DNA of 64,000 nucleotides from an uncultured bacterium (GTDB lineage Bacteria > Krumholzibacteriota > Krumholzibacteriia > JACNKJ01), in the NCBI GenBank assembly GCA_964344565.1, contig CAYFNT010000012.1, positions 30,648-94,647 of the forward strand. The letters are read 5' to 3'. The notes under the pieces are model-generated. The model worked only from the letters and a program-made list of their open reading frames with translations, was not told where the DNA came from and made no database searches. Positions 1 to 64,000 of this stretch are shown here, in pieces; positions within the stretch are counted from its first letter, which is position 1, and every line of letters starts with the position of its first letter. The position numbers and the translations under genes were made by a program.

Positions 1-596
1 ATCACGCCTGAGATCGACTTGAGAGGTTCCATCAGAAAACTCGGACGAAGGGTGATGCCCACCCGGCCCGGATCGAGAGCCTCGAAGAGCTTGCCCTGTC
101 CGCTCACGTGCCATCCGCAGTAGCCCGGCGAGTAGCGCAGGCATCGGTTCTCGGCATCGTGGGCCCCGCTTCCGTTCCAAACCCGCTGAGCTTCCGCCTG
201 CAGGCGCGTCGCCGCGATTTCGGCACCCTCCGACGCGGCGCTGTCCAGCATGGAGGCCAGGGGGAACTCTCGATCCTCGAAGAGTTCGTCGATCTTTCCG
301 CTCACCTCGGCGCCCAGGGTGAGTGCGAAGAGGGCCAGGTTCTTCGCTCTTGGATAGATTTCAGCGAGGGGGCTGGACTCCGCGTTGTTCCCGGTTCCGG
401 GGTAGATCTCCGCGAACTCATCTCGGGAGATTTCCTGGAAGGTCCCGCGGCCCTCGGCGCAGCTTCGCAGCAGTTCGAGGGCCTCTTCGGCCAATCCACG
501 AAAGGAGTCCGCCGACCGATGGCCGGGATCGACCCCCTGAGCCCGGAGCAAATCGTCGACGCCGGGGCAGAGCTCCTCGCCGGTCCAGTCCAGCAC
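1..596 (-). CDS. Partial (3' end of window) vitamin-B12 methionine-synthase activation-domain-like protein (Met_synt_B12 family)
   Basis: Minus-strand frame is open from GTG at 596-594 (TAGTG overlap with the stop of the upstream mttB-like gene) to the window edge. The translation ...RCLRYSPGYCGWHVSGQGKLFEALDPGRVGITLRPSFLMEPLKSISGV matches the C-terminal motif block of the MetH reactivation domain (R.APGY...ELL...G.KLTESFAM.P.ASVSG). GC3 is high, consistent with coding. I found it by hand translation; it is absent from the ORF track because it runs off the window. Confidence 0.5.
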   Translation of the reverse strand, partial: MLDWTGEELCPGVDDLLRAQGVDPGHRSADSFRGLAEEALELLRSCAEGRGTFQEISRDEFAEIYPGTGNNAESSPLAEIYPRAKNLALFALTLGAEVSGKIDELFEDREFPLASMLDSAASEGAEIAATRLQAEAQRVWNGSGAHDAENRCLRYSPGYCGWHVSGQGKLFEALDPGRVGITLRPSFLMEPLKSISGV

Positions 597-2062
597 TATC
601 GCCACGGTTCGCGCTCCGGAAGCTTATCCATGCCGTGCCGGCGCGCCTCGGCCTGCATGAGGTCGATCAGTTCATCCTTGGTATCTGCGGGCAGCTCCGT
701 GGGCTGCCAGGCCTCCACCTTGGCCTTCACCTCGGCATTGGCACGCTGGCCCAGGCTGAGCGAGCCCTCCTCCTTCCAGCGGGAGAGGTTGGCGCGCGCG
801 ATGGCGGGGCCGGGCCAGTAGTGCTCCTCGCGCATGTACTTCATGGTGTGCTCGGAAATGAGCAGGTGGCCTTCGGAGAGCATCTCCTCGAAACGCGGAA
901 GGGCGGGGAAGTCCTCTCGAGGCTCCACGCCGCGGATCATTCGCAGGGCCAATCCCGCGATCTCGTTGTCGACCACGAGCTTCTCCAGGCTCTGGCAGCT
1001 CTCGAAGTCGAGCATGCCGGGACCCGAGATGCTGTTCACGCCCGACAAGGCGGCCAGGGTCACGCCCATGGAGCTTTCCAGTCCGGCCTGGGCATCCAGA
1101 TCCTTGGCGTCGCTCAGTCCGATGTAGGCCTGGGTGGGCAGGCCCAGATGCTTGCCGATCTCCGAGTAGGCGCAGTCAATCATCTGGGTCTCCACGGCTC
1201 CCATGGGCGTGGTCTCGTATCGGATATCGAAGGCCGCCGGCGATCCTCCATAGAGCGCGGGACAGCCCGGCGCGGCCAGCTGGCTGATGACGATGCCGCT
1301 GAGGGTTTCGGCGGTGTGCTGCACGATGGAGCCCACCAGGGTGATGGGGGCCATGAATCCCGAGAGCGGCATGGAGATGTACTCCACGGGGATTCCCGCC
1401 CGCGCGCAGTCGATGAGGTTCTGCGAGGTGACCTCGCTCCACTTCAGGGGCGCCGTGGGACAGCAGGAGAAGACCGTCAGGGGCTTCGCGGTCAGCGCCG
1501 CTTCGGATCCGCGCACGGCCAGCTGCAGATTCTTCATCAATTCGAAGGACCCGATGGTGAAGGCGCCGGTGACCACGGGTTTCTCGCCGTAGAGCAGACT
1601 GAGGAAGAGGCGGTAGCTGTCCGAGATTCCTTCCTGAACGTCGGCGGGGATGAAGGCCGTGCTCTGGGCGGCGATGTTGTCCAGGCCCTCCACGAGTTTC
1701 ACGTGACGCACGTAGTCGGCGCTGTCTGGCTTGCGGATCTTCCCGCTCTCGAAATCGAGCAGGTTGATGGCGGCCGAGCCCGGCGTGAAGTGCACATTGT
1801 CCCCGGACATGTCATGGCTGCGCCGTCCGCGGGTATCGAATAACTCGAAAGAGGAGGGGGCGGTGCTCAGCGCCTTGTCGATGAGCTCGCCGGGGAAACG
1901 AACGCGTCCGGCCGCCTCCTCCACCTGGGCGCCGTGGTCGCCCAGGAGCGCTTTGACCTCGTCGTTGTGGATGGCCATTCCCAGCTTCGCGAGGATGTCC
2001 CTCGCCTCGCCGAGAATGCGTTCGATCATGGCCTCGTCGAGAAATCGCAGCTTCGGTCTCAC
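596..2062 (-). CDS. mttB: MttB-superfamily methyltransferase (trimethylamine/glycine-betaine:corrinoid methyltransferase family), non-pyrrolysine type
   Basis: 488-aa ORF with a GTG start at 2062 and an SD GGAAGGAG 7 nt upstream. Full-length similarity to the MttB/MtgB family (e.g. ...CCPTAPLKWSEVTSQNLIDCARAGIPVEYISMPLSGFMAPITLVGSIVQHTAETLSGIV...). There is no in-frame UAG, so it is a Pyl-independent member. Stop TAG at 598-596. Confidence 0.8.
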   Translation of the reverse strand: MRPKLRFLDEAMIERILGEARDILAKLGMAIHNDEVKALLGDHGAQVEEAAGRVRFPGELIDKALSTAPSSFELFDTRGRRSHDMSGDNVHFTPGSAAINLLDFESGKIRKPDSADYVRHVKLVEGLDNIAAQSTAFIPADVQEGISDSYRLFLSLLYGEKPVVTGAFTIGSFELMKNLQLAVRGSEAALTAKPLTVFSCCPTAPLKWSEVTSQNLIDCARAGIPVEYISMPLSGFMAPITLVGSIVQHTAETLSGIVISQLAAPGCPALYGGSPAAFDIRYETTPMGAVETQMIDCAYSEIGKHLGLPTQAYIGLSDAKDLDAQAGLESSMGVTLAALSGVNSISGPGMLDFESCQSLEKLVVDNEIAGLALRMIRGVEPREDFPALPRFEEMLSEGHLLISEHTMKYMREEHYWPGPAIARANLSRWKEEGSLSLGQRANAEVKAKVEAWQPTELPADTKDELIDLMQAEARRHGMDKLPEREPWR

Positions 2063-2113
2063 ACCGGCTCCTTCCGCGTCGGGAAGCGAGCATAGGGGAG
2101 TGGATCCTTTGGA

Positions 2114-3061
2114 TCAATAGAAGCGGCGCTTCAGTTCACCCCAGGGGAGGTTCTCGCGGACCTCGGGCGCGGAAGTGGGGCCCAGACAACTGACCGGCCA
2201 GGCGCCGATGAGGTCGCAATCCGGGTTCGGCGGCGTATGGGGGCCGCAGGGCGAGCCTTCCCACAGGCCGAAATCGCCCGATTCGGGATAGCAGAACAGG
2301 GGATCCAGTCCGATGTTGCCGTCCACGCCCAGGAGTTCGGCCAGGGGACCGATCCAATTGCCGTCGGGATTGCCAAAGAGATCGCAGCACTCCATCTGCG
2401 GAGCGCTCTCGCAGAGGATCGCTTCACTGCCCGTATTGTGCATGAAGATGCAATTCTCGAAGGTGTAGTCATCTCCCTCGTGCAGATTCACCGCGGCTCC
2501 GAGATTGCTGCTGTTGCCGTAGAAGCTGCAGTTCCGGAAATCCGCGGAACCGTTGATGTCGGCCACCGCGCCGCCGAGCTCCGCCGCGTTGCTCCAGAAA
2601 GTGCAGCCCTCGAAGCGTGCATGGGAGTCGTCGATGGCGACGGCGCCGCCCAGAAGGGCTGAGTTCTCTTCGAAGACGCAATCGCGGAAGACCAGGTCTT
2701 CGCATCTCCAGATGGTCGCTCCGCCGCCGTCGTTGGCCACGCCGCCCTTGATGGTGATGCCCTCGATGATCGTGGGGGCGCCCGACAGCTCGTAGCAGAT
2801 CAGGGCGTTTCCCTGATTCCAGGCATCGACGATCACGCAGGACGGATCGCCGGTCTCGCTGCGCAGGGTGATGCCCGAGTCCATGTTGATCATCCAGGTC
2901 TGGTAGTAGCCGCAGGCGATGAGCACGGTGTCGCCGGGCTCGGCCACCATGATGCCGGCCTGGATGCTGGGAATCTCCCCGGGTACGTGAATGGTGTCGG
3001 ATGTAGCCGGAAGGATGATGAGCAGGGCCGCGAGGGCCGTGATGCATGCGCGCTGGGACAT
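2114..3061 (-). CDS. Secreted right-handed parallel beta-helix repeat protein, paralog 1, with Cys-rich C-terminal module
   Basis: The real start is ATG at 3061 (MSQRACITALAALLIILPATS signal peptide; SD AGGAGGA). The upstream extension of ORF 2114..4174 has no protein-like features. PbH1-like repeats (GGA[VI]..D...[FS]..C.F..N). The C-terminal block CCDLFGNPDGNW...DPLFC...SPC...DC.LIG...C...W..LKRRFY is shared with paralogs 2 and 3. Confidence 0.6.
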   Translation of the reverse strand: MSQRACITALAALLIILPATSDTIHVPGEIPSIQAGIMVAEPGDTVLIACGYYQTWMINMDSGITLRSETGDPSCVIVDAWNQGNALICYELSGAPTIIEGITIKGGVANDGGGATIWRCEDLVFRDCVFEENSALLGGAVAIDDSHARFEGCTFWSNAAELGGAVADINGSADFRNCSFYGNSSNLGAAVNLHEGDDYTFENCIFMHNTGSEAILCESAPQMECCDLFGNPDGNWIGPLAELLGVDGNIGLDPLFCYPESGDFGLWEGSPCGPHTPPNPDCDLIGAWPVSCLGPTSAPEVRENLPWGELKRRFY

Positions 3062-3226
3062 CCCAATCCTCCTGAGGTATCGCTCCCAATTCCCACTAAA
3101 CATGGATTTTACATGATCGTGCCAGATAATACTAGACCCCTTGGTGTTGATCATGGAGGATTCTCGAAGAGAAGATTTCGAAGGATCGTGGTGTCCGCTC
3201 AGGGAACTCATCCCAGGAGGTGGAGG

Positions 3227-4888
3227 ATGGAAAGTCGCAGAAACGAGATGGTATTCGGACCTCTGGCGTTTTTCATCGGGGTCGTTCTCTTCCTGCTTCA
3301 ATTCCCTTCCGAGGCTTGGGGCGATCGATTCGACTTCGAGTACAACACCTCCGGAGTCCTGGACCAGAAGCACGATAGCTGGATGGGTGGCGATTACATC
3401 GTCGCGACCATCGAAAACAAGTCGGGTCAATGGCTCAGACTGCGTGAGCTTTCGCTGCCCCTGGGCGTCGATACGCGACTCGATTCCGAGTGGATCGTGT
3501 TCCTGAACGTGCCTTCCGGAGATCCCCCCGGAAATCCCGAGTTCGCGGACTACTCCGGTACCTTCGATCCGGACACGCCACCGCCAGCCTACACCGACAT
3601 CGATCTCTATCCCCATGGCATCCTGGTGGAGCCCGGCACTGCCTTCTCCGTCGGCATCCGAAGCGCCTACATTCCCTACGATCTCTATGTAGGCACCGTC
3701 AAAGCGACCTTTTCCGCCTATACCTTCCGCTGGATCCCGAGGGGCTGGGAATCTCTGGAAGGGGTGCACGCAGTCACGGCCCTGATCCAGGTCTATGCGG
3801 ACTACGTGGACATGTCCGACATCCTCGTCTTTCCGGACGGCAGCGGTCTTTTCCCGACCATCCAGCACGCCATCGCGGCGGTGGATTTTGGCGGCACCGT
3901 ACGACTGGCCGACGGTGTTTTCAAAGGCGAAGGCAACAGCAAGCTGACCTTCTTCGGCAAGGACCTGACCCTGAAATCGGTCTCGGAAGATCCGAAGACC
4001 TGCATCATCGACTGCGAAGGGGATCTGCCCCTTTCGGGGCCATCTACCGGCACGGGCATCATCTTCAACGAGGGCGAAGGTCCCGGTGCGGTGGTGAGCG
4101 GCATCACCATTCGCAATGGAGTCTTCGAAGTGGGGGCCGGCATCCTGGTGGACAACTCCTCCCCGGTCATCCACAACTGCGTCTTCGAGAACGGATTCTC
4201 CGCCGCCGGCGCGGGAGTCTACGTCTACAAGGGATCGCCTGAGATCGTCGCTTGCGTGTTCCGCGACAACTACGCGGAGTGGTCGGGCGGCGGTCTGCAG
4301 ATGGAGTTATCCGACGGCGTGGTCTCGCACTGCCGATTCGAGAGGAACCACGCCGGCAATTACGGGGGCGGCGCGCTCTTCGGCGATTGCGACGGCACGA
4401 GCCTCGAGCACTCCGTGTTCTACGCGAATTGGTCGGATATCTACGGAGGAGCGCTGCTTCTCGGAGGCACCGCCATTTCCATGAGCCAGTGCACTCTGTC
4501 GGAGAATTCGGCGCCCAAGGGAAGCGCCATCTACTTGGAAGGCCAGGGCCCTGACATCTGGATGAGCATCCTCAGCTTCGGAGACTCTCCGCCCCTCTTC
4601 ATCGACGGGCCCCGATCCGTTCCGGATTTCGTCTGCTGCGACATTTTCGGCAACACCGGCGGAGATTGGGTAGGAGAGATCGCAGATCAGCTGGGCACCG
4701 ACGGCAACTTCAATCTCGATCCCCAGTACTGCGGCGAACTGGGCACGGGGGATCTGACCCTCCAGGACGATTCGCCTTGCGGGCCCGGCGGCAACGACTG
4801 CGGTCTTCTCATCGGCGGCGAAACCGTGGAATGCGACGACACCGTTGCGGCCCCGACCACATGGAGCAGATTGAAACAGCTTTATTGA
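3227..4888 (+). CDS. Secreted right-handed parallel beta-helix repeat protein, paralog 2, with Cys-rich C-terminal module ending WSRLKQLY
   Basis: Start ATG 3227 (MESRRNEMVFGPLAFFIGVVLFLLQFPSEAWG signal peptide, SD AGGAGG). ORF 2987 is an upstream extension. Beta-helix repeats (NCVFENG.SAAGAGVYVY.GSPEI..C.F..N...). The C-terminal 85 aa align with paralog 3 at about 80% identity. Confidence 0.7.
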   Translation: MESRRNEMVFGPLAFFIGVVLFLLQFPSEAWGDRFDFEYNTSGVLDQKHDSWMGGDYIVATIENKSGQWLRLRELSLPLGVDTRLDSEWIVFLNVPSGDPPGNPEFADYSGTFDPDTPPPAYTDIDLYPHGILVEPGTAFSVGIRSAYIPYDLYVGTVKATFSAYTFRWIPRGWESLEGVHAVTALIQVYADYVDMSDILVFPDGSGLFPTIQHAIAAVDFGGTVRLADGVFKGEGNSKLTFFGKDLTLKSVSEDPKTCIIDCEGDLPLSGPSTGTGIIFNEGEGPGAVVSGITIRNGVFEVGAGILVDNSSPVIHNCVFENGFSAAGAGVYVYKGSPEIVACVFRDNYAEWSGGGLQMELSDGVVSHCRFERNHAGNYGGGALFGDCDGTSLEHSVFYANWSDIYGGALLLGGTAISMSQCTLSENSAPKGSAIYLEGQGPDIWMSILSFGDSPPLFIDGPRSVPDFVCCDIFGNTGGDWVGEIADQLGTDGNFNLDPQYCGELGTGDLTLQDDSPCGPGGNDCGLLIGGETVECDDTVAAPTTWSRLKQLY

Positions 4889-4923
4889 GATCGGGATGAA
4901 GTCACTCGACCCGGGAGGTGGTC

Positions 4924-6615
4924 ATGGAGGATCGCTCTCGCCCTAGTCTTCCCCTTTGTATGCTGTCCTTGTTGATTCTGCTCGTTCTCATCCCATCCCT
5001 CTCCTGGGGCGAGGTCGTGCAGCTTTCCTCCGGGTCGCCCGAATCGGCGGATGCTCCGCGTGAGCTCCGCTGGGATTTCGAGCACAACACCTCCGGCGTG
5101 CTCGACATGGACGCCACCCACGTCGGAAATGGAAGCAGCTGGCAGGAAGTCACGGCCACCATTCACAACGATTCGGGTCATTGGCTGAGGCTGAGGGAAC
5201 TGTCCTTCCCGGCCATGATCATGGATTGGAAGGGCGAATGGCACTGGCATATCTGGACAGGCATGTCCGGTCCCGGGCCGCCGCCCACAGAACCCGGCAG
5301 TCCTGATTTCACCGGCAGCTTTCCGCCCCCCGAGGGGATCTGGGACTACACCGTCCTGCCTCTGGATGCCTGGGAGATCTACATCGCCCCGGGCGAGTTT
5401 TTCTCCGCGGGATACGGATCCCCGGAAGGCCACCGTGGCCTACGCGACGTGGTCACCGGCGATACCTACAATTGGTGGAACGATGACTGGCAAAGATGCG
5501 AGAACAACGGCTACACGCTGCTGATTCAGATCATGGCCGAGTATGTGGACACGGGCGAGATCGTCGTCTATCCCGACGGTACGGGCCTCTACCCGACCAT
5601 CCAGAAGGCCATCGACGCAGTGCTGCCCGGCGGTACCGTGCTGCTGGCCGACGGAGTGTTCAGCGGTCCGGGCAACATCGACCTGGACTTCGGCGGGAAG
5701 CACCTGACCCTGAAGTCCGTCTCGGAAGATCCATCGACCTGCATCATCGATTGCAGCGACCCACCTCGCGGACGCGAAGCGAGAGGACTGCGTTTCGTTT
5801 CCGGGGAAGGGCCCGATGCGGTGGTCGAATACATCAGCGTGCTCAACGGATGGACCGAAGGCGGACCGGGGATCCGGATCTCGAACAGCTCGCCCACGAT
5901 CCGACACTGCGTATTCGACAACGGATACTGCATCGATGGGGGAGGAATCCTGATCAACAAGGGCTCACCCGAAATCGTCGGATGCACATTCCTGAATGGG
6001 GATGCGGGATACGGGGGAGGCATCCTTTCCCGCTTGGCCTCGCCCAGCATTCGCCATTGTCGATTCGAATCCAATCAGGCGGGTGTCGCGGGAGGCGCCA
6101 TCTACATGGTCGGCTGTCCGGATGCGCTGATCGAGCACTGCGTCTTCTACGACAATACAGCCAAGGACGGCGCGGGCATCTTCCTGGGGAACTCGCCCCT
6201 GCAGATCACCTCCTGCACCTTCGCGGAAAACGAAGCCGCGAACGGAAGCGGAATCTTCGTGGAAGGTGAGGGCCCCGAAATCTGGACGAGCCTCATCGTA
6301 TTCGGACAAGGCGATGCCCTTTACTGCGTTCCCAACGGACGAGCCCTGCCCGAACTCGTATGCTGCGACCTCTTCGGCAACACCGGAGGAGACTGGACCG
6401 GGTGCATCGCGGACCAATGGGGAGTCGACGGTAACTTCAGCGACGATCCACAGTTCTGCGGTGAACTGGGCACGGGAAACCTGACCCTGCAAGATGACTC
6501 CCCCTGCGCTCCCGGCGGCAACGGCTGCGGCCTGCTCATCGGCGGCGAAACCGTGGAGTGCGATGACACCTACGCCGCTGCGACCACATGGAGCAGATTG
6601 AAACAACTCTACTAG
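4924..6615 (+). CDS. Secreted right-handed parallel beta-helix repeat protein, paralog 3, with Cys-rich C-terminal module ending WSRLKQLY
   Basis: ATG 4924 preceded by GGGAGGTG (ORF-track start 4918 is a GTG two codons upstream). Signal peptide MLSLLILLVLIPSLSWG. Collinear with paralog 2 across the N-terminal domain (WDFEHNTSGVLD...WLRLRELSFP), the beta-helix region and the C-terminus. Confidence 0.7.
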   Translation: MEDRSRPSLPLCMLSLLILLVLIPSLSWGEVVQLSSGSPESADAPRELRWDFEHNTSGVLDMDATHVGNGSSWQEVTATIHNDSGHWLRLRELSFPAMIMDWKGEWHWHIWTGMSGPGPPPTEPGSPDFTGSFPPPEGIWDYTVLPLDAWEIYIAPGEFFSAGYGSPEGHRGLRDVVTGDTYNWWNDDWQRCENNGYTLLIQIMAEYVDTGEIVVYPDGTGLYPTIQKAIDAVLPGGTVLLADGVFSGPGNIDLDFGGKHLTLKSVSEDPSTCIIDCSDPPRGREARGLRFVSGEGPDAVVEYISVLNGWTEGGPGIRISNSSPTIRHCVFDNGYCIDGGGILINKGSPEIVGCTFLNGDAGYGGGILSRLASPSIRHCRFESNQAGVAGGAIYMVGCPDALIEHCVFYDNTAKDGAGIFLGNSPLQITSCTFAENEAANGSGIFVEGEGPEIWTSLIVFGQGDALYCVPNGRALPELVCCDLFGNTGGDWTGCIADQWGVDGNFSDDPQFCGELGTGNLTLQDDSPCAPGGNGCGLLIGGETVECDDTYAAATTWSRLKQLY

Positions 6616-6705
6616 TAGGGGAGGGATTCGGCTATAATCTGATGCGTGGGGACCCCCGCGAACCGGGGCGATGACGCCGGGTACCCGTGAACAGGGGAAA
6701 GCCGA

Positions 6706-7917
6706 ATGCGTCCTGCGCAGCTCAAATCGATCCTCGCAGTCGCCCTCCTGGCGACCTTCGCGATCCTGCCCCTCAGGATCGACGTCGAGCCCGACGCCTC
6801 CGACCCGATTCCGAAACTCCCAGCCCATCACAACTGCCGTTTCTGGGGGGGCGTCTCCACGGTGCTCGACTCGCTCATGCTCCACGACCAGATCATCGTG
6901 CAGCCCCAGTCCCTCGAGAATCTCAGTCCCAGCAATCCCAACGGATGGGCGCTCGCACATTTCCCGGGAGAGGGCGAGCATCCGGTGATCCGGCGCGGAC
7001 CCCACCCGGCCATCGAGGATCCTCTCTACGACATGGCCGTGGCGAGGGCCGGCGCCGATTCGGCGCGCATCGTCATCGGACACGTGCGCAACTGCACCAG
7101 CGGACTCTGCGACATTCCCAATCCCCATCCATTCTATCGATTGTTCGGAGGGAAGCACTGGTTCCTGGGGCACAACGGCAGCATCGACAAGGAAGTGCTC
7201 CTGGACCTGATCCGCCCCGACTTCCTGGCGGCCAATCCGCCGGTGAACGGCTCGGACTTCGAGGAGTGGGTCGACAGCGAGCTGTACTTCCTCTATATCC
7301 TCCAGACCCTCGAGGACCACGACTGGCAGATGGCGCCGGCTCTGGGCGAGGTGGTGGAGTGGCTCAGGGTTCGCATCATCGGCGACATCGAGCAGCTCAA
7401 TTTCGTCATGACCGACGGTGAGACCCTCTGGGCCTATCGCGAAGGCATCGCCCTCTTCTACCACTTCAACACCGACGGCATCGTCCACTCGGCGGTGGCC
7501 TCCAAGCATCCCCCCGAGGAGCAGGGTCCCTGGACCGAGATGGTGGACGGCCAGCTCATCACCCTGCGGCGGGGCATTCCGCCCATCCTGCAGAACGTGG
7601 AGGATTTCTTCACCCACACCCAGGCCGGCGAAACTCCCCTGCCGTCGGCGAAGCTTTCGGCCTGGCCCAATCCCTTCAATCCCAGCACCACTCTGCGCTG
7701 GACCCTGCCCGAGCGGGTCCATTGCCGGGTGAGCATCCACGAGGTGAGCGGCCGGGAAGTGGCCGAACTGGCCGAGGGCGTCATGGAGGCGGGGGAGCAC
7801 GAGCGGGGCTGGACGGCCCGGGACGAGCGGGGCCGGCCCCTCTCCAGCGGGGTCTATATCCTGCGGCTCAGGGCGGGACAGCTTTCCGCCTCCGAGAAGC
7901 TCGTTCTTCTTCAATAG
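6706..7917 (+). CDS. Secreted class-II glutamine amidotransferase-like Ntn hydrolase (YafJ/GATase_4-6 type) fused to a T9SS type-A C-terminal sorting domain
   Basis: Signal peptide MRPAQLKSILAVALLATFAILP. Candidate nucleophile Cys in HHNC|RFWGG, then WALAHFP, VIGHVRNCTSGLCDIPNPHPF and FLGHNGSI motifs collinear with E. coli YafJ. C-terminal 85 aa: WPNPFNPSTTLRWTL...SGVYILRLRAGQLSASEKLVLLQ (Por_Secre_tail / T9SS type-A CTD). Confidence 0.7.
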   Translation: MRPAQLKSILAVALLATFAILPLRIDVEPDASDPIPKLPAHHNCRFWGGVSTVLDSLMLHDQIIVQPQSLENLSPSNPNGWALAHFPGEGEHPVIRRGPHPAIEDPLYDMAVARAGADSARIVIGHVRNCTSGLCDIPNPHPFYRLFGGKHWFLGHNGSIDKEVLLDLIRPDFLAANPPVNGSDFEEWVDSELYFLYILQTLEDHDWQMAPALGEVVEWLRVRIIGDIEQLNFVMTDGETLWAYREGIALFYHFNTDGIVHSAVASKHPPEEQGPWTEMVDGQLITLRRGIPPILQNVEDFFTHTQAGETPLPSAKLSAWPNPFNPSTTLRWTLPERVHCRVSIHEVSGREVAELAEGVMEAGEHERGWTARDERGRPLSSGVYILRLRAGQLSASEKLVLLQ

Positions 7918-7995
7918 AAAGCCTTTCATTCCCGGGCCGATTGCCTATACTGCGGCCATCCGATTTCTCCCCCAAAACGCACGGAAGGAGCAGGG

Positions 7996-10356
7996 ATGGC
8001 CCTGGAATTCGGTCCTCGCCGCGCCCGAACTCTGAAGGTCCTGGACGCCATGGGCGGGATGGATCCCGCGCTGAACCCTCAGGACGCGCCTCACTGGGAG
8101 CGCTTCGATCTCATCTACCGCTCTCTCTGCGCCGTGCTCTTCAACTTCGTGCCCATGAGCGGCCATCCCGGCGGCTCGATCTCATCGGGCCGATTCGCCG
8201 CCTCCCTGCTTTTCCGCTGGATGGACTACGACCCTTCCGATCCCGAGCGGGCCGAAAACGATCTCATTTCTTACGCCGCGGGACACAAGGCCCTGGGCGT
8301 CTACGCCATGTGGGCCCTGCGCGACGAGGTGATGCGCCTGGCGGCTCCCGAACTGCTTCCCGGCGACGTCCGCCAGCGACTGCGCCTGGAGGACCTGCTC
8401 GGCTTCCGCCGCAATCCCGCCACCGATACGCCCTTGTTCAGGGAGTTCGGCAGCAAGGCCCTGGACGGACATCCCACGCCCGCCACGCCCTACCTCAAGC
8501 TGGCCACCGGCGCCTCGGGCATCGGTTTCGCCTCCAGCGTGGGCCTGGGCTTCGCCGCCCGCGACGCCTGGGGTGCGCAGGCGCCCAAGGTGCACATCGT
8601 CGAAGGCGAGGGCGGCATGACCGCCGGACGGGTGAGCGAATCCCTGGCCGCCGCCGGCACCGCGTCCCTGGACAATCTCATCCTGCATCTGGACTGGAAC
8701 CAGGCCTCCATCGATTCGGACTGGGTCTGCCGCGAGGGCGATCGTCCCGGCGACTACGTGCAGTGGGATCCTCGCGAGATGGCCTACCTCCACGACTGGA
8801 ACGTGCTCGAGGTGGCCGACGGGAGCGACCTCGCTCAGGTTCACGCCGCCCAGCGTCTTGCCCTCGACATGGACAGTGGGCAGCCCACGGCCATCGTCTA
8901 TCGTACGGTGAAGGGCTGGCGCTACGGCATCGAGGGGAAGGCCTCCCACGGCGGTGGACACAAGTTCGGATCGGAGGGCTACTACGAAGCCCTCCAGCCC
9001 CTCTCGGAGGCCGCGGGCGTGGCCTTCCCGGCCTGTCCCGACACCAAGGACCCGGCGGATGTCGAGGCCGCCTACTGGGCCACCCTCGAGAGCTTCCGCG
9101 CCCTCATCGAGTCCGAAGGCGACATGCTCGCCTTCCTGGGCGGGCAGCTCGCCGAATCGCGCCGCCGTCTGGAAGACCGGTCCCGCGACTCGGCCAAGAA
9201 CGAAATGCGCCTGGACTCGGTTTGGGAGCGGGCCGAGGCCCAGGGACTCGAGGCGCCCGAGGAGCTCAGCCTTGAAATCGGCGCTTCCGCCACCCTGCGC
9301 GGACAGCTTGGAAAGATCCTCAACTGGTACAACCACGCCTCCGGCGGAGCCATCCTCTCGGCCGCCGCGGACCTCCTGGGATCCACCAGCGTGCTCACCG
9401 CCGGCAAGGGGTTCGGCGAGGGCTTCTACCACAGCGCGAACAACGCCGGGAGCCGCATCCTCTCGGTGGGGGGCATCTGTGAGGACGGCATCAGCGGCGT
9501 CATGAGCGGCATCTCCGCCTACGGCTCCCACCTGGCCGTGGCCAGCAGCTACGGCGCCTTCATCGCGGCGCTGGGGCACGTCTCGGCCCGCCTGCATGCC
9601 ATCGGCATGCAGGCCATGACCGAGCGCATGCCCGAGGAGCCCCTGCGCCCCCTCATGCTGGTCTGCGCCCATGCGGGCATGAAGACCGGTGAGGACGGTC
9701 CCACCCACGCCGACCCGCAGGCACTGCAGCTCCTGCAGGAGAACTTTCCCGCGGGATCGGCCCTTACCCTGACGCCCTGGGATCCCCAGGAGCTCTGGCC
9801 CCTGCTCACCCGGGCCCTTCAGATCCGACCGGCGCTCATCGCGCCCTTCGTGACCCGGCCGGGCGAGAACATCCTGGATCGGGAAGCCCTCGGCCTGGCG
9901 CCGGCCGCCGAGGCGGCTCAGGGGCTCTACCGACTGCGCGCGCCCAAGGGTCGCCCCGACGCCACCCTCGTGCTGCAGGGAAGCGGAGTCACCTACGCCT
10001 TCCTGGAAGGGGCCCTGCCCCTGCTCGAGAAGGAGGGGGTGGACCTCGAGCTCTTCTACGTGGCCAGCGCCGAACTCTTCGACGCCCTGCCCGTGGAGAA
10101 GCAAAGGGAGATCTATCCGGAGGAGAAGGCCCGAGCGGCCATGGGCATCACCGGCTTCACGCCGGCGACCCTGCATCGCTGGATTCTGTCGGAAGCGGGA
10201 CGCGCCGCGACCCTGCATCCCTTCCGGGGCGGGCACTACCTGGGCAGCGGTCAGGCCGACAAGGTCATCGCCCAGGCCGGCATGGACGGGAAGAGCCAGG
10301 CTCAGGCGGTGCTGCGCTACGTGGAATCCCGGGCGGGGACGGCCTCCCGGAATTGA
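7996..10356 (+). CDS. Transketolase-family thiamine-diphosphate-dependent enzyme (786 aa, longer than canonical transketolase)
   Basis: GHPGGSISSG and AAGHKALGVYAMWAL (TPP-binding N-terminal motifs of transketolase), and GEDGPTHADPQALQ (pyrimidine-binding domain GEDGPTH motif). The 684-aa antisense ORF 8182..10236 is rejected. Confidence 0.6.
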   Translation: MALEFGPRRARTLKVLDAMGGMDPALNPQDAPHWERFDLIYRSLCAVLFNFVPMSGHPGGSISSGRFAASLLFRWMDYDPSDPERAENDLISYAAGHKALGVYAMWALRDEVMRLAAPELLPGDVRQRLRLEDLLGFRRNPATDTPLFREFGSKALDGHPTPATPYLKLATGASGIGFASSVGLGFAARDAWGAQAPKVHIVEGEGGMTAGRVSESLAAAGTASLDNLILHLDWNQASIDSDWVCREGDRPGDYVQWDPREMAYLHDWNVLEVADGSDLAQVHAAQRLALDMDSGQPTAIVYRTVKGWRYGIEGKASHGGGHKFGSEGYYEALQPLSEAAGVAFPACPDTKDPADVEAAYWATLESFRALIESEGDMLAFLGGQLAESRRRLEDRSRDSAKNEMRLDSVWERAEAQGLEAPEELSLEIGASATLRGQLGKILNWYNHASGGAILSAAADLLGSTSVLTAGKGFGEGFYHSANNAGSRILSVGGICEDGISGVMSGISAYGSHLAVASSYGAFIAALGHVSARLHAIGMQAMTERMPEEPLRPLMLVCAHAGMKTGEDGPTHADPQALQLLQENFPAGSALTLTPWDPQELWPLLTRALQIRPALIAPFVTRPGENILDREALGLAPAAEAAQGLYRLRAPKGRPDATLVLQGSGVTYAFLEGALPLLEKEGVDLELFYVASAELFDALPVEKQREIYPEEKARAAMGITGFTPATLHRWILSEAGRAATLHPFRGGHYLGSGQADKVIAQAGMDGKSQAQAVLRYVESRAGTASRN

Positions 10357-13300
10357 TCAGCTCCTCACCTTGCTGACCTCGCCGAGCTTCACCCGGACCC
10401 GGTGCTTGGCGCCGTCGTCCTCCAGGGGCAGGACGTCATCCTGCAGACTCCGGCCGTCCAACTCGATGGACTCCACCCGGCCGCTTCCCTCGACCTCGAT
10501 CTCGTAGATGGCCCGCCCGAAGCGGTAGGAAAGCTTGAAGCCCTTCCATTCGGCCGGGATGCTCGGGGACAGGCGCAGGCGCGAACCGGCCAGATCCAGT
10601 CCGAGCACGTCCTCCAGCCAGACGCGGAAGTACCAGCTGGCGGCGCCGGTGTACCAGGACCATCCGCCCATGCCCAGGTGTCCCTCGAGGCGATAGACGT
10701 CGGCGGCGATGACGTAGGGCTCCACCCGATAGCGGTGGGCGCTCTCGCCGTCGTAGGCGTGGCTGATGGGATTGAGCAGGTCGAGGATCTCCACGGCCTC
10801 CTCGCCCCGTCCCCGCAGGGCGAAGGCCTTGGCCAGCCAGGTGGCGGCGTGGGTGTACTGTCCGCCGTTCTCCCGCACGCCCGGCGGATAGCTCTTGATG
10901 TAGCCCGGGTCCATGTCCCACTTCTCGAATGGGGGCGCGAAGAGAAGCACCAGTCGGTCCTCCCGGCGCACCAGTTCCTCCCGCGCCGAATCCAGGGCGC
11001 GGTCGGTGCGTTCCGGATCGCCGAGTCCCGAGATGGCGGCCCAGGACTGGCTGAGGGAATCCAGGCGGGCCTCCTCGCTCCACTTGGAGCCGAGGGGAGT
11101 GCCGTCGTCGAAGAAGGCGCGCAGGTACCAGTCGCCGTCCCAGGCGCTCTTCTCCACGTTGGCGGCGAGCTGTTGCGCGCGACCGAGGTAACCTTCGGCC
11201 TCGTCCTCCCGGCCGAGGCGCCGGCAGATGCGCGCGAAACTCTGCAGCACGTCGCCGAGGAACCAGGCCATCCAGACGCTCTCACCCTTGCCGCCGATTC
11301 CCACGCGATTCATGCCGTCGTTCCAGTCTCCGCTGCCCATGAGGGGCAGTCCGCGCTCGCCGAGGTTCAATCCCTTCTGGATGGCCAGACGGCAATGCTC
11401 GAAGAGGGTGGCGCTCTCCACGGTCTCTGCGGGCTGCACGAAGATCTCGTGCTGCTCCTTGGTGAGAGGCGCGGCCTCCAGGAAGGGCACCTGTTCGTGG
11501 AGAATGGCCTCGTCGTCCATCATTTCCACGTAACGCGCCGTGACGTAGGGCAGCCAGAGCAGGTCGTCCGAACAGCGGGAACGGATGCCCGCGCCGCTCT
11601 GGGGATGCCACCAGTGCTGCACGTCGCCCTCCCGGAACTGGCGCGCGGCCGCACGGAGGATCTGCTCGCGCACGAGCTGGGGCGAGTTGTGCAGCAGGGC
11701 CATGGAATCCTGGAGCTGGTCGCGGAAGCCCACCGCGCCGCCGGACTGATAGAGGGCCGAGCGTCCCCAGATGCGGCAGCTCAAGGCCTGATAGGGGAGC
11801 CAACGATTCAGCATGATGTTCGCGCGATCGTCGGGGGTCTCCACCTGCACGGAGCCCAGGAGCTTGTCCCACCAATCGGTGGTGGCCTCGTAGCTCTCCG
11901 CCCGCCTCTGCGCGTCGGCGAAGCGGGCGACCAGAGCCATGACCTCTTCCCTGGACGCGCCCTGTCCGAGGAGGATGCAGAGCTCCCGGTCCTCGCCCGG
12001 ATCCAGTTCGAGGCTCAGCTGCATGGCGGCGCAGGGATCCAGGCCCGCGCCCGTGCGCCCCGAAAGTCCCTCGCCCTTCAGCGCGGCGGGGTCGGCCGGG
12101 CGACCGTTGCGGCCCAGGAACTCCACCCGGTCGCCCGTGTGATGCTCGGCCCGCGGGCTCATGGCCGCGAAGGCGAGGCGATGTCCGAAATCGGAATGGT
12201 AGCGGTTCCTCGCGAAGAGGATGCCCGCCTTCTCTTCCCACTGGGTGACCACGTGCAGCTGGGTGTCCTCGCGGTTCTCGCCGAGGGTCCACTCGGTGTA
12301 GTAGGTCACCGAGAGCTTGCGGCGACGGCCGCTGTTGTTGCGAAGCCGCAGTCGCTGCACGCGCAGGGGCAGTCCTCCGGCGTCGTCCATGGGCACGAAG
12401 GTGAGCAGGTCCTGCTCGATGGCGTGGCTGTTGTGCTCGAAGCGGGTGTAGCCCGCTCCGTGTCGGATACGGTAGGGCTCGATCTCGCGGATGGGCAGGG
12501 GAGTGGGGGACCAGAGCCGTCCCGACTCCTCGTCGCGAATGAAGATGGCGTCGGAGGGAGGATCCGAAACGGGATCGTTGGCCCAGGCGTTCAGACGATT
12601 CTGCTGGCTGTTGCCGAACCAGCAGAATCCGCCGCCCGACTCGCTCACCATGGCGCCGAACTCGGGATTCGCCATCACGTTCACCCAGGGCGCGGGGGTC
12701 TGCTCGCCCTCGTTCAGGGTGATCACGTACTCGCGCCCGTCTGGAGTGAAACCGCCCAGGCCATTCTCGTGGACGAGTTCCTGATAGGGCAACTTGAAGG
12801 AGGGTTCTTCGGGCAGGGTCTTGAAGCTGCGGGGAGCCGTCTCCGCGCTCCATTTCACGGGCAGGCCGAACTGCTGGGGCAGGGGACCGCGGGCCGCCAC
12901 CAGGTGCACGTGGGACGCGGAGAGCAGCAGGTGAAGGTCGTCCTCCGAAAGCTGATCGGCCCTGCGCAGGAAGACGCCGCCGGGGGTGTCCACGCCCGTG
13001 TACATGCTGTTGGCCTGCACCAGGCGCATGAGCTGTTCCTGGAGCGGCTTGTCGTAGCTTGCGCCCTCTTCGTTGAGGATGACCAGATCGGCGACGAGCC
13101 CGTTCTTCCTCCAGTAGTTGTGAGCGAGCAGGAGCTGGCGCACCAGGGACATGTCGCGCACCTGCCCCACGCTCACGGCCACGATGGGCAGGTCTCCCGA
13201 GATGCCGTGGGCCCAGAGGTTCCGCTGGCCCAGGCGGTTCTGCCGCAGACGATCCTCGGGGGCCCGGAACTGTCGGCTGGGATAGAGCACGTGTGCAGCC

Positions 13301-16300
13301 AGCTGCTGGAAGCGGCGGGCCTCGTCGGGCTGGATGCGCAGGTGACGGAGCTGAAGCTGGGCGTGCCGCCAGGCCAGCTCCAGTTCTCGGGCGATGGCCT
13401 TCTCGTCGCCGTAGCGATCCAGGACGGCCAGCACGCCGTCGCGGGTCTCCGAAGCCGCGAGCAGCAGATTGAATCGCACCCGCGCCTGGGGCTCGAGCAC
13501 GATGGACTTGCGCAGGCTGAAGATGGAGTCGAGTACCCGACCCTTGCCGCCGGAAAGGGGCGCGCCCAGTGCGGCAGGATCGGAGGCGTCCCGTCCGCGC
13601 CAGAGGAAGCTGCGACGGTCCGTCTCGTACTGGAGTCCGGCCTCTGTCCGGTGTTCGAAGACCAGACGGTGCCCCGCCCAGATGGCTTCGCCGTCCGCGT
13701 CCTTGGGACGCCGCTGGGCCAGCAGCGCTTCCGCTTCGGGAAGGAATTCCGTTTCCACGAAGAGCTTCGAATAGGCCTGGTGCTGACGATCCGCCCTGTG
13801 CTCGGCCAGGGCGAGTTCGTAGAAGCTCGTGATCTCCAGGCGGCGCGTTGATGCCGTACGATTGCTCAGGGTGATCTGCCGGATTTCGAGATCGTCCTCG
13901 GGCGCCACGATGATCTCGGTCTCGCAGTGGATTCCGTGATCCAGGCGCCGGAATCGCGCGCGATCCGCGGCGAAGTTCACGCTGAACTCCCCGCCCTCAT
14001 CGCCCAGCGGCTGGAAGGTATTGCTCCAGACCTCCCCGCTTTGCTCGTCCCGGAAGAAGCAGAAGCTGCCCCAGTGATCGCGGGTTCCGTCGGCCCGCCA
14101 GCGGGTGAGATTGACGCCGTTCCAGCGCGAGTACCCGCCGCCGGCCGCCGTGAGCATGATGTTCATGTTGCCGTTGCCCAGCAGCAGGGTCTGGGGCGTG
14201 CGCGTGTGGGGCGTCTCGAAGTTGCGGGTGGCCGGAGCCACGTCGGCCGGAAGCATGCGCGTGGCGGTCCACTGGCGCAGGGGAACCTTGTAGAGTGGCG
14301 GAGCCACGGGGATGCGCTCGTAGAGCAGGGGCTCGGTGGCCTCGACCCGTGGATCGGCATGGAAACGATCCTGGAGGATGCCGTCGAATAGGAAGTTGCT
14401 CAGGGCCAGGAAGCCCATGGCCTGATGATGGATCATGTAGGCGTGCACCACCACGCCGTGTTCTCCGGCCCGGCGTCGCTGGCGTCCGTAGTCGATGGAT
14501 TCGAAGAAGCCGTAGTGCCCGTAGAGGTCGTTGGCCTCCAGCTTGCGCAGGTTGGCGATGGACTCCTTGGGCTTGAAGGGCACGGCCAGCAGGGTCGAAT
14601 AGGGGGAGACCACGAGGTCATCGTCGAGACCGCGCTTGAGCCCCAGGCCGGGGGAGCCGAAGGCCTTGTACTGATAGGTGTTCTGCGCGTCCAGATCGCT
14701 GAAGGCCGATTCGGAGATTCCCCAGGGCACCTTCTGCTGGTTGCCGTAGTGGATCTGCTGGTCCACCGCGTCGCTGCAGGACTTGTCCAGGAGCGATTTC
14801 TCGAAGACCCGCTGGAAGAGCGTGGGCATGAGGTACTCGAACATGGTGCCGCCCCAGCTGAGCAGCACGCGTTTGCGATTGACCATGCCGTAGGGCCTCG
14901 AAAGGGACAGCCAGTGATCGGCGGGCACGTCGCCCCGGGCGATGGCCACGAAGCTGGTGAGGCGGGCCTCGCTGGCCAGCAGGTCGTAGTAGGAGCCGTC
15001 CAGGGTCTCGTCGCCCACCTTGTAGCCGATGGAGAAGAGGCGCCGCTCGCGATCGTAGAGGAAGCGCATGTTCATGCCCGAGGCGAGTTCCCGCGCGCGC
15101 TCGATGAGGCGCTCGGCCTGCTGCATGCGCAGGGCCGCCCTCTCGTGGCATGCGCGGAAGCTGGCTTCCAGACGTTCGATCCAGCGGCGACTGCTGTCCT
15201 GGATCTCGTCCACCGTGGCCAGGGCGAAGATGCGGTTCAGCGCGGGCACCGAGGTGCTGGCCAGTTCGGCCATGGAGGGCGCATGGTCGAGCAGGGCTTC
15301 CCAGTCCGCCTGCCCTTCCTCGCCCAGATGGGGAAGAAGTTCCTGGGGCACTTCGGCCAGCAGTTCCATCCAGGCCAGGTATCGGTCGGCGAGGATGGAC
15401 AGGCTCTCGAGGTCTTCCCGCAGCTTGCCGTTCCAGTAGGACGCCTCGGCCACCTCTCCGCGGCTGCCCATGCCGGCGCCGAGGATCAACTCGCCCGCAT
15501 GGCGCGAGGCCTCGCGGATCTGTCCGAGGCGGCTGAGCAGCTTGCCCGATGGGCGCGAGAGCAGGCGGTCCAGAGCGTCCAGCACCTGCAGGGGTTCGGC
15601 GGCCAGGCGCGAAGGATCGATGCTCTCCATGAGCAGTCGCAGGGAGTCGTTGGGTCCGCTGAAGGAGGCCTCGCGCAGGAGCGGCCGCTCGTAGATCTCG
15701 CGAATGCCGGGACCCAGGGCCCAGAGGCTGCCCAGGAGGTTTCCGCTGTCCACCGTGGACACGTAGCGTGGCTCCAGGGGATGCAGGTCGTTCAAGTCGT
15801 ACCAGTTCAGCAGGTGTCCATGGTAGCGTTCGAGCTTGTCGAGGCTGTCGAAGGTTCTCTCGATGCGATCCACCGCATCGTCGGGGCGGATGAAGCCGAA
15901 GTCCTGGGCGGCCAGGGAGGACAGCATCCAGAGTCCGATGTTGGTGGGACTGGTGCGCATGGCCAGTCCGCCGTCGTAGGAGACCTGGTAGTTGTCCGGC
16001 GGGAGCCAGTGGGTGTCCTCGCCGATGAAGTCGTCGAAGTAGCGCCAGGTGCGGCGGGCGATGCGGCGGAGGTAGAGGTGATCCTGGCGAGAGAGCTTGC
16101 CGAGGGACTCGTTGGTCCGATCGGGACGGTTGAGCCTGAGCGCCAGGACGGGCCCCGCGAACCAGAGTGCCAGGAAGGGCAGGGCGGGCCAGAGGCCGGG
16201 CGCGTCGGTCAGCAGGATTCCGATGAGGAGCAGCAGGGCCAGGGCCGCGCCCACGGCCACGCGAAGGAGGAAGCCGGCCGACTGTCCCCCCGAGTGGGCC

Positions 16301-19300
16301 TTGGCCATGGCGGCGGTGGTCCACTCGAGCATCTTCTTGCCGCTGATGAAGCGGCGGTGCATGGCGCGGAGGGTGGCGTCGAGGGTCATCCACGACTGGT
16401 GGGGGAGCAGGGCCGTGTCCGAGAGGGTCCGAACGAAATCGTAGCCCAGCTCGCGGCGGGAGAGTTTCATCCACTGGCTCGGGGTCAGAAGCCAGGTGCT
16501 CAGTCGCGTGAGCACCGGGAAGAGCAGGACCAGCGCCGCCAGGATCGCCGTGGCGGCGGCGAGGGCCGCACCGGCGAACCATGACAGGGGCAGCAGGGTG
16601 AGCAGGGCGGGCAGGGCCATGCTGCGGCGTAGATTGTCGAAGACCTTCCAGCGGGACAGGGCGTCCAGGGGGTTGGCCGTCTTCTTGCCGTCGCCGCCGG
16701 GAACCCGGGGGGCCGACCAGTCTGCGATCTGCCAGTCGCCTCGGATCCAGCGGTGCTGGCGCATGGCGAAGGAACGGTAGTCGGCGGGGAAATCGTCGTA
16801 GAGCTCGATGTCGGTGGCCAGGCCAACCCGCACGTGGGCGCCTTCGATGAGGTCGTGGCTGAGGATGGTCTGCTCGGGGAAGCGATCGGTGAGCACCTGA
16901 TGGAAGGCGCGAAGATCGTAGATGCCCTTGCCGTGGTAGGAACCCTCGCCGGCGAGATCCTGATAGACGTCCGAGACAGCGCGGGTGTAGGGATCCGTGC
17001 CCGTGGGATCCGTATAGATGCGCGAGAAAAGGCTGGTCATGGCGCTGGGCAAGCCGGTGCTCACCCGCGGCTGGATGAGCGTGTAGCCGTCGATGACACG
17101 CGTTCCGTCGTCGCTGAGCCAGGGACGATTGAGGGGGTGGGCCAGGGTCTCCACCATGCGCCGCGCGGTGTCGCGGGGCAGTTCGGTGTCGGCGTCAAGG
17201 GTGATGACGAAGCGCACGTTGTCCAATAGGCTCGGATCGCCGGCCTGGATGAGCCCATCGCCGGCCCGGGGTCTTTCACCGCTGAGCAGACGGTTCAGCT
17301 CCTCGAGCTTGCCGCGCTTGCGTTCCCAGCCGATGTATCGACCCTCCGATTCGCACCATTCCCGATCCCGGTGGAAGAAGAAGAAACGGTTCTCGCCGTG
17401 GCGGCGAGCCAGTTCATCCACGGCCTTCTTCGCGTGGGCCAGGATCTCCGCATCCCGAGGCGTGGTTTCCTCGTCGGCGTCGGTGAAATCGCCGAAGAGA
17501 CCGTAGAGCAGGTTGTCGCCGGGATTGGCGAGGTATCGGATCTCGAGCTTGCGGAGTTCCTCGTCGATGACCTGCTCGCTGATGGACAGCATGGGCACGA
17601 CCACCAGGGTGCGGAACTCGTCGGGAATGCCCGTGCGCTTGAAGGACATCTTCGGTAGGGCCCTCGGCGTGAGGCCCCGGGAGATGGCGTAGTTGAGCAG
17701 CTGCAGGGAAAGCTGACTGGCCGGGAATGCCGCCAGGATCAGGATGGGCAGGAGCCAGCCGGCCCCGACGCCGGAGGCCAGACCGACCCAGGCCAGGGCG
17801 ACCAGGAGGGACAGGGTCATGAGGCCCAGGGAACCCAGGTAGATCGGCGAGGCCCTGTGGGTGATTCGCCTGCGGGCGCGACGGCGCCAGGAATCGCGGG
17901 TGAAGAGGCTGTCGAGCAGGGCGGGACGGCCCTTGCCCACGAGCCACCAGCCCACATGGCCGAGCCGCTCCTCGTTCTCCTCGCCCTGGGCCGCGGCGGC
18001 CAGCTCGGTGGCCTTGCGCGCCACTTCCTCCTCTCCGAGCTTCGAGGCGCGGGCGACCTCTTCCACCGCGTCGCGGTAGCTGTCGCGGGTGGAGAAGTCC
18101 ATCTTGGAGAAGTGTCCGCCGGGATCCTGCACCAGTACCTTCTCTACCATGCTCTGCTGCTCGAAGATCTCGCGCCAGTCCAGCAGGGTGAGCTGCCTCA
18201 GGCTGGTGATGGCGTTGCCGATGGAGGCCCGGTCGGCGGCTTGCTCGGACTGCTCCCTCTGCAGCATCTCGGCCAGGGGAATGGCCATCTTCTGTTCCAG
18301 CCAGGTGCGCACGGGCACCAGGGCCGCGTCCTCGTCGAAGAGGTGGCTGGTGATCTGCGAGGCGAAGTGGGGGCTGGGCTCGGGATGCTGCTCGGCCATC
18401 TCGGCCAGGATTCGCAGCAGCTGATTCGGATCGCGCCGGCTCGCGGCCAGCAGGCGGTGGGCCCAGAAGTCGGCGCTCTCGCGCTCGTGGAGGCGACGGT
18501 CCACCCGCTGGGTGAGGCGGCAGAGCCCGGTGAGCAGGGCGATGCGCAGCATCATGGGGAAGGCCCAGAGCTCGCCGATGGTCAGGGGCGAGACCGATTG
18601 ATAGGCCTCGAGGAAATCGCCGATGTTGTGACGATCCAGCCAGCCGTCGGTATGCTGGATCATCTCCTTGGCCATGTTGTAGATGCGCGGCAGGCCCCGG
18701 TGGGGGTCGCTATCCAGCACGGGAAGTTCCCGGTAGAAGCCCTTGGGCAGGTTCAGGCGCACGTCGTTGATCTGGCCCTGCACGATGTAGGCGTTGTCGA
18801 GGATCCACTCGGCCGAGGTGGAGATGCGCTGGTCGAGCTTGGAGACGTCCTCCAGGCCCCGGCGGACCTCCTGGATGACCCGCTCGCAGCGATCCAGACG
18901 CTTGAGCAGCGACTCTTCCTTGCCCCGGCTCGGACGCACCTTGTGGCGGGTGGCCAGCTCTCTGGAGTGTTGCCGGAACTGATTGCTTGTCAGGGGGGTT
19001 TGGCGCGTCTCTTCATCCGGAATCTTGTGCTTTCGGTCCGGATGGAAGGTGAAGATGGAGGGCTGGACCTCGCCGATTCGGCGCAGGATGGGCAGCTCGC
19101 CGGCCAGGGAGGAGAAGCGGGCCTGGAGCATCAACATGTTCTCGCCGGTGACCAGGTAGCGGGCGTAGGTGTTCAGGGGCGCGCGGGCCAGACCGAAGGG
19201 AGCGCCCAGGCCGCGCTGGATGCGGACCTGTCCCGATCGGGATTTCCTCAGAACCGCCACCTTCCGGTAGCCCCGTCGCCTCAACTGCTCCAGCGCCCGC

Positions 19301-19365
19301 GCGGCGTCCTCCTGCTCGCGGAAGAAGCCAAGCAGCACTCCCTGCTTGTTCCTGGATAAACTCAT
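10357..19365 (-). CDS. ndvB: Cyclic beta-1,2-glucan synthase (Cgs/NdvB/ChvB-type; GT84 glycosyltransferase plus C-terminal GH94 glucan phosphorylase-like domain), about 3003 aa
   Basis: One continuous ORF. The probable start is ATG at 19365 (MSLSRNKQGVLLGFF, SD AGGTGAG); the listed 3053-aa ORF starts 50 codons further upstream. GT84 region (FFFFHRDREWCESEGRYIGWERKRGKLEELN, ITLDADTELPRDTARRMV) and GH94 region (GDWNDGMNRVGIGGKGESVWMAWFL, YFESIDYG). Multiple predicted TM helices in the N-terminal third. The size and architecture match Brucella/Agrobacterium Cgs. Confidence 0.85.
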   Translation of the reverse strand: MSLSRNKQGVLLGFFREQEDAARALEQLRRRGYRKVAVLRKSRSGQVRIQRGLGAPFGLARAPLNTYARYLVTGENMLMLQARFSSLAGELPILRRIGEVQPSIFTFHPDRKHKIPDEETRQTPLTSNQFRQHSRELATRHKVRPSRGKEESLLKRLDRCERVIQEVRRGLEDVSKLDQRISTSAEWILDNAYIVQGQINDVRLNLPKGFYRELPVLDSDPHRGLPRIYNMAKEMIQHTDGWLDRHNIGDFLEAYQSVSPLTIGELWAFPMMLRIALLTGLCRLTQRVDRRLHERESADFWAHRLLAASRRDPNQLLRILAEMAEQHPEPSPHFASQITSHLFDEDAALVPVRTWLEQKMAIPLAEMLQREQSEQAADRASIGNAITSLRQLTLLDWREIFEQQSMVEKVLVQDPGGHFSKMDFSTRDSYRDAVEEVARASKLGEEEVARKATELAAAAQGEENEERLGHVGWWLVGKGRPALLDSLFTRDSWRRRARRRITHRASPIYLGSLGLMTLSLLVALAWVGLASGVGAGWLLPILILAAFPASQLSLQLLNYAISRGLTPRALPKMSFKRTGIPDEFRTLVVVPMLSISEQVIDEELRKLEIRYLANPGDNLLYGLFGDFTDADEETTPRDAEILAHAKKAVDELARRHGENRFFFFHRDREWCESEGRYIGWERKRGKLEELNRLLSGERPRAGDGLIQAGDPSLLDNVRFVITLDADTELPRDTARRMVETLAHPLNRPWLSDDGTRVIDGYTLIQPRVSTGLPSAMTSLFSRIYTDPTGTDPYTRAVSDVYQDLAGEGSYHGKGIYDLRAFHQVLTDRFPEQTILSHDLIEGAHVRVGLATDIELYDDFPADYRSFAMRQHRWIRGDWQIADWSAPRVPGGDGKKTANPLDALSRWKVFDNLRRSMALPALLTLLPLSWFAGAALAAATAILAALVLLFPVLTRLSTWLLTPSQWMKLSRRELGYDFVRTLSDTALLPHQSWMTLDATLRAMHRRFISGKKMLEWTTAAMAKAHSGGQSAGFLLRVAVGAALALLLLIGILLTDAPGLWPALPFLALWFAGPVLALRLNRPDRTNESLGKLSRQDHLYLRRIARRTWRYFDDFIGEDTHWLPPDNYQVSYDGGLAMRTSPTNIGLWMLSSLAAQDFGFIRPDDAVDRIERTFDSLDKLERYHGHLLNWYDLNDLHPLEPRYVSTVDSGNLLGSLWALGPGIREIYERPLLREASFSGPNDSLRLLMESIDPSRLAAEPLQVLDALDRLLSRPSGKLLSRLGQIREASRHAGELILGAGMGSRGEVAEASYWNGKLREDLESLSILADRYLAWMELLAEVPQELLPHLGEEGQADWEALLDHAPSMAELASTSVPALNRIFALATVDEIQDSSRRWIERLEASFRACHERAALRMQQAERLIERARELASGMNMRFLYDRERRLFSIGYKVGDETLDGSYYDLLASEARLTSFVAIARGDVPADHWLSLSRPYGMVNRKRVLLSWGGTMFEYLMPTLFQRVFEKSLLDKSCSDAVDQQIHYGNQQKVPWGISESAFSDLDAQNTYQYKAFGSPGLGLKRGLDDDLVVSPYSTLLAVPFKPKESIANLRKLEANDLYGHYGFFESIDYGRQRRRAGEHGVVVHAYMIHHQAMGFLALSNFLFDGILQDRFHADPRVEATEPLLYERIPVAPPLYKVPLRQWTATRMLPADVAPATRNFETPHTRTPQTLLLGNGNMNIMLTAAGGGYSRWNGVNLTRWRADGTRDHWGSFCFFRDEQSGEVWSNTFQPLGDEGGEFSVNFAADRARFRRLDHGIHCETEIIVAPEDDLEIRQITLSNRTASTRRLEITSFYELALAEHRADRQHQAYSKLFVETEFLPEAEALLAQRRPKDADGEAIWAGHRLVFEHRTEAGLQYETDRRSFLWRGRDASDPAALGAPLSGGKGRVLDSIFSLRKSIVLEPQARVRFNLLLAASETRDGVLAVLDRYGDEKAIARELELAWRHAQLQLRHLRIQPDEARRFQQLAAHVLYPSRQFRAPEDRLRQNRLGQRNLWAHGISGDLPIVAVSVGQVRDMSLVRQLLLAHNYWRKNGLVADLVILNEEGASYDKPLQEQLMRLVQANSMYTGVDTPGGVFLRRADQLSEDDLHLLLSASHVHLVAARGPLPQQFGLPVKWSAETAPRSFKTLPEEPSFKLPYQELVHENGLGGFTPDGREYVITLNEGEQTPAPWVNVMANPEFGAMVSESGGGFCWFGNSQQNRLNAWANDPVSDPPSDAIFIRDEESGRLWSPTPLPIREIEPYRIRHGAGYTRFEHNSHAIEQDLLTFVPMDDAGGLPLRVQRLRLRNNSGRRRKLSVTYYTEWTLGENREDTQLHVVTQWEEKAGILFARNRYHSDFGHRLAFAAMSPRAEHHTGDRVEFLGRNGRPADPAALKGEGLSGRTGAGLDPCAAMQLSLELDPGEDRELCILLGQGASREEVMALVARFADAQRRAESYEATTDWWDKLLGSVQVETPDDRANIMLNRWLPYQALSCRIWGRSALYQSGGAVGFRDQLQDSMALLHNSPQLVREQILRAAARQFREGDVQHWWHPQSGAGIRSRCSDDLLWLPYVTARYVEMMDDEAILHEQVPFLEAAPLTKEQHEIFVQPAETVESATLFEHCRLAIQKGLNLGERGLPLMGSGDWNDGMNRVGIGGKGESVWMAWFLGDVLQSFARICRRLGREDEAEGYLGRAQQLAANVEKSAWDGDWYLRAFFDDGTPLGSKWSEEARLDSLSQSWAAISGLGDPERTDRALDSAREELVRREDRLVLLFAPPFEKWDMDPGYIKSYPPGVRENGGQYTHAATWLAKAFALRGRGEEAVEILDLLNPISHAYDGESAHRYRVEPYVIAADVYRLEGHLGMGGWSWYTGAASWYFRVWLEDVLGLDLAGSRLRLSPSIPAEWKGFKLSYRFGRAIYEIEVEGSGRVESIELDGRSLQDDVLPLEDDGAKHRVRVKLGEVSKVRS

Positions 19366-19482
19366 CTCACCTGCCAGATTGCGTGGGAATTCGACGGAAA
19401 GCACTATCGGACGCGATTTTGCGCCATGTCCCCGAAATGAACAAGCTCCAAAACGCCGGGACTCGCCAGGGGGCACGAAAAA

Positions 19483-19503
19483 GGCCCCGGCATCGCCGGG
19501 GCC
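19483..19503 (-). terminator. Rho-independent terminator downstream of tricorn-like gene
   Basis: Perfect 9-bp stem GGCCCCGGC / GCCGGGGCC with a 3-nt loop. On the minus strand it is followed by TTTTTCG. It lies 25 nt after the stop at 19528. Confidence 0.6.
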
Positions 19504-19527
19504 TTTCGCAGCGGGCAAGAATCGGTG

Positions 19528-22500
19528 CTAGTTCTCGTTCTCGTAGGCCTCCCGGCTGCGGTCGGGGGCCGGTCCGAAATCGGGCTTTTCGGGGGGATGC
19601 TTCTTGTGGAGCTTCATGACCTCCTCGATGCCCCGTTCCAGCTGGGCGTCGATGCCGCGGGCCAGATCCTGGGGAAGGTTGTCCACCTCGATGTCGGGAT
19701 CCACGCCGTGGCCCTCCAGTCCCCAGCCGTCCTTGCTGTCCCACCACGCGAACTCCGGATGCGTCACCGCGCCGCCGTCCACGAAGGGCTTCACGCCGCG
19801 GATGCCGACCACGCCGCCCCAGGAGCGCTTGCCGATGACCGGCGCCAGTCCTTCGAGCTGCACGGCCGCCGGGAAGATGTCGCCGTCGGAGCCGGCGTTC
19901 TCATTGGTGAGAACCACGAAGGGTCCGTTGAGCACCCGGTAGGGGTAGGTGCTCATGGTGCCGTAGCGCATGCGGTCCCAGCTGATGATGCTGCGTTGGA
20001 AACGCGCGAGGATGAGCTGGGACACGAAGCCGCCGCCGTTCCAGCGGGTGTCGACGATCATCCCTTCCTTTTCCAACTGCGGGTAGAACCAGGTGTCGAA
20101 CTCGACCATTCCGCGTCCGCCCATGTCGGGGATGTGGATGTAACCGATCTTGCCGTCGGTCTTCTCGAGAACGTACTCGCGGTTCTTCCTCACCCAGTCG
20201 GCGTAGACCAGCTGGAAGTTGTTGTAGATGGGACGCACGACCACGTGGCGCGTGTCCTCCGAGCCGAGGCTGTCGACCACCGTGAGCATCACCTCGCGGC
20301 CCGCCAGATTCTCGAAGGCCGCCTCGAAGGGTCGGTCCTCCGGGAAGGACAGCAGGTTCACCTCGAGGATGTAGTCGCCCTCGTCGACGTCCACTCCGGG
20401 CTCGTCCAGGGGCGAGCGCACGCGATCGGGGTGGCCGCCGCGGTAGATGTGATCCACGCGGAAGGCATCGCCCTCCCGCGCGAACTCGGCGCCGAGCAGC
20501 CCCGTGCCGCGCCATTGCGCGCCGGGCTTGTTGTCCCCGCCCCAGACGTAGGTGTGGCCAGTGGACAGTTCACCGATCATCTCGGCGATGAGATCGCGCA
20601 GGTCGGTGCGTCGGGCCAGGCGGGGCAGCATGCTCGCGTACTGGTCGCGGACGGCTTCCCAATCGAGGCCGTGCATGTTCTCGTCCCAGTAGAAGTCGCG
20701 CAGTCCGCGCCAGGCTTCGTGGAAGATCTGCTTCCACTCCTCGCGGGGATCCAGATCGATGACCGCGCCGCTGAAGTCCACGGCCGCGTCGGAGAGGTCT
20801 CCGGGAGGAGCGGCGGTGCCGACCACGAAGATCTGTCCGCGGCCCTTGCTCACGGCCATCTTGCCGGCGCCGGGCTGCAGGTCGTAGCTGAAGACGCCCG
20901 GCATGAACATGGAGGGCTCGTCCTCGCCGATGCCGTAGCTCATCAGATTCACGCCGCCTCCCGGTCCGCTATCGGCCCAGCTCGTGCCGGCCAATCCAGT
21001 CATGGGCGCGGAGTGGTAGAAGATCTTTCCGGAAACGGCGCCCAGGCCCCAGTAGCCTCCGGCGGGGATGGGAAGCTCGACGAATCGATCCGCGATTCCA
21101 TCGAAGTCGATTTCCACGGGCTCGAGTTTCTCTTCCTCATCCTCTTCATCCTCGGCCTCGTCGTCCTCGCCTTCGGCCTCTTCACCTTCCTCGTCATCGC
21201 TGTCGGCATCCTCGCCATCGGCATCATCGCCGTCGGCGTCTTCGCCCTCGCCTTCCTCGGCATCACCTTCTTCGCCTTCGGCCTCGGAGTCCTCATCCTC
21301 GGTCTCGGCGTCTTCTTCCTCCTCATCTTCTTCCACGGGAGGGATGCCGGCCTGATCCAGGAAGGGATTCTCCACGTCGGGACGAAGGAAGAGCATGTAT
21401 GCCTTGGTGGCCTGGTCGATGATGGTCTCGAAGTCGCGGTTGCCGATCAACGGATCGATACTGCGATTGCTCAGGAAATACAGGTACTTGCCGTCGGGAT
21501 CCCAGGCGGGGGAGTAGTCGTCGGTCATGTCGCCTGTGACGATGTGATCCTCCTGCTCCTGGGTGTCGTAGATATGGATCGTGCCGTTGCCGATCATGTT
21601 GTTGGTGGTGTAGGCGAGCCAGCGTCCGTCGGGACTCCACTCGTATTCGTGGATCTCCCAGCCCTCGCTGTGGGCGATCTCGATGGGATCGGATTCTTCC
21701 GCCTCGAGGTCGATGAGGAAGAGGCCGTGGGTGATGTCGCCGTAGGCCAGCCAACGATCGTCCGGCGAGATGCGGGGCATGAAGTATCCGCCCCGTTCGC
21801 CCGCCGGCTTGATGGTCTTCAGATCGCCTCGGCCCCAGGCGTCGGCGTTGACGAGGGCTTCCTCGCCGCTCTCGTCGGTCACGTAGACCACGCGCTCACC
21901 GTCGTCCATGTAGTTGAAGCGACTCTCGCGAGCGCCGCTGCCTCGGGTGACCGGCAGGGTCACCCCGTCCTCCACCGGAATGGTGAACATCTCGCCGCGA
22001 CTCACGATCATCACGCGCTCGCCGTCGGGGGAGAGTCCGTACTCGGTGAGGTAGAGGCCAGAGTTGGGGTAGCGCTTGCGCGTGAAGCTGCGCTCGCTGG
22101 GCAGGTCGATCTCTAGCGTGGTCTCCTCATCCGTGCTCGGATTGTAGAGGTGGATGTCGCCGGCCAGCCCGAAGACGATGCGGCCAGAAGGACCCATAGC
22201 GGGGAAACGGGCGTCCCAGGTGTCGTGGTCGGTCAGACGCTTGCGGCGGCTGCCGTCGGCCTTCATGGACCAGAGGTTGGCCGTGCCACCCATGTCGCTC
22301 AGGAAGTAGATCTTGCCGCCGAACCACATGGGAAAGAGGTCGATGCCGTCGAAGTCCGTGACTTCCCGGTAGTCCTGCTTTCCGGGATCGCCCACCCAGA
22401 TCTCGGGGGCGGTGCCGCCCCGGTAGCGCTTCCAGGTGCCGCCGCCCCAGGTGCGGGTGAAGGCCCAATCGCCGCTGTCCGGATCGATGGCCAGGAAGTT

Positions 22501-22977
22501 GGCGCGGCCGATGGGCACCTGCATCGCGTCCCCGCCGCGGGCGGGAATCATGTAGATCTCGGGATCGAAGTGTGCGCTGTGACGCGAAGCGCGGAAAAGG
22601 ATCTTCTCGCCGTCGGGCGACCAGCCCACGCAGGTGTCGCCTCCCGGATGCCAGGTCAGGCGTCGAGGCTCTCCGCCTTCCACGGGAATCACGTAGAGAT
22701 CCATGTTGCCGTCGTACTGGGCGGAAAAGGCGATGGTCTTGCCGTCCGGAGAGATGTGGGGGCTGAACTCCCGTCCCTCGTGGGCGGTGATGCGATGGAT
22801 GGATCCCACCCTGTCTCCGTCGATGCGACCGGTCCAGAGATCACCTTCGGCGGTGAAGACCAAGAGGTCTCCGTGGATGTCCGGATTGCCCAGGTAGCCC
22901 GGGCGCGCCCAGGCCGTCAGCGCCGTGGCGAGGATCAGAAGCAAGGCCAGATGGATCCGCATTGAGCCGCTACTCAT
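19528..22977 (-). CDS. Tricorn protease homolog (TolB-like beta-propellers plus PDZ plus S41 C-terminal-processing peptidase domains) with an about 70-aa D/E-rich insertion
   Basis: Signal peptide [20 protein letters not shown]-terminal propeller motifs ([27 protein letters not shown]), PDZ, and S41 core ([16 protein letters not shown]..., [18 protein letters not shown]). Acidic tract [37 protein letters not shown]... at about 21060-21330. The antisense 863-aa ORF is rejected. Confidence 0.8.
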
Positions 22978-23182
22978 CGTTCCTCCTTGGAGAGGCTATG
23001 GGGGCGAACACAAGATGGGGGGACGCGAAGGAGCGCCGTTCCCGGCGGGAACGGCGGAATCGCGAAATGGGATGATCCGGAACGACCGGATGCTGCGCTC
23101 CCCCGTAAGAGCGATACGATAACGCTTCCCGTGAAAAGAAGTTACCGGAATGCTGGGGTTATTCTCAAGAAGTCCGCCAATG

Positions 23183-23191
23183 TGCTATAAT
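23183..23191 (+). promoter_or_regulatory. Extended -10 promoter element TGcTATAAT upstream of the CotH/LTD/CTD gene
   Basis: TGCTATAAT at 23183-23191 in an AT-richer divergent intergenic region, about 70 nt upstream of ATG 23262. The same 9-mer recurs upstream of the GH57-CTD gene (38541) and as GGCTATAAT upstream of the GATase-CTD gene (6631). Confidence 0.4.
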
Positions 23192-23261
23192 AATGATCTC
23201 GAAATCGAGGCGGGGTCTTCGATACCGGGCATTCAATACAATCGCAACCAAAGGTCCACCA

Positions 23262-26200
23262 ATGAGTTCGGCGCGTATTCTCAAGTCGATTCTTGGGGCG
23301 CTGGCGCTTCTCCTTCTGCTGGTGCCGCAGACGGAAGCCCAGTCCGCCCCCCAGGACTATTTCATGAGCATCGATCCGGACAGCCTCGATTACATCTACG
23401 AGAACTATTGGTTCGACCACTACGTGCCCTGCACCATCACCATCGATGGACAGCTCTGGCCCGACTGCCGGGTGCGAATCCGCGGAGATTCCTCCCGCGA
23501 GCTGCCGAAGAAGTCCCTCAAGATCAAGACCGATGGCGCTCTCTTCCCCAACGGCAACGACGTGATGAATTTCAACGCCGACTGGTATGACCCTTCCTAC
23601 ATGCGGGTCGTGATGGCCTCCCGATTCTTCGAGTCGGCGGGGGTGCCTTGCTTCTCGGCGGAGCACGGGCGGCTCCACCTCAACGGGAGTTTCTGGGGTC
23701 TCTACGTAGTCATCCAGAACATGGACGAGCTCTTCCTGCTGGAGAACGGGCTCGATCCCACCGGAAACCTCTACAAGGCGACCAAGGACGGCGCCTCCCT
23801 CTTCTACGGCGAGCCCGTGGAGCTGCGATGGGAGAAGAAGTCCAACGATCTCGGACCCTGGGACGATCTCTACTCGCTCATCGACAGCCTGCACTTCGTG
23901 CCCGACGATCGCTTCGGCAGCTGGGCGGTGGACAATCTCGAGATCGACGAGATCGCCAGCATCCTGGCCTCCAACGCACTGCTGGCCAACGGGAGCACCT
24001 ACTACCACAACTACTACATGTACCACGACATCAACGGCACGGGTAAGTGGTCCATGTTCCCCTGGGATCTCGACAAGATCTTCGCCCAGTACGGCGAAAG
24101 CTATCCCTATCATCGCTCGAGCACTTCCTGGCTCCACGACAATCCCCTGGTCGAGAGGTTCTTCGTCACGGATTCCACCTTCGACCTCTTCCACGCGCGC
24201 CTGGACGAACTCGTGGACACGAGCTTCAATCCGGATTTCTTCTACCCCCTCATGGACAGCCTTCAGCTGGTGCTGGAGGAGTCGGTGTTGAACGACGACA
24301 CCGACGACATCCAGAACATCGAGGACTGGTACTGGGTCCTCAACAACGAACGGGTCGTGGGCATCGAGGGGCGCATCGTGGACACGCAGGACCAGCTGGA
24401 CCATTTCCCGCGGCCCATGCGCGTGGAGCCCACGCCCCATTCCTACCAGGATTCGATTCCCTTCAACTGGAATTCCGCCACGGATCCCGACGGGGATCCG
24501 GTGACCTACACCCTCAAGTACTCCCTGAACTACACCTTCCCCGAGGGTTCGACCTACGTGCACGAGGACATCGCCGACACCACCTACACCCTTCGCATGG
24601 CGCCGCCGGAGGGCAACTACTACTGGCGGCTCTACTCCTGCGACGGCGACTCCCTGCACAATGTCGAGGGATGGGACTCCCACGGAACCTTCCGGGTTGA
24701 CCAGGGCACCGTGCTGCCGCCGGTGATTTCCAGCAACATGACCCTCACCAGCTACGGCTCGCCCTACTTCGTCAACGAGGATCTGGTGGTGGAGTCGGGC
24801 GTGACCCTGACCATCTACCCCGCCGCGGAAATCCGGCTCGCCGAAGACGCGAAAATCACCGTTCGCGGCGTCATGGATGCCGAGGGGACCGCGATCAATC
24901 CCATCATGTTCCGCCGCGACATCTTCCAGGACGAGCGTTGGGGCGCGCTCTGCTTCGACTGGGCCGACGGACCGTCCCTCCTGAAGCACGTTAACATCGA
25001 GGGCACCTCGGTGGGGGGCGACTACGTCTGGGAAAAGTCGGCCGTCTCCAGCTATCGCACCGATCTGGTTCTGGACCACGTGACCTTCGACAACTGCCGG
25101 CAGAGCGTCTACTCGCAGGAGGCCGATCTCGTCCTTCGCGATTGCCTCTTCCTGGACACCAATCAGCTTGAGATCCTCAACGTGAAGTACGGAACCGCGG
25201 CCATCGAACGATGCGAGTTCCACAACGCCGGGGTCGACGGCGACGCCCTCGACTTCGACACCGTCGACTACGGGCTCATCAGGGACTGCCGCTTCACCGG
25301 CCTTCCCGGCAGCGACGATCTCATCGATCTGGGAGACGAGTGCGTGGAGGTCGTGCTGGAAAACAACGTGATCGTCGGCGCGCCGGACAAGGGTGTGTCG
25401 GTGGGCGAGAAGTCCCACGCGCTGCTCTTCCGCAACTTCATCGCCGATTGCGCCATCGGCGTGGCCGTGAAGGACTCGTCCGTCTGCGATCTCGATCGGA
25501 ACACCTTCCGCGAGAATCTCACGGCCCTGTCGGTCTATGAGAAGATCTTCGGATCGGGCGGAGGATTCGCCTACGCGGACAACTGCATCTTCTCGGCCAG
25601 CATCAGCGACGACGTGGCCGTGGACGCCCTCTCCACCGGAGAGGTGAACTACTCCCTATCCGATACCGAAGCCCTGGAGGGACTGGAAAATCTCTTCGAG
25701 GATCCCCTCTTCCGTGATCCGGCCGGTGGAGATTTCCGACTGCAGCCGAACTCCCCCTGCGTGGATTCGGGCGATCCGGCCAGTCCCCTCGATCCCGACC
25801 AGACCCGGGCCGACATGGGAGCCTACTTCTACGATCAGGCGCCCCTGGCCCTCGTGATCAACGAGATCAACTACCACTCGGCCCCGGACTACGACTGTCA
25901 GGACTGGGTGGAGCTCCACAATCCCCTGGACATTCCCGTGGAGGTCGGCGGCCTCAAGTTCAAGGACGCCGGACACAGCTTCGTCATTCCCGAGGGTACC
26001 CTCATCGGCGCGCACAACTACCTGGTGATCGCCGAGAACCGAAGCGCCTTCGAAAACTTCCACGGCAGCCTTCCCAACCTTGTGGGCGATCTCGGCTTCG
26101 GTTTCAGCGGAGCGGGGGAAATCCTTCTGCTCACGGGCGCCGACGACACGGTCTACGATTGGGTCATGTACGACAGCCAGCCGCCCTGGCCCCTGGAACC

Positions 26201-26627
26201 GGACGGGCAGGGGCCCACCCTGGAGCTCATCGACTACGCCAGCGACAACACGCTCCCGGAGAGCTGGGGCGCGTCCATGGGGCACGGCACGCCTGGAAGA
26301 ATCAACAGCCTCACAGATCCCACGGCGGTGGAGTCGGACCCGGTCCCAGGGGTGACGAGTCTCGCGGAGGTCTTCCCCAATCCCTTCAATCCCCATTGCA
26401 CGGTTCGCTTCAGTCTGGCCGACGATGCGAAGGTTCGCCTGAGCGTCCATGATCTGCGGGGCAGACGGGTGGTCACCCTTGCGGACGAGTCCCTGCGAGC
26501 CGGTCGGCACGAGCGGAGCTGGGACGGTCTCGACGAGCGGGGGCGGCCCAGCGCCAGCGGCATCTACTTCCTTCGTCTCCAGGCGGAAGAGCTCCGTTTG
26601 TCCAAGAAGCTGGTGTTGCTGCGATAA
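23262..26627 (+). CDS. Giant secreted multidomain protein: CotH kinase-like domain plus parallel beta-helix region plus lamin-tail domain (LTD) plus T9SS type-A CTD
   Basis: Start at MSSARILKSILGALALLLLLVPQTEA (signal peptide). ORF-track start 23193 would overlap the -10 element. CotH motifs (WYDPSYMRVVMASRFFESAGVPC, GLYVVIQNMDELFLLENGLDPTGNLYKA, YYHNYYMYHD, KWSMFPWDLDKIF). Beta-helix repeats (about 24700-25700). LTD (LVINEINYHSAP..DWVELHNP...GEILLLTGADDTVYDWVMY). C-terminus FPNPFNPHCTVRFSL...SGIYFLRLQAEELRLSKKLVLLR. Confidence 0.75.
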   Translation: MSSARILKSILGALALLLLLVPQTEAQSAPQDYFMSIDPDSLDYIYENYWFDHYVPCTITIDGQLWPDCRVRIRGDSSRELPKKSLKIKTDGALFPNGNDVMNFNADWYDPSYMRVVMASRFFESAGVPCFSAEHGRLHLNGSFWGLYVVIQNMDELFLLENGLDPTGNLYKATKDGASLFYGEPVELRWEKKSNDLGPWDDLYSLIDSLHFVPDDRFGSWAVDNLEIDEIASILASNALLANGSTYYHNYYMYHDINGTGKWSMFPWDLDKIFAQYGESYPYHRSSTSWLHDNPLVERFFVTDSTFDLFHARLDELVDTSFNPDFFYPLMDSLQLVLEESVLNDDTDDIQNIEDWYWVLNNERVVGIEGRIVDTQDQLDHFPRPMRVEPTPHSYQDSIPFNWNSATDPDGDPVTYTLKYSLNYTFPEGSTYVHEDIADTTYTLRMAPPEGNYYWRLYSCDGDSLHNVEGWDSHGTFRVDQGTVLPPVISSNMTLTSYGSPYFVNEDLVVESGVTLTIYPAAEIRLAEDAKITVRGVMDAEGTAINPIMFRRDIFQDERWGALCFDWADGPSLLKHVNIEGTSVGGDYVWEKSAVSSYRTDLVLDHVTFDNCRQSVYSQEADLVLRDCLFLDTNQLEILNVKYGTAAIERCEFHNAGVDGDALDFDTVDYGLIRDCRFTGLPGSDDLIDLGDECVEVVLENNVIVGAPDKGVSVGEKSHALLFRNFIADCAIGVAVKDSSVCDLDRNTFRENLTALSVYEKIFGSGGGFAYADNCIFSASISDDVAVDALSTGEVNYSLSDTEALEGLENLFEDPLFRDPAGGDFRLQPNSPCVDSGDPASPLDPDQTRADMGAYFYDQAPLALVINEINYHSAPDYDCQDWVELHNPLDIPVEVGGLKFKDAGHSFVIPEGTLIGAHNYLVIAENRSAFENFHGSLPNLVGDLGFGFSGAGEILLLTGADDTVYDWVMYDSQPPWPLEPDGQGPTLELIDYASDNTLPESWGASMGHGTPGRINSLTDPTAVESDPVPGVTSLAEVFPNPFNPHCTVRFSLADDAKVRLSVHDLRGRRVVTLADESLRAGRHERSWDGLDERGRPSASGIYFLRLQAEELRLSKKLVLLR

Positions 26628-26747
26628 ACCGTTGATTCTGCGGCCATTAACCGACCTATCATTCTTTTTAAGACAAATCTCTCCAGATCCGCTAGACTTC
26701 TAGTGGGGACAAGGATTTCCCCAGTGTCTCATGCGGAAAGGAGAACC

Positions 26748-27356
26748 ATGAATTCCGCGGTTCCTACGACTCCCGAACGGAAACTGATTCTCAAGGACGG
26801 CAGCGAGGTTTGCATCCGTCCCATCCTTCTGGAGGACCTTGACGCCATCTGCGAGTTCTTCGCGGCCCTCCCGGAGGGGGACCGCGCCTACCTGCGCTTC
26901 GACGTCACCGATCGTCAGGTCGTGGAGGATCGTCTGCGCGAGATCCAGAACTGGGGGCGCCTGAAGCGCCTCGTGGCCTGCGCGGGCGAGAAGATCGTCG
27001 GCACGGGAGTGCTAGAACTCAAGGATTCCGAGAAGGAGTTCGATCTGGCCGAGGTCCGTCTCATCGTGGGCCATGACTATCAACGACGGGGCCTGGGCAT
27101 GCTTCTGGCGCGCGAACTCTACTTCCTGGCGGCCCGAGAGAGGATCCGCGAGGTGCGCGCCCGCGCGCTTCGTCCTCAGGAGGCCGCGCTCTCGATCCTG
27201 AGGCGACTAGGATTCCATGAAGTCGAGGTTCTCGAAGACGCCGCCGTCGATCGATATGGCAAGAAGCAGGACGTGATCGTTCTCGCCTGCCCCCTGGAGG
27301 GTCTCTGGAACGAGATGGAGATCCTCGTCGAGGACTTCGATATCCAGCATGGATAG
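26748..27356 (+). CDS. GNAT-family N-acetyltransferase
   Basis: ATG 26748 with SD AAAGGAG. Acetyl-CoA-binding motif region RLIVGHDYQRRGLGMLLARE. Confidence 0.7.
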   Translation: MNSAVPTTPERKLILKDGSEVCIRPILLEDLDAICEFFAALPEGDRAYLRFDVTDRQVVEDRLREIQNWGRLKRLVACAGEKIVGTGVLELKDSEKEFDLAEVRLIVGHDYQRRGLGMLLARELYFLAARERIREVRARALRPQEAALSILRRLGFHEVEVLEDAAVDRYGKKQDVIVLACPLEGLWNEMEILVEDFDIQHG

Positions 27357-27449
27357 CCGCACTTGAACCGAAGGCCCTTCCCATCTAGAGTGACGTGGCC
27401 GTAACCGGCCCGGGCGCCGAAGGTCCGGGCCGTTTTCTGGGGGAAGGGC

Positions 27450-28844
27450 ATGGCGGACTCCGATACCACGAAAAGCTCCGGCACATCCGCGCCGAGAGCC
27501 GCCCAGTACACCGAGGGGAGCGTGATCCGCTCGGTGCTGAACATGGGCTTTCCCTCCATGATCGGATTCGCCGCCACCAACGTCTACGACATCGTGGACA
27601 TGTTCTGGGTGGCCAAGCTCGGCGCATCCAGCGTGGCCGCCGTGACTCTCTTCTTCTCATTCTACTGGGTGATCAGCTCGGCCAACATGATCGCCGGGGC
27701 AGGATCCGTGGCGGTGATTTCGCGCCGTTTCGGCGAGGACGACATCCCCGGCACCGAAGCGGCCATCAAGGAATCGATCCTGCTCAAGCTGGGTCTCGCC
27801 TTGATCGTGGGCTTCGTGGGATACGGATTCCTCTGGCCCGTGCTCAGGCTATTGGGCGCGGAGGGCGAGATTCTGAGGCTCTCGGCCAGCTACGGCAGCG
27901 TGCAGCTCCTGGGCCTCGGCGTGAGCTTCTCGAGCTTCACCATCTACACGGCGCTCAGGAGCGTGGGAGAGCCGCGCAAGGCCATGGTGCTCATGATCGC
28001 GGGTGTGATCCTGAACATCGCCCTGGATCCCTTCCTCATCTTCGGCTGGGGGCCCTTCCCGCGGCTGGAAGTGGCCGGCGCGGCCTGGGCCTCGATCATC
28101 TCCTACGGCTTCACCTTCATCGCCGGCCTGTTCATGTTCTACGGCGGGTTCAGTTCCGTGCGCCTGCATCTGCGCGGGGCCGACCGCGTGAGGCTGAGCC
28201 GCATGATGCACATCCTGCGCATCGGCCTGCCCGCGGGCTTCAACAGCTTCTCCTTCTCACTCGGCCGCGCGGTGATCATGCCCATGGTGGCGGCCTTCGG
28301 CGCCAACGTGGTGGCGGTCTACGGCATGTCCATGCGGGTGACGGCTCTGGGCATCATGATCATCGTGGGCATGGGCCTCGGGCTCTCGGCCCTCATCGGC
28401 CAGAACCTCGGCGCCGGCAAGCCGGAGCGGGCCTGGGACACATCCATCGCCTCGATCCGCTTCCTTGTGGGCGTGACCAGCGTATTCTCGCTGATGGTGA
28501 TCCTGCTGGCGAGGCCCATCACCGGGGCCTTCTTCCAGGATACGGACATCCTCGCCATGGGCGTTCCCACCCTTCGCATCTTCGCCCTGGCCCTGCCCTT
28601 CGCCGCCCTGGGCATCACCTTCGACATTTCATGCAGCGGCGCGGGCGAGAACCGGGCGCCCATGCTCTTCTCGATGCTCCACACCTGGGTCCTGCAGATC
28701 CCCTTCATCCTCATCGCGACGAAACTGCTCGGGCTAGGTTATCAGAGCGTCTGGTGGGCCATGCTGCTTTCGGGCGTGATCGGACCGGGCTTCTTCTGGT
28801 TCACGTATTTCCGGAGAAGGACTTGGCTGGCGAGGAAGGTTTGA
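27450..28844 (+). CDS. MATE-family multidrug/oligosaccharidyl-lipid efflux transporter
   Basis: 464 aa with 12 predicted TM helices and a typical MATE N-terminus (IRSVLNMGFPSMIGFAATNVYDIVDMFWVAKLG). Confidence 0.85.
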   Translation: MADSDTTKSSGTSAPRAAQYTEGSVIRSVLNMGFPSMIGFAATNVYDIVDMFWVAKLGASSVAAVTLFFSFYWVISSANMIAGAGSVAVISRRFGEDDIPGTEAAIKESILLKLGLALIVGFVGYGFLWPVLRLLGAEGEILRLSASYGSVQLLGLGVSFSSFTIYTALRSVGEPRKAMVLMIAGVILNIALDPFLIFGWGPFPRLEVAGAAWASIISYGFTFIAGLFMFYGGFSSVRLHLRGADRVRLSRMMHILRIGLPAGFNSFSFSLGRAVIMPMVAAFGANVVAVYGMSMRVTALGIMIIVGMGLGLSALIGQNLGAGKPERAWDTSIASIRFLVGVTSVFSLMVILLARPITGAFFQDTDILAMGVPTLRIFALALPFAALGITFDISCSGAGENRAPMLFSMLHTWVLQIPFILIATKLLGLGYQSVWWAMLLSGVIGPGFFWFTYFRRRTWLARKV

Positions 28845-28849
28845 ATTAC

Positions 28850-28901
28850 GAACTGTGAACTATGAACTGTGAACTATGAACTGTGAACTATGAACTATGA
28901 A
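28850..28901 (+). repeat. Heptamer tandem repeat (GAACTRT)x7 immediately after the MATE stop codon
   Basis: GAACTGT GAACTAT alternating, 7 full copies from 28850 to 28898. It forms the left arm of a larger imperfect palindrome around the 28906-28928 hairpin. Confidence 0.8.
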
Positions 28902-28905
28902 TAAA

Positions 28906-28928
28906 CCCTCCTCGAATCTCGAGGAGGG
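28906..28928. terminator. Bidirectional rho-independent terminator between convergent MATE gene and hdr/kor operon
   Basis: Perfect 10-bp inverted repeat CCCTCCTCGA / TCGAGGAGGG. It is followed by TGTTTCGTT on the plus strand and TTTATTCATA on the minus strand. Confidence 0.65.
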
Positions 28929-28934
28929 TGTTTC

Positions 28935-28962
28935 GTTCTCAGTTCTCAGTTCTCAGTTCTAG
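28935..28962 (+). repeat. Heptamer tandem repeat (GTTCTCA)x4, inverted relative to the GAACTRT array
   Basis: GTTCTCA GTTCTCA GTTCTCA GTTCTAG. AGTTC is the reverse complement of GAACT in the upstream array. It overlaps the stop codon of the small Zn-ribbon ORF. Confidence 0.8.
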
Positions 28963-29087
28963 TCTTTTCCTTCAGGCAACGGCCTTACGCTATTGCTATG
29001 GCACTCCGGGCAGGACCTTTCCTTGGGCACCTTGGGGTCGTAGGGACCCTGGTACTTATGCCCGCAGCTCAGGCAGTGGAAGGTCAC
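28959..29087 (-). CDS. Small Zn-ribbon protein (FmdB-like CxxC...CxxC), 42-47 aa
   Basis: Hand-translated minus-strand ORF (V/M)TFHCLSCGHKYQGPYDPKVPKERSCPECHSNSVRPLPEGKD*. GTG start at 29087, or TTG at 29102 overlapping the hdrA-mvhD stop. High GC3. Too short for the ORF track. Confidence 0.35.
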   Translation of the reverse strand: MTFHCLSCGHKYQGPYDPKVPKERSCPECHSNSVRPLPEGKD

Positions 29088-29094
29088 GGTGGAC

Positions 29095-31590
29095 TCAGCC
29101 AATGGGCACCTCCTTCCCTTCACCCTGGCGACGCTCGAGGATCTTGGCGCGCTGTTTCTCCTTGCGGGCCGAAACCTTGCCCATTTCCTCGTCCAGGATG
29201 CGCTGGGTCTCCTCGATCTCCTCGAGGGTGACGAACTTGCGCATGCGGTCCAGGTCCTTCATCACCTTGGCGAACTTGCTTCCCTGGGCCGCGCTGATCC
29301 ACTCGAGCTGCAGGCGTTCGGGCCTGATGCCGAGCTTTTCGAGGCGGTTCCAGAGCTTCTCCACGCGTTTCTGCGTCCACTGCACCGCGTTGATGTAGTG
29401 GCAATCGGAGAAGTGGCAGCCGCTGACCAGCACCATGGACGATCCCTGGCGGAAGGCTTCGAGCACGAAGTCCTCGTCCACGCGACCCGAGCACATGGTG
29501 CGGATGAGCCGCGCATGGGCCGGATACTGGGAGCGATTGGTTCCGGCAAGGTCCGCGCCCGGATAGGAGCACCAGTTGCAGGCGAAGGTGACCACCTTCT
29601 CGTGGGCCTTCTCCGCGCAGATGGCTTCGATCTGAGCGTAGATCTGGTCATCGTCGTAGTGACGCATCTTGATGACGTCGGTGGGACACTCCGAGGCGCA
29701 GGTTCCGCAGCCGGCGCAGGCTGCTTCGATGACCTCGGGGAAGATCCCGCCCTTCTTGTCGGGCTTGGTGATGGCCCCGTAGGGGCAGACCGTGGCGCAG
29801 ATTCCGCACTGGGTGCAGTAGGTGTGATCGATCACCGAGGTGATGGCCTCGATGGTCACCTTCCCCGCATTCAGCAGAATGCTGGCCCGGCTCGAGGCCG
29901 CGCTGGCCTGCGTCACCGAGTCCTTCACGTCCTTGGGGAACTCGTTGCAGCCCGCGAAATAGACGCCGCGGCTAGGAGCGTCCACCGGCTTGAGCTTCGG
30001 GTGGCTCTCCATGTAGAAGCCGTCCGAGGTGTTCGAGAGATTCAGCAGCTTCTTGATGATGCCGCCGTCCCGCCGCGGGATGAGCCCCGTGGCCAGCACG
30101 ACCATGTCCAGTTCGTGCTTCTCGAGCTTGCCGGTGGTGGTGTTCTCCACGGTGATCTTGAGGTTGTTCGTTTCCGGATCCTCCTCGATGCCGCCGGGAA
30201 GACCGCGAACGTAACGCACGCCCTCGTCCTTGCTGCGCCGGTAGAGATCCTCGAATCCCTTGCCGAAGGCCCGAATGTCCATGTAGAACACCGAGCTCTC
30301 GCTGTCGGGATAGTGATCCGCCAGAAGCAGGGTGGACTTGACCGTGTTCATGCAGCAAATGTTGCTGCAGTAGGGATTTCCCTTGGGGGACAGGTCCCGC
30401 GAGCCCACGCACTGGATGAAGCCGATACGCTTGGGACGCTCCTTGTCCGAGGGTCGCATGAAGTGACCTTCGGTGGGGCCGCCCGCGCAGATCAGCCGTT
30501 CGAATTCCATCGAGGTGATGACGTTCGGGTAGCGCGTGTATCCGTATTCGTCGTACTCGGTGGGGTCGTAGACGTCCGCGCCGGTGGCCACGATGATCGC
30601 GCCCACCTCGACGTTGATGAACTCGTCCTCCATGTCGTAGTCGATGCAGCCCTTCTCGCAGACTTCCTTGCACTTGCCGCAGGCGATGGGATTGGTGCCC
30701 AGGCAGTTGTCCATGTCGATGAGGAAGGACGAGGGCACCGACTGCGGGAAGGGGATGTAGATAGCCTTCCGGCTGGAGAGACCCTCCTGATACTCGTCGG
30801 GAACGGCCACGGGACAGACCTCGACGCAATCGCCGCAGGCGGTGCACTCGGTCTCGTCCACGTACTTGGCCTTCTTGCGCACCGTCACGTGGAAATTGCC
30901 CACGAATCCGGTGACGTTTTCAACTTCGCTGCTGGTGAGGAGCTTGATCTTGGGATGCCGACCGACATCCATCATTTTGGGCCCCAGAATTCATATAGAG
31001 CAATCCATTGTGGGATAGGTCTTGTCCAACGCGGCCATGATCCCACCGATGCTCGCCTCCTTTTCCACCAGATAGACGTAGTGTCCCGCATCGGCCAGGT
31101 CGAGCGCGGACTGTATTCCCGCGACTCCCCCTCCAACGACCAGTGCGGCTTTCGTCACCGGAACTTCGGTCTCGATCTGAGGCTCCAGGAAGCGGGCCCG
31201 GGCCACGGATGAGGCGACCAGGTCCTTGGCCTTGGCGGTGGCCTCGCCTTTCTGCCCCGAGTGCACCCAACTCACGTGTTCGCGGATGTTCGCCATCTCC
31301 AGGAGGTAGGGGTTCAGTCCCGCCTCCTTCAGGCAATTCCGGAACGTGGGCTCGTGGATCTTCGGGGTGCAGGAGGCCACGACGACGCGATTGAGCTTGT
31401 GCTCGTGCACCGCCTTGATGATCTCCATCTGCCCGGGATCCGCGCAGGTGTACTTGTTTCCCACCACCGCCACCACATCGGGCAGGGTTGCCGCGAATTT
31501 CGCGACCTCCGCCGTGTCGACCGTGCCGGCGATGTTCTTTCCGCAATCGCAGACGAACACGCCGATGCGAAGGTCCTGCGGTTTTACCAT
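29095..31590 (-). CDS. hdrA: Heterodisulfide reductase subunit A (HdrA) fused to a C-terminal MvhD/FlpD domain; candidate selenoprotein with in-frame UGA (30993-30991) decoded as Sec
   Basis: ORFs 30991..31590 and 29095..30975 are collinear. They are separated only by TGA plus 15 nt in the same frame: ...[12 protein letters not shown][UGA][18 protein letters not shown]. This aligns with the canonical HdrA ...FPT.DCSMCILAPKMV..GRHPNIKL, with the UGA exactly at the second Cys of the redox CxxC. The N-terminal 4Fe-4S domain ([12 protein letters not shown]) and FAD site ([20 protein letters not shown]) are present. The C-terminal 140 aa are an MvhD domain ([15 protein letters not shown]...[10 protein letters not shown]). 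Confidence 0.75.
30953..30970 (-). ncRNA. Candidate bacterial SECIS-like hairpin about 23 nt downstream of the hdrA UGA
   Basis: mRNA GGAUG-UCGGUCGG-CAUCC: a 5-bp stem with an 8-nt loop containing GGU, beginning 23 nt 3' of the UGA. The position is compatible with a SelB-binding SECIS, but it is weakly defined. Confidence 0.25.
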
Positions 31591-32735
31591 GAACCATTAC
31601 CTCCATCGATGGACTCGGCCACCACCGTGGCGAAGTCGCGGATTTGGAGACTGCTCAATCGATCATCCTTTTCGCTGGCCTGGGCGCAGCGCAAATGAAT
31701 CTGGCATTTGGGACAGGCCGTGACGAGGGTCTCGGCCCCCGCGTCGGCCGCCTCGCGGAGACGCTCGGTCTGGATGCGCTTGGACACCGCGTTGCAGTGC
31801 ATCCAGCCTGAGGTGCCGCAGCAGACGCTGTCCTTTCCGTGATGCTCCATCTCGTGGAAACTCTCGCCGAAGATCTCGCCGAGGGCCGCCCGGGGCGCTT
31901 CGTATTCGCCCAGGTGCCGGCTGAGACGACAGGGATCCTGGAATGTCACCTCGCCCTTCAGGCCGCCGAATTCCACCCCACCATTCTCGCCCTTCCGCGC
32001 GAGGTATTCGGAGAGGTGAAGCGCCTCGTAGGGCACCTCGCCGGCGAGTTTCGGGTAGATCTCCCGCAGCATGAAGACGCATTCGGGACAGGACGAGACC
32101 ACCGTCTTCGCGCCGGCGGCCGCGATCTTCTCCACGTTCTTACTGGCGAGCCGGGCCGCGCTCCTCTCGTCGCCGCTCCAGTACAGGTCATGGCCGCAGC
32201 AGAGCTCGTCGGGCAGCAGCACGGGCTCTTCGCCCAGGGCATTGAGCACGCGGAGGGTGTCCTTGCCGATGCGCTGGGTGTCGGTGCCCAGATGCGTGTA
32301 GTAGCTGTCGTAATAGGGGAGGCAGCCGGTGAAGTAGAGCAGCTCGCCCTCGCCGGCCGTCTTCGCCTCCTCGGGCACCCATCCCAGGCGCTTCTGCTCG
32401 CGGCCGTTCTGGCTCATGATGCGCATCATGTGCTGGAAGACCGCGCCGTGGCTGCAGGCAGGGTCCGCGCCGTCGGCGCGCAATACCTCGCGTCCCTTGC
32501 GGGTGAACTGGGAATAGTCCACTTCTGAGGGACAGACCAGGCTGCAGAGCATGCAGGTGAGGCAGAGGTTGAACTTGGCCGGGGCCTGTCCTTCCGGGGC
32601 ATGCACCGCATGGGTCACCACCATGCGCGGCGAGAACTCCTCGTCGTATCGGGAGACGGGGCAGACGCCCGTGCACTTGCCGCAGTCCTGACAGAGCGTG
32701 GCATGAGTCTCGCGGAGGGCTTCCCTGAGGATCAT
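31584..32735 (-). CDS. HdrD-like Fe-S oxidoreductase (HdrC-type 2x[4Fe-4S] plus two HdrB-type CCG domains)
   Basis: The real start is ATG 32735 ([21 protein letters not shown]); the 511-aa ORF-track version carries a spurious N-terminal extension. Motifs [12 protein letters not shown] and [12 protein letters not shown] (ferredoxin), then LCCGHDLYW and VCCGTSGW (CCG domains). The stop overlaps the hdrA start (ATGGTAA). Confidence 0.75.
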
Positions 32736-33172
32736 CACTTCACCTCCGTGAGCTGGGGGACGGCTCCGATGGGGCCGCGAGGTCCGCTGGCTTCGAGCTG
32801 ATCGCGGAACTCCTGGACCGTTTCGAGGATCCGATCCGCCTTTCCCGGAGGGAAGAAGCGCACCCTGAAACGACTGGATTCCACACCGAGCATGTCCAGC
32901 ATGGGATCCACCCGACCGATGGTGTTCTCGAGCATCGCCGTGCCCGTGCCGTAGTGGCAGTCGCCCTCCTCGCAGGCCGCGATGAAGACGCCGTCGGCGC
33001 CCGACTCGAAAGCCTGCAGCACGAAGGAGGGATGGATGCGCCCCGTGCAAAGACTGCGGAGCACCGCGCTGCCCTCGGGCAGTTCGCGCTCCTCCTCCAG
33101 ACCCAAGGGGAAGCACCACTTGCAGGAGAAGATCATGAGGCGAGGTTTCCAGTTGCCTTCGATGGTTTTCAT
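32735..33172 (-). CDS. mvhD: MvhD/FlpD-like (methyl-viologen-reducing hydrogenase delta subunit family) small Fe-S protein
   Basis: The real start is ATG 33172 (MKTIEGNWKPRLMIFSCKWCFPLG..., SD GGAGGTGA). It shows the MvhD signature with conserved Cys (CKWC...CTGRI...ACEEGDCHY). ATGA overlap with the downstream gene. Confidence 0.7.
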   Translation of the reverse strand: MKTIEGNWKPRLMIFSCKWCFPLGLEEERELPEGSAVLRSLCTGRIHPSFVLQAFESGADGVFIAACEEGDCHYGTGTAMLENTIGRVDPMLDMLGVESSRFRVRFFPPGKADRILETVQEFRDQLEASGPRGPIGAVPQLTEVK

Positions 33173-35169
33173 GAGCTCACCTCCACGCTCTCCCTGAGAA
33201 GGGCGTCGATCTCCCGGCGGACGAAGTCGTTCCGGAAGTATCCCGGAACCATGGCCTGGGTGGGACAGAGGGGCACGCAGTTTCCGCATCCCTTGCAGCG
33301 GTCCGCGAGCACCCTCGCCACCTGGACGTCCTCGCCCCGGTGCTCCATGATGATGGCCTCGTAGTCGCAGCCCTTTAGGCAGTCCTCGCAGCCGCGGCAG
33401 AGCTTCTCGTTCACCTGGCAGACCAGGCTCGAGAGCTTCATGCCCAGGCGTTCGACCACCTTCTTGCCTTCGCGCCGGCTCTTCCATTCCAGAGCCACCG
33501 GTTCGGGAAGGAGGGGGAGCGGGAACTGCTCGTCGTTGTCGGGAATGCGCAGGAAGAGCGGCACGCTGTGCTCGCTCTCATCGAAGGAGAGCAGGCCGAT
33601 GCGGTAGCGGCAATCGCCCGCGCAGGTCTGGCACTCGTCGCAGGGCCCGCAGCGGAGGCAGCGTCCGGCTTCGGCCACCGCCATGTCCTGGGCGAAACCG
33701 AGTTCGACCTCGTCGAAACCGCCTCGCTTCTCCACCGGCAGTTCGGGTTGCACGGCCCGCCTGCGCTCGGAGGGCAGGGGAGGCTGCACGCCCACCTCGA
33801 TGGGACGGGAGGATTCGTCGCCGAAGGCGCGCCCCTCCAGCCAGGCGTGGGCGGCCTTGGCGGCGCGGTGCCCCTGGGCGATGGCGCCGATGACCGTGTC
33901 GGGTCCCAGCACCAGGTCGCCCGCGGCGAAGACGCCTTCCACGTCGGTCATGAGGCTCGCGGAATCGGCCTCGAGGGTGCCCCAGCCGCTTTTCTTGAAG
34001 GGCAGGTCCTCGGGCAGCAGGTCGAGGTTGGCTTCCTGGCTGATGGCCGGAACGATGAGGTCGGCCTCCACCGTGAAGGTGTCGTCCTTGATGGGCACGG
34101 GACGGCGGCGTCCGCTCTCGTCGGGCTCGCCCAGTTCCATGCGCTGGCAGAGAAGCCCCGTGACCTTGCCCTTCTTGCCGACCACTTCCAGCGGTCCGGC
34201 CAGGAAGGTGAAGGTGACGCCCTCGTTCTCGGCCTCGACCACCTCCTCGGGCACGGCGGGCATCTCATCCTTGGTGCGCCGGTAGACCACCTCGACCTTC
34301 TCGAAGCCGAGGCGGCGGGCGGTGCGGGCCGCGTCCATGGCGCTCATGCCGCCGCCCACGACGATCAGGCTCTTCCCCTTTGGAATGGCCTTGCCGCGGC
34401 TGGCCATACGCAGGAAGGTGAGGCAGTCGAAGACGCCCGAGTTCTCCCGCTCGCCGGGCACGTTCATCTTCTTGCCCAGGGCGGCGCCCAGGGCGAGGAT
34501 GACGGCGGCGTAGCCTTCGTCGCGGATTTCTTCCAGGGTGATGTCCTTGCCCACGCGCAGGCCGGTCTTGATCTCCACGCCCAGGGATTCGATGTGGGCG
34601 ACTTCGCCCGCCACGATCTCGCGGGGCAGGCGGAAGGAGGGGATGCACTGAACGAGCATGCCGCCGGCGGTCTCGTCGGACTCGTAGACCGTGACGCCGT
34701 AGCCCAGGTGAGCCAGGTCGAAGGCCGCGGCCAGTCCGGCCGGACCCGCGCCGATGACGGCCACCTTCTCCGGTCTGCTACCGGCCACGCGCGCCGGCGC
34801 CGGACCCGGATTGTCCAGCTCCCAGTCGGCCACGAAGCGCTTGAGCAGCCGGATGGCCAGGGGGTCGTCCAGGTCGCTGCGTCGGCAGTTCAGTTCGCAG
34901 GGATGGGTGCAGACGCGTCCGCAGATGCCGGGCAGGGGACAGTCCTTGCGCACGAGTTCCACCGCCTCGCGGAACTTGCCGTCGGCGATGAGGCCCACGT
35001 AGCCCTTCACGTTCACGCCGGCCGGACAGGCCGCGTGGCAGGGGGAGGCGTCGATGCGCTGGAGCAGGCGGGGACCGTAGCGTCCTCCCAGATCCATTTG
35101 GATACCGCCCGTTTCCAGGGCCTGCCAGAAACTCTCCGGGAATCCCGATTTCCAGAGGGGCTTGACCAA
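33169..35169 (-). CDS. GltD/NfnB/SudA-like NAD(P)H:acceptor oxidoreductase (FAD/NAD binding, N-terminal 2x[4Fe-4S]) with C-terminal ferredoxin-like extension
   Basis: TTG start 35169 with SD GGAGGA 6 nt upstream. N-terminal CHAACPAGVN...CPLPGICGRVCTHPCELNC. Two Rossmann motifs (VAVIGAGPAGLAAA, LIVVGGGMSAMDAA). C-terminal CLRCGPCDECQTCAGDC and CRGCEDC...CKGCGNCVPLCP. Confidence 0.75.
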   Translation of the reverse strand: MVKPLWKSGFPESFWQALETGGIQMDLGGRYGPRLLQRIDASPCHAACPAGVNVKGYVGLIADGKFREAVELVRKDCPLPGICGRVCTHPCELNCRRSDLDDPLAIRLLKRFVADWELDNPGPAPARVAGSRPEKVAVIGAGPAGLAAAFDLAHLGYGVTVYESDETAGGMLVQCIPSFRLPREIVAGEVAHIESLGVEIKTGLRVGKDITLEEIRDEGYAAVILALGAALGKKMNVPGERENSGVFDCLTFLRMASRGKAIPKGKSLIVVGGGMSAMDAARTARRLGFEKVEVVYRRTKDEMPAVPEEVVEAENEGVTFTFLAGPLEVVGKKGKVTGLLCQRMELGEPDESGRRRPVPIKDDTFTVEADLIVPAISQEANLDLLPEDLPFKKSGWGTLEADSASLMTDVEGVFAAGDLVLGPDTVIGAIAQGHRAAKAAHAWLEGRAFGDESSRPIEVGVQPPLPSERRRAVQPELPVEKRGGFDEVELGFAQDMAVAEAGRCLRCGPCDECQTCAGDCRYRIGLLSFDESEHSVPLFLRIPDNDEQFPLPLLPEPVALEWKSRREGKKVVERLGMKLSSLVCQVNEKLCRGCEDCLKGCDYEAIIMEHRGEDVQVARVLADRCKGCGNCVPLCPTQAMVPGYFRNDFVRREIDALLRESVEVSS

Positions 35170-35206
35170 GCTTCCTCCTCAGGCGGCCGGCCGGGCCGGC
35201 GCGATT

Positions 35207-35758
35207 CTAGCCCACGGGGGCCAGGAGTTTTTGTCCTTCCTCGAAGCCCGTCGCGAAGGCCTTGAGGTTGAGTTCGATGGTGCTTCCGGGCACCGAGCTC
35301 TCCACCGCTTTCTCCACCGCTTCCCGGTCGACGATGCCCGTCACGGCCGTGGTGAATCCCACCACGACGATGTTCTGGACGATGCGGTTGCCCAGTTCCT
35401 CGGCCAGTCGCGCCGCCTGAATGCCGTAGGCGTTCACTTCCGGACGATCGTGGGGGCTCACCAGGTCGCTGTCGTAGACGAGGATCGCGCCGTCCTTGAG
35501 CTCGTCGGCGTACTTTTCGTAACCCTCGCGACTCAGCGCGATGAGCACGTCGGTGCCGGTGAGATAGGGATAGGCGATGAACTCGTCGTCGACGACCAGG
35601 GCCGAGGCGCAGGCGCTGCCTCGAGCTTCGGGGCCGAAACTCTGCGTCATGGTCGAGTGGATGTTGCCGAAGATGGCCGCCGCCTTGCCGAAGATGTATC
35701 CGGTCAGAATGACGCCCTGGCCGCCGTAGCCGGTGATGCGAATCTCCGTCCTAGGCAT
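35207..35758 (-). CDS. 2-oxoacid:ferredoxin oxidoreductase gamma subunit
   Basis: Start ATG 35758 (MPRTEIRITGYGGQGVILTGYIFG, SD AAGGAGGA); the listed 205-aa ORF has a spurious extension. POR/KOR gamma family. Confidence 0.8.
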   Translation of the reverse strand: MPRTEIRITGYGGQGVILTGYIFGKAAAIFGNIHSTMTQSFGPEARGSACASALVVDDEFIAYPYLTGTDVLIALSREGYEKYADELKDGAILVYDSDLVSPHDRPEVNAYGIQAARLAEELGNRIVQNIVVVGFTTAVTGIVDREAVEKAVESSVPGSTIELNLKAFATGFEEGQKLLAPVG

Positions 35759-36668
35759 GGAGCTCCTCCTTGCACATTTCGCAGGCTTCCTCGTGGAGGT
35801 AGTACTTCTCGCCGAGCGTGGCATCGTGCTGCTCCATGCTCTTCATCCTCCAGGTGGGACGATCCCGGTCGACGAATCTGCCCACCGTGATCTTGTTCTG
35901 ATAGCCGATGTCGATCTCCCGCGGATCGGCTCCGTGCTGGATCTCGGCGTTGTCGTGGTAGAAACGCATGAGATCGTAGCCGCTGCCCAGCTTGTTGCGT
36001 CGCGCGTAGAGCGTGGAGCAGGGCGCGATGGCCTCCACGAAGCTGAAGCCCGGCTTGAGCAGGGCCTCCTTCAGGGAGTCGGTCAGTCGCCGCACGTGCA
36101 GGGAGGTCCAGCGCGCCACGTAGGTGGCGCCGCAGGCTTCCATGAGGTGGGGAAGGTTGAAGGGCTGCTCGTAGGCTCCGTGGGGAGTCGTCGAGGTGTT
36201 GGCCGTATGGGGCGTGGTGGGGGCCACCTGCCCGCCGGTCATGCCGTAGATGAAGTTGTTCACGCAGACCACGGTGATGTCCATGTTCCGCCGGGCGGCG
36301 TGGATGATGTGATTGCCGCCGATGGCGAAGAGGTCGCCGTCGCCGCTGAAGACCACGACCTTGAGCTTGGGGTTGGCCAGCTTCAGGCCCGTGGCGAAGG
36401 GGATGGCCCTGCCGTGGGTGGTGTGATAGCTGTCCAGCTTCACGTAGCCCGCCACGCGGCCCGTGCAGCCGATGCCCGAGACGATGGCCACGTCGTCGTA
36501 GTCGATGCCGGCCTTGTCGATGGCCTCGGCGAAGCACTTCACCACGGTGCCGATGCCGCAGGTGGCGCACCAGATGTGCGGCAGCCGGTCGGCCCTCAGC
36601 AGGTGATCCATGGGGTGGCGATCTTCCTCCACCGCGTCGTAGCAGGCGTCAATCGTCTTCTCGCTCAT
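35751..36668 (-). CDS. 2-oxoacid:ferredoxin oxidoreductase beta subunit (TPP-binding)
   Basis: Start ATG 36668 ([13 protein letters not shown]). The 661-aa ORF-track version is an extension through the alpha gene in another frame. Motifs WCATCGIG, GIGCTGRV and FSGDGDLFAIGGNH (TPP-binding). Confidence 0.85.
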   Translation of the reverse strand: MSEKTIDACYDAVEEDRHPMDHLLRADRLPHIWCATCGIGTVVKCFAEAIDKAGIDYDDVAIVSGIGCTGRVAGYVKLDSYHTTHGRAIPFATGLKLANPKLKVVVFSGDGDLFAIGGNHIIHAARRNMDITVVCVNNFIYGMTGGQVAPTTPHTANTSTTPHGAYEQPFNLPHLMEACGATYVARWTSLHVRRLTDSLKEALLKPGFSFVEAIAPCSTLYARRNKLGSGYDLMRFYHDNAEIQHGADPREIDIGYQNKITVGRFVDRDRPTWRMKSMEQHDATLGEKYYLHEEACEMCKEELHA

Positions 36669-37825
36669 TTCGCCGCCTCCTCGATGGCCCGGAGAATGTC
36701 CTCCGGGTTGTGCACGGTGCCTCCCATGTGGGGGACCAGTATGGTTTCGGCCTTGCCCTCGGCGCAGCGTTCCACCTCGAGGCTGATCTGGCCGTAGTTG
36801 ATCTCGGGGACCACGATGGCCTTCACCTGTTCGGCGAGTTCCTTCACCCGCCAGTCGGGGAAGGGCCAGACGGTGAGCAGACGAACCGTGCCCACCTTGA
36901 TGCCCTTGGCCCGCGCCGCGTCGATGGCCGCGCGGGAGACCCGCGAGGTGATGCCGTAGGAGAGCAGGATGACCTCGGCTCCCTCGACCTCTTCCTCCTC
37001 GAGCATCACGATGTCCCGGGCATTGTCGCGGATCTTGTCGCAGAGCCGCCGGACCAGGGTGTCCTGCACATTGGCGTCCATGGCGGGATAGCCGCGATCG
37101 TCGTGGGTCAGGCCCGTGATGTGGTAGCGGTGCCCCTCGCCGGCGTGGGCCATGGCGGGGATCTGATCCTCTCCGACCTCGTAGGGCAGGTACTCGCCCT
37201 TGGGCTTGTCGGTCATCTTCCGGGGGAGGATCTTGATCTGGTCCGCCTCGGGAATGACCACCCTCTCGGTCATGTGGCCGATGCACTCGTCGAGCATCAC
37301 GAAGACCGGCGTGCGGTACTTCTCGGCGAGGTTGAAAGCCTTGATGGTCAGGGTGAAGGCTTCCTGGGGACTCTGCGGCGCGAGGGCGATGATCTCGTAG
37401 TCGCCGTGGCTGCCCCAGCGGGCCTGCATGATGTCCTGCTGGCCGACCATGGTGGGCAGACCGGTGGAGGGACCGGCGCGCTGCACGTTCACGATGACGC
37501 AGGGCGTCTCGGTCATGGCCGCCAGGCCGATGTTCTCCATCATCAGGCTGAAGCCCGGTCCGCTGGTCACGGTCATGGACTTCGCGCCGCCCCAGGTCGC
37601 GCCCAGGATGGCGGTGACCGAGGCGATCTCGTCCTCCATCTGGATGAAGGTTCCGCCGAGGGTCGGAATGCGGCGGGCGTAGCGCTCGACCACTTCCGTG
37701 GAGGGCGTGATCGGATAGCCCGCGACGAAATCGCAACCGGCGGCCAGGGCGCCTTCGGTGCAGGCGTGGTCGCCGTCGAGGTAGTGACTGCCCGTGAGCA
37801 CTCGCTTCGGATCAGCTAGCTTCAC
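36665..37825 (-). CDS. 2-oxoacid:ferredoxin oxidoreductase alpha subunit
   Basis: GTG start 37825 with SD GGGGAGGTG. POR/KOR alpha family ([29 protein letters not shown]). ATGA overlap with the beta gene. Confidence 0.85.
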
Positions 37826-38102
37826 TTCGCACCTCCCCTTCCTTCTTCTCCGGCAGGACGAAGATGGCGAAGTCGGGGCAGATCACTTCGCAGAGGTCGC
37901 AGTCGACGCATCGATCGGCCTGCTTCACTTCCGGATAGTGATAACCCTTGGCATTGAACTCGGCGGACATGACGAGCACGTCCCGCGGACAGAACTCCGC
38001 GCAGAACTCGCAGCCTTTGCAACGTTCGATGATGATGTGGATGTCGCCACGCGGGACTTTGATATCGTGGACATCGAGGGGCTCGCGCCAATACCGCGGC
38101 AT
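37812..38102 (-). CDS. 2-oxoacid:ferredoxin oxidoreductase delta subunit (2x[4Fe-4S] ferredoxin)
   Basis: 96 aa with [12 protein letters not shown] and [12 protein letters not shown]. First gene of the delta-alpha-beta-gamma cluster. Overlaps the alpha-subunit start. Confidence 0.8.
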
Positions 38103-38254
38103 CTTGTCCTCTTCCCGGTGAGGGTGGAAGAGCGAGGTTAGTAACCGCTTACTCCGACCCTTACCCTGAGCTGGAAGTGATGCTTCCCCACAAGTCGAAC
38201 CGAGGAGAAGCCGGGCCGACAGAACGATCCAAGGACCGTCTTTATTTAGAGTTA

Positions 38255-38283
38255 AAGATACACGGGTCTTGAGATCTTGTAAA
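38255..38283 (-). promoter_or_regulatory. Candidate sigma70-type promoter for the kor-hdr operon (TTTACA-N17-TATCTT on minus strand)
   Basis: Found in the AT-rich stretch of the 470-nt divergent intergenic region. -35 TTTACA (38283-38278) and -10 TATCTT (38260-38255) with a 17-nt spacer. Confidence 0.3.
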
Positions 38284-38492
38284 CATCAAAATGGCGCCAG
38301 GAATACGAGTTTTCCCCAATTTTCAGAGAAAGGGAAACTCGACGATGGCCCTTCGAGCGCTCCGTTTCGGTAGGACGAGATCTCTCACGATGGCAGCGTC
38401 TGGGGCCTGCCTCAGAGTCGGCAGGAAGGGCCCTCGGCAAGTTTCCAATTGGACCGTGGACGGTTCCTCAGCTCAGGCAGCGATGGCAGGTT

Positions 38493-38506
38493 TGTACACG
38501 TGTACA
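38493..38506. promoter_or_regulatory. 14-bp perfect palindrome TGTACACGTGTACA (LacI/GalR-type operator architecture) upstream of GH57-CTD gene
   Basis: TG..CG..CA spacing identical to the cre/LacI-family 14-mer. It lies 68-81 nt upstream of ATG 38574 and about 35 nt upstream of the TGCTATAAT element. The same sequence recurs at 54934 and 62221. Confidence 0.5.
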
Positions 38507-38540
38507 CATCTGGCCGGTAGCGGGCAGCGGGCCGTGGATT

Positions 38541-38549
38541 TGCTATAAT
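38541..38549 (+). promoter_or_regulatory. Extended -10 element TGcTATAAT for the GH57-CTD gene
   Basis: TGCTATAAT at 38541-38549, 25 nt upstream of the ATG. SD AAAGGA. Confidence 0.45.
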
Positions 38550-38573
38550 CGAATCCCAGCCCGAAAGGACACC

Positions 38574-41500
38574 ATGCGCAAGGCACTGCTTCTCCTGTTC
38601 CTCGCCGGGGCGAGTCTGGCTTCCACCGGCGTCCACACGACCTACCTCTGGCACATGCATCAGCCCATCTACTGGCCGGACGAGAGCGTTTGGACACCCG
38701 GACGTTACCAAACCGCCTACGAAACCCTCCTTGGCGGCTATTGCCAGAACGACCTGGCCGAGATCTTCGGCAAGGACGACCGCATCGGCGACTACCAATG
38801 GTATCCCCGGGATGCGGTGGCCAGCATGCTGGACCTGCCCGAGGCGGGAGCGCAGGTGTCCTTCGCGGGGGCGCTGGTCGAGAACATCGAGAGCCTGGCC
38901 GAGGCAGGCTGGGACGGTGGGGTCTACGCGAGCGACTGGACCTCGCACTACCGCGAGGCGAGGGGCTGGACCACGAGCGCCGGCGAGCCCAGGCTGGAGC
39001 CGCTGGTGGTGGGATTCCATCACGCCATCGCGCCGCTCATGGACGATGTGGCTTTCCGCATGGAGCTCGCCTGCGCCAAGGCCATCTACGACGAGGCCTG
39101 GGGCGACTCGAATTTCTCGCGAGGTTTCTTCCCCGCCGAGATGTGCTTCAGCGAGCGCCTCATTCCCGCCCTGGTCGACGCGGGCCTCGACTGGTCGGTG
39201 GTGGGGGATCTGCATATCGCGCGGGCCTGCGAGAACTATCCCTATCAGGCGAATCTGGACAACTGCGACCCGCCCAACCGGGCCGACCAGGTGAATCCGC
39301 CCCAGAGCGACTGGACCAACCACAGCATTCCACGGGGCGTGACGCTCAAAGTGCCCTACCCTTACGGCTTCACGCCGCACCGGGCCGAGTACGTGGACCC
39401 GTCCACTGGCGAGGTTTCGAACCTGGTGGTGGTGCCGGCCGCCAACGCCATGAGTTGGGACGAGGGTTACGGCATGTTCGGCACGGGTTCCATCGACGCC
39501 ATCGCCGGGAGCAACGATCCTGCGCATCCCATGCTGATTCTGCTGGCCCATGACGGCGACAACGCCTGGAGCGGCGGACACAGCTACTACTACGAATCGG
39601 TGCCCAACTTCTCCCACGCCGCCGCGGACGCGGGCTACACGCCGAGCACGGTGGCGACCTATCTCGAACATCATCCGGTTCCGCTCGACGACGTGGTGCA
39701 TGTGGAGGACGGCGGATGGGTGAACGCCGACGGCGACTTCGGCAGCCCGCAATTCATCAACTGGAACTGGCCGCCGGTGGACGCGGCGGGGAACTTCGAC
39801 ATACCCGGCGGATGGGCGGAGGACGAGCGCAACTGGGCCGTGCTCACGGCGGCGCAGAACGTGGTGGAATCCGCCGAGGCCGTGGGCGGCGCGCCCGATC
39901 CCGAGCGCGTGGTCTTCCCCTTGAGCGGGGCCAGCGCCGTGGAGCGGGCCTGGCATTTCCTGCTGGCGGGCTACGAGAGCGGCTACATGTACTACGGCTC
40001 GTCGCTGGACATGGAAGTGAAGGCCACCCTCGCCTGCAATGCGGCCCTCGAGGCGGCCCTGCCCCTGGCCGAGAGCGGTGCCGATATCGTAGCGCCCAGT
40101 ATCTGGCTGCCCCAACGCCTGCCATGGAATCCGGGCGGCAAGGGCGGCGGCAGCCTCTGGGGATATCCCGGCGGCGCGGGCGCGGACATGAGCCGCGACT
40201 TCTTCGTCTGGACCTTCATCCACGACATCTCGGGACTCTCGCGTGTCGAGATCATGGTCCGCGAGGATCTGGACGGCCACAACGATCCCGGCAGCCACGA
40301 CAACGAAATCTACGCGGGGGGGCCTGAGGTGGGCGCCTGGTCGGCCCTGCCCATGAACCATCGCGCGATGCCCCTGGGCGAGCCCTGGGACATCCCGGGC
40401 ATCGATTTCACGGTGCTGCCCGAGCGCATCGCCGACGAGTACTGGATCGAATTGACGGGCTACGGCGATGTGCTGCTGGACTACTACGTGGAGGCCGAGG
40501 ATTCTCTGGGCAACGTGAAGAGGAGTCCCATCCAGCACGTCTACGTGGGCACGGGCGACGCGGGCGGCGACGGTTCGGCATGGTGGGAGCCCGAACTTCC
40601 GGAAGCCGGCGATTGGATCACCGTCTACTACGATCCTGCCGGTGGACCCCTGGACGGCGCGGCGGAGATCATCCTGCACCACGGCATCAACGGCTGGCAG
40701 GAAGTAGGTGATACGCCCATGGACTGGAACCTCGTCGACGAGCACTGGCATAAGGGCATCCAGCTGCCTGAGCACGCGTCGAGTTTCGAGTTCGTCTTCC
40801 ACGACGGCCTCGGCAACTGGGACAACAACGGCGGCGCCGATTGGATCGTGCCCGTGAGCGGCGGAGGCGGCGGCTTCGTCATGGACGGCCTTCTCGATGA
40901 GGGCGTATTGCAGATCTCCGGCGACGGGATGAACCTCTGGGTCGCCCGCGAAGGCGACCAGCTCTATCTCGCGACCGAGGGTACCGGCGCGACGGGGCTC
41001 GATCACTTCCTCTTCCTGCTCGACGAACCGGGCGCTCCAGTTTCCGCACCCTGGGCCAAGGCGGGACAGGTTCTGCCCTGGGCCTACTATCTCGGGGCCG
41101 AGAGCTCCAACGGCTGGTTCGCTTGGTTCGATGCTGGCAGCAATGTGCAGATCGGTCCCGAGTTCTCATCGGCCCAGGGCGAGGTGCTCGAAGGATTGCT
41201 CGATCTCGACTCGCTCTTTGCATCCGTTCCGCCGGAAAGCCTCTGGGTGGCCGCCGCGGGATACGACGATCCCGACGCAGGTTCCCTGATTGCCCAGGCG
41301 CCCTTCGGCGACGGCGACGGCGACATGGAAGCGCACGAGTACTATCTACTCCTGGACCTGTCCACCCGGGTGGACGAGTCGCCCGAGGCGCCGCTCGCGG
41401 TCTCGCTTTATCCGAATCCCTTCAACCCGGATGTCCGCCTGAGTTTGGACAGCCCGGATGGTGACCTGACAATACGCATCTATGACCTGGAAGGCCGCTA

Positions 41501-41660
41501 CGTCGCGACCCTCCACGAGGGGCTTGCTGCGGAGGGTCGCCACATTTTGGGTTGGAACGGACAGAATGCGCGCGGGTACCCCTGCCCTAGCGGGATCTAC
41601 CTGTTCCAGATCAGCTGTGGAACGGAGGCTCGAAGCTTGAAGGGTCTGCTCCTGAAATAA
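38574..41660 (+). CDS. Secreted GH57-family alpha-glucan hydrolase (amylase/pullulanase-like) with starch-binding module(s) and T9SS type-A CTD
   Basis: Signal peptide MRKALLLLFLAGASLAS. GH57 motif TTYLWHMHQPIYWP. CBM25/26-like module (GDWITVYYDPAGGPLDGAAEIILHHGINGWQ). C-terminus YPNPFNPDVRLSL...IRIYDLEGRYVATL...SGIYLFQISCGTEARSLKGLLLK. The antisense 864-aa ORF is rejected. Confidence 0.8.
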   Translation: MRKALLLLFLAGASLASTGVHTTYLWHMHQPIYWPDESVWTPGRYQTAYETLLGGYCQNDLAEIFGKDDRIGDYQWYPRDAVASMLDLPEAGAQVSFAGALVENIESLAEAGWDGGVYASDWTSHYREARGWTTSAGEPRLEPLVVGFHHAIAPLMDDVAFRMELACAKAIYDEAWGDSNFSRGFFPAEMCFSERLIPALVDAGLDWSVVGDLHIARACENYPYQANLDNCDPPNRADQVNPPQSDWTNHSIPRGVTLKVPYPYGFTPHRAEYVDPSTGEVSNLVVVPAANAMSWDEGYGMFGTGSIDAIAGSNDPAHPMLILLAHDGDNAWSGGHSYYYESVPNFSHAAADAGYTPSTVATYLEHHPVPLDDVVHVEDGGWVNADGDFGSPQFINWNWPPVDAAGNFDIPGGWAEDERNWAVLTAAQNVVESAEAVGGAPDPERVVFPLSGASAVERAWHFLLAGYESGYMYYGSSLDMEVKATLACNAALEAALPLAESGADIVAPSIWLPQRLPWNPGGKGGGSLWGYPGGAGADMSRDFFVWTFIHDISGLSRVEIMVREDLDGHNDPGSHDNEIYAGGPEVGAWSALPMNHRAMPLGEPWDIPGIDFTVLPERIADEYWIELTGYGDVLLDYYVEAEDSLGNVKRSPIQHVYVGTGDAGGDGSAWWEPELPEAGDWITVYYDPAGGPLDGAAEIILHHGINGWQEVGDTPMDWNLVDEHWHKGIQLPEHASSFEFVFHDGLGNWDNNGGADWIVPVSGGGGGFVMDGLLDEGVLQISGDGMNLWVAREGDQLYLATEGTGATGLDHFLFLLDEPGAPVSAPWAKAGQVLPWAYYLGAESSNGWFAWFDAGSNVQIGPEFSSAQGEVLEGLLDLDSLFASVPPESLWVAAAGYDDPDAGSLIAQAPFGDGDGDMEAHEYYLLLDLSTRVDESPEAPLAVSLYPNPFNPDVRLSLDSPDGDLTIRIYDLEGRYVATLHEGLAAEGRHILGWNGQNARGYPCPSGIYLFQISCGTEARSLKGLLLK

Positions 41661-41710
41661 GGACTCGGGATGAAAGTGGCCACCTGGGTGATTCGATCCT
41701 GGAAGAGAGA

Positions 41711-43171
41711 GTGGTTTTGCGGATTCTGATCCTGATAATATCAATGATGACAAGCGGATCTGTATACGCACTAACTCTCGATGCAGCGAGGGAGTTTCTG
41801 CAGTGCCTTCGATCATCCCCTGATTCAGCTGAGCAGTTTGTGCATCCCGACGACTTGAAGATTTCTCGTCGATTGGGAATCACCTATCCCGAATCGCAAT
41901 CGAAGGCACTGATCTCCTGGGGATTGACCGAAGAAGAGAGGCGGCGATTGTCCCAGACGACAATCGAGCAGCAGATCCGAATCGATCAGCTGGAAGACGG
42001 CTACTCCAGACTCATCCTCTTTCCAGACGATACCATCGCGTCGCGCTCATGGATCTTCAAGGATGGCAAGCAGGTATCGTCCATCCTCTACAAGGTGAAG
42101 GATTGGGTGCTTCGCGAGTCGAAACATTTCAGGTTTTATCTGAGTGATCCGTCGCGATTCCATGATAAGAATGTCGAGGTGCTCGAGGCATTTCTGGTGG
42201 AGACGGCTGAGTTGCTTGGAATCACGGAATCCCGACTGGAGCGGCTCGAGGACGAGAAGATCATCTATTGCTTCTGCCAGAATCAGGAAGAGATCCGTGA
42301 TCTGACGGGCTTCTTCGCGAGGGGGATGTACATTCTCTCCCATGATCTAATCGTGTCGACCTACAGTTCACACGCCCATGAACTCGCTCATCTCTTGATC
42401 AACTACAGACTTGGCACTCCGCACCTGTTCACTCATCCCATGCTCCTGGAAGGCTTCGCCGTCGCAAGGGGAGGGAGAGGGGGCAGGGCTCCGCGGATTC
42501 AGCATCAATTGGGTGCTTTCTTGCATCGATCCGGTTGGGTGACTCCGGATGATCTGCTGGATGCTGCCTCCTTCTTCCGGCTCAACGCATCCATTTCCTA
42601 TCCGGGGAGCGCCCTGTACAACGAGTTCCTCATCGAATGTCTGGGCATCGAGAAGTACCTGAAGCTCTACCTGGAGTCGGGCGGCGATGCCGAACGAGTC
42701 TCATATCTACGGATCTCTTCAAAGGATTTGCCGGATGAATCCCGCTGGCTGGCCTATCTAGATTCTCAACCCACGATAGGGGCTGTCGCACCGTCGGCTG
42801 GTGCGTTTCCTTCAACTTCGGATCCAGTACTGTTCGAGAACGATCCCGATGCTGATCGCTATAGGTTCGTCCTGCCCGAAGTCGCGGTTCTGGTCGATGG
42901 CTCTGAAGTATCCGACTACAGGAGCTTCCTGTTCAAAGAACTGGTCCCGGACAGGCCCTACTCCGGAGGCCGGTACCTGTTGACCTGTTCACGTGCGGAA
43001 GTCGGGCTGTACGACCTATACACGAATACCATGATCGCCCACTATGCGGCTGCGTTCGCGGAGAATTCTATCGAGATACCCGAGAACGATGGTCGGTACA
43101 GCTTCACAATCGAGGCGGACTTGTTCGATCTGGACATCGATCCACCCCGTTTCGAGTTGGCGAGAGAGTAG
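41711..43171 (+). CDS. Secreted hypothetical protein with HExxH motif (possible zinc metallopeptidase-like); low-GC island
   Basis: GTG start 41711 gives the signal-peptide-like MVLRILILIISMMTSGSVYA. Motif SSHAHELAHLLINYRLG. GC is about 52% versus about 66% for its neighbours. No recognisable family. Confidence 0.5.
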   Translation: MVLRILILIISMMTSGSVYALTLDAAREFLQCLRSSPDSAEQFVHPDDLKISRRLGITYPESQSKALISWGLTEEERRRLSQTTIEQQIRIDQLEDGYSRLILFPDDTIASRSWIFKDGKQVSSILYKVKDWVLRESKHFRFYLSDPSRFHDKNVEVLEAFLVETAELLGITESRLERLEDEKIIYCFCQNQEEIRDLTGFFARGMYILSHDLIVSTYSSHAHELAHLLINYRLGTPHLFTHPMLLEGFAVARGGRGGRAPRIQHQLGAFLHRSGWVTPDDLLDAASFFRLNASISYPGSALYNEFLIECLGIEKYLKLYLESGGDAERVSYLRISSKDLPDESRWLAYLDSQPTIGAVAPSAGAFPSTSDPVLFENDPDADRYRFVLPEVAVLVDGSEVSDYRSFLFKELVPDRPYSGGRYLLTCSRAEVGLYDLYTNTMIAHYAAAFAENSIEIPENDGRYSFTIEADLFDLDIDPPRFELARE

Positions 43172-43203
43172 GCCGCGCTACGTCGATTCAGTGAACCTGG
43201 CCT

Positions 43204-45273
43204 TCAGAGTTTTTCCAATCGCAGCCGATAGCCGAAGACCGCCGGCTTGCCCTTGCCGAGGGTCACGGGAACGCAGACGGCGATCCAGGAACCCTGGTAG
43301 ACGCGCTCGAAGCCGTCCTCGGACATGCTCACCGTTTCGATGGGCTCGCGCCAGATTCTCAAGCCCTCACCCTCGATGATCACCGACAGGCCCGACCACT
43401 CGTCGCGCAATTCGAAGGTCGAGGACGGCGACTCCCAGCCGCGACTGCGAAGCTGCGGCTCGTCGGCCTTCGCGCCGTCCACGAGGAAGTAGCGATCGTG
43501 GGCCTCCGGCGCCAGGAAGTTGAAGTTCCATCCCGAGGCGAAGGTGAGGTTCTTCTCGGTCTCGCCGATGTATTTGAGCTGGTAATCCACTTTCAGGGCG
43601 CGGCCCTCGTCGTCCCAGCGCAGGCTCTTTCGGATCTTCAGGCTGGCATCGTCCAGCTCGCCGGATGACCTCAGCCGCAATTCTCCCTGGGGATCCTCCG
43701 GAACTTCGGCCGAGAAACACCAGGATCGCAGATCGAGCAGGCTCGTCTCGTAGGGGGCCGAATCCGCGCCCGCCTCGTAGATTCGATCCTCGAGACCGGC
43801 TCGGGTGTGCGGATCGTAGACGAGCAGCTTCTCGAGGCCGCGCTCCTTGGCGGCCTTGACCTCGTGGATGGAGAGGGAACTGTCTTCGTCCGGCGAGAGC
43901 GCGTCGGCGACATCGCGATGATAGAATTCGCGGCGCCTGGAGAGCGTGTTGGTCACGGGAAAGGGTTTCTCGAGGAAATCGAGTTCCCTGACCGTACCGC
44001 CGTCGTCGGGCTTCAGGAAGAGCTGGGCATGGGGGCTCGTCCAGTGGATCTCCTCGCGGCCGTCCATGTCGAGGTCGCGCCGAGCCATCGAATAGCCGTT
44101 CGCGGCCAGCATGGCCTCGGCGCGCACGATGCGCTCGAAGACGGCTTGCCGGAGGTGGGGCAGGTAGAGTCCGCCGAAGAGACCGTGCCAGTAGGCGCAG
44201 TTGCACTGGGACTGTAGAACCTGGTCGCGAGCCTGCTCGCGCAGGGCATTGGGAATGCCCTCGGCCGTCTCGCAGCGTTCGCTGGCCAGGAGCATTCGCT
44301 TGTGCATCCAGTGGCTTTCCGGGTACTTCACGAAGAAGTTGCGCCAGAAACCGCCGCGCAGGAATGGGGCGTCATCGGGACGGTCGCCGAGGCTCAGGCC
44401 CAGATTGTGGAAGCGCTCGGCCGCCTTTTCCGGCAGGGACCACTCGCCCATCTCCTGATAACTTCCCGTGGGAAGGTAGGCGCTGCCGCGGGGCTTCCGT
44501 TCGTCGAGCCATTGGGAATAGAGCACCGTGCGCGCGAGTTCGCTCTCCTCGAGGTAGGCGAAGAGCTCGTCGAGGTAGCCTTGCTCGTAGCAGTGTTCAT
44601 GGGTGCCGCGCCAGAGTCCGAACTTCTCGCCGTCGTCGAAGAGCACGCCGAGACCGTTTTCCGGCAGGGCCGCGAGATGCTCGTTCAGCTCCGGGATAGG
44701 GCGGAAAGGGATGAGATAGCGCAGGGCCATGGAAACGGGAAAGATCGCTACGGCGCGGCCGCCTTCCTCGCTGAGGAAGTGTCCGTGCAGGGCCTCGGGC
44801 GCGAACCCCGCTCCGAGGAAATGACTGTCGTCGAGCAGGACATAGTCCACGCCCTCCTCGGCCAACACCCGAGGCAGGTGAGGTTCCCATATCCGCTCGG
44901 CCAGCCAGAAACCGCGGGGGCGAACGCCGAAGAGCTTCTCGACCTCGCCCTGCATGCGGCGGATCTGAGCGCGTTGATCCCGCTCGGGCAGCACGCTGAG
45001 GATGGGCTCCCAGTAGGCTCCGCCGACGACCTCGGCCTGTCCGGCCTCGACCAGAGCGCGCAGTCGTTTCAGATACTCGGGGCGCGCGTTCTTCATCCAC
45101 TCCAGCAGGGGGCCGCTGGTGTGGAAGCTCATCTTCACCGAAGGATGCTTCTCGAGTACGTCGAAGAAGGGCCCGTAGGCGCGCTGAAAAGCGTCTTCGA
45201 TCACATGACCGAAGTTGCCGACGGGCTGGTGGTTGTGCACGCCGAGGGCGAGAGAGGCGCGCGCCGGCATCAT
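43204..45273 (-). CDS. GH57-family 4-alpha-glucanotransferase/alpha-amylase-like enzyme (cytoplasmic)
   Basis: LALGVHNHQPVGNF (GH57 region I), no signal peptide, 689 aa. Last gene of a 7-gene minus-strand operon (43204-52694) with overlapping stop/start codons. Confidence 0.8.
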   Translation of the reverse strand: MMPARASLALGVHNHQPVGNFGHVIEDAFQRAYGPFFDVLEKHPSVKMSFHTSGPLLEWMKNARPEYLKRLRALVEAGQAEVVGGAYWEPILSVLPERDQRAQIRRMQGEVEKLFGVRPRGFWLAERIWEPHLPRVLAEEGVDYVLLDDSHFLGAGFAPEALHGHFLSEEGGRAVAIFPVSMALRYLIPFRPIPELNEHLAALPENGLGVLFDDGEKFGLWRGTHEHCYEQGYLDELFAYLEESELARTVLYSQWLDERKPRGSAYLPTGSYQEMGEWSLPEKAAERFHNLGLSLGDRPDDAPFLRGGFWRNFFVKYPESHWMHKRMLLASERCETAEGIPNALREQARDQVLQSQCNCAYWHGLFGGLYLPHLRQAVFERIVRAEAMLAANGYSMARRDLDMDGREEIHWTSPHAQLFLKPDDGGTVRELDFLEKPFPVTNTLSRRREFYHRDVADALSPDEDSSLSIHEVKAAKERGLEKLLVYDPHTRAGLEDRIYEAGADSAPYETSLLDLRSWCFSAEVPEDPQGELRLRSSGELDDASLKIRKSLRWDDEGRALKVDYQLKYIGETEKNLTFASGWNFNFLAPEAHDRYFLVDGAKADEPQLRSRGWESPSSTFELRDEWSGLSVIIEGEGLRIWREPIETVSMSEDGFERVYQGSWIAVCVPVTLGKGKPAVFGYRLRLEKL

Positions 45274-46661
45274 TCCCCGTCCTGGTCGATGGGGATGACG
45301 ACGACTGAGCCGGGACTCTCGATAGTGCCGGCGGGAATCGGATCTTCCATGGCAGTTTCATTGGCGGCCGCGAGAATTGCGTAAACACCCAATCTAGAAA
45401 GCACCGGCACACTTCCTTCTCCGCCAAGTTCCGGGTAGAGCAGACTCCAGGGGATGGCAAGCTCAAAGGCATCAGTGGAGCGGTTCATGTTTACCACTTC
45501 CACAGGCGTGGCGTACCCAGTACTCGGATCAACTACTGCCATGGTCGGTGGACTATCTCCGTATGCACAGGCGATGAACTCGATGCCGAAATCCGGAACG
45601 GATGAGAAATCGATGTTCTTGTTCATGTATGAGAGTGGGGCCGTGTAGTCCTCTTCCCCGTTTAGCAAACCAAGATCATTCAGGCCAGTCTGGGCACCAT
45701 AGTCTACGTCTAGATAGAAGAGGACGGCATTCGTCCAGGCGGTATTGAACTCACCTGAGAGACCCAAGTATAAAGTATCGCCAGTCCAACTGGTATGAAG
45801 GGAATCAAGCTCCCATCCCACTATCCACCAAGGGCTATCGACGTTGTTGCCGTCGAAGGCTTCCCAGCCCTCGTCGATGATTCCGTCGATAGTTCTCTCG
45901 TTCCAGGGTTGGTCGGGGTTGGCGCTCTCCAAGGGCTCGCCGAAAGCGAAATCGAAACTCGCAACCTGCCCGCCGGACACGCGCACCTGTTCGGTGAGGC
46001 TGCCGTATCCGTTGGCCGTGGCGATGAGCGTGTAGAGGCTGTCGGCGAGGTTGGCGAACTCGTAGTCGCCACCGTCGGCCTGGACCGTCCAGAGCTGGGC
46101 GTCGCCGTGTTCGTTCTCCGCCCAGATCTCGACGGTCGCCGCCGGCGGATCGGGACCCTCGAAGCTCATGCCGCCGGCGATGCCGCCGGTGGCCAGATCG
46201 AGTTCGTGGGAATAGCGCAGGGACTGGTCGTTCATCCAGATCTTGTAGAATCCCGGAGGACCTTCTGTGGAGATCACACAATGGGCGGGATCACCGCTCT
46301 GGAAGACCAGCAGGCCCTCTTCATCGGGGCTGGAGCCGAAATTCTCTGGTTCCCAACTCGCTCCCGTCGTGAACTTGAAACGGATCTCGGTGTCGCTCCC
46401 ATAATCCGATTCCAGTACCGAAACCCAGATCGACCAGACATAGTCTGCCTCAAGGCTCAGATAGTGTCTCGGATCCGTCGGATCCCAGTTCACGCCTGAG
46501 AAATCGCCATTGATTTGAATGTCGGGGAACTCGGATACGTACTCCGAAGGCGGCGCGCCCGGGGCCTCCAGGACGGGACCCTCCGGATTGGGCAGGCAGG
46601 CAGCCATGAGAACCAGCACGATGAAAGCGGGTGCGATGCGTTGCATGCTCACTCCGATCAC
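45270..46661 (-). CDS. Lipoprotein of unknown function (candidate surface glucan-binding protein)
   Basis: Signal peptide plus lipobox (AFIVLVLMAAC). 463 aa with no recognisable catalytic motifs. Operon context with CBM48 proteins. Confidence 0.55.
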   Translation of the reverse strand: MIGVSMQRIAPAFIVLVLMAACLPNPEGPVLEAPGAPPSEYVSEFPDIQINGDFSGVNWDPTDPRHYLSLEADYVWSIWVSVLESDYGSDTEIRFKFTTGASWEPENFGSSPDEEGLLVFQSGDPAHCVISTEGPPGFYKIWMNDQSLRYSHELDLATGGIAGGMSFEGPDPPAATVEIWAENEHGDAQLWTVQADGGDYEFANLADSLYTLIATANGYGSLTEQVRVSGGQVASFDFAFGEPLESANPDQPWNERTIDGIIDEGWEAFDGNNVDSPWWIVGWELDSLHTSWTGDTLYLGLSGEFNTAWTNAVLFYLDVDYGAQTGLNDLGLLNGEEDYTAPLSYMNKNIDFSSVPDFGIEFIACAYGDSPPTMAVVDPSTGYATPVEVVNMNRSTDAFELAIPWSLLYPELGGEGSVPVLSRLGVYAILAAANETAMEDPIPAGTIESPGSVVVIPIDQDGE

Positions 46662-47059
46662 TTCACCACGAGCAGTGAGTTGGTGAAGCCGCCCTCAGAG
46701 GCGGTGGATGGATTGTTGGGATCGGTGTTCCAGGTGTTGTTGTCGATGACGAACTTGTACTGGTAGCGACCGGGGGGAAGGTCCACAACGATGGTCCAGA
46801 TACCGTCCCCGTCGGCATCCTCCATGCGACCGATTGTATTGTCGTAGCGAGCGCTGGGGCTGGCCGTGCCACCCCACCAATTGCCCTCCCAGTTCCCCGC
46901 CAAGGTTACGATGGTCGCGGCGGGAGCCTCATAGGAGAACAATACGCCTCCGTCCACTGGATGGGGAGGTGGCAGGCGCTTCTTGACGATGTTCATGCTG
47001 CAGCCGGATGCCAGGACTAGCATCGGCAGAAGCAGGGGAAAGACTCTCTTAGAAATCAA
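46658..47059 (-). CDS. Small lipoprotein consisting of a CBM48/AMPK-beta-like glycogen-binding module
   Basis: Lipobox LVLASGC. Motif GRYQYKFVIDNNTWNTDPNNP (CBM48/CBM20-like YKF.VDG.W..DP). Confidence 0.65.
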   Translation of the reverse strand: MISKRVFPLLLPMLVLASGCSMNIVKKRLPPPHPVDGGVLFSYEAPAATIVTLAGNWEGNWWGGTASPSARYDNTIGRMEDADGDGIWTIVVDLPPGRYQYKFVIDNNTWNTDPNNPSTASEGGFTNSLLVVK

Positions 47060-49106
47060 AACGCGCCTCCAGGGTCAGCAACCTGGCCTCGCTGAGCGCC
47101 GTTTCAGCTCGATCGACCACGCGGCCGAGGCCCAGATAGGACTCCTTCATGGCCGTATCGTTCAGGCCGTTCTCGGCCAGAAACTCGCGTCTGCCATGGG
47201 GGAGGAACTGCTTGCTCAGGCCGTCGAGCCAGTAAGGATCGACACCCCAGCCCAGCGCGAGATAGCTGCGCTTGTTCAGGTGGTAGCTGATTTCCAGGAA
47301 GCTGGATCCGTAGCCGTGGGAGATGTCCAGGAAGTCCTGATCGTAGCGGGCCATCCTCTGATTGAACAGGAAGGACCATTCCTTGTGGAAACGCCAATCG
47401 AGCTCGACGATCACTTCCCAGTAGAGCGGTTTGCGATCGAGCCGAGTGGAGGCCACGGTGTGGGACAGGTTCAAGAGCATGTCGCCGGCGCTGCCCTCGT
47501 CCAGCAGCATCGCGATTCGCTGATTCAGCCGCGAGGTGCTTCCGTATCCCAAGGTGGTGTAGGCGTCCAGGGGAAGCTTGTCACCCGTGATCCAGCTGTT
47601 GCCGTATCCCACTTCGCCCGCGGCGAAGATGAACTGGTCACCCCAGCCAAGTCCCTCATCGTAGTAGTACTCCGACTGTTCGAGATCGATGCTGTAGTCC
47701 AGTCGTTTCGACTTCCAGGCGATCTCGCCTCCGTAGTGCAGCGCTCTCGCCGATAGCTCCTCGCCGCTTTCGACGAGGATGTTCCGATTCTCCTGGAAAC
47801 TGTGCTTGGCGGAGACGTGGATTCCGAAGGGGAGGAGCGTGTGGCCGGCGAACACGAGGCCGCGGGTCTCCTGGATCTTCCAACTCACTTCGGCCTGCTC
47901 GTTCCAGTTGAATTCCTCCCCCGCCCTGGCTTCCCACTGACGGTCCTTGGCCTGAAGCTTCGACTCGCCCTGGATTCCCTCGATCTCCAGGTTCGACTCG
48001 CCCAGTTCAACTCGATAGCTGAGCGCGTGGAGAAAGTTGTTCTGGACCGTGCGGTAGTAGTAGTAATCGGCAAGGCCGACCATTTCCCCGTCCCAATCCT
48101 GGTACCAGAGGTTGCCCGGCGTGAGGCCGCGGGTCGCATGCCCGAGATAGAGCACTCGGCCGGGACCCAGGCCCCGTGAGAGCTGAAGAACCCAATCGTC
48201 CCGGAAGCCATCGTCCTCGTTGCGATTGTAGTTGATCACATTGTCGAGTTCCTCGCCCTCCTCGACGGTCCGGTCAGGATCTCCCGGACGCCAGGGATTG
48301 GCCACGCTCGCATCGGCCACCATCGCCTTCAGGTCGAGGCCGAGGGGCAGGGTGGCGCGCAGGAGTCCGCCTCTCGCCCCGTAGCCATAGTCATAGCCGT
48401 ATGTGCTCACATCCCCGATCAGGGCGGCGGCTTCGTCGCTGAGGAATGTGGCTTCATTGTCGAATAGCGTGAAGGTGAAGGCCGGTCTCGTCAATACGAG
48501 GCGCGCGCGTTGGAAATTCAGGGCCGTCCGCCACATCTCCGACGGATTGGCGATGTTGTCGGCCGAAAGCTCGACGCGTCCCGCAAGGGATGGGTTGAGT
48601 TCCACGTCGAAAGCCATATTGAGGCTGTGAGTCGGTTTCTCGATGAGAACCCGATCGTTCTCGCTATCGAGAGCCTCGGCCTCGAGCCGGGCATAGTAGA
48701 ATCCGTCGACGTAGAGTTTGCTGTTGAGGGGCGAAGGCTGAGGCCCGCCGCCCGCTTCGACGACTTCGCCCTGAGCATCGACCTTGATCATCGAGTTGCC
48801 GTAGTCTCCGCCAGTCTGGGTGTTCGAAGGGTCGGTGATCCAGTTGCCGTCGACCACGAACTTGTACTGGTGTTCTCCCGGTCCGAGGGGAAGCACGAGA
48901 GTGAAAACGCCATCGCCATCGTTTCCAAAGATGTTGGCGTTGGTGTTCCAGCCGTTGTACTCACCCGCCCAGGCCACGTTGCTCGCGCCGTCATCCCGGT
49001 AGGTGAAGAGGATGCCGTCATCGACCTTCCTGGGGAAATCGGAAGCCAGGGAAGGCAAGGCCAATAGGAGCAGGGCCAGTGACAGTAGTTTGCTCAGTCT
49101 GTTCAT
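47049..49106 (-). CDS. Outer-membrane beta-barrel protein with N-terminal CBM48 glycogen-binding module (candidate alpha-glucan porin)
   Basis: Real start ATG 49106 (MNRLSKLLSLALLLLALPSLASD signal peptide); the 762-aa ORF-track version has a spurious extension. CBM48 motif GPGEHQYKFVVDGNWITDPSNT. About 580 aa with alternating amphipathic segments ending ...ARLLTLEARFDF, a C-terminal Phe as in OMPs. Confidence 0.6.
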   Translation of the reverse strand: MNRLSKLLSLALLLLALPSLASDFPRKVDDGILFTYRDDGASNVAWAGEYNGWNTNANIFGNDGDGVFTLVLPLGPGEHQYKFVVDGNWITDPSNTQTGGDYGNSMIKVDAQGEVVEAGGGPQPSPLNSKLYVDGFYYARLEAEALDSENDRVLIEKPTHSLNMAFDVELNPSLAGRVELSADNIANPSEMWRTALNFQRARLVLTRPAFTFTLFDNEATFLSDEAAALIGDVSTYGYDYGYGARGGLLRATLPLGLDLKAMVADASVANPWRPGDPDRTVEEGEELDNVINYNRNEDDGFRDDWVLQLSRGLGPGRVLYLGHATRGLTPGNLWYQDWDGEMVGLADYYYYRTVQNNFLHALSYRVELGESNLEIEGIQGESKLQAKDRQWEARAGEEFNWNEQAEVSWKIQETRGLVFAGHTLLPFGIHVSAKHSFQENRNILVESGEELSARALHYGGEIAWKSKRLDYSIDLEQSEYYYDEGLGWGDQFIFAAGEVGYGNSWITGDKLPLDAYTTLGYGSTSRLNQRIAMLLDEGSAGDMLLNLSHTVASTRLDRKPLYWEVIVELDWRFHKEWSFLFNQRMARYDQDFLDISHGYGSSFLEISYHLNKRSYLALGWGVDPYWLDGLSKQFLPHGRREFLAENGLNDTAMKESYLGLGRVVDRAETALSEARLLTLEARFDF

Positions 49107-49114
49107 GTCGGACC

Positions 49115-50650
49115 TCAGAACCATGTCTTGAGGGTGAGCTTGAATTCGTCGCGCATCCGTCCACCCGACTCGAAATCGCTGTCGTTCACCAATTCGCCCC
49201 AGTCCCCGTAGTTTTCGGGACCATAGGAGAGGAAGAATTCGAGATTGTCGTGAGGACGGTATTGAATCTGTGTGTAGAGCATCGAACGCGCCTCGATGGC
49301 GTCGCTGGCCACCATGAACCTGTTGTACCATTTCCACTGCGTGGTGAGGTTCAGAGTGGTTTCGAGTCCATAGATGCGTTTCTCGCTGCGGGTGTCCCAG
49401 TCCTTGATCTTGAACTGGGTTTTCAGCCAGGCCAGGCGATTCTCCACGATGAGTTCCACGAGCCAGTCGTAGTGCTTATAGTGGACGCCCTGCCAGGTAT
49501 CGTCGAAACGCTGGTGGCTGAGGTTCACCTTGAAGCCGTTGATGAACTCGACGTAGACGTTCTGGTTCATCCAGCGTTTCGGATCATTGGTCAAGAGCAG
49601 CGTGCGACCATCATCGATGGAATCGTAGATGTAACGATCCACGCGCCGCTTGGCGCCCCATTCGAGTGTGTAGGTGATCGCCCTCTGAGGCAGGATGTAG
49701 TAGCTGTGAAGGTTGTAGCCGACCTCGTTGGTGGCGTCGCCGCCCTGATAGTTCTTGTAGTCGGGCCCCAGGCGCCAGTAGCTGAGATTGACAGTGTAGT
49801 GGCCGAGTGCGTGATTGCCCATCTGGAAGTTGCGCATCTCGGCTTTGATCGCCGCGTCCCTTGGGACGGCGGCCTCCAGCCATGCGAAGGGCTTGCCGCC
49901 GTGCCAATCGGGTAGGTCCCAATGATCGTCGCCGATGGTCTCGGAGGGCACCCGGCTGGCAGCGTACTGGGCCGAAAAATCGGCCACGGGGCTGACCCAT
50001 AGGAAGTCGCCGCTGATCACGCTGTTGTACTGCTTTGTGAAGTCGGTGTCGACGTCGGCGTAGTTCTTCCGAACATAGGACATGCCGAGGTAGGATCCCG
50101 AATCACCCAAACGCCGGGTTCCCCGGAGGAGATGGACGTCATCGGTGACTTCGATGGCATCGGTTCCGTAGTCATCCTGCGAGGAAAAATCGCTGAAGAC
50201 GTAGACACCGTACCAGGGATCGGCCCACCCCTCCATGCGCAGGCCTTGGGCGTTGTCGCCGTCCTTGACGTTGTCTTCCTTGACCAACTCCAGCAGATGG
50301 TTTCCGATCCAGAAGCGCTTTTCGCGGGTGAAGAGGAAGGCTTCGGCGGCCTTGGGCCCGTCCTCGACGCGATACTTGAGATGCCCCTCGTAGAGGAAGA
50401 AGGCCGGTTGTGGCGCTGAGTTGTTCCAGCGGTCCCAGCGCGAACCCAGCTTTGCCCAGAGTTCGCCGCGATGGGACAGGTTCGCCCGCAGCTTCATTTC
50501 GAAGTAATTGCTGGGGCGCCAGAGGTCCCAGCTCTGGTCGTCGTTGACCCGCGTGCCGCCCACATTGCTTTCCCAGTAGCCCTCGAGCACCGTGGCTGCC
50601 TGCGCTGAGACCGAGCCGAGAAGAAGGATCAGAAGGAGCGCTCGCTTCAT
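49115..50650 (-). CDS. Outer-membrane beta-barrel protein (C-terminal ...FKLTLKTWF), unknown specificity
   Basis: Signal peptide MKRALLLILLLGSVSAQA. Tyr/Trp/Asn-rich alternating pattern and a terminal aromatic residue. Confidence 0.55.
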   Translation of the reverse strand: MKRALLLILLLGSVSAQAATVLEGYWESNVGGTRVNDDQSWDLWRPSNYFEMKLRANLSHRGELWAKLGSRWDRWNNSAPQPAFFLYEGHLKYRVEDGPKAAEAFLFTREKRFWIGNHLLELVKEDNVKDGDNAQGLRMEGWADPWYGVYVFSDFSSQDDYGTDAIEVTDDVHLLRGTRRLGDSGSYLGMSYVRKNYADVDTDFTKQYNSVISGDFLWVSPVADFSAQYAASRVPSETIGDDHWDLPDWHGGKPFAWLEAAVPRDAAIKAEMRNFQMGNHALGHYTVNLSYWRLGPDYKNYQGGDATNEVGYNLHSYYILPQRAITYTLEWGAKRRVDRYIYDSIDDGRTLLLTNDPKRWMNQNVYVEFINGFKVNLSHQRFDDTWQGVHYKHYDWLVELIVENRLAWLKTQFKIKDWDTRSEKRIYGLETTLNLTTQWKWYNRFMVASDAIEARSMLYTQIQYRPHDNLEFFLSYGPENYGDWGELVNDSDFESGGRMRDEFKLTLKTWF

Positions 50651-51516
50651 CTCGCTACCTCCCGGCTACCGAAGATGGGTGAGAGCGAGAAGGTTAGGGT
50701 GTTGCCCAGGCGCCCACGGCTCTGGAATGCGAAGTCCATGTTCCAGCGTGCTGCCCTCAGGCCGAAGCCGGCGGTGGCGTAGCGCCCGGTGGTGCCGCCG
50801 CGAATGTGGAAGGCGTCGAAGAAGCGAAGCTCGGAGCCGAAGATGAGTTCGGCTTCCCGTCCGGGGATCGACCTGTACTCGAAGAGCAAGGCGAGATTGC
50901 TCCTCCAGAGGTAGGTGGCGGCCAGGCGGCTCTCGCTTCTCGCCATGCCCCAGGATTCCCCTCCATCGAGCATCTCGATCTCGCTGGCTGCAAGACTCTT
51001 CGCCAGGATCGCGAAGGACAGGTTCCTGCTGTAGGGAAGCAGGACAGAGGCGTCGAAGGTGAAGCCGCGCATGGAATCGATGAGGTCGCTGCCGTCGTAG
51101 CCGGGTACGTCGAGGATCAGACCCCGGAACCGCATGCCAATGCCCAGGTTCCGTCCTAGGAACTTGATACTCCAACCCGCCCCCAGGCTGATCTCGTCTT
51201 CCACCCAGAGATCGCTCAGTCCGTATCGATGCCAGGCGACCGAGAGTCCTCCCGAGCGATAGGGCTGCAGCCAGGCCGCCGTCGATGAACGCACGCCACT
51301 GCCGTACCAGTCGTGCAGCAGGAAGTGTGCGCCTGCTCCCTGCAGATAGGGGAGCCGCGCCGGATTCGCGAGGGATGAGGCCGCATCGGTCTCGATACCC
51401 GTGGCGTTGCCTCCCAGGGCCTCCGAACGTCCGTCCAGTACGATCTGCGAGAAGAGCTCGGCTTGAGTCGATGAAGCGAGGGCCAGTACCCCGAGAAGGA
51501 GCAAGAGTCTCTTCAT
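50647..51516 (-). CDS. Putative PorP/SprF-family T9SS outer-membrane protein (cognate partner of the adjacent type-B CTD cargo)
   Basis: Real start ATG 51516 (MKRLLLLLGVLALASSTQA). N-terminus ELFSQIVLDG...SLANPARLPYLQGAG resembles the PorP/SprF FSQY...NPAyaG signature. Size (about 290 aa) and beta-rich composition fit. It lies immediately downstream of a type-B CTD protein. Confidence 0.45.
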   Translation of the reverse strand: MKRLLLLLGVLALASSTQAELFSQIVLDGRSEALGGNATGIETDAASSLANPARLPYLQGAGAHFLLHDWYGSGVRSSTAAWLQPYRSGGLSVAWHRYGLSDLWVEDEISLGAGWSIKFLGRNLGIGMRFRGLILDVPGYDGSDLIDSMRGFTFDASVLLPYSRNLSFAILAKSLAASEIEMLDGGESWGMARSESRLAATYLWRSNLALLFEYRSIPGREAELIFGSELRFFDAFHIRGGTTGRYATAGFGLRAARWNMDFAFQSRGRLGNTLTFSLSPIFGSREVAR

Positions 51517-52694
51517 CGCAGAACCGCCATGGGAAGGAGGAAACGGTCCACGCCCTCGATCTCCACTCGCGCGTAGTAGAGGCCGGGTTCCTGCAATTCG
51601 CGCTCCTTGTTGCGCCCCTCCCAATAGAAGTCCAGCTGAACATCCGAATCGCCCAGAACGACGAACTCTCGCGTGAGGAAATGGATGCGTCGACCCGTGC
51701 CGTCGTAGACGTCTCCGAAGATTCGATCATGCACCAGTTCGAGAATCGACTCGGTAGTGAGGTTGTGGGAGATGAACATTCGGAAGTGGGCTATATCATG
51801 CAGCCCGTCGCCGTTGGGGCTTATGGCATCGACGAGGCTTTCGGGCTCGGTGGCGCCGATGCTCGAATTGCCCGGATTGAAGAAGAACTCCATGGGTGGG
51901 ATATCGCTGATGACGTCCGCGCTGCGCCACGAGGGTGCCACTCCGATGTCGGGCAACCCATCCAGGTCGCGGTCGGGTCGGAGGATGATGAAATTGTCAA
52001 GGAAGGCGATCTCCCCGGAGTTCTCTGGCATTCCGGGCAGATCGAAGAAACTCGAATTGTCGGGTGCGCAGTCCGGGCCTGACTGTCCGTCGGAACCCGA
52101 AACCACGACCGCGACCAGCCCGATCTCGCGTCCGGCGGGGATGAGCCCGTCGTGGCCGGGGAAGACCTCGGCCCAGGGGATCGCCGCCTCCATCGAGGCG
52201 AAGGGTCGCCCTTGGTTGAAACTTGCAGAAGCGATGAATTGGCTGTTCACCACCAATTGCTCTGCGCTGGTCTGGTCGCCGGTCTGCACTCGCCACATCT
52301 GCGGATCGGTATTCGTGTCCCAGGTCGCGAGGAAGAGGTCTGGAGCCTGGTTCAGGAAGCGCAGCTTTCGTCGCCAGCCCGTGGTGACCAGGTCCATGTC
52401 GGGGATGCCGCTGGAAGGCGTGGTGTCGAAGAACAACATGATGTTGTTGCCCCAGCATCGACCGTCGACGGCGACGAAAAGGGAGTCGGTGTTCCAGGTG
52501 GCACGAATCTGATTGATGTCGTTGTTTTCGCCCCAGCGGGAATCGAAGGCGAGTTCTTCCCCGGGGTTGAAGAACACTTCCTCGGACTGGAAGTCCGAAC
52601 TGTCGCCGTCGATGACTATGCTGCGATCGGTAGCCGTGTAAGCCTGGGCCGAAATCGCAAGTCCGATCAAGAGGCAGGTGGACAATCGCCGCAT
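51513..52694 (-). CDS. Secreted protein with T9SS type-B C-terminal sorting domain (gliding-motility-type CTD); N-terminal putative carbohydrate-binding domain
   Basis: Signal peptide MRRLSTCLLIGLAISAQA. C-terminus ISPNGDGLHDIAHFRMF...DRIFGDVYDGTGRRIHF...FYWEGRNKERELQEPGLYYARVEIEG matches the type-B CTD pattern (SPNGDG.ND.F.I...I.....G..V...........W.G.......PG.Y.Y...). First gene of the operon. Confidence 0.6.
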   Translation of the reverse strand: MRRLSTCLLIGLAISAQAYTATDRSIVIDGDSSDFQSEEVFFNPGEELAFDSRWGENNDINQIRATWNTDSLFVAVDGRCWGNNIMLFFDTTPSSGIPDMDLVTTGWRRKLRFLNQAPDLFLATWDTNTDPQMWRVQTGDQTSAEQLVVNSQFIASASFNQGRPFASMEAAIPWAEVFPGHDGLIPAGREIGLVAVVVSGSDGQSGPDCAPDNSSFFDLPGMPENSGEIAFLDNFIILRPDRDLDGLPDIGVAPSWRSADVISDIPPMEFFFNPGNSSIGATEPESLVDAISPNGDGLHDIAHFRMFISHNLTTESILELVHDRIFGDVYDGTGRRIHFLTREFVVLGDSDVQLDFYWEGRNKERELQEPGLYYARVEIEGVDRFLLPMAVLR

Positions 52695-52801
52695 GATCCC
52701 TCCCAGGAAAGCGAATCGACAAGCTAACAGATCGCCTATCCATCATCAAGGGTGGTCGACACGGGCCTGGGAACTTGGTAGGAATAGGGGCGGGAGGCCC
52801 C

Positions 52802-55078
52802 ATGAGAACCACCCTGATCGCTCTGATCTCGATACTGTCGGCGGTCCACGCCGAGACTCCGCTGGAAGGCGGCGTGCCCTTCGCGCCCCTGGCGCCCGGT
52901 GAGCTGAGCCGCGAGGTCATCCTGTCCGGCGGCGGGGCCACGCACTTCGCCTGCGAGAGCCACGACGAGCACCGCCGCGCCTACCACGGTCTCTACAATC
53001 GCATGCACGAGTTCCTAGACGGCTGGCGATTCCGCGTGGGGGAGCGGATCCTTCATCCCGCTGACGGTTCCCTCGAACTCTGGCCCTGGACCTTCCATCG
53101 CAGCTACGAAGGCGGGCCGATCGAATCGCTCTTCATGCCGAGGGGTATTCCCGGCGTGATCGTCTCGCTCTCCGGCGCGGCCGGAAACTGCGAGTTCGAA
53201 CCCCACATCGACATGCGTTTCATATGGGACGTTCCCCGCCCCGACTACGAGGTCGAATGGAACGAACGGCTGGGCGCGCTCTTCATCCGCCGAGTCGAAT
53301 TCGAACCGCCGGCGGAAGTGCCACGAGTCGTCGCCATCGTGCCGGGATTCTGGTCCACCTGGCGCTACGCCGACGCCTGGCTTCCCAACGACTACACCCG
53401 CGACAAGGCGCGCCGGGCCATGGAGAAGGCGAACCCATGGATCCCGGGCAGCTTTCACCTGGAGCTTTACGAGGGCGACGTGGCCGATTTCGCCGTGGGC
53501 CTCGGCGCCGATGAACGCGAGGCCTTCGCCGTGGCCCGCGATCTGCTCGACAGGCAGGATCTGCTGCGCGCCGAAGCCCGCGACCACTTCACGGAGCTCT
53601 CGACACGCGTCCCCCGCACCAGTGATGAACGCCTGAACAAGGCTCTCACCTGGGCGCGCTACTCCATGGACCAGCTCATCATGAACTCGCGGGGACCGGG
53701 CATCTACGCGGGCTACCACTGGTTCACCAACTACTGGGGACGCGACACCTTCATCTCGCTGCCGGGCGCCTGCCTGGTCAGCGGCGACTTCGAGCGGGCG
53801 CGCGCCATCCTGGCGAGTTTCGCAGACTATCAGCTCACCGATCCGTCGAATCCGCGCGAAGGGCGCCTGCCCAACATCGTGAATCCCGACAATCTGCAGT
53901 ACGCGGGCGTGGACGGTACCTGGTGGTGGGTGAGGGCCCTGCGCATCTATCTGGACTACACCCGCGACCTGGACTTCATGCGCGAGATGCGTCCGGTGGT
54001 GGACCGGGCGATTGCGGGCGCGCTGCGTCACGCGGTCGACGAACACGGCCTGCTCACCCACGGCGATGGCGAGACCTGGATGGACGCCGGCGGCGAGGTC
54101 AATCCGCGCTCGCCCCGCGGCAACCGCGCCGTGGAAGTCGAGGCCCTGTGGATCGACGGCCTAGATTCGGCCGCCCTTTTCGCCCGTGTGGACGGTGACT
54201 CGGCCGCGATGCGCCGCTACCAGACCCTCGCCGACAAGGCGCGGGCATCATTTCTCGAGTTGTACACCCGGGTGGACGGATTGGGACTCGCCGACCATCT
54301 GAATGTTGACGGAAGTCAGGATCTGCAGATCCGGCCGAATCAGCTGCTTGCGATTACGATTCCAAGAGGCTCTCCACGGAAGAACAGGATCTGGGGAGCG
54401 GAATGGATTCCCGAGGCGATCGAACTCGATGTCGTGAAAACGGTGATGCAGCATCTCGTCAGGGAAAACGGAGTCACTAGTTTGAGCCCATCGGATGATT
54501 CGTGGATTCCTCGACATGTGGATTGGACCAGAAGTCATTTCGATGACGCATACCATAACGGTGACGTGTGGCTATGGCTTTCTGGCGCTGCGATGGAAGC
54601 TAGAGAGGTGGCGAATTGGAGTTTCTATCATCGCACGAGGGAGCAAATGAATGTCCTGATAGAGGACACCATTGAGCATGGGGCCCTAGGTAGCCTCCGG
54701 GAAATCCGTGATGGAGAGCTTTCCCTGAAGGAGGACTATGGGGGCGCTACCAGCCAGGCCTGGTCACTCGCGGAGTTGCTTCGGGTTCAGTTCGAGTCGG
54801 TTCTAGGAATCAAACCTCTCCTCCTGGACAGGTTAGTCCTGTGGGATCCGGCTTCGGTCGGTCTGCATGCCCGAGTATTCTTGGGTGGTCAGGAATGGAG
54901 TGTTTCGCTGGAGGAAGAGAAGCCTTCGAATATTGTACACGTGTACAATGGGTGGAAGTACGTAGGTGGAACATGGCCCGACGGAATCAATGGCTGGGAA
55001 GTACAATCTCCCAATCGTAGCCCAGAGACATTGACCGAGCAGGGGCTGCCCTACAGGGAGTCCGGTGAGGTTTGGTAG
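52802..55078 (+). CDS. Secreted amylo-alpha-1,6-glucosidase / glycogen-debranching enzyme (GDE_C family)
   Basis: Start ATG 52802 (MRTTLIALISILSAVHA signal peptide, SD GGGAGG). GDE_C motifs GYHWFTNYWGRDTFISLPG and YHNGDVWLWLSG. The 3' 830 nt have markedly lower GC (about 52%). Contains the ATTGTACACGTGTACAAT palindrome at 54932-54949. Confidence 0.8.
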   Translation: MRTTLIALISILSAVHAETPLEGGVPFAPLAPGELSREVILSGGGATHFACESHDEHRRAYHGLYNRMHEFLDGWRFRVGERILHPADGSLELWPWTFHRSYEGGPIESLFMPRGIPGVIVSLSGAAGNCEFEPHIDMRFIWDVPRPDYEVEWNERLGALFIRRVEFEPPAEVPRVVAIVPGFWSTWRYADAWLPNDYTRDKARRAMEKANPWIPGSFHLELYEGDVADFAVGLGADEREAFAVARDLLDRQDLLRAEARDHFTELSTRVPRTSDERLNKALTWARYSMDQLIMNSRGPGIYAGYHWFTNYWGRDTFISLPGACLVSGDFERARAILASFADYQLTDPSNPREGRLPNIVNPDNLQYAGVDGTWWWVRALRIYLDYTRDLDFMREMRPVVDRAIAGALRHAVDEHGLLTHGDGETWMDAGGEVNPRSPRGNRAVEVEALWIDGLDSAALFARVDGDSAAMRRYQTLADKARASFLELYTRVDGLGLADHLNVDGSQDLQIRPNQLLAITIPRGSPRKNRIWGAEWIPEAIELDVVKTVMQHLVRENGVTSLSPSDDSWIPRHVDWTRSHFDDAYHNGDVWLWLSGAAMEAREVANWSFYHRTREQMNVLIEDTIEHGALGSLREIRDGELSLKEDYGGATSQAWSLAELLRVQFESVLGIKPLLLDRLVLWDPASVGLHARVFLGGQEWSVSLEEEKPSNIVHVYNGWKYVGGTWPDGINGWEVQSPNRSPETLTEQGLPYRESGEVW
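54932..54949. promoter_or_regulatory. 18-bp perfect palindrome ATTGTACACGTGTACAAT (candidate LacI-family operator) about 150 nt upstream of the malE-like gene
   Basis: Perfect palindrome with the TG-N4-CG-N4-CA core. It also contains a TACAAT -10-like hexamer. It lies inside the 3' end of the GDE gene and upstream of the ABC transporter genes. Confidence 0.5.
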
Positions 55079-55097
55079 ATTCGCAAGGAGAGTTACT

Positions 55098-56342
55098 ATG
55101 AAGAGAGTTCTCGCAATGCTGCCTTCAGTGGCTGTTCTTCTACTTCTCGCCTGCGGCGGCGGAGGGTCCGACGGCAAGCTCTTCATCTGGGAGCAGATGG
55201 ATCCCAGCGAACAGGAACTGCTCGATGAACACCTGGCGCGTTTCATGGAGATGCATCCGGACATCGTCGTCGAGCGCGTGCACTACGAAACCGAGCAGTT
55301 ACGCACCCAGTTCCAGAACGCGGCCCTCGCCGGCGCGGGCCCCGAACTTGTCTACGGACCCGCCGACCAGGTGGGGCCCTTCTCGACCATGGGGCTCATC
55401 GAACCCCTGGACCAGCACTTCAGCCAGGCCAAGCTCGACTCCTTCTACACCGACGCACTGCCTCGCCTCGCCCGCCGGGGCGACGATACGGCCAAGCTCT
55501 GGTGCCTGCCCGACCAGCTGGGGAATCACCTCACGCTATGCTTTAACAAGGCGATGGTACCCCATGCGCCCCAATCGTTTAAGCACTTGGTTGAGATGGG
55601 AAAATACTGGACCAAGGACGAGGACGGCGACGGCCGCCCCGAGACTTACGGCCTGGTCTTCAACCAGAAGGAGCCCTTCTGGCTGGTGCCCTTCCTGGGC
55701 GGATTCGGAGGTTGGGTGGTGGACGAGCAGGGCAACCCGACCCTCGACAGCCGGGCCATGGCCAGCGCCCTCTCCTATGTGCAGTTCCTCAAGTTCGACG
55801 AGGGCATCATGCCGCGCGAGGCCGACTACGAGGTGGCCGACGCGCTTTTCAAGGAGGGCAAGGCGGCCTTCATCATCAACGGACCCTGGTCCTGGCAGCA
55901 GTATCTCGACGCGGGAATCGACCTGGGCCTGACGCCCATCCCGACGCTATTCGGCGGGGGATGGCCCGTACCCATGGTCAGCGCCAAGGGCTACAGCCTC
56001 AACGCCAACCTGCGGGGCGAGAAGCGCGAGCAGGCCCTGGCCCTGCTCGACTACCTCACCAGCGAAGCGGTGCAGGTGGAGAAATCCGCGGCCATGGGCA
56101 TGATCCCCAGCCGCAAGAGCGCGGCCGAAAAGGCCGAGGGCAGCCATCCACTGGTGGGGCCCAGTCGCGCGCAGATCGAGAAGGGGCGGGCCATGCCGGT
56201 CATCCCCGAGATGCGGGCCATCTGGGACGTCATGCGTCCGGCATACCAGGAGGTTCTGGGCAATCGGCTGGAACCTCGCGAGGCGGCCGTCCAGATGCAG
56301 GAGCAGGTAATCAAGAAGATCGAGGAAATGGGCGGAAACTAG
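55098..56342 (+). CDS. ABC transporter substrate-binding lipoprotein, MalE-like (maltose/maltodextrin family 1 SBP)
   Basis: ATG 55098 with SD AAGGAGAG. Lipobox LLLLACGGGGS. SBP_bac_1-type sequence. Confidence 0.8.
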   Translation: MKRVLAMLPSVAVLLLLACGGGGSDGKLFIWEQMDPSEQELLDEHLARFMEMHPDIVVERVHYETEQLRTQFQNAALAGAGPELVYGPADQVGPFSTMGLIEPLDQHFSQAKLDSFYTDALPRLARRGDDTAKLWCLPDQLGNHLTLCFNKAMVPHAPQSFKHLVEMGKYWTKDEDGDGRPETYGLVFNQKEPFWLVPFLGGFGGWVVDEQGNPTLDSRAMASALSYVQFLKFDEGIMPREADYEVADALFKEGKAAFIINGPWSWQQYLDAGIDLGLTPIPTLFGGGWPVPMVSAKGYSLNANLRGEKREQALALLDYLTSEAVQVEKSAAMGMIPSRKSAAEKAEGSHPLVGPSRAQIEKGRAMPVIPEMRAIWDVMRPAYQEVLGNRLEPREAAVQMQEQVIKKIEEMGGN

Positions 56343-56349
56343 CCGCCGT

Positions 56350-56378
56350 TTGACAGGGGCAATGCGGGACCCTACTCT
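56350..56378 (+). promoter_or_regulatory. Candidate sigma70 promoter TTGACA-N17-TACTCT upstream of GH13 amylase gene
   Basis: TTGACA at 56350-56355 and TACTCT at 56373-56378 with a 17-nt spacer, about 35 nt upstream of ATG 56414. Confidence 0.45.
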
Positions 56379-56413
56379 GTTCGGATTCCCGAAGCCCATT
56401 CCATGGAGGCCTC

Positions 56414-59311
56414 ATGCGAAGCGCTATCCTGATTCTCGCCACGGCAATCATATGTCTGGCTCCCGCCGCGATGGCGACCACCGTCACCTTCCACATGGCG
56501 GCCCCGGCAGCGGGTCAGGTCTACCTGGCCGGCACCTTCAACAACTGGAGCGCCAACACCGACATGCTGAGCGACGAGGATGGCGACGGCGTCTTCAGCA
56601 TCACGGTGGAACTCGATCCGGGCGAGTACCAGTACAAGTTCGTCATCGACGGCACCTGGAAGGAAGATCCCCATGCCGCCGACTACGTGGACGACGGTCA
56701 TGGCGGGCGCAACGGCATCGTCGCGGTCGAGGGTGAGGCCATGGAGGTCGGCAACCAGGACGCTCCGGAGAAGAAGCCCGCGGTGAAGAAGCGCGCGCCG
56801 GCCGGATCCCGCGATGTGACATTCAAGCTCGAGCCCAAGATCGGTGGCGTCAGCGAGGTCTACGTCGCCGGCTCCTTCAACGACTGGAACGCCTCGGCCG
56901 ATCGCATGACCGACGAGGACGGCGACGGCGTCTACGAGGTCACGATCTCGCTGCCCAAGGGCGAGCATCCCTACAAGTTCGTGGTGGACGGCAACTGGAT
57001 GGCCGACGAGAACGCCGAGGACTTCATCGACGACGGATTCGGCGGACAGAACTCCATCGTTCTCGTGGGCCTGAGTTCGGAGGACGGCATGAAGCTGCGC
57101 CGAGTACCCTTCATCTTCACGACCGCCGACGAGTACGGAGCGGTCTATCTGGCCGGAACCTTCAATGACTGGAATCCCGGCAAGACCCTCATGGAAAAGG
57201 GAGAAGGCGAGTGGCGCCTGGACCTGCTGCTTCCTCCTGGCGAACATCTCTACAAGTTCGTGGCCGACGGCAAGTGGATCACCGATCGCGATCGCGGCGA
57301 TGCCTTCGTCGATGACGGTCACGGCGGCGAGAACAGCGTGGTGATGGTGGACGACCGCTTCGAGGCCATCGACCGCAAGGTGGGCGACGGCAAGATCGAA
57401 GAGGGCTCCCTGCGCTTCACCCCCGACTTCCCCGATCTGAACCGGTCGGATCCCTCCATCATCGAGGTGAATTTCCGCACTGCGGCCGGCGACGTGGAGA
57501 AGGTGGAGATCGTGGTGGACGGCAAGGTCAAGGCCATGCGGAAGGCAGCCTCCGACGCCGCCGAAGATCTCTGGCGCGCCGACGTGCCCGTGCTCGACGA
57601 CAACGTGTCCCTCGCCATGAGTTTTCTCATCCACGACGGAGGGGAAAAGGTGAAGTTCGGCTACGGCGGTCTGGGCGGCGGGCCCATCCGCGTGCGTCCC
57701 GGCCAGCTCGAGACATTCTACACCCCGGCCTGGGTCGCCGACGGCGTCTTCTACCAGATCTTCCCCGACCGCTTCTTCAACGGCGACAAAGCCAATGATC
57801 CGGACTTCAGCGAGGAATTCTACAAGGGTCTCAACAAGCTTCCGGCCAGCGGTAAGACCAACGACGAGTACTTCCACCTGGAAGAGAACTGGAACGACTA
57901 CCGCGGTCTGACGCGCAGTGCCTATCGCACCGACGGCAAGCCCGATTACTACAGCTTCTACGGCGGCGACATCGAAGGCGTGCGCCAGAAGCTGGACTAC
58001 CTGGTCGATCTCGGCGTGAGCATCATCTACTTCAACCCGGTCACCCTGGGCAAGAGCAACCACAAGTACGACGCCGGCGACTACATGACATTGGATCCCC
58101 ACTTCGGATCGAAGGCGGACTGGAAACGCTTCATCGCCGAGGCCCACGACAAGGGAATCCGCGTGGTGGTGGAGGCCGTCTACAACCATTGCGGCGACAC
58201 CCACTGGGCATTCCAGGACTGCGTGAAAAAGGGGCCCGACAGCGAATACTGGCAGTGGTACGAATGGAAGAACTGGCCTCTGCCCGAGCAGGGCAGCTAC
58301 GAGGCCATCCAGTACTACGATTGCTGGTGGGGCTTCGGGCTTCACCCGAATCTGAACTTCGACAAAACCCGCATTGCCGAGCAGGAGAACGGCGTGCGGG
58401 ACATCGCCGAGGGCGATCCCAACTGGCCGGTGGTGAACCACCTGCTCGACGCCACGGAGTTCTGGCTCACCGAGATGGACGTGGACGGCTTCCGCATGGA
58501 CGTGCCCAACGAGGTGCCCTTCTGGTTCTGGAAGCTCTTCCGCGAGCGCGTTCGCTCCATCAAACCCGACGCCTACCTCGTGGGCGAGCTCTGGAGCACA
58601 GCTCCCGAGTGGGTGGGCAACGACACCTTCGACGCCGTGATGAACTATCGCCATTTCAAGGATCCGGTGAACAACTGGATCGGCCACGGCCGCGGCAACG
58701 CCCAGAGCTTCGAGGCCGGGCTAGCGCCGGGCCGCACCGCCTATCCCAGCCAGGCCGTGCGGGTGATGATGAACCTCATCGACAGCCACGACACCGTGCG
58801 CTTCATCACCACAGCCGGCGGCGACCGCCGGCGCCTGAAGCTCGCCGCGCTGTTCCAGATGAGCTACATGGGCGCGCCCCACATCTGGTATGGCGACGAG
58901 ATCGGCATGGAGGGTCAGCGCGATCCGGACTGTCGACGTCCCTTCTACTGGACCTACGAGGAGGATCCCGGCCGGGTGGAGATGCGCGATTTCTACAAGA
59001 GCGTCACCCATCTGCGTCGCGACAACTCGGCCCTGCGCCGCGGCGACTTCCGTCTGGCCCTGGCCAAGGGCAAGGACTACGCCTTCATGCGCGAGGACTC
59101 AGCCGGCGCTTTCCTGGTGGTGCTGCACAATGACGCGACGCCCGGCTCGGTGGTCGTGGACCTCGGCGCCCTGGGATACTCGGACGGCATCCGGTTCGGT
59201 TCGGCCGCCGGCACCAAGCGCGCACCGGTCTCGCAGCGGTACAAGGTCGAGGGGGGTAAGATCAGCATCCAGATGGAGGCCCTCGAGGGCATCATCCTCC
59301 GGAAGCTCTAG
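56414..59311 (+). CDS. Secreted GH13 alpha-amylase/neopullulanase-type enzyme with three N-terminal CBM48/E-set glycogen-binding modules
   Basis: Signal peptide MRSAILILATAIICLAPAAMA. Three repeats of ..GEYQYKFV(I/V)DG.W..D... GH13 regions YQIFPDRFFNGD, GGDIEGVRQKLDYLVDLGVSIIYFNPV, DGFRMDVPNEV, YLVGELWS and LIDSHDTVRF. Confidence 0.85.
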   Translation: MRSAILILATAIICLAPAAMATTVTFHMAAPAAGQVYLAGTFNNWSANTDMLSDEDGDGVFSITVELDPGEYQYKFVIDGTWKEDPHAADYVDDGHGGRNGIVAVEGEAMEVGNQDAPEKKPAVKKRAPAGSRDVTFKLEPKIGGVSEVYVAGSFNDWNASADRMTDEDGDGVYEVTISLPKGEHPYKFVVDGNWMADENAEDFIDDGFGGQNSIVLVGLSSEDGMKLRRVPFIFTTADEYGAVYLAGTFNDWNPGKTLMEKGEGEWRLDLLLPPGEHLYKFVADGKWITDRDRGDAFVDDGHGGENSVVMVDDRFEAIDRKVGDGKIEEGSLRFTPDFPDLNRSDPSIIEVNFRTAAGDVEKVEIVVDGKVKAMRKAASDAAEDLWRADVPVLDDNVSLAMSFLIHDGGEKVKFGYGGLGGGPIRVRPGQLETFYTPAWVADGVFYQIFPDRFFNGDKANDPDFSEEFYKGLNKLPASGKTNDEYFHLEENWNDYRGLTRSAYRTDGKPDYYSFYGGDIEGVRQKLDYLVDLGVSIIYFNPVTLGKSNHKYDAGDYMTLDPHFGSKADWKRFIAEAHDKGIRVVVEAVYNHCGDTHWAFQDCVKKGPDSEYWQWYEWKNWPLPEQGSYEAIQYYDCWWGFGLHPNLNFDKTRIAEQENGVRDIAEGDPNWPVVNHLLDATEFWLTEMDVDGFRMDVPNEVPFWFWKLFRERVRSIKPDAYLVGELWSTAPEWVGNDTFDAVMNYRHFKDPVNNWIGHGRGNAQSFEAGLAPGRTAYPSQAVRVMMNLIDSHDTVRFITTAGGDRRRLKLAALFQMSYMGAPHIWYGDEIGMEGQRDPDCRRPFYWTYEEDPGRVEMRDFYKSVTHLRRDNSALRRGDFRLALAKGKDYAFMREDSAGAFLVVLHNDATPGSVVVDLGALGYSDGIRFGSAAGTKRAPVSQRYKVEGGKISIQMEALEGIILRKL

Positions 59312-59320
59312 GGGGCTCCC

Positions 59321-60226
59321 TTGGCCGGCACGAGCATGAGCGGAAAAGGGCGGGAGGCGCGGCTGGCCGCGGCCTTCGCCCTGCCCGCCCTCGTGGCCAT
59401 GATGACCGTGGTGCTCTATCCCTTCCTCTACAACGTCTATCTGTCGATCACGGACATGGGCCTCTACACCTGGCGGGATCCGAGCATCCAGAGCCCCATC
59501 TGGAAGAACTACACCGAGGTGTTGCTCAATCCGGAACTCTACGGCGTCTTCCTCAAGACCGTGCTCTGGACGGGCATTAACGTGTTCTTCCACGTGGCGA
59601 TCGGCATCTTCCTGGCGCTCATCCTGAACCAGGCCCTGCCGGGAAAGACGCTTTTCAGGGTGCTGTTGATCCTTCCTTGGGCCATGCCCCAATACATCAG
59701 CGCGCTCACCTGGAAGGGCATGCTCAACTACGAGTGGGGGGCGATCAACGCGCTACTCGGCAAGATCGGTCTACCGGCCATCGCCTGGTCCAGCGATCCC
59801 TTCTGGGCCTTCATGGGCCCGCTCATCACGAACATCTGGTTGGGCTTTCCCTTCATGATGATCATCGCCCTGGGCGGCCTGCAGGCGATTCCTCCCTCGG
59901 TCTACGAGAGCGCCGAGGTGGACGGCGCGGGGCCGGTGCGCAGGTTTTTCAGCGTGACCCTGCCCATGCTCAAGCCCGTGCTGGCGCCGGCGGTGATGCT
60001 CGGCACCATCTGGACCTTCAACAACCTGAACGTGATCTGGCTGGTGAGTAACGGAGGCGAACCGGGGGATCGCACGCATATCCTGGTGAGCTATGTCTAC
60101 AAGGCCGCCTTCACCTACTACCGCTACGGCTATGCGGCGGCTTTCAGCATGCTGATCTTCCTGGTGCTCTTCGGATTCGTCTGGGCGCAGAACCGCCTGG
60201 GCAAGGCCTCGGAGGTGAGCTGGTGA
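59321..60226 (+). CDS. Sugar ABC transporter permease (MalF-like)
   Basis: Six TM helices and EAA-loop region (binding-protein-dependent transport system inner membrane component). ATGA overlap with the next permease. Confidence 0.8.
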   Translation: MAGTSMSGKGREARLAAAFALPALVAMMTVVLYPFLYNVYLSITDMGLYTWRDPSIQSPIWKNYTEVLLNPELYGVFLKTVLWTGINVFFHVAIGIFLALILNQALPGKTLFRVLLILPWAMPQYISALTWKGMLNYEWGAINALLGKIGLPAIAWSSDPFWAFMGPLITNIWLGFPFMMIIALGGLQAIPPSVYESAEVDGAGPVRRFFSVTLPMLKPVLAPAVMLGTIWTFNNLNVIWLVSNGGEPGDRTHILVSYVYKAAFTYYRYGYAAAFSMLIFLVLFGFVWAQNRLGKASEVSW

Positions 60227-61062
60227 TGCGCGGGCGCGGACGAATCGTGAAGCTCTTCCTCAGCTATGCCGTGCTGATCCCCGCGGCGCTGGTGAGCGTG
60301 TTTCCGATTCTGCAGATCCTGAACATCTCGCTGAGGCCCTCGGACCAGTTCGCGAGCACCAGCCTGGGCTTGATTCCCGATGGGGCCACCCTGCGCGCCT
60401 ACGCGGTGATGCTCTTCGAGAAGGACTTTCCCCTGTGGATGATGAACAGCCTCATCGTGTCCCTGGCCACGACCATCATCGGCATCGCCCTGGCCAGCAC
60501 CGCGGGCTACGCCTTCAGCCGTTTCCGCTTCCCGGGGCGACGGGCCGGCCTCATGATCTTCATGGTGAGCCAGATGTTTCCCGCCACCATGCTGCTGCTG
60601 CCCCTGTTCATCCTGATGCGTCGTCTCGGCCTGGTGGACAGTTTCATCGGCGTGACCATCGCCTACGTGGTCACGGCCCTGCCATTCTGCGTGTGGACCA
60701 TGAAGGGCTACTACGACACGATTCCCCGCGAGCTGGAAGAGGCGGCCTGGGTGGACGGCACCAGCGAACTCGGTGCCTTCTTCCGCGTGTCCCTGCCGCT
60801 GGCGAGTCCCGCACTCGTGATCACCGCGCTCTTCAGCTTCATGACCGGCTGGAACGAGTTCATGGTGGCGCGGGTGCTGCTGTCATCGAAACGACTCTTC
60901 ACCCTGCCTCTCGGACTCGAAAACCTCACCGGCACCTTCTCCACCGAATGGGCGAACTACGCCGCCGGCAGCCTCATGGTCTGCATTCCTGTGGTTGTTC
61001 TGTTCGTGGTGCTCAGCAAGTATCTTGTGGGAGGGTTGACCCTGGGAGGAGTGAAGGGGTAG
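60223..61062 (+). CDS. Sugar ABC transporter permease (MalG-like)
   Basis: 279 aa with an EAA motif region (EAAWVDGTSELGAFFRVSLPLASPALV). Confidence 0.8.
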   Translation: MMRGRGRIVKLFLSYAVLIPAALVSVFPILQILNISLRPSDQFASTSLGLIPDGATLRAYAVMLFEKDFPLWMMNSLIVSLATTIIGIALASTAGYAFSRFRFPGRRAGLMIFMVSQMFPATMLLLPLFILMRRLGLVDSFIGVTIAYVVTALPFCVWTMKGYYDTIPRELEEAAWVDGTSELGAFFRVSLPLASPALVITALFSFMTGWNEFMVARVLLSSKRLFTLPLGLENLTGTFSTEWANYAAGSLMVCIPVVVLFVVLSKYLVGGLTLGGVKG

Positions 61063-61125
61063 TCGTCAGTCTCCAGTCTCCAGTCGCCAGTCTCCAGTCT
61101 CCAGTCGCCAGTCTCCAGTCTCCAG
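61063..61125 (+). repeat. Heptamer tandem repeat (TCKCCAG)x9, equivalently a 21-mer x3, filling the gap between convergent malG-like and phosphorylase genes
   Basis: TCGTCAG TCTCCAG TCTCCAG TCGCCAG TCTCCAG TCTCCAG TCGCCAG TCTCCAG TCTCCAG, running from immediately after the TAG stop (61062) to 5 nt before the TGA stop of the minus-strand gene (61131-61133). The core CAGTCTC is related to CAGTTCT of the 28935 array. Confidence 0.8.
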
Positions 61126-61130
61126 CAAGA

Positions 61131-62804
61131 TCAGTAGTATAGGTCGCGATACTCCCGGACCATGCGATCGGCGCTGAAGCGCTCGGGCAGGGTTGCGAGG
61201 GAGCGGCGGATGCGCGCGACCCATGCGAGCGGGACGCCGCTCTCATCGCGGTCGTAGAATTCTGGCAGGACCTGTTCTTCCAGTACGCGGAACAGGGCTT
61301 CGCGGTCGCGGCGATCCTGTTCGTCGGCGTCACCGGGCTCCTCCCGATCGCTGATGGCGAAGCCGTTCTCGCCGTCATAGGCCTCGTCCCACCAACCGTC
61401 CAGAATCGACAGGTTCAGCCCACCGTTCAGCGCGGCCTTCATGCCGCTGGTGCCGCTGGCTTCCAGGGGGCGGCGGGGCGTGTTCATCCAGACATCGACG
61501 CCGGCCACGAGCTTGGCGGCGAGCTCCATGTCATAGTTTTCCAGGAAGAGGATCTTGCCGCGGAAAGGGGCCTCGCCGCAGAGGGCGATGAGCCGCGCCA
61601 TGATGTCCTTGCCCGGCTCGTTGTGGGGGTGGGCCTTGCCCGCGAAGAGGAACTGCAGGGGGCGTTCGGTCGATTCGAGCAGGGCGGACAGGCGCTCGGG
61701 ATCGTCCATGAGCAGCATGGCACGCTTGTAGGGAGCGAAGCGGCGGGCGAATCCGAGGGTGAGGGCGTCAGGATCGAGTCCTTCTTCCGCGCCTTTCAGT
61801 ACAGCGGGCACTCGCGCAGGCAACCAGTCGATGAGTTCGCGACGCAGTTCACAACGCCGATTCCAAAGGGCGGCATCGTCAAGGTCGGCTAGGTCTGCGG
61901 CCTTCGGGGAGGTCCAGGTGCTGCCGTGTACACCATTGGTCACGTGTCCTATTTCGGTCGATCCCTCAAGGCCGTCCCACATGCCGCGTGCCACTTCGCC
62001 GTGTAGCTTCGACACGCCGTTGGAACTGCCGGACATGCGCAATGCCAGCGTGGTCATGCAGAACTGGGAATCGTCGCCATGACGGCCGAGAGCCAGGAAC
62101 TCATCCACGTCTGTCTCGCAGGATTCGATGAAAGGAGCGAGTAGCTCGGCGACCATCGTGGCCTCGAAGCGGTCGTGTCCCGCATCCACTGGAGTGTGGG
62201 TGGTGAAGTGCAGGCGCGATTGTACACGTGTACGGTTTTCGGCGAAGTCGCCGTCGAACTGCTGGGCGAGGGCCAGGGCGGCGAAGGCCACGTGTCCTTC
62301 GTTCAGGTGAATCTCGCAAGGCTCGATGCCGAGAGCCCCGAGAGTGTAGACGCCGCCGACTCCGAGCAGGTATTCCTGCAGCAGTCGCATGCGGCGGTCG
62401 CCGCCGTAGAGGTGATCGGTGAGTGCGCGCAGTTCATCCGAGTTCTGGGGATGATCCGCGTCGAGCAGGTAGAGCTCGCCGCCATGGCGCGTCTCTTCCC
62501 AGACTTTGAAGTGAAGGGTGCCCGCACCCGACTCGAGAGAACCCTCCATGATGAAGCGAAGTCCCAAATCCTCCGGGCTACGACGGTCGTATTCTTCCCG
62601 CTGACGTCCGCCTTCGCCAATGACCTGGCGAAAGTACCCCTCGTGATAGAAGAGCCCCACGCCGACCAGGGGCAGATCGAGGTCGGCCGCGGCCTTCAGG
62701 TGGTCGCCGGCCAGGATGCCCAGGCCGCCGGAGTAGGTGGGCAGGTCGGCCCGCAGGCCGAACTCCATGCTGAAGTAGGCGACGAGGTTCTCAGGATTCG
62801 ACAC
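61131..62804 (-). CDS. Alpha-glucan (glycogen/maltodextrin) phosphorylase, GT35 family, short form (557 aa)
   Basis: [45 protein letters not shown] (phosphorylase N-terminal signature) and the pyridoxal-phosphate region (…[25 protein letters not shown]). Confidence 0.8.
62219..62235. promoter_or_regulatory. Partial copy (15/18) of the ATTGTACACGTGTACAAT palindrome inside the phosphorylase coding region
   Basis: gATTGTACACGTGTACgg. The 14-mer core matches 13/14. It lies about 570 nt into the minus-strand gene. Confidence 0.3.
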
Positions 62805-62908
62805 GCTATGACTCCTCAGGGAAGAAGCGCTTTCTAGCGTAGATCATGCCGGCCGTCAAGGTCCTCGATGAGTCTGAGGGCTGCAGCTTTCCCGAGCATT
62901 TGATTCAG

Positions 62909-62916
62909 TGTATAAT
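62909..62916 (+). promoter_or_regulatory. -10 element TGTATAAT upstream of low-GC secreted beta-helix gene
   Basis: TATAAT at 62911-62916 preceded by TG. SD GAGGAGGA at 62930-62937, then ATG 62946. Confidence 0.45.
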
Positions 62917-62945
62917 TCTAGGGTGCTGCCGAGGAGGATTGCGGT

Positions 62946-64000
62946 ATGAACAAGTTTCTTTCAACTATAGCAATGATGCTGATTTTGGCATCACTAACCA
63001 TGGCCGCTGATCGCATGGCCGTGGTCGATGGATACTGTTTCCTACAGGACCAGAGTGACCATAGCGGGAGCAAGGTGGTTTTTCTGGCAGATTCACCTTC
63101 GGCAGAATCAGATAGCGTATACACCGACCAGGAAGGTTTCTTCGAACTCGGTCTTGAGGAGGGGCTCTATTGGGTGTCTTACTCTCACGATGGATTCTCT
63201 TCCTATAGTATCCCAAACCATGTCGTCATCACCTCTCATGTGACCCTTCCAGATGTAACCCTTGCGAACATGGTAGAGGAGGTCTCAGGTGATGTCAGCG
63301 GCTATTGGGGAATGGAACACCAAACCTACTACGTCATCGGTGATGTGATAGTACCGGAGGGTGATTCGCTGTTCATTCTTCCCGGTACCGATGTTCTGTT
63401 CTTAGATGATACTGAGCTATGGATCGATGGATACCTTGAGGCTTGCGGGACACAAACAGATAGTATCGTGTTTTCTTCATCCTCAGAGAGTCCAGGGCCT
63501 GGGATATGGGAGGGGCTGAAGTTCAACCGCGAATCAAGTCTTGGGGGTGGCGGCAAGATTTCCTACTGCCTTTTCGAGTACGCGAGTTTGCATACTGCGA
63601 CTAACTACGGTGGAAACTACGACTCACTCCTGGTGGAAAACTCAGCTTCTCGTTTTTGCGTCTATGGCTTGATCGTTGGCGGCGACAATCTGCTCGTACA
63701 GAGATTTCAAAGCAGGTATTGCACATACGGGGCCTACCTCAACCTATGGGGATGTGAGGTATCTGATTGTGAGTTCAGCTTCAATTCGACTGGCATGTTT
63801 TTAGAGGAAGGCCTGGCCACCCATAACTTGATCGCATCTAACAGCGGTCCCGGAGTAACGAAAATCGGCGGAGATCTTGTCGGCAATTCAATTGTCAATA
63901 ATGGTGGACTAGGGGTTAGCGTTTCCTACGCATTCGGATCTATTCAGGGCAACAGGATCTCGAGTAATCAGGGAGGTGTCGGGCTATACAATCAGTGGGG
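62946..64000 (+). CDS. Partial (continues beyond window) secreted protein with carboxypeptidase-regulatory-like / beta-sandwich N-domain and parallel beta-helix repeats; low-GC (about 48%)
   Basis: Hand-translated: MNKFLSTIAMMLILASLTMAADRMAVVDGYCFLQDQSDHSGSKVVFLADSP...LYWVSYSHDGFSS..., then repeats such as GNSIVNNGGLGVSVSY and GNRISSNQGGVGLY. There is no stop through position 64000. It is absent from the ORF track because it is open-ended. Confidence 0.6.
   Translation, partial: MNKFLSTIAMMLILASLTMAADRMAVVDGYCFLQDQSDHSGSKVVFLADSPSAESDSVYTDQEGFFELGLEEGLYWVSYSHDGFSSYSIPNHVVITSHVTLPDVTLANMVEEVSGDVSGYWGMEHQTYYVIGDVIVPEGDSLFILPGTDVLFLDDTELWIDGYLEACGTQTDSIVFSSSSESPGPGIWEGLKFNRESSLGGGGKISYCLFEYASLHTATNYGGNYDSLLVENSASRFCVYGLIVGGDNLLVQRFQSRYCTYGAYLNLWGCEVSDCEFSFNSTGMFLEEGLATHNLIASNSGPGVTKIGGDLVGNSIVNNGGLGVSVSYAFGSIQGNRISSNQGGVGLYNQW

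What the first reader, a model, noticed from the sequence alone, without database searches (positions are those of the whole stretch)
23262..26627. 1121-aa protein combining CotH kinase-like, beta-helix, lamin-tail and T9SS CTD domains
CotH plus LTD combinations are known. Adding a pectate-lyase-like beta-helix and a T9SS sorting tail gives a large, surface-displayed, possibly ATP-dependent protein of unknown role, such as adhesion or biofilm matrix modification. It sits divergently from the tricorn-like protease and carries a TGCTATAAT extended -10.
Basis: partly seen in the sequence, partly recalled or inferred. Interest (0 to 1): 0.5.

Follow-up and report, generated by a model that had tools for sequence, protein, structure and literature searches.

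The report
Secreted CotH-like protein lacking catalytic Asp
This is a real 1121-residue secreted protein whose four predicted domains all hold up, but its kinase-like CotH domain belongs to a widespread, undescribed clade that has swapped the catalytic aspartate for an invariant serine, so it is probably a sugar-polymer-directed surface protein rather than an ordinary protein kinase.

Summary
ORF 23262-26627(+) encodes 1121 aa with these parts:
- a Sec signal peptide;
- an Fn3-like domain;
- a lamin-tail domain;
- a T9SS type-A / FlgD_ig C-terminal domain.

A conserved TGnTATAAT box lies upstream.

The architecture is not unusual. More than 60 full-length homologues (30-74% identity) exist in metagenome-assembled genomes of FCB-group phyla, annotated "CotH kinase family protein".

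The residue equivalent to the catalytic Asp (B. subtilis D228, PKA D166) is Ser245, inside an almost invariant S-T-Y-Y-H-N-Y motif. This motif occurs in 137 of the 150 best 50%-identity cluster representatives. All 16 canonical CotH comparators keep Asp there.

The metal ligands (N250, D269, D271) and the adenine-stacking Trp268 are retained. An acidic residue appears at position 76 only in the Ser clade.

The beta-helix carries an Asp cluster (D661/D685/D689) with the same spacing as the Ca2+ site of Pel9A.

In 7 of 17 loci in other genomes, a canonical Asp-type CotH-LTD-CTD gene lies next to the Ser-type gene.

Most likely this is a T9SS-exported, glycan-directed protein with a rewired nucleotide-binding kinase fold. 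Its chemistry is unknown.

The parts
23162..23191 (+). Promoter-like site: -35-like TTCTCA (23162-23167), an 18-nt spacer, and the extended -10 TGCTATAAT (23183-23191).
   Evidence: The consensus scan scores 10/12 with TG. The -10 box is conserved as TG(C/G)TATAAT in 4 of 4 orthologous intergenic regions. GCTATAAT occurs only 3 times in the 64 kb, each time upstream of a CTD-bearing gene.
23262..26627 (+). Coding sequence of the 1121-aa protein, including the stop codon at 26625-26627.
   Evidence: An identical protein, P0001, is called on 3 or more metagenome contigs.
23262..23339 (+). Sec-type signal peptide, residues 1-26, with predicted cleavage after TEA.
   Evidence: Read directly from the sequence. 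In the model it is a helix over residues 3-19 followed by a low-confidence segment at 21-26. No dedicated signal-peptide predictor was available.
23349..24404 (+). CotH-family atypical kinase fold of the 'Ser-type' clade, residues 30-381, including the C-terminal helical extension.
23487..23489 (+). Asp76, in the motif R74-G75-D76. It is acidic only in the Ser-type clade.
   Evidence: The position is D or E in 126 of 137 Ser-type representatives. It is never acidic in the 16 Asp-type comparators.
23994..24014 (+). Catalytic-loop equivalent S245-T-Y-Y-H-N250-Y251. Ser245 occupies the position of the catalytic Asp (B. subtilis CotH D228, PKA D166). N250 corresponds to PKA N171.
   Evidence: HMMER alignment to 5jd9 at maximal posterior probability. 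The motif was counted in 119 of 120 homologues and in 137 of 150 representatives. All 16 Asp-type comparators have D at this position. Residue roles come from PMC7821199 and PMC12189002.
24063..24077 (+). W268-D269-L-D271-K272. This holds the adenine-stacking Trp, the equivalent of the metal-binding Asp (PKA D184, B. subtilis D251), and a Lys/Arg that is enriched in the Ser-type clade.
   Evidence: The roles of Trp245 and the D184 equivalent in B. cereus CotH come from PMC12189002.
24444..24761 (+). Fn3/Ig-like beta-sandwich linker domain, residues about 395-500.
   Evidence: The model shows all-beta secondary structure here at high pLDDT. Some homologues carry precomputed PF00041 fn3 hits in this region. 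It did not reach threshold in the query itself.
24762..25841 (+). Right-handed parallel beta-helix, residues about 501-860, with a conserved C-terminal cap (SPCxDxGDP...DPDxTRxDMGA).
25242..25328 (+). Acidic cluster on consecutive helix rungs: D661, D664, D685, D686, D689. D709/K710 and K737 sit on the following rungs.
   Evidence: Conservation among 59 homologues: D661 54, E/D664 51, D685 48, D686 55, D689 52, D709 52, K737 51. The spacing +24/+28 equals that of the Pel9A Ca2+ ligands D209/D233/D237 (PMC10992409).
25842..26309 (+). Lamin-tail domain (Ig-like), residues about 861-1016.
   Evidence: Pfam LTD E=1.1e-10, above its cut-off. It is a beta-sandwich in the model. 23 of 125 residues are 90% or more conserved.
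26358..26624 (+). C-terminal sorting domain, T9SS type A / FlgD_ig-like, residues about 1033-1121.
   Evidence: TIGR04183 scores 29.6 against 23. FlgD_ig scores 29.6 against 27. It is 40% identical to the C-terminus of the GH57+CBM53 protein at 38574-41660. A CTD HMM also finds ORF 6706-7917.

Best explanation
The gene encodes a Sec- and T9SS-exported protein, either cell-surface or released, that is directed at an extracellular acidic polysaccharide. That polysaccharide could be the cell's own matrix or an external polymer.

The beta-helix resembles polyuronate epimerases and lyases and carries a Ca2+-site-like Asp cluster. It supplies glycan binding, and possibly cleavage or epimerisation. 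The Fn3-like and lamin-tail Ig domains act as spacers or binding modules. The C-terminal domain directs export and anchoring.

The N-terminal CotH module still binds a nucleotide-metal complex: the Asn/Asp metal ligands and the stacking Trp are intact. Its catalytic loop is rewired. The catalytic Asp is replaced by an invariant Ser, an acidic residue is gained at position 76, and Lys/Arg is enriched at 272. It is therefore not a conventional Ser/Thr protein kinase.

I think it most likely remains an enzyme with altered acceptor or chemistry acting on the glycan or on a matrix component, rather than a dead domain.

Shown: the domains, the folds, the export signals, the residue substitutions and their conservation.
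Inferred: nucleotide binding, the glycan target and any catalysis.
For: Domains and folds.

Export:
- A signal peptide is present.
- The CTD is above the TIGR04183 cut-off.
- The same CTD sits on a GH57/CBM53 enzyme and on another ORF in the window.

Rewired active site:
- Ser245 aligns with the catalytic Asp of 5jd9 at maximal posterior probability.
- STYYHNY is present in 137 of the 150 best representatives, down to about 31% identity.
- Asp is present in all 16 canonical comparators.
- N250, W268, D269 and D271 are invariant and shared with canonical CotH.
- Position 76 is acidic in 126 of 137 Ser-type sequences and in 0 of 16 Asp-type sequences.
- The CotH domain is the most conserved part of the protein. 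This argues against a decaying pseudo-domain.

Glycan direction:
- The Asp cluster has the spacing of the Pel9A Ca2+ site.
- Paralogous CotH genes next to Ser-type genes in other genomes carry malectin or CHB_HEX_C carbohydrate modules.
- Secreted CotH homologues are linked genetically to Pel exopolysaccharide (PMC7112168, PMC12345266).
Against: - No biochemical data exist for any member of this clade.
- The extracellular space offers little ATP, so any nucleotide-dependent reaction there is hard to explain.
- The beta-helix acidic cluster is conserved in only 80-93% of members. No Lys could be placed with confidence at the Pel9A K273 position. The AlgG DPHD motif and the GH28 NTD/RIK motifs are absent.
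- No polysaccharide genes are conserved around the gene across lineages.
- I could not read model coordinates. The spatial proximity of D76 to the active site is therefore unverified.
Confidence: 0.45

Rival explanations
1. Pseudokinase partner. The Ser-type CotH domain is catalytically dead but binds nucleotide. It acts as an allosteric activator or scaffold for a canonical Asp-type secreted CotH kinase, as the pseudokinase Fam20A does for Fam20C. The beta-helix tethers the pair to a glycan.
For: - The catalytic Asp is lost while nucleotide and metal residues are kept.
- In 7 of 17 loci with a Ser-type gene, an Asp-type CotH-LTD-CTD or Malectin-CotH-LTD-CTD gene lies within about 4 kb, usually directly upstream on the same strand: L006, L007, L009, L012, L014, L017, L008.
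Against: - The window carries no second CotH gene in 64 kb. Several other loci also have the Ser-type gene alone: L004, L015, L026, L030.
- The catalytic-loop residues are more strictly conserved than expected for a scaffold. S, T, Y, Y, H, N and Y are each at least 94% conserved across 137 clusters.
- L007 has three Ser-type genes in tandem, which looks like diversification of specificity.
- Adjacency of paralogues can simply reflect tandem duplication.
Confidence: 0.2
2. Non-enzymatic surface adhesin or structural matrix protein. The beta-helix, Ig-like domains and the CotH fold all serve only as binding surfaces, as Mucorales CotH invasins bind host GRP78.
For: - The catalytic Asp is lost.
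- The beta-helix is only moderately conserved, with 27 of 360 residues at 90% or more.
- Fungal CotH proteins act as ligands (PMC9973265).
Against: - The metal-ligand and adenine-stacking residues are invariantly retained. A pure binding surface does not explain this.
- An acidic cluster sits in the usual active-cleft position of beta-helix enzymes.
Confidence: 0.15
3. Conventional ATP-dependent Ser/Thr protein kinase that phosphorylates surface or matrix proteins, as B. subtilis CotH phosphorylates CotB and CotG.
For: - Strong CotH family membership and fold.
- Retained N250, D269, W268 and the K83/K84/S85 motif.
- Some kinases with a substituted catalytic Asp keep weak activity. This rests on my own knowledge (for example ErbB3) and was not tested here.
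Against: - D228Q in B. subtilis CotH abolishes activity (PMC7821199). The equivalent residue here is Ser in every clade member.
- No Ser/Lys/Arg-repeat substrate genes like cotB/cotG lie nearby.
- ATP supply outside the outer membrane is doubtful.
Confidence: 0.1

Closest known systems
Bacillus CotH spore-coat kinase (B. subtilis CotH; B. cereus CotH, PDB 5JD9/5JDA)
   Same: - Shared residues include R74, G75, K83, K84, S85, N141, H249, N250, W268, D269 and D271.
   Different: - The catalytic Asp (D228 in B. subtilis) is Ser245 here.
- The neighbouring loop reads T-Y-Y instead of G-F-V.
- Asp76 and Lys272 are gained.
- This protein is secreted and fused to a beta-helix, an LTD and a T9SS CTD, and there is no spore context.
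- No cotB/cotG-like substrate genes are present.
Fam20A/Fam20C pseudokinase-kinase pair (secretory-pathway kinases distantly related to CotH)
   Same: - Both are secreted kinase-fold proteins.
- One paralogue has a disabled catalytic site next to an intact one.
- The Ser-type gene is often adjacent to an Asp-type gene.
   Different: - No interaction was tested.
- Fam20A's defect lies in metal binding (my own knowledge), not in the catalytic base.
- In this window the Ser-type gene stands alone.
Pel-associated secreted CotH homologues of streptococci and clostridia (e.g. S. intermedius SIR_1594)
   Same: Both are secreted CotH plus Fn3 proteins in non-sporulating bacteria. The streptococcal ones are functionally tied to an exopolysaccharide and to aggregation (PMC7112168, PMC12345266).
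   Different: - Those genes sit in an operon with a polyphosphate polymerase, DUF4956 and the pel genes. None of these is near the gene here.
- Their catalytic-residue status was not examined here.
Cellulosomal CotH proteins of C. thermocellum (CseP/Cthe_0044; Cthe_0239 = LTD-LTD-Fn3-CotH)
   Same: Both are extracellular CotH modules combined with LTD and Fn3 in a carbohydrate-processing setting (PMC6083626).
   Different: They use dockerin-based display in a Gram-positive organism, have no beta-helix and no T9SS CTD. Their function is also unknown.
Beta-helix polyuronate enzymes: AlgG C5-epimerase (4NK8), pectate lyase Pel9A (1RU4), PL6 alginate lyases
   Same: - The Asp cluster D661/D685/D689 has the same spacing as the Pel9A Ca2+ ligands D209/D233/D237.
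   Different: - Sequence identity is only 9-16%.
- There is no AlgG DPHD motif.
- An equivalent of the Pel9A base K273 could not be assigned.
- The cluster is absent from about 10-20% of family members.

Membership tests
CotH kinase family (Pfam PF08757) | Profile match above the curated cut-off | tested here: met
   158.2 bits against 23.8, E=4.9e-46, residues 71-354.
CotH kinase family (Pfam PF08757) | Atypical kinase fold of B. cereus CotH | tested here: met
   [not shown]
CotH kinase family (Pfam PF08757) | Catalytic Asp (PKA D166 equivalent; B. subtilis D228, needed for activity) | tested here: not met
   Ser245 aligns with this Asp. Ser is present in all 137 clade representatives, and Asp in all 16 canonical comparators. 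The role of D228 comes from PMC7821199.
CotH kinase family (Pfam PF08757) | Metal-binding Asn and Asp (PKA N171 and D184 equivalents; B. subtilis D251) | tested here: met
   N250 and D269 (plus D271) are invariant. Their roles come from PMC12189002.
CotH kinase family (Pfam PF08757) | Adenine sandwiched by Tyr142 and Trp245 (B. cereus numbering) | tested here: inconclusive
   The Trp equivalent W268 is invariant. The Tyr142 equivalent falls on K172, with Y171 adjacent, and a one-residue register shift cannot be excluded.
CotH kinase family (Pfam PF08757) | Protein kinase activity | not testable with these tools
   This needs biochemistry.
T9SS type-A C-terminal-domain cargo | CTD profile match at the extreme C-terminus | tested here: met
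   TIGR04183 scores 29.6 against a cut-off of 23 at residues 1037-1118 of 1121. Pfam PF18962 is below its cut-off (23.4 against 27), but FlgD_ig is above its own (29.6 against 27).
T9SS type-A C-terminal-domain cargo | N-terminal Sec signal peptide | tested here: met
   A basic n-region, a Leu-rich h-region and TEA/QS were read from the sequence. No predictor was available.
T9SS type-A C-terminal-domain cargo | Same CTD reused on unrelated secreted proteins of the genome | tested here: met
   The CTD HMM hits ORF 6706-7917 (E=9e-31) and the GH57+CBM53 protein at 38574-41660 (E=5e-20). BLASTP identity to the latter is 40%.
T9SS type-A C-terminal-domain cargo | T9SS machinery (PorV/SprA/PorU/GldKLMN) encoded in the same genome | not testable with these tools
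   None was found among the window ORFs scanned. The rest of the genome is not available.
Lamin-tail domain (PF00932) | Profile match above the cut-off and an Ig-like beta-sandwich | tested here: met
   42.3 bits against 34.3. The model shows beta-strands over residues 865-1004.
PL9 pectate lyase (Pel9A-like) | Ca2+ ligands D209/D233/D237 and the catalytic base K273 | tested here: inconclusive
   D661/D685/D689 have identical spacing and are 81-92% conserved (48-54 of 59). K710 (39/59) and K737 (51/59) are candidate bases but could not be superposed. There was no residue-level structural alignment and no sequence-level hit to 1ru4.
AlgG-type mannuronan C5-epimerase | DPHD motif in the beta-helix | tested here: not met
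   [not shown]
GH28 polygalacturonase | NTD, G/QDD, GHG and RIK motifs | tested here: not met
   Only a G-S-D-D (683-686) resembles the QDD motif. NTD and RIK are absent, and the only GHG in the protein lies at 1007, outside the beta-helix. The profile hit to 1k5c covers only two rungs.
Fam20A-like pseudokinase paired with an active paralogue | Canonical paralogue encoded alongside; physical activation | tested here: inconclusive
   This is not met in the window, which has no second CotH. It is met in 7 of 17 related loci. Physical interaction is not testable.

The most novel reading that the evidence does not exclude
The Ser-type CotH clade (STYYHNY, with a compensating acidic residue at position 76) is a new enzymatic class within the kinase-like superfamily. 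On this reading it is a secreted, glycan-tethered enzyme whose rewired active site performs chemistry other than hydroxyl phosphorylation of proteins. Candidates are transfer to an anionic or glycan acceptor, nucleotidylation, or use of a donor other than ATP such as polyphosphate. Its target would be extracellular polysaccharide in FCB-group bacteria.
Probability: 0.3. Interest if true: 0.8.

Novelty: new variant of a known kind. Interest (0 to 1): 0.5.

Why it matters
Atypical kinase-fold proteins with altered catalytic residues have repeatedly turned out to catalyse unexpected reactions (my own knowledge: SelO, SidJ).

This is a sharply delimited clade of about 137 clusters at 50% identity, out of about 6,100 detectable CotH-like clusters. 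It is exported by bacteria that dominate sediments and other anoxic habitats. It keeps the nucleotide and metal site but has exchanged the catalytic base.

If the domain is active, it would define a new extracellular chemistry on matrix or dietary polysaccharides. It would also bear on an unresolved question: what secreted CotH domains do where ATP is scarce. If it is inactive, it would be a bacterial counterpart of the Fam20A/Fam20C pseudokinase-kinase arrangement.

In either case the database name 'CotH kinase family protein' probably overstates what is known.

Tried and rejected
- **Conserved operon partners.** The synteny GH94 glucan-synthase-like / tricorn / CotH / GNAT / MATE holds only among close orthologues at 67-74% identity. 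It vanishes in more distant genomes. I draw no functional link to the tricorn protease, GNAT or MATE genes.
- **A second CotH gene or T9SS machinery in the window.** None was found.
- **Regulatory RNA in the 284-bp intergenic region and 5' leader.** There is no Rfam match at E<=1. No intrinsic terminator-like site lies between 22700 and 27000.
- **Beta-helix as AlgG, GH28 or PL9 by motif.** The DPHD, NTD and RIK motifs are absent. Only the Asp-cluster spacing resembles PL9.
- **Taxonomic naming of the source.** Cluster members carry no organism names. The nearest named relatives are Krumholzibacteria at 50% identity and an unnamed metagenome-assembled genome at 83% over residues 23-386. All 80 genome loci returned are such assemblies, with no cultured host.
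- **The primary CotH structure paper (Nguyen et al. 2016).** It is not in the library. Residue roles were taken from PMC7821199 and PMC12189002 instead.
- **The afdb50 fold library.** It was unavailable.
- **Model coordinates.** They are not exposed, so distances between D76, S245 and the nucleotide site could not be measured.
- **The alternative start at 23193.** Rejected.
- **The 758-aa antisense ORF 23142-25418(-).** It is ignored as a high-GC artefact, given the strong sense-strand domain hits.


Full report
**1. The observation**

The six-frame ORF list shows a + strand frame from 23193 to 26627. Translated from ATG 23262 it gives 1121 residues.

Three points favour 23262 as the start:
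- The N-terminus is a textbook Sec signal peptide (MSSARILKSILGALALLLLLVPQTEA/QS).
- Independent gene calls on metagenome contigs give the identical 1121-aa product.
- The upstream ATG 23193 lies only 2 nt after the -10 box.

| Domain | Score / cut-off |
|---|---|
| CotH | 158 bits / 23.8 |
| Beta_helix | 40.6 / 25.9 |
| LTD | 42.3 / 34.3 |
| FlgD_ig | 29.6 / 27 |
| TIGR04183 (T9SS type A sorting domain) | 29.6 / 23 |
| Pfam Por_Secre_tail | 23.4 / 27 (just below) |

An AlphaFold2 model built on 59 full-length homologues is confident, with mean pLDDT 90.7. It shows a further Fn3/Ig-like sandwich at about residues 395-500.

The gene is divergent from a tricorn-type protease.

**2. The promoter claim**

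TGCTATAAT lies at 23183-23191, with TTCTCA 18 nt upstream. In the intergenic regions of three orthologous contigs the box is kept as TG(C/G)TATAAT. This holds even in the most diverged one, where the surrounding sequence has changed a great deal. It is probably a real extended -10 element.

The octamer GCTATAAT occurs only three times in the window, against 0.22 expected and with 0 of 100 shuffles reaching three. Each copy lies upstream of one of the three ORFs that carry the same C-terminal sorting domain.

**3. How unusual the architecture is**

It is not unusual. A search of 5.8 billion proteins returned more than 60 full-length homologues at 30-74% identity with the same CotH / beta-helix / LTD / CTD order. 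They are annotated, where named at all, as 'CotH kinase family protein', 'parallel beta-helix repeat protein' or 'T9SS type A sorting domain-containing protein'. Named sources include Krumholzibacteria, Calditrichaeota, Marinimicrobia, Kapabacteria, Bacteroidota and Aegiribacteria.

A scan of GTDB species genomes adds KSB1, Hatepunaea, Saprospiraceae, Flavobacteriales and others. All are metagenome-assembled genomes.

Shorter relatives of about 730 aa lack the beta-helix but keep the same CotH subtype, the LTD and the CTD.

**4.

B. subtilis CotH is inactivated by D228Q and D251A (PMC7821199). CotH keeps equivalents of PKA D166, N171 and D184, and sandwiches adenine between Tyr142 and Trp245 (PMC12189002).

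In the HMMER alignment to 5jd9, with maximal posterior probability through this stretch, 'nfDgfvHNy...pWDyD' pairs with the query's 'ngSTYYHNY...PWDLD'. The mapping is:

| Query residue | Role of the equivalent residue in CotH/PKA |
|---|---|
| Ser245 | catalytic Asp |
| N250 | metal-binding Asn |
| W268 | adenine-stacking Trp |
| D269 | metal-binding Asp |

The 23-residue spacing between the two Asp positions in 5jd9 matches D228-D251 in B. subtilis. The one-residue offset of the Trp index matches the published Trp245.

The Ser is not a peculiarity of this sequence:
- 119 of 120 homologues carry N-x-S-T-Y-Y-H-N-Y.
- An exhaustive phmmer search of 1.84 billion 50%-identity representatives with the CotH domain gave 6093 hits at E<=1e-3 but only 164 at E<=1e-30.
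- Of the best 150, 137 have Ser at this position, with S, H, N and Y251 invariant and T, Y, Y at 94% or more. Canonical Asp-type sequences begin abruptly at about E=1e-37.
- Nine further Asp-type comparators (eight paralogues from FCB genomes plus B. cereus CotH) all have Asp.

Residues shared by both types cover the nucleotide and metal site: R74, G75, K83, K84, S85, D110, N141, K172, N250, W268, D269, D271.

Ser-type-specific residues cluster around the catalytic loop: S245, T246, Y247, Y248 and K/R272. They also include Asp76, which is D or E in 126 of 137 Ser-type sequences and never acidic in the 16 Asp-type sequences.

The CotH domain is the most conserved part of the whole protein.

I read this as a rewired, still-selected active site, possibly with the acidic group relocated to position 76, rather than a decaying one. 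Without coordinates I cannot show that D76 reaches the active site.

**5. The beta-helix**

The domain carries acidic residues on successive rungs:

| Residue | Conserved in (of 59) |
|---|---|
| D661 | 54 |
| E/D664 | 51 |
| D685 | 48 |
| D686 | 55 |
| D689 | 52 |
| D709 | 52 |
| K737 | 51 |

The +24/+28 spacing of D661/D685/D689 is identical to that of the Ca2+ ligands D209/D233/D237 of Pel9A, whose catalytic base is K273 (PMC10992409).

The diagnostic motifs of AlgG (DPHD) and GH28 (NTD, RIK) are absent. I therefore call it a Ca2+-site-like acidic-glycan-binding cleft that may or may not be catalytic.

**6. Export**

The C-terminal domain is 40% identical to that of a GH57+CBM53 protein at 38574-41660. 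It is also found on ORF 6706-7917. This is the behaviour expected of a modular sorting tag.

T9SS machinery genes are not in the window, so dependence on T9SS is inferred.

**7. Genomic context**

Close orthologues keep the order GH94 / tricorn / CotH / GNAT / MATE. More distant genomes do not, so I infer no functional coupling to those neighbours.

What does recur is another CotH gene. In 7 of 17 loci an Asp-type paralogue lies within about 4 kb of the Ser-type gene, mostly directly upstream on the same strand. These paralogues are either CotH / ~250 aa / LTD / CTD at about 870 aa, or Malectin / CotH / LTD / CTD. One genome has three Ser-type genes in tandem. The window itself has a single CotH gene.

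**8. Literature**

I found no paper in the held library that connects CotH with T9SS.

Secreted CotH homologues in non-sporulating Firmicutes sit beside pel exopolysaccharide operons, together with a polyphosphate polymerase and DUF4956 (PMC7112168). Deleting the CotH-like SIR_1594 lowers Pel levels and aggregation in S. intermedius (PMC12345266). Cellulosomal CotH/LTD proteins exist in C. thermocellum (PMC6083626).

The role of bacterial LTDs is unresolved. In the nuclease ExeM the LTD is partly dispensable (PMC6085458).

**9. Interpretation and verdict**

The best-supported account (confidence about 0.45) has three parts:
- The protein is an exported, glycan-directed multidomain protein.
- Its beta-helix engages an acidic polysaccharide.
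- Its CotH module binds nucleotide and metal but does not perform the canonical Asp-dependent protein-kinase reaction.

Rivals:

| Rival reading | Confidence |
|---|---|
| Fam20A-like pseudokinase partner of an Asp-type CotH | 0.2 |
| Purely adhesive or structural protein | 0.15 |
| Conventional kinase | 0.1 |

The protein itself is an ordinary member of a database-known but uncharacterised family. The Ser-for-Asp clade signature with the position-76 swap is, as far as this library shows, undescribed. It makes the family a new variant of a known kind and a reasonable biochemical target. Interest 0.5.

Noticed in passing
window 6631-6638, 23184-23191, 38542-38549 (+): GCTATAAT occurs exactly three times in 64 kb (0.22 expected; 0 of 100 shuffles reach 3). 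Each copy is upstream of one of the three ORFs that carry the same FlgD_ig/T9SS-type C-terminal domain (6706-7917, 23262-26627, 38574-41660). This may be a shared promoter class for exported CTD proteins.
   Followed up: partly
L006 5301-7913 / 7980-11324; L009 2936-5572 / 7080-10313; L012 3460-6630 / 6675-9965; L017 4135-6750 / 8548-10728; L007 4889-17938: In other genomes, Asp-type (canonical) and Ser-type CotH genes lie in tandem. L007 has one Malectin-CotH(Asp) gene followed by three Ser-type genes in a row.
   Followed up: partly
window 6706-7917 (+): A 403-aa ORF combines a class-II glutamine amidotransferase-like (GATase_4, Ntn-type) domain with the secretion CTD. That is an unusual pairing for an exported protein.
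   Followed up: no
window 10357-19518 (-): A 3053-aa ORF carries Glycoamylase, GH94 supersandwich and GH94 catalytic domains, like a cyclic beta-1,2-glucan synthase. It is syntenic with the tricorn and CotH genes in close relatives.
   Followed up: no
window 38574-62804: A dense alpha-glucan utilisation region. It holds GH57+CBM53+CTD, a GH57 4-alpha-glucanotransferase, AMPK1_CBM/CBM48 proteins, a GDE_C debranching enzyme, a 965-aa alpha-amylase with CBM48/X25/CBM53, a sugar ABC transporter and a glycogen phosphorylase-like gene.
   Followed up: no
window 29095-37736 (-): A cluster of Hdr/Mvh-like electron-transfer genes: FlpD/MvhD with 4Fe-4S domains, an HdrB-like CCG-domain protein and an NfnB/GltD-like flavoprotein. 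It lies next to 2-oxoacid:ferredoxin oxidoreductase subunits, which suggests an anaerobe.
   Followed up: no
window 2114-6615: Further beta-helix proteins lie upstream. ORFs 2987-4888(+) and 4918-6615(+) hit Beta_helix. The overlapping antisense ORF 2114-4174(-) also hits it, probably a repeat-driven antisense artefact.
   Followed up: no
window about 23078-23155: A block of about 75 nt in the tricorn/CotH intergenic region (…ATCCGGAACGACCGGA…CCCCCGTAAGAGCGATACGATAACGC…AAAAGAAGTTACCGGA) is nearly identical in the 73-74%-identity orthologous contigs and partly kept in the 67% one. It has no Rfam match and its function is unknown.
   Followed up: partly
L008 5052-7909 (-): In one Bacteroidota-type genome the Ser-type CotH gene is preceded by polysaccharide-modification genes: ALGX (alginate O-acetylation-like), a GDSL lipase/acylhydrolase and a carbamoyltransferase. 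This is a single case.
   Followed up: no

What the first reader, a model, noticed from the sequence alone, without database searches (positions are those of the whole stretch)
28850..28962. Bidirectional terminator embedded in an inverted pair of heptamer arrays (GAACTRT)n and (GTTCTCA)n
Immediately after the MATE stop codon there are seven GAACTRT heptamers. A perfect 10-bp hairpin follows, then four GTTCTCA heptamers that run into the stop of a small Zn-ribbon ORF. The arrays are mutually reverse-complementary at the GAACT/AGTTC core, so the whole 113-nt segment is a long imperfect palindrome centred on the terminator. Each unit of the left array carries TGA. A second, related array (TCKCCAG x9) fills the gap between convergent genes at 61063-61125. 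These look like a genome-specific family of short satellite repeats sitting at convergent 3' ends. They might act as terminator extensions or as protein- or RNA-binding sites.
Basis: seen in the sequence. Interest (0 to 1): 0.5.

Follow-up and report, generated by a model that had tools for sequence, protein, structure and literature searches.

The report
Heptamer microsatellites flanking a bidirectional terminator
Two convergent genes are separated by a conserved terminator hairpin whose flanks have grown into mutually complementary 7-base microsatellites; the copy number changes quickly between close relatives, and this is a local example of a known but poorly understood kind of bacterial repeat, not a new system.

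Summary
Window 28842-28901 holds about 7.4 GAACTRT units. An 11-bp hairpin with a 3-nt loop lies at 28905-28929, and 3.7 GTTCTCA units lie at 28935-28960. A separate array of nine CAGTCKC units lies at 61061-61125. Period 7 is the only non-triplet period that forms arrays in the 64 kb. Independent assemblies give identical sequence, so this is not an assembly artefact.

Four related genomes (93-98% identical HdrA) keep the hairpin, with compensatory changes, and about three degenerate units beside the Zn-ribbon gene. The array beside the MATE gene has 0, 2, 7 or 12 units, with different unit variants. That is the signature of slippage-driven simple sequence repeats. They appear to have grown out of the A-rich and T-rich flanks of a bidirectional intrinsic terminator.

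The second array is unpaired and unstructured. In a 94% relative the same spot holds hexamer repeats instead, which argues against sequence-specific binding.

There it lies close to upstream stop codons, not specifically at convergent junctions. Heptamer repeats and inverted heptamer pairs are already described (Mrazek 2007; Rehm 2015, Xanthomonas).

Verdict: a new member of a known kind, of modest interest. A genome-wide count for the source organism could not be made.

The parts
27450..28844 (+). MATE efflux transporter gene. Its stop codon (28842-28844) lies inside the first, degenerate repeat unit.
   Evidence: ORF. Pfam MatE E = 5e-48. The exact protein is found on ENA and Logan contigs.
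28842..28901 (+). Left heptamer array: one degenerate unit plus about 7.4 GAACTRT units, with a 14-nt superperiod. It is the A-richer 5' arm of the extended stem. This is the array that varies among relatives.
   Evidence: TRF and the period scan. The orthologous array has 0, 2, 7 or 12 units in four relatives.
28905..28929 (.). Hairpin with an 11-bp stem and a 3-nt loop, terminator-like on both strands. It is the conserved core of the locus.
   Evidence: Terminator scan on both strands. Fold of -20.6 kcal/mol, z = -6.3. Kept in relatives, with 3 pairs changed on both sides. It occurs once in the window.
28935..28960 (+). Right heptamer array, GTTCTCA x3.7, the T-rich 3' arm. It is the reverse complement of (AGAACTG)n and abuts the Zn-ribbon stop. 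About 3 units, partly degenerate, are kept in all four relatives.
28959..29123 (-). Small Zn-ribbon ORF, conserved downstream of the HdrA-like gene. The likely true start is the TTG at 29102, which overlaps the HdrA stop and has GGAGG 8 nt upstream.
   Evidence: ORF. Weak Pfam Zn_ribbon_8 match, E = 5e-4, below the curated cutoff. The ORF is kept in L268, L266, L267, L244 and L245. The start was read from the sequence.
29095..30975 (-). HdrA-like / MvhD (FlpD) fusion gene, upstream of the Zn-ribbon ORF in the same operon. It was used to fetch the orthologous loci.
   Evidence: Pfam FlpD and Fer4. Related loci.
61061..61125 (+). Second heptamer array, CAGTCKC x9, with a 21-nt superperiod. It fills the gap between the convergent ABC permease and alpha-glucan-phosphorylase-like genes. 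It has no inverted partner and no hairpin.
   Evidence: Unstructured, z = +1.6 on both strands. Identical in two assemblies from different runs. Replaced by hexamer repeats in a 94% relative.

Best explanation
These are heptanucleotide simple sequence repeats (microsatellites).

At 28842-28960 they have grown out of the two flanks of a conserved bidirectional intrinsic terminator, which serves the convergent MATE gene and the Hdr/Zn-ribbon operon. Such a terminator has an A-rich 5' flank and a T-rich 3' flank, and these flanks are inherently complementary. A short complementary motif, (AGAACTG)n against (CAGTTCT)n, arose there in the ancestor of this clade. Replication slippage has since expanded, contracted and mutated the units in 7-nt steps, independently on each arm.

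Because both arms descend from the same unit, the whole 113 nt folds as a long interrupted stem around the terminator hairpin on either transcript. This probably reinforces the 3'-end stem-loop, but the copy number itself is not constrained.

The array at 61061-61125 is a repeat of the same kind filling a short convergent spacer, with no structure of its own.

Shown: the arrays, their complementarity, conservation of the hairpin, and copy-number and unit turnover among relatives. Inferred: slippage as the mechanism, origin from the terminator flanks, and a weak or absent sequence-specific function.
For: 1. Tandem, near-perfect 7-nt units far beyond chance, with period 7 the only non-triplet period that forms arrays.

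2. The orthologous spacer in four genomes with 93-98% identical HdrA. All keep the hairpin, with compensatory changes (ACCCTCCTCGAG/CGAGGAGGGT against ACCCTTCTCC/GGAGAAGGGT). All keep about 3 AACTGAG-type units next to the Zn-ribbon stop. The MATE-side array has 0 units (L267), 2 CAGTTCT (L266), 7 YAGTTCA (window) and 12 (L268: TTAGTTC x8 plus TCAGTTC x4). Relatives at 81-83% have terminator-like hairpins but no arrays.

3. Higher-order periods of 14 and 21 nt indicate expansion by duplication of 2- and 3-unit blocks.

4. The arms are unequal (7.4 against 3.7 units here, 3 against 12 in L268), so most extra units have no pairing partner. In L268 eight units are looped out. Growth is therefore not driven by pairing.

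5. L266 and L267 show the presumed starting state: a hairpin with GAACGAAAA upstream and a T-run downstream, with the flanks already pairing.

6. The second array is unstructured. Its site holds (CAGCTA)2.5 and (GAAAGA)3 in a 94% relative.

7. The same architecture is common. More than 120 JGI loci were found, median GC 0.64. In co-directional junctions they lie nearer the upstream stop (median 12 against 32 nt; 30 against 11 cases, p = 0.008). 37 of 124 have their own hairpin in the spacer.

8. Literature. Heptamers are the most abundant long simple sequence repeats in many bacteria, and slippage was proposed as the cause (Mrazek 2007, as summarised in PMC4679880). Xanthomonas GGGAATC arrays are 89-93% intergenic, lie near the upstream ORF, form 70-75 inverted pairs, and vary in length between close species (PMC4692102).
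Against: - The Zn-ribbon-side array keeps about 3 units in all four genomes, and an extended stem is predicted in all four. This could reflect selection on the long stem and not neutral drift.
- Consensus assemblies from two or three samples show no copy-number polymorphism, so the arrays are not hypermutable on the time scale of this population.
- Both loci in the window sit at convergent junctions: 2 of about 5 convergent junctions against 0 of about 28 others, hand-computed hypergeometric p of about 0.02 from the gene map. Pure slippage does not explain this.
- Slippage itself, and any effect on termination, were not and cannot be tested here.
Confidence: 0.7

Rival explanations
1. The arrays are a selected, functional part of the terminator. 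The complementary heptamers form a long 'zipper' stem that strengthens bidirectional termination or protects both 3' ends from exonucleases, with a length that slippage can tune. This overlaps with the best explanation and differs only in claiming selection on the arrays.
For: - The extended stem is predicted in all four relatives, z = -4.9 to -8.8.
- The arm orientation (A-richer arm 5', T-rich arm 3') is the one compatible with a bidirectional terminator.
- The class is 3'-proximal in metagenomes and depleted at divergent junctions (6 of 84 against 15% of the background).
- In 705 kb of JGI loci there were 3 further elements of this orientation and none of the opposite.
Against: - Copy numbers on the two arms are unequal, so many units cannot pair.
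- L267 has no recognisable MATE-side array and still keeps the hairpin.
- In the window and in L268 the T-run after the hairpin on the Zn-ribbon strand is weaker than in L266 and L267.
- The second array has no structure at all.
Confidence: 0.2
2. The arrays are multivalent binding platforms for an oligomeric RNA- or DNA-binding protein. An example would be regularly spaced YAG/GAG triplets read by a ring-shaped RNA-binding protein, as speculated for TAACTGA repeats in Beggiatoaceae.
For: - All three arrays share a YAGTY core on one strand.
- The units resemble TAACTGA and the cyanobacterial STRR1 and STRR3 units (PMC4679880; STRR units from my own knowledge of Mazel 1990).
- The same units (CAGTTCT, GAGACTG) recur as arrays in unrelated contigs.
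Against: - The unit sequence differs between orthologous arrays: YAGTTCA, TAGTTCT, CAGTTCT or none.
- The second site has hexamers in a close relative.
- The 7-bp spacing is out of phase with the DNA helix.
- No candidate binding protein is encoded next to either locus.
- The shared core partly reflects how I chose the search patterns.
Confidence: 0.06
3. The 113-nt palindrome is a miniature mobile element (MITE, REP or BIME-like) inserted between the convergent genes.
For: - The segment is a long imperfect palindrome in an intergenic spacer.
- Multi-copy inverted heptamer-array elements exist in some phage genomes, up to 11 per 11 kb.
Against: - The hairpin occurs once in the window, even allowing 3 mismatches.
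- No target-site duplication or second copy was seen.
- The element is at the same position in four diverged genomes and differs among them by stepwise unit changes, not by presence or absence.
- There was no hit for the flank-plus-arm 21-mer in JGI metagenomes.
Confidence: 0.03
4. The arrays are an assembly artefact (collapsed or invented low-complexity sequence).
For: The k=31 Logan contigs end inside the arrays.
Against: - Independent MEGAHIT assemblies of different runs give identical arrays at both loci.
- Related MAGs from other studies carry homologous arrays at the same site.
- Contig breaks at k=31 are expected for any tandem repeat longer than k.
Confidence: 0.01

Closest known systems
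Long simple sequence repeats with heptanucleotide units in prokaryotes (Mrazek, Guo and Shah 2007, as summarised in PMC4679880 and PMC4692102)
   Same: Both are tandem 7-nt units, intergenic and longer than chance. Heptamers are the dominant non-triplet period. Length changes in unit steps between relatives, and slippage is the proposed cause.
   Different: A genome-wide excess could not be shown here; only 2 loci were found in about 83 kb. The source is an uncultivated lineage whose permease homologues at 65-70% identity are labelled Candidatus Eisenbacteria. It is not one of the taxa listed in that work.
Xanthomonas GGGAATC heptamer repeats, including 70-75 inverted 'convergent' pairs per genome (Rehm et al. 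2015, PMC4692102)
   Same: Both have heptamer arrays on opposite strands close together that can form stem-loops. Both are intergenic, lie close to the end of the upstream ORF, sit between the same genes in related species, and vary in length and sequence.
   Different: The Xanthomonas unit is G-rich and forms G-quadruplexes, and one unit dominates the genome. Here the units have no G-runs, each array has its own unit, and the pair encloses a separate GC-rich terminator hairpin.
Cyanobacterial short tandemly repeated repetitive (STRR) heptamers (Mazel et al. 1990; units recalled from memory: CCCCAGT, TTGGTCA, CAACAGT)
   Same: Both are intergenic tandem heptamers. STRR1 and STRR3 share the CAGT core seen in all three window arrays.
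   Different: The units and the phylum differ. STRRs are present at about 100 copies per genome for each unit, which was not shown here.
TAACTGA direct repeats of marine Beggiatoaceae, some Cyanobacteria and Bacteroidetes (MacGregor 2015, PMC4679880)
   Same: Both are heptamers that carry stop codons in every frame. The unit differs by one base from GAACTGA/GAACTRT. Indels between strains come in 7-nt steps.
   Different: TAACTGA sets lie mostly just upstream of start codons in forward orientation and are rarely inverted (1 of 170). The window arrays lie at 3' ends and are inverted.
Bidirectional Rho-independent terminators between convergent genes
   Same: A GC-rich hairpin lies directly after both stop codons, with an A-rich 5' flank and a T-rich 3' flank, and is conserved with compensatory changes.
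   Different: The flanks are elaborated into microsatellites. In the window and in L268 the T-tracts are interrupted by the repeat units.

Membership tests
Heptanucleotide simple sequence repeat (long SSR in the sense of Mrazek 2007) | Head-to-tail copies of a 7-nt unit, longer than expected by chance in that genome | tested here: met
   TRF finds 8.6, 3.7 and 8.4 copies at 83-100% match. A five-unit pattern gives 8 overlapping matches against 0.00 expected.
Heptanucleotide simple sequence repeat (long SSR in the sense of Mrazek 2007) | Copy number changes in whole-unit steps between related genomes | tested here: met
   The orthologous site has 0, 2, 7 or 12 units.
Heptanucleotide simple sequence repeat (long SSR in the sense of Mrazek 2007) | Genome-wide over-representation of period 7 relative to other periods | tested here: inconclusive
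   Period 7 gives 3 arrays against 0-1 for the other non-triplet periods in 64 kb. Another 19 kb of the same genome adds none.
Xanthomonas-type inverted heptamer pairs (Rehm 2015) | [quoted passage not shown] | tested here: met
   Arms are 72-84% complementary and 33 nt apart, and abut both stop codons.
Xanthomonas-type inverted heptamer pairs (Rehm 2015) | G-rich unit able to form a G-quadruplex | tested here: not met
   The units GAACTRT, GTTCTCA and CAGTCKC contain no G-runs.
Xanthomonas-type inverted heptamer pairs (Rehm 2015) | One unit present at more than 100 sites per genome | not testable with these tools
The source genome cannot be read as a whole.
Cyanobacterial STRR | Units CCCCAGT, TTGGTCA or CAACAGT in a cyanobacterial genome | tested here: not met
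   The units differ. The gene content and closest MAGs are not cyanobacterial.
TAACTGA repeats (MacGregor 2015) | Unit TAACTGA, mostly within a few nucleotides upstream of a start codon in forward orientation | tested here: not met
   The unit differs by at least one base. All arrays lie after stop codons of convergent genes.
Bidirectional intrinsic terminator | GC-rich stem-loop directly downstream of the stop codons of two convergent genes | tested here: met
   The stem has 11 bp, 7 of them G-C, and lies between the stops at 28844 and 28959.
Bidirectional intrinsic terminator | U-tract after the stem on both transcripts | tested here: inconclusive
   The scan accepts both strands (GTTTCGTTCT and TTATTCATAG), but the tracts are interrupted. 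L266 and L267 have clean T-runs.
Bidirectional intrinsic terminator | Structure conserved through compensatory changes | tested here: met
   Three pairs changed on both sides among 4 sequences. Each sequence folds to a perfect hairpin.
Bidirectional intrinsic terminator | Transcripts actually end there | not testable with these tools
   No RNA 3'-end data are available.
MITE, REP or BIME-type mobile palindrome | Many near-identical copies per genome; presence or absence polymorphism at insertion sites | tested here: not met
   There is a single copy in the window at up to 3 mismatches. The element is present at the same site in four diverged genomes. The JGI scan for the flank-plus-arm 21-mer found nothing.
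Curated RNA family (Rfam 15) | Match at the gathering threshold | tested here: not met
   There is no Rfam hit at either locus.

The most novel reading that the evidence does not exclude
Inverted heptamer-array hairpins may be a distinct and widespread class of 3'-end elements in high-GC bacteria. On this reading the stem is built from a microsatellite, so slippage can lengthen or shorten it while keeping the arms in register. The arm orientation would then matter: A-rich arm 5' and T-rich arm 3' at terminators, and the opposite orientation in the multi-copy elements between co-transcribed genes of Mu-like phages. The window locus would be one element caught at four stages of growth.
Probability: 0.12. 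Interest if true: 0.55.

Novelty: new member of a known kind. Interest (0 to 1): 0.3.

Why it matters
Heptamer microsatellites are the commonest long simple repeats in many free-living bacteria, yet their origin and function remain unexplained. This locus gives a clean evolutionary series in four close genomes. It runs from a plain bidirectional terminator with complementary A-rich and T-rich flanks, through 2 units, to 7 and 12 units. This suggests one concrete route by which inverted heptamer pairs arise. For annotation it is a reminder that such arrays break short-k assemblies and should not be read as regulatory sites without evidence. For this window in particular, it does not point to a new system.

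Tried and rejected
1. Exact-protein look-ups for the Zn-ribbon ORF and the permease found nothing. The MATE, MttB and phosphorylase look-ups worked.

3. The one genome-contig scan went to fetching orthologous loci. A genome-wide count in the source genome or in its 98% relative was therefore impossible.

4. I tried to sample other parts of the same genome through paralogues of the T9SS sorting domain. The search returned only short fragments on short contigs.

5. A JGI scan for the 21-mer GAACGAAACACCCTCCTCGAG, looking for more strains of the subclade, found none.

6. Rfam has no family at either locus, and the window has no tRNA or tmRNA.

7. The mobile-element reading was rejected.

8. The idea that the arrays provide stop codons in all frames holds for the first locus but not for CAGTCKC, which has no stop in any frame on either strand (read from the sequence).

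9. A promoter-like match inside the left array is a 9-of-12 consensus match of no weight.

10. Megablast of the Mu-like contig L315 against GenBank phages found nothing.

11. Homologues of its transposase carried no organism names.

Full report
**What is there.**

The window is 63% G+C. The MATE transporter gene (27450-28844, +) faces a small Zn-ribbon ORF (28959-29123, -) that follows an HdrA/MvhD-like gene. A 114-nt spacer lies between them. It contains, in order:
- a degenerate unit overlapping the MATE stop;
- seven GAACTRT units plus a partial one, in which G and A alternate to give a 14-nt superperiod;
- a hairpin with an 11-bp stem and a 3-nt loop (28905-28929);
- 3.7 GTTCTCA units that run into the Zn-ribbon stop.

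The two arrays are 72-84% complementary. The whole segment folds to about -52 kcal/mol on either strand, with z = -8.5 and -7.7. The hairpin alone gives -20.6 kcal/mol.

A second array of nine CAGTCKC units, with a 21-nt superperiod, fills the 68-nt gap between a sugar ABC permease gene and an alpha-glucan-phosphorylase-like gene at 61061-61125.

A scan of periods 4-12 finds arrays only at period 7, apart from one hexamer and one 12-mer repeat. A five-unit YAGTYNN pattern has 8 overlapping matches against 0.00 expected.

**Not an artefact.**

The MATE protein is encoded on contigs from several runs of ENA project PRJEB17505. Two MEGAHIT assemblies carry exactly the same spacer. The second array is identical in assemblies of two different runs. 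Logan contigs (k=31) stop inside both arrays, which is what any tandem repeat longer than k does.

**What relatives show.**

A protein-anchored scan of species-representative genomes returned 30 loci. Three MAGs have HdrA 98%, 95% and 93% identical to the window (L268, L266, L267) and the same Zn-ribbon/MATE convergent arrangement.

Aligned, the four spacers share:
- the stop codon;
- about three AACTGAG-type units, partly degenerate;
- the motif GAACGAAAC;
- the hairpin.

The hairpin comes in two versions related by compensatory changes.

On the MATE side the picture is quite different in each genome:
- L267 has only a T-rich run with a faint 7-nt echo.
- L266 has two CAGTTCT units after a clean T-run.
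- The window has seven YAGTTCA units.
- L268 has eight TTAGTTC followed by four TCAGTTC.

CAGTTCT is the exact reverse complement of the unit on the other side, so the inverted symmetry is ancestral to the clade. The later growth was one-armed and used mutated units. All four fold into an extended stem around the hairpin. In L268 eight units have no partner and are looped out. Relatives at 81-83% keep the Zn-ribbon ORF and have terminator-like hairpins, but no arrays.

For the second array, the only close relative recovered has a 94% identical permease (L274). At the same convergent spacer it has (CAGCTA)2.5 and (GAAAGA)3, which are hexamers of unrelated sequence. The window array itself is less structured than shuffled sequence, with z = +1.6 on both strands.

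**Interpretation.**

Several features are the marks of slippage-prone simple sequence repeats:
- unit-step length changes between close genomes;
- unit variants that expand in blocks;
- unequal arms;
- replacement by other repeats at the same site.

The conserved functional element is the hairpin. By position, composition and conservation it is a bidirectional intrinsic terminator. Its A-rich upstream flank and T-rich downstream flank are complementary by nature, and that is the likely seed of the inverted pair.

I therefore read the locus as a terminator whose flanks became microsatellites. The long stem probably helps 3'-end formation or stability, but the number of units is not constrained. 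The second array is a repeat of the same kind acting as spacer filler.

Slippage, the origin from the flanks and the functional neutrality are inferences. Nothing here measures transcription.

**Is there a family with a positional rule?**

In about 83 kb of this genome (the window plus 19 kb of extensions) there are only these two loci. Both are at convergent junctions. That is 2 of about 5 convergent junctions against 0 of about 28 others, a hand-computed p of about 0.02 from the map.

The source genome could not be scanned as a whole, so I looked at the class instead.

In viral contigs selected by heptamer patterns:
- Arrays are about 20-30 times denser in intergenic DNA than in coding DNA, with no excess at convergent junctions.
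- In co-directional junctions they lie nearer the upstream stop (median 15 against 40 nt).
- 14 of 46 neighbouring array pairs are reverse complements of each other.

The window's own architecture is three GAAC-phased units, 15-45 nt, then three GTTC-phased units. Of the 84 classifiable intergenic cases:
- 58 are between co-directional genes, 20 between convergent and 6 between divergent genes. The junction background is 300/81/68 (p = 0.076).
- In co-directional junctions they sit closer to the upstream stop (median 12 against 32 nt; 30 against 11 cases, p = 0.008).

In addition, 37 of all 124 elements found in these loci carry a separate hairpin in the spacer.

So the rule is 'after a gene's 3' end', not 'between convergent genes'. 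The terminator-in-arrays design recurs in many unrelated high-GC bacteria.

**Comparison with what is known.**

Heptamers are reported as the most abundant long simple sequence repeats in many prokaryotes, with polymerase slippage as the suggested cause (Mrazek 2007, as summarised in PMC4679880, and PMC4692102).

Rehm et al. (PMC4692102) describe GGGAATC arrays in Xanthomonas. They are 89-93% intergenic and on average 28 nt from the upstream ORF. They lie between the same genes in two species but vary in length and sequence, and they form 70-75 inverted pairs per genome. That is the closest described parallel. The differences are the G-rich, quadruplex-forming unit and the dominance of one unit in the genome.

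The TAACTGA repeats of Beggiatoaceae (PMC4679880) and the heptamer elements of Geobacter metallireducens (PMC2700814) are further cases with other positions.

The window loci fail the unit and position criteria of the STRR and TAACTGA families. They fail the multi-copy criterion of mobile palindromes. They match no Rfam family. I file them as a new member of the known kind 'intergenic heptanucleotide repeats, inverted-pair form'.

**Side observation.**

In IMG/VR the opposite arm orientation is far commoner than the window's:
- CAGT...ACTG gives more than 120 loci, against 1 for ACTG...CAGT.
- GTTC...GAAC gives 89 loci, against 6 for GAAC...GTTC.

The opposite orientation occurs up to 11 times per 11 kb between co-directional small genes of Mu-like phages. 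In 705 kb of JGI loci chosen for the window's orientation, there were three further elements of that orientation and none of the opposite.

One reading is that the A-rich-5'/T-rich-3' orientation goes with terminators and the other with hairpins inside operons. This is untested and may only reflect a few expanded phage families.

**Verdict.**

The locus is an ordinary, if neat, example of a known but unexplained repeat class. Interest is modest.

Noticed in passing
L315 (IMGVR_UViG_3300025506_000008) 66-7201; also L326, L295, L303, L301: These are multi-copy hairpins built from heptamer arrays. (CAGTAAT/CAGTGAT/CAGTGGC)n is followed by a short conserved loop, AAAGGCAAAAA or its complement, and then by (ATTACTG-type)n. 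L315 has 11 copies in 11 kb, lying between small co-directional genes of a Mu-like phage (MuA, MuB and Gam hits). Contig GC is about 0.6. Related prophages (L481-L483, MuA 82% identical) carry (CAGTAGC)n-AAAGGCAA arrays, at least one of them just upstream of a ribosome-binding site. In L481 the prophage lies next to host TusA, DsrE and Hdr-like genes.
   Followed up: partly
Viral-contig scans: Inverted heptamer pairs show a strong orientation asymmetry. CAGT-arrays 5' of ACTG-arrays give more than 120 loci, against 1 locus for the reverse. GTTC...GAAC gives 89 loci against 6 for GAAC...GTTC. This is unexplained and may reflect a few expanded phage families.
   Followed up: partly
L432, L404, L456, L416 (IMG/VR contigs, GC about 0.6): This is a second multi-copy family: (GTTCAAN)4, a C/T-rich loop, then (NTTGAAC)3-5. 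It is often preceded by a small GCCCC-TTCG-GGGGC tetraloop hairpin that itself sits between heptamer units. There are 4-5 copies per 9-13 kb.
   Followed up: no
L263 837-939; L265 3811-3888 and 8025-8051; L260 20832-20866: High-GC Acidobacteriota and Thermoanaerobaculia MAGs were fetched only because of their HdrA homologue, yet they also carry heptamer arrays (CGACTCC, ACGAYTC, GAATTAW, CAATTCT, AAAAACT). Those that my gene calls place in intergenic DNA lie between co-directional genes. In the 30 protein-anchored loci, period 7 is again the commonest non-triplet period.
   Followed up: partly
L274 1055-1094 (NCBI GCA_029935835.1, permease 94% identical): The spacer orthologous to window 61063-61130 holds hexamer repeats, (CAGCTA)2.5 and (GAAAGA)3, in place of heptamers. 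Short convergent spacers in this lineage seem prone to being filled by simple repeats of any kind.
   Followed up: partly
window 28831-28842 and 28903-28914: The last codons of the MATE gene (CGAGGAAGGTTT) are 92% complementary to the left arm of the terminator hairpin (AAACCCTCCTCG). This gives a possible alternative pairing across the left array. It may be chance, because the MATE end also resembles the right arm of the hairpin.
   Followed up: no
window 28959-29123 (-): The Zn-ribbon ORF is conserved after the HdrA-like gene in relatives down to 81% identity. It most likely starts at the TTG at 29102, which overlaps the HdrA stop (ATTGGCTGA) and has GGAGG upstream. This suggests translational coupling. 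The mechanical ORF list starts it at the GTG at 29123.
   Followed up: partly
window 1018-1117 (-): Rfam PYLIS_3 matches at 38.3 bits against a gathering score of 38, inside an uninterrupted 488-aa MttB-family methyltransferase gene (596-2062). Just left of the window, in locus L280, this gene is followed by genes with B12-binding and methyltransferase domains. There is no in-frame amber codon, so this is probably a non-pyrrolysine MttB homologue and the RNA hit reflects similarity of the coding sequence.
   Followed up: no
window 63594-63639: A 22-nt repeat (ACTACGACTAACTACGGTGGAA, 2 copies, 83% match) lies inside the start of a large PKD/FlgD_ig secreted-protein gene that runs off the window end.
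   Followed up: no
L034, L236/L243, L239 (IMG/VR contigs, GC 0.53-0.62): GAGACTG, GAGATTG and GAGACTA arrays, the same unit as the window's second array, recur 2-5 times per 4-15 kb locus in unrelated contigs. This heptamer is therefore a frequent array unit elsewhere.
   Followed up: no

What the first reader, a model, noticed from the sequence alone, without database searches (positions are those of the whole stretch)
29095..31590. HdrA-MvhD fusion is a candidate selenoprotein: in-frame UGA replaces the second Cys of the redox CxxC
Two adjacent minus-strand ORFs (30991..31590 and 29095..30975) are in the same frame. They are separated by a single TGA plus five codons. The junction reads ...[25 protein letters not shown]. 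This is collinear with the canonical HdrA motif ...DCSMCILAPKMV.VGRHP. The stop therefore sits exactly where a catalytically relevant Cys is expected. That is the hallmark of Sec recoding, not of a pseudogene or two separate genes. Sec-containing HdrA is known in Methanococcales and some Deltaproteobacteria. Here it occurs in a high-GC organism whose proteins carry T9SS sorting domains, and it is fused to MvhD. A weak hairpin (GGAUG-N8-CAUCC) lies 23 nt downstream as a possible SECIS.
Basis: partly seen in the sequence, partly recalled or inferred. Interest (0 to 1): 0.75.

Follow-up and report, generated by a model that had tools for sequence, protein, structure and literature searches.

The report
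Selenocysteine-containing HdrA2 with conserved SECIS
The apparent stop codon inside this heterodisulfide-reductase gene almost certainly encodes selenocysteine, read with the help of a small RNA hairpin just downstream. It is a well-supported but ordinary new member of a selenoprotein family known since the 1990s-2000s.

Summary
One in-frame TGA (window 30991-30993, minus strand) joins two ORFs into an 831-aa HdrA-MvhD fusion of the NCBIfam HdrA2 family.

The TGA is codon 200. It aligns with Cys197 of the solved M. thermolithotrophicus HdrA. It also aligns with the non-standard residue 197 of chain 9sfi_A, which I take, without verification, to be the M. maripaludis HdrA whose Sec197 is published.

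- All 100 hdrA copies found in metagenome relatives and in 80 species-representative genomes carry TGA at this site. These come mostly from FCB-group candidate phyla and are 66-83% identical.
- The two halves are in the same frame in 80/80 loci and are about equally conserved.
- The five codons between the TGA and the next ATG change only synonymously or conservatively (I-L-G-P-K/R).
- Twenty nt after the UGA lies a 7-bp hairpin with a GGUC loop, GGAUGYC-GGUC-GRCAUCC. It meets every criterion of the published bacterial SECIS model.
- The hairpin is intact in 103 of 106 distinct TGA sequences. It is absent from all 26 Cys-codon homologues that encode the same peptide.
- TGA is otherwise a normal stop here, and it also terminates hdrA itself.

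No selA/B/C/D was found, and the rest of the genome could not be searched.

This is a new member of a known kind, of modest interest.

The parts
29095..31590 (-). Full hdrA2 gene: 831 codons, with Sec at codon 200, plus a terminal TGA stop at 29095-29097.
   Evidence: Single frame. NCBIfam NF040770 HdrA2 scores 1154 bits against a cut-off of 1100. Residues 6-658 match 5odc_A HdrA at E 5.5e-235.
30991..30993 (-). In-frame UGA, the proposed selenocysteine codon 200.
   Evidence: Aligns with Cys197 of 5odc_A and X197 of 9sfi_A. TGA in 100/100 homologous copies.
31000..31002 (-). TGC codon for Cys197, the partner cysteine of the C-S-I-U motif.
   Evidence: A Cys-Sec197 selenylsulfide is proposed in M. 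maripaludis HdrA (PMC13518236).
30976..30990 (-). Five in-frame codons (I-L-G-P-K) between the UGA and the ATG that gene callers take as the start of a second gene.
   Evidence: In 106 distinct homologous sequences these codons vary only synonymously (ATH, CTN/TTR, GGN, CCN, AAR) or by K->R. They are therefore translated in this frame.
30953..30970 (-). SECIS hairpin GGAUGUC-GGUC-GGCAUCC. The loop is at 30960-30963. The stem starts 20 nt after the UGA, and the UGA-to-loop spacing is 27 nt.
   Evidence: MFE -8.8 kcal/mol, with 0 of 200 shuffles folding as well. Perfect in 103/106 distinct TGA sequences and in 0/26 Cys-codon sequences. Pair 29-36 is UA 83, UG 11, CG 11, with none unpaired.
29251..29601 (-). 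C-terminal MvhD (FlpD) domain of the fusion, residues about 664-780.
   Evidence: PF02662 E 5.3e-44. Matches 5odc_D MvhD at E 5e-38.
31584..32735 (-). HdrC/HdrB-like fusion protein (two [4Fe-4S] motifs plus two CCG domains), 383 aa. Its stop overlaps the hdrA start.
   Evidence: PF02754 CCG E 2e-30 plus Fer4 families. Gene call in L145. Weak NCBIfam hits to HdrB, HdrC, GlpC and TfrB.
32735..33172 (-). Stand-alone MvhD-like protein, 145 aa.
   Evidence: PF02662 E 1.3e-26. Gene call in L145.
33169..35169 (-). GltD/NfnB-like NAD(P)H-binding flavoprotein with a C-terminal 2x[4Fe-4S] domain, 666 aa.
   Evidence: PF07992, PF14691 and Fer4_7. NF009410 'NAD(P)-binding protein' scores 495.6 bits, below its 516-bit cut-off.
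35207..38102 (-). Four-subunit 2-oxoacid:ferredoxin oxidoreductase (delta, alpha, beta, gamma) immediately upstream on the same strand.
   Evidence: Pfam TPP_enzyme_C and POR. Precomputed Pfam marks POR_N, PFOR_II and Fer4_7 on the L145 gene calls.

Best explanation
The two ORFs are one gene, hdrA2. It encodes an 831-residue HdrA-MvhD fusion flavo-iron-sulfur protein in which codon 200 (UGA) is translated as selenocysteine.

Proposed mechanism; the steps are inferred from the established bacterial Sec pathway and were not shown here:
1. An 18-nt hairpin lies inside the coding sequence, 20 nt 3' of the UGA. It has a 7-bp stem and a GGUC apical loop.
2. [quoted passage not shown]
3. SelB delivers Sec to the ribosome when the UGA reaches the A site.
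4. Translation then continues through I-L-G-P-K-M-M... to the real stop, another UGA that has no such hairpin.

In the protein, Sec200 and Cys197 form the C-x-x-U pair of the thioredoxin-reductase-like FAD domain. In methanogen HdrA the equivalent pair has been proposed to cycle as a selenylsulfide close to the bifurcating flavin.

The gene is the last in an operon with an HdrC/B-like CCG protein, a second MvhD, an NfnB/GltD-like NAD(P)H flavoprotein and a 2-oxoacid:ferredoxin oxidoreductase. The complex is therefore most likely a flavin-based electron-bifurcating or confurcating module. It would link ferredoxin, NAD(P)H and an unidentified disulfide-type acceptor in an anaerobic FCB-group heterotroph. 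This functional reading is inference from gene content.
For: - Reading frame and junction.
- Family membership: HdrA2 NF040770 at 1154 bits (cut-off 1100), HdrA and MvhD of 5odc.
- Site equivalence: codon 200 = Cys197 of 5odc_A with no gaps = X197 of 9sfi_A. Sec197 forming a selenosulfur bond with a Cys is reported for M. maripaludis (PMC13518236).
- HdrA was the fourth most numerous bacterial selenoprotein family in the 2006 survey (PMC1794560).
- UGA conservation: TGA in all 100 hdrA copies from 7 metagenome contigs and 80 GTDB species genomes at 66-83% identity. The scan patterns were degenerate peptide patterns, so they did not favour TGA.
- Both halves are in the same frame in 80/80 loci, with median identity 75% (N part) and 70% (C part).
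- The five codons after the UGA change only synonymously or K->R.
- SECIS, model criteria: 4-nt loop, 7-bp stem, G at loop positions 1-2, 27 nt from the UGA, -8.8 kcal/mol. All criteria of the bSECIS model in PMC13188914 are met.
- SECIS, synonymous sites: GAT GTC GGT CGR CAT are fixed in 95/95 TGA sequences encoding DVGRH. The 16 Cys-codon sequences encoding the same DVGRH use 2-4 codons at each of these positions, and none of the 26 Cys-codon sequences forms the hairpin.
- SECIS, covariation: the one variable pair is UA, UG or CG and never C·A.
- The loop GGUC equals the apical loop of the E. coli fdhF SECIS.
- TGA is an ordinary stop in this window, including for hdrA itself.
Against: - No tRNA-Sec, selA, selB or selD was found in the window, in the 10 kb beyond its start or in 1.19 Mb of related loci.
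- The rest of the genome could not be searched, so the decoding machinery is inferred, not shown.
- The selA/selD search of the related loci used E. coli sequences recalled from memory. It is therefore a weak negative.
- Folding of the 74-151 nt around the site is no more stable than shuffled sequence (z about 0). Single-sequence thermodynamics alone would not have identified the element.
- The homologous sequences are phylogenetically related, so counts such as 103/106 against 0/26 are not independent trials.
- There is no proteomic or selenium-labelling evidence.
Confidence: 0.93

Rival explanations
1. The gene is truly split. The UGA terminates a 199-aa N-terminal HdrA fragment, and a separate 626-aa protein starts at the ATG 15 nt downstream. 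The two polypeptides then assemble.
For: Gene callers annotate it this way in every assembly. An ATG-ATG pair follows the UGA. Some termination at Sec codons is expected in any selenoprotein gene (general knowledge).
Against: - The 15-nt 'intergenic' stretch always has the same length and frame. It varies only at synonymous sites of I-L-G-P-K/R, which match V/I-L-G/A-P-K in Cys homologues.
- The stop is always TGA, never TAA or TAG, in 100/100 copies.
- The stop replaces a conserved cysteine that sits next to the flavin in solved structures.
- A hairpin of SECIS type co-occurs strictly with the TGA.
Confidence: 0.03
2. The gene is a pseudogene, or the TGA is an assembly or sequencing error: a nonsense mutation of TGC/TGT.
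For: A single base change (TGC/TGT to TGA) would produce it.
Against: - The same TGA occurs in independent assemblies from other samples and in 80 different species genomes.
- Both halves are conserved at 66-85% identity and remain in frame.
- The gene sits in an intact operon with overlapping start and stop codons.
Confidence: 0.005
3. The UGA is decoded, but not as Sec. Either UGA is reassigned genome-wide (Trp or Gly, as in codes 4 and 25), or Cys is inserted by SelB with a non-canonical tRNA(Cys) that reads UGA.
For: Sec machinery was not observed. SelB-dependent Cys insertion at Sec codons by a non-canonical tRNA(Cys) has been reported; this rests only on the title of Vargas-Rodriguez et al. 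2018, seen in a reference list (PMC13582414). The paper itself was not read.
Against: - Genome-wide reassignment is excluded. Many genes in the window, including hdrA itself, end with TGA, and only one TGA interrupts coding sequence.
- The aligned residue in homologues is Cys or Sec, not Trp or Gly.
- The Cys-by-SelB variant cannot be excluded from sequence. It would use the same hairpin, but it is rare.
Confidence: 0.03

Closest known systems
Sec-containing HdrA of Methanococcales (structure 9sfi; Sec197 described for M. maripaludis in PMC13518236)
   Same: The Sec position is identical: C-x-x-U in the FAD/thioredoxin-reductase-like domain, with window codon 200 aligned to X197 of 9sfi_A. The domain order and the Fe-S cysteine motifs are the same. 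Residues 6-658 align end to end with the archaeal HdrA structures.
   Different: - The archaeal genes use a 3'-UTR SECIS; here the element lies inside the coding sequence, as in bacteria.
- Here HdrA is fused to MvhD.
- The host is a non-methanogenic FCB-group bacterium, so CoM-S-S-CoB is unlikely to be the substrate.
- The partner genes are NfnB/GltD-like and OFOR, not the Vhu hydrogenase or Fwd.
Bacterial Sec-HdrA of Deltaproteobacteria and Clostridia (Syntrophobacter, Syntrophus, Desulfotalea, Moorella and others; PMC1794560)
   Same: It is a bacterial selenoprotein of the HdrA family, encoded in a cluster with MvhD/FrhD-like and GlpC/HdrD-like genes.
   Different: - The lineage differs: FCB candidate phyla, with a Krumholzibacteriota MAG as the closest named relative.
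- It is the HdrA2 (HdrA-MvhD fusion) subtype.
- The neighbouring MvhD and CCG proteins have no in-frame TGA here, whereas FrhD and GlpC are often selenoproteins in Deltaproteobacteria.
- No direct alignment with those proteins was made here.
HdrA2 (NCBIfam NF040770), Cys-containing form, e.g. Chloroflexota/Dehalococcoidia HdrA2 (P0002-P0120)
   Same: It has the same fusion architecture and about 63-67% identity over 96-99% of the length. The local peptide [18 protein letters not shown] is the same.
   Different: These proteins have TGY (Cys) at the site and free synonymous variation where the hairpin would be. A few members of that same clade (L093, L118, L121, L132; about 79-82% identical to Cys-type P0010) carry TGA plus the hairpin. 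Sec/Cys switches therefore occur between close relatives.
E. coli fdhF SECIS
   Same: It is a stem-loop within the coding sequence downstream of the UGA, with the identical apical loop GGUC.
   Different: - The loop lies 27 nt after the UGA here and 18 nt after it in fdhF.
- The stem here is a perfect 7 bp, without the bulged U of fdhF.
- There is no conserved lower stem; the flanking positions vary freely.

Membership tests
Bacterial selenoprotein gene (Sec-UGA + bSECIS) | An in-frame UGA aligned with Cys (or Sec) in homologues. | tested here: met
   Codon 200 aligns with Cys197 of 5odc_A, with X197 of 9sfi_A and with Cys in Chloroflexota HdrA2.
Bacterial selenoprotein gene (Sec-UGA + bSECIS) | The UGA is conserved in orthologues, and the coding sequence is conserved on both sides in the same frame. 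| tested here: met
   100/100 copies have TGA. The frame is the same in 80/80 loci, with N-part median identity 75% and C-part 70%. The five codons after the UGA change only synonymously or K->R.
Bacterial selenoprotein gene (Sec-UGA + bSECIS) | The bSECIS model (PMC13188914): apical loop of 3-9 nt, upper stem of 4-16 bp, G in the first two loop positions, 16-37 nt between the UGA and the loop, MFE <= -7.5 kcal/mol. | tested here: met
   The loop is GGUC (4 nt), the stem is 7 bp, the spacing is 27 nt, and the MFE is -8.8 (18-nt hairpin) or -10.3 kcal/mol (48 nt).
Bacterial selenoprotein gene (Sec-UGA + bSECIS) | The RNA element is under selection independently of the encoded peptide. | tested here: met
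   Synonymous sites of D-V-G-R-H are fixed in 95/95 TGA sequences and variable in 16 Cys-codon sequences encoding the same peptide. The hairpin is present in 103/106 TGA sequences and 0/26 Cys-codon sequences. The variable pair is UA, UG or CG only.
Bacterial selenoprotein gene (Sec-UGA + bSECIS) | The Sec machinery (selA, selB, selC/tRNA-Sec, selD) is present in the same genome. | not testable with these tools
   It is absent from the window, from the 10-kb extension L149 and from 1.19 Mb of related loci.
Bacterial selenoprotein gene (Sec-UGA + bSECIS) | Selenium is actually incorporated at the site. | not testable with these tools
   This needs 75Se labelling or mass spectrometry.
HdrA2 (HdrA-MvhD fusion; NCBIfam NF040770) | The whole-protein score reaches the curated cut-off. 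| tested here: met
   1154.1 bits against a cut-off of 1100, covering profile positions 1-775 of 777. Cys was substituted for Sec in the query.
HdrA2 (HdrA-MvhD fusion; NCBIfam NF040770) | An HdrA body (N-terminal Fe-S domain, FAD/TrxR-like domain, inserted and C-terminal ferredoxin domains) followed by an MvhD [2Fe-2S] domain. | tested here: met
   Residues 6-658 match 5odc_A at E 5.5e-235. Residues 664-780 match 5odc_D at E 5e-38. Pfam FlpD and Fer4 families also hit.
CoB-CoM heterodisulfide reductase (enzymatic function) | Reduces CoM-S-S-CoB in a methanogen or methanotroph, with canonical HdrB and HdrC partners. | tested here: inconclusive
   The partner is an HdrC/B-like fusion that matches HdrB and HdrC models only weakly, far below their cut-offs (TIGR03288 33.7 bits against 345). 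The host is an FCB-group bacterium and no methanogenesis genes are in the window. The substrate is unknown.

The most novel reading that the evidence does not exclude
This Sec-type HdrA2, with a nucleotide-invariant 18-nt SECIS, is the standard form across a whole set of little-studied FCB-group candidate phyla. These include Krumholzibacteriota, Zixibacteria, KSB1, Calditrichota, Eisenbacteria, Latescibacterota and Fidelibacterota/Marinimicrobia.

That would imply that selenocysteine decoding and a selenium-dependent electron-bifurcating Hdr-NfnB-like complex are core, ancient traits of these lineages, and that automatic annotation has systematically missed them by splitting the gene.

I found no paper in the searchable library that describes this. 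Large selenoproteome surveys that I could not read may already cover it.
Probability: 0.3. Interest if true: 0.45.

Novelty: new member of a known kind. Interest (0 to 1): 0.3.

Why it matters
Practically, the gene is mis-annotated as two ORFs (199 aa and 626-627 aa) in every public assembly examined. HdrA2 is therefore undercounted or truncated in metabolic reconstructions of these uncultured anaerobes.

Biologically, the finding shows that this organism and many FCB-group relatives depend on selenium for a central electron-bifurcating flavoenzyme.

The matched Sec and Cys homologues encode an identical local peptide. They give an unusually clean natural experiment for defining a minimal bacterial SECIS: a 7-bp stem, a GGUC loop and a 27-nt spacing.

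The finding does not change what is known about how Sec is decoded or about what HdrA is.

Tried and rejected
1. Single-sequence folding of 74 nt and 151 nt around the site gave z-scores near 0. Thermodynamics alone is uninformative here. Only the isolated 18-mer stands out (z -3.3).
2. Rfam has no hit at the site.
3. ARAGORN found no tRNA-Sec in the window or in 144 related loci totalling 1.19 Mb.
4. A tblastn search with E. coli SelD and SelA sequences recalled from memory found nothing in the window or the loci. This is a weak negative because the queries were unverified.
5. Pfam and NCBIfam annotation of essentially all window genes found no selA, selB or selD.
6. Extending 10 kb beyond the window start (L149) showed only MttB-family, corrinoid and methyltransferase genes plus surface proteins.
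7. A scan for further TGA-interrupted genes in the window found none. My first version of that filter was too strict and missed even hdrA, so I relaxed it.
8. Literature searches for Sec or selenoproteins in Zixibacteria, Latescibacteria, Krumholzibacteriota, KSB1 and Marinimicrobia found nothing relevant.
9. Genome-wide UGA reassignment was considered and rejected, because TGA terminates many genes here, including hdrA.
10. A conserved lower SECIS stem was considered and rejected, because the flanking positions vary freely.
Full report
**Observation**

On the minus strand, translation from 31590 runs to a TGA at 30993-30991 and continues in the same frame to a TGA stop at 29097-29095. The junction reads ...[25 protein letters not shown].... 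The second starts at an ATG five codons after the TGA. A scan of all six frames found no other place in the window where a TGA separates two segments with coding-like composition. The other same-frame junctions are TAG stops between consecutive genes.

**What the gene is**

With Cys placed at the TGA, the 831-aa product reaches the curated cut-off of NCBIfam NF040770, 'CoB-CoM heterodisulfide reductase HdrA2' (1154 bits against 1100).
- Residues 6-658 align end to end with the solved HdrA of Methanothermococcus thermolithotrophicus (5odc_A, E 5.5e-235).
- Residues 664-780 align with MvhD of the same complex (5odc_D, E 5e-38).
- Pfam finds FlpD/MvhD (E 5e-44) and several 4Fe-4S domains in the C-terminal ORF. 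It finds the FAD-binding Rossmann start in the N-terminal ORF.

**The site**

In the ungapped block of the 5odc_A alignment the offset is 3, so codon 200 corresponds to Cys197 (D-C194-S-I-C197-I-L-A-P-K). In chain 9sfi_A the aligned residue 197 is a non-standard residue, printed X in ...DDCAMXILAPKMV.... I take 9sfi to be the Methanococcus maripaludis Hdr-Vhu-Fwd super-assembly; no tool result confirmed that link. The paper on that assembly describes Sec197 of HdrA bonded to a cysteine. It proposes a selenylsulfide relay near the bifurcating FAD and states that the role is unresolved (PMC13518236). The UGA therefore sits at a documented Sec position of this protein family. HdrA was the fourth most numerous bacterial selenoprotein family in a 2006 survey, with examples in Deltaproteobacteria and Clostridia (PMC1794560).

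**Not an artefact or a pseudogene**

- The window is part of ENA contig ERZ930068 k127_54894 (96.9 kb). Seven contigs read from several runs and assemblies of project PRJEB17505 carry the identical downstream ORF.
- A 95%-identical gene on contigs from other samples, and an 85%-identical one, keep the TGA.
- A scan of one genome per GTDB species returned 80 loci at 66-83% identity. Almost all are from FCB-group MAGs: Krumholzibacteriota (76%, the closest named), KSB1, Zixibacteria, Calditrichota, Eisenbacteria, Latescibacterota, Fidelibacterota/Marinimicrobia and Ignavibacteria. A few are labelled Acidobacteriota, Nitrospinae or Anaerolineae.
- Every hdrA copy in these loci has TGA at the site, 100 of 100. 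This includes a second paralogue present in 12 of them.
- The scan used degenerate peptide patterns, so it could not have selected for TGA or for particular codons.
- The N-terminal and C-terminal parts are in the same frame in 80/80 loci. They are about equally conserved, with median identity 75% and 70%.

**The spacer is translated**

Across 106 distinct TGA-containing junction sequences, the five codons between the TGA and the ATG are ATH, CTN/TTR, GGN, CCN and AAR (or Arg codons in the paralogue). The variation is synonymous or conservative only, and the peptide matches V/I-L-G/A-P-K of the Cys homologues. A non-coding gap between two genes would not behave this way.

**The SECIS element**

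Twenty nucleotides after the UGA lies GGAUGUC-GGUC-GGCAUCC (window 30970-30953).
- It forms a perfect 7-bp stem with a 4-nt loop. Its energy is -8.8 kcal/mol, and none of 200 shuffles of the 18-mer fold as well.
- It meets each criterion of the consensus bacterial SECIS model quoted in a 2026 review (PMC13188914): loop of 3-9 nt, stem of 4-16 bp, G in the first two loop positions, 16-37 nt between UGA and loop (27 here), and MFE <= -7.5 kcal/mol.
- The loop GGUC is identical to the apical loop of the E. coli fdhF SECIS. I confirmed that sequence in 5,419 of 5,426 E. coli genomes and folded it.
- Folding of longer stretches around the site is no better than shuffled sequence. The argument therefore rests on comparison, not on thermodynamics.

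**Comparative test of the hairpin**

The hairpin lies in codons for M-D-V-G-R-H-P. Cys-type HdrA2 proteins of Chloroflexota share this peptide, which gives a natural control. A metagenome scan seeded with a Cys-type protein returned both types.
- Among 95 distinct TGA sequences encoding DVGRH, the codons are always GAT GTC GGT CGR CAT.
- Among 16 Cys-codon sequences encoding the same peptide, the codons are GAC/GAT, GTG/GTA/GTC, all four GGN, CGC/CGT/CGA and CAC/CAT.
- The intact hairpin with a GGUC loop occurs in 103 of 106 distinct TGA sequences and in 0 of 26 TGY sequences. The sequences are related, so the nominal Fisher P of 1.5e-24 overstates independence. However, synonymous sites flanking the element are saturated in the same alignment.
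- The only variable stem pair is U-A (83), U-G (11) or C-G (11), and never C·A. Five pairs are invariant, and 99.6% of cells are paired, against 20-57% when the partner column is slid.
- No conserved lower stem is apparent.
- The base after the UGA is A in all 106 TGA sequences. I did not follow this up.

**UGA is otherwise a stop**

Many genes in the window end in TGA, including hdrA itself at 29095-29097. The recoding is therefore position-specific and not a variant genetic code.

**Machinery**

No tRNA of any kind is in the window. Pfam and NCBIfam annotation of essentially all window genes found no selA, selB or selD. None was found in the 10 kb beyond the window start either. ARAGORN found no tRNA-Sec in 1.19 Mb of related loci. 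A tblastn search with recalled E. coli SelA and SelD found nothing there. This defining feature remains untested and is the main gap.

**Context and likely function**

On the same strand, with overlapping stop and start codons, lie these genes in order:
- a four-subunit 2-oxoacid:ferredoxin oxidoreductase (38102-35207);
- a 666-aa GltD/NfnB-like NAD(P)H flavoprotein with two extra [4Fe-4S] motifs (35169-33169);
- a stand-alone MvhD (33172-32735);
- an HdrC/HdrB-like CCG protein (32735-31584);
- hdrA2.

By analogy with characterised HdrABC-MvhD modules, this is most likely a flavin-based electron-bifurcating or confurcating complex. It would couple ferredoxin, NAD(P)H and a disulfide-type acceptor. 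The substrate is unknown, and CoM-S-S-CoB is unlikely in a T9SS-bearing, polysaccharide-degrading FCB-group bacterium. This part is inference from gene content.

**Comparison and novelty**

The finding is a correct call of a selenoprotein gene belonging to a long-known selenoprotein family, at the known Sec position, with a canonical bacterial SECIS. What is new is limited:
- the lineage;
- the HdrA2 fusion subtype;
- the observation that the Sec form with an invariant SECIS is universal among the closest 80 species-level relatives;
- the fact that every assembly examined annotates the gene as two ORFs.

I found no paper in the searchable library on Sec use in these phyla. That is absence from a partial library, not proof of novelty. 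Classification: new member of a known kind, interest about 0.3.

Noticed in passing
window 1018-1117 (-), inside the ORF 596-2062 (-): There is an Rfam PYLIS_3 (pyrrolysine insertion sequence, mttB) hit just at the gathering score (38.3 against 38). The gene is an uninterrupted 488-aa MttB-family methyltransferase (Pfam MTTB E 4e-78; TIGR02369 at 340 bits, below its 525-bit cut-off). The model's UAG position is CUG here. It is therefore a non-pyrrolysine MttB homologue, and the RNA hit reflects coding-sequence homology. Downstream, in L149, lie genes with Met_synt_B12, B12-binding and S-methyl_trans domains.
   Followed up: yes
L093, L118, L121, L132 compared with L088-L106 and L120 (metagenome loci): Within the Chloroflexota-like HdrA2 clade (about 79-86% identical to Cys-type P0010), a few members have TGA plus the same GGAUGUC-GGUC-GACAUCC hairpin, and the next codon changes from Val (GTG) to Ile (ATA). 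Most members have TGY and no hairpin. One Cys-type sequence, L120, still forms 6 of the 7 pairs, which may be a fossil SECIS. Sec/Cys switching therefore happens between close relatives.
   Followed up: partly
L013, L023, L025, L027, L031, L033, L036, L041, L045, L051, L058, L064, about 5 kb upstream of the main hdrA: Twelve related genomes carry a second hdrA paralogue. It also has TGA at the same site and, in 11 of the 12, a hairpin variant (GGAUGCC-GGUC-GGCAUCC, Ala instead of Val). This variant supplies the compensatory C-G pair. The window has no such paralogue at the equivalent place.
   Followed up: partly
window 31584-35169 (-): The GltD-like protein and the CCG protein upstream of hdrA each partially match NCBIfam NF045663 'diclust_near_Sec' (181 and 79 bits, cut-off 530). 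This is a fused pyridine-nucleotide-disulfide oxidoreductase/dicluster protein whose short name, diclust_near_Sec, suggests a link to Sec. Here the two parts are separate genes.
   Followed up: no
window 38283-62843: There is a large alpha-glucan utilisation cluster. It contains GH57 proteins with FlgD_ig/T9SS-type C-termini, an amylo-alpha-1,6-glucosidase, a GH13 pullulanase-like protein with CBM48/CBM53, an ABC sugar transporter and an alpha-glucan phosphorylase. Four ORFs of 354-511 aa in it have no Pfam or NCBIfam match: 41711-43168, 49118-50650, 50669-51730 and 51516-52694.
   Followed up: no
window 30990 (-), the base after the UGA: The nucleotide 3' of the Sec codon is A (UGA-A) in all 106 distinct Sec-type sequences. 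It is G in 21 of 26 Cys-type sequences. This may be a context requirement for recoding, or simply the Ile/Val difference.
   Followed up: no
window 27450-28844 (+): A MatE efflux gene lies between hdrA and the GNAT gene in the window. It is absent at that place in the 95%-identical relatives L001-L004, so it is a small indel difference between strains.
   Followed up: no
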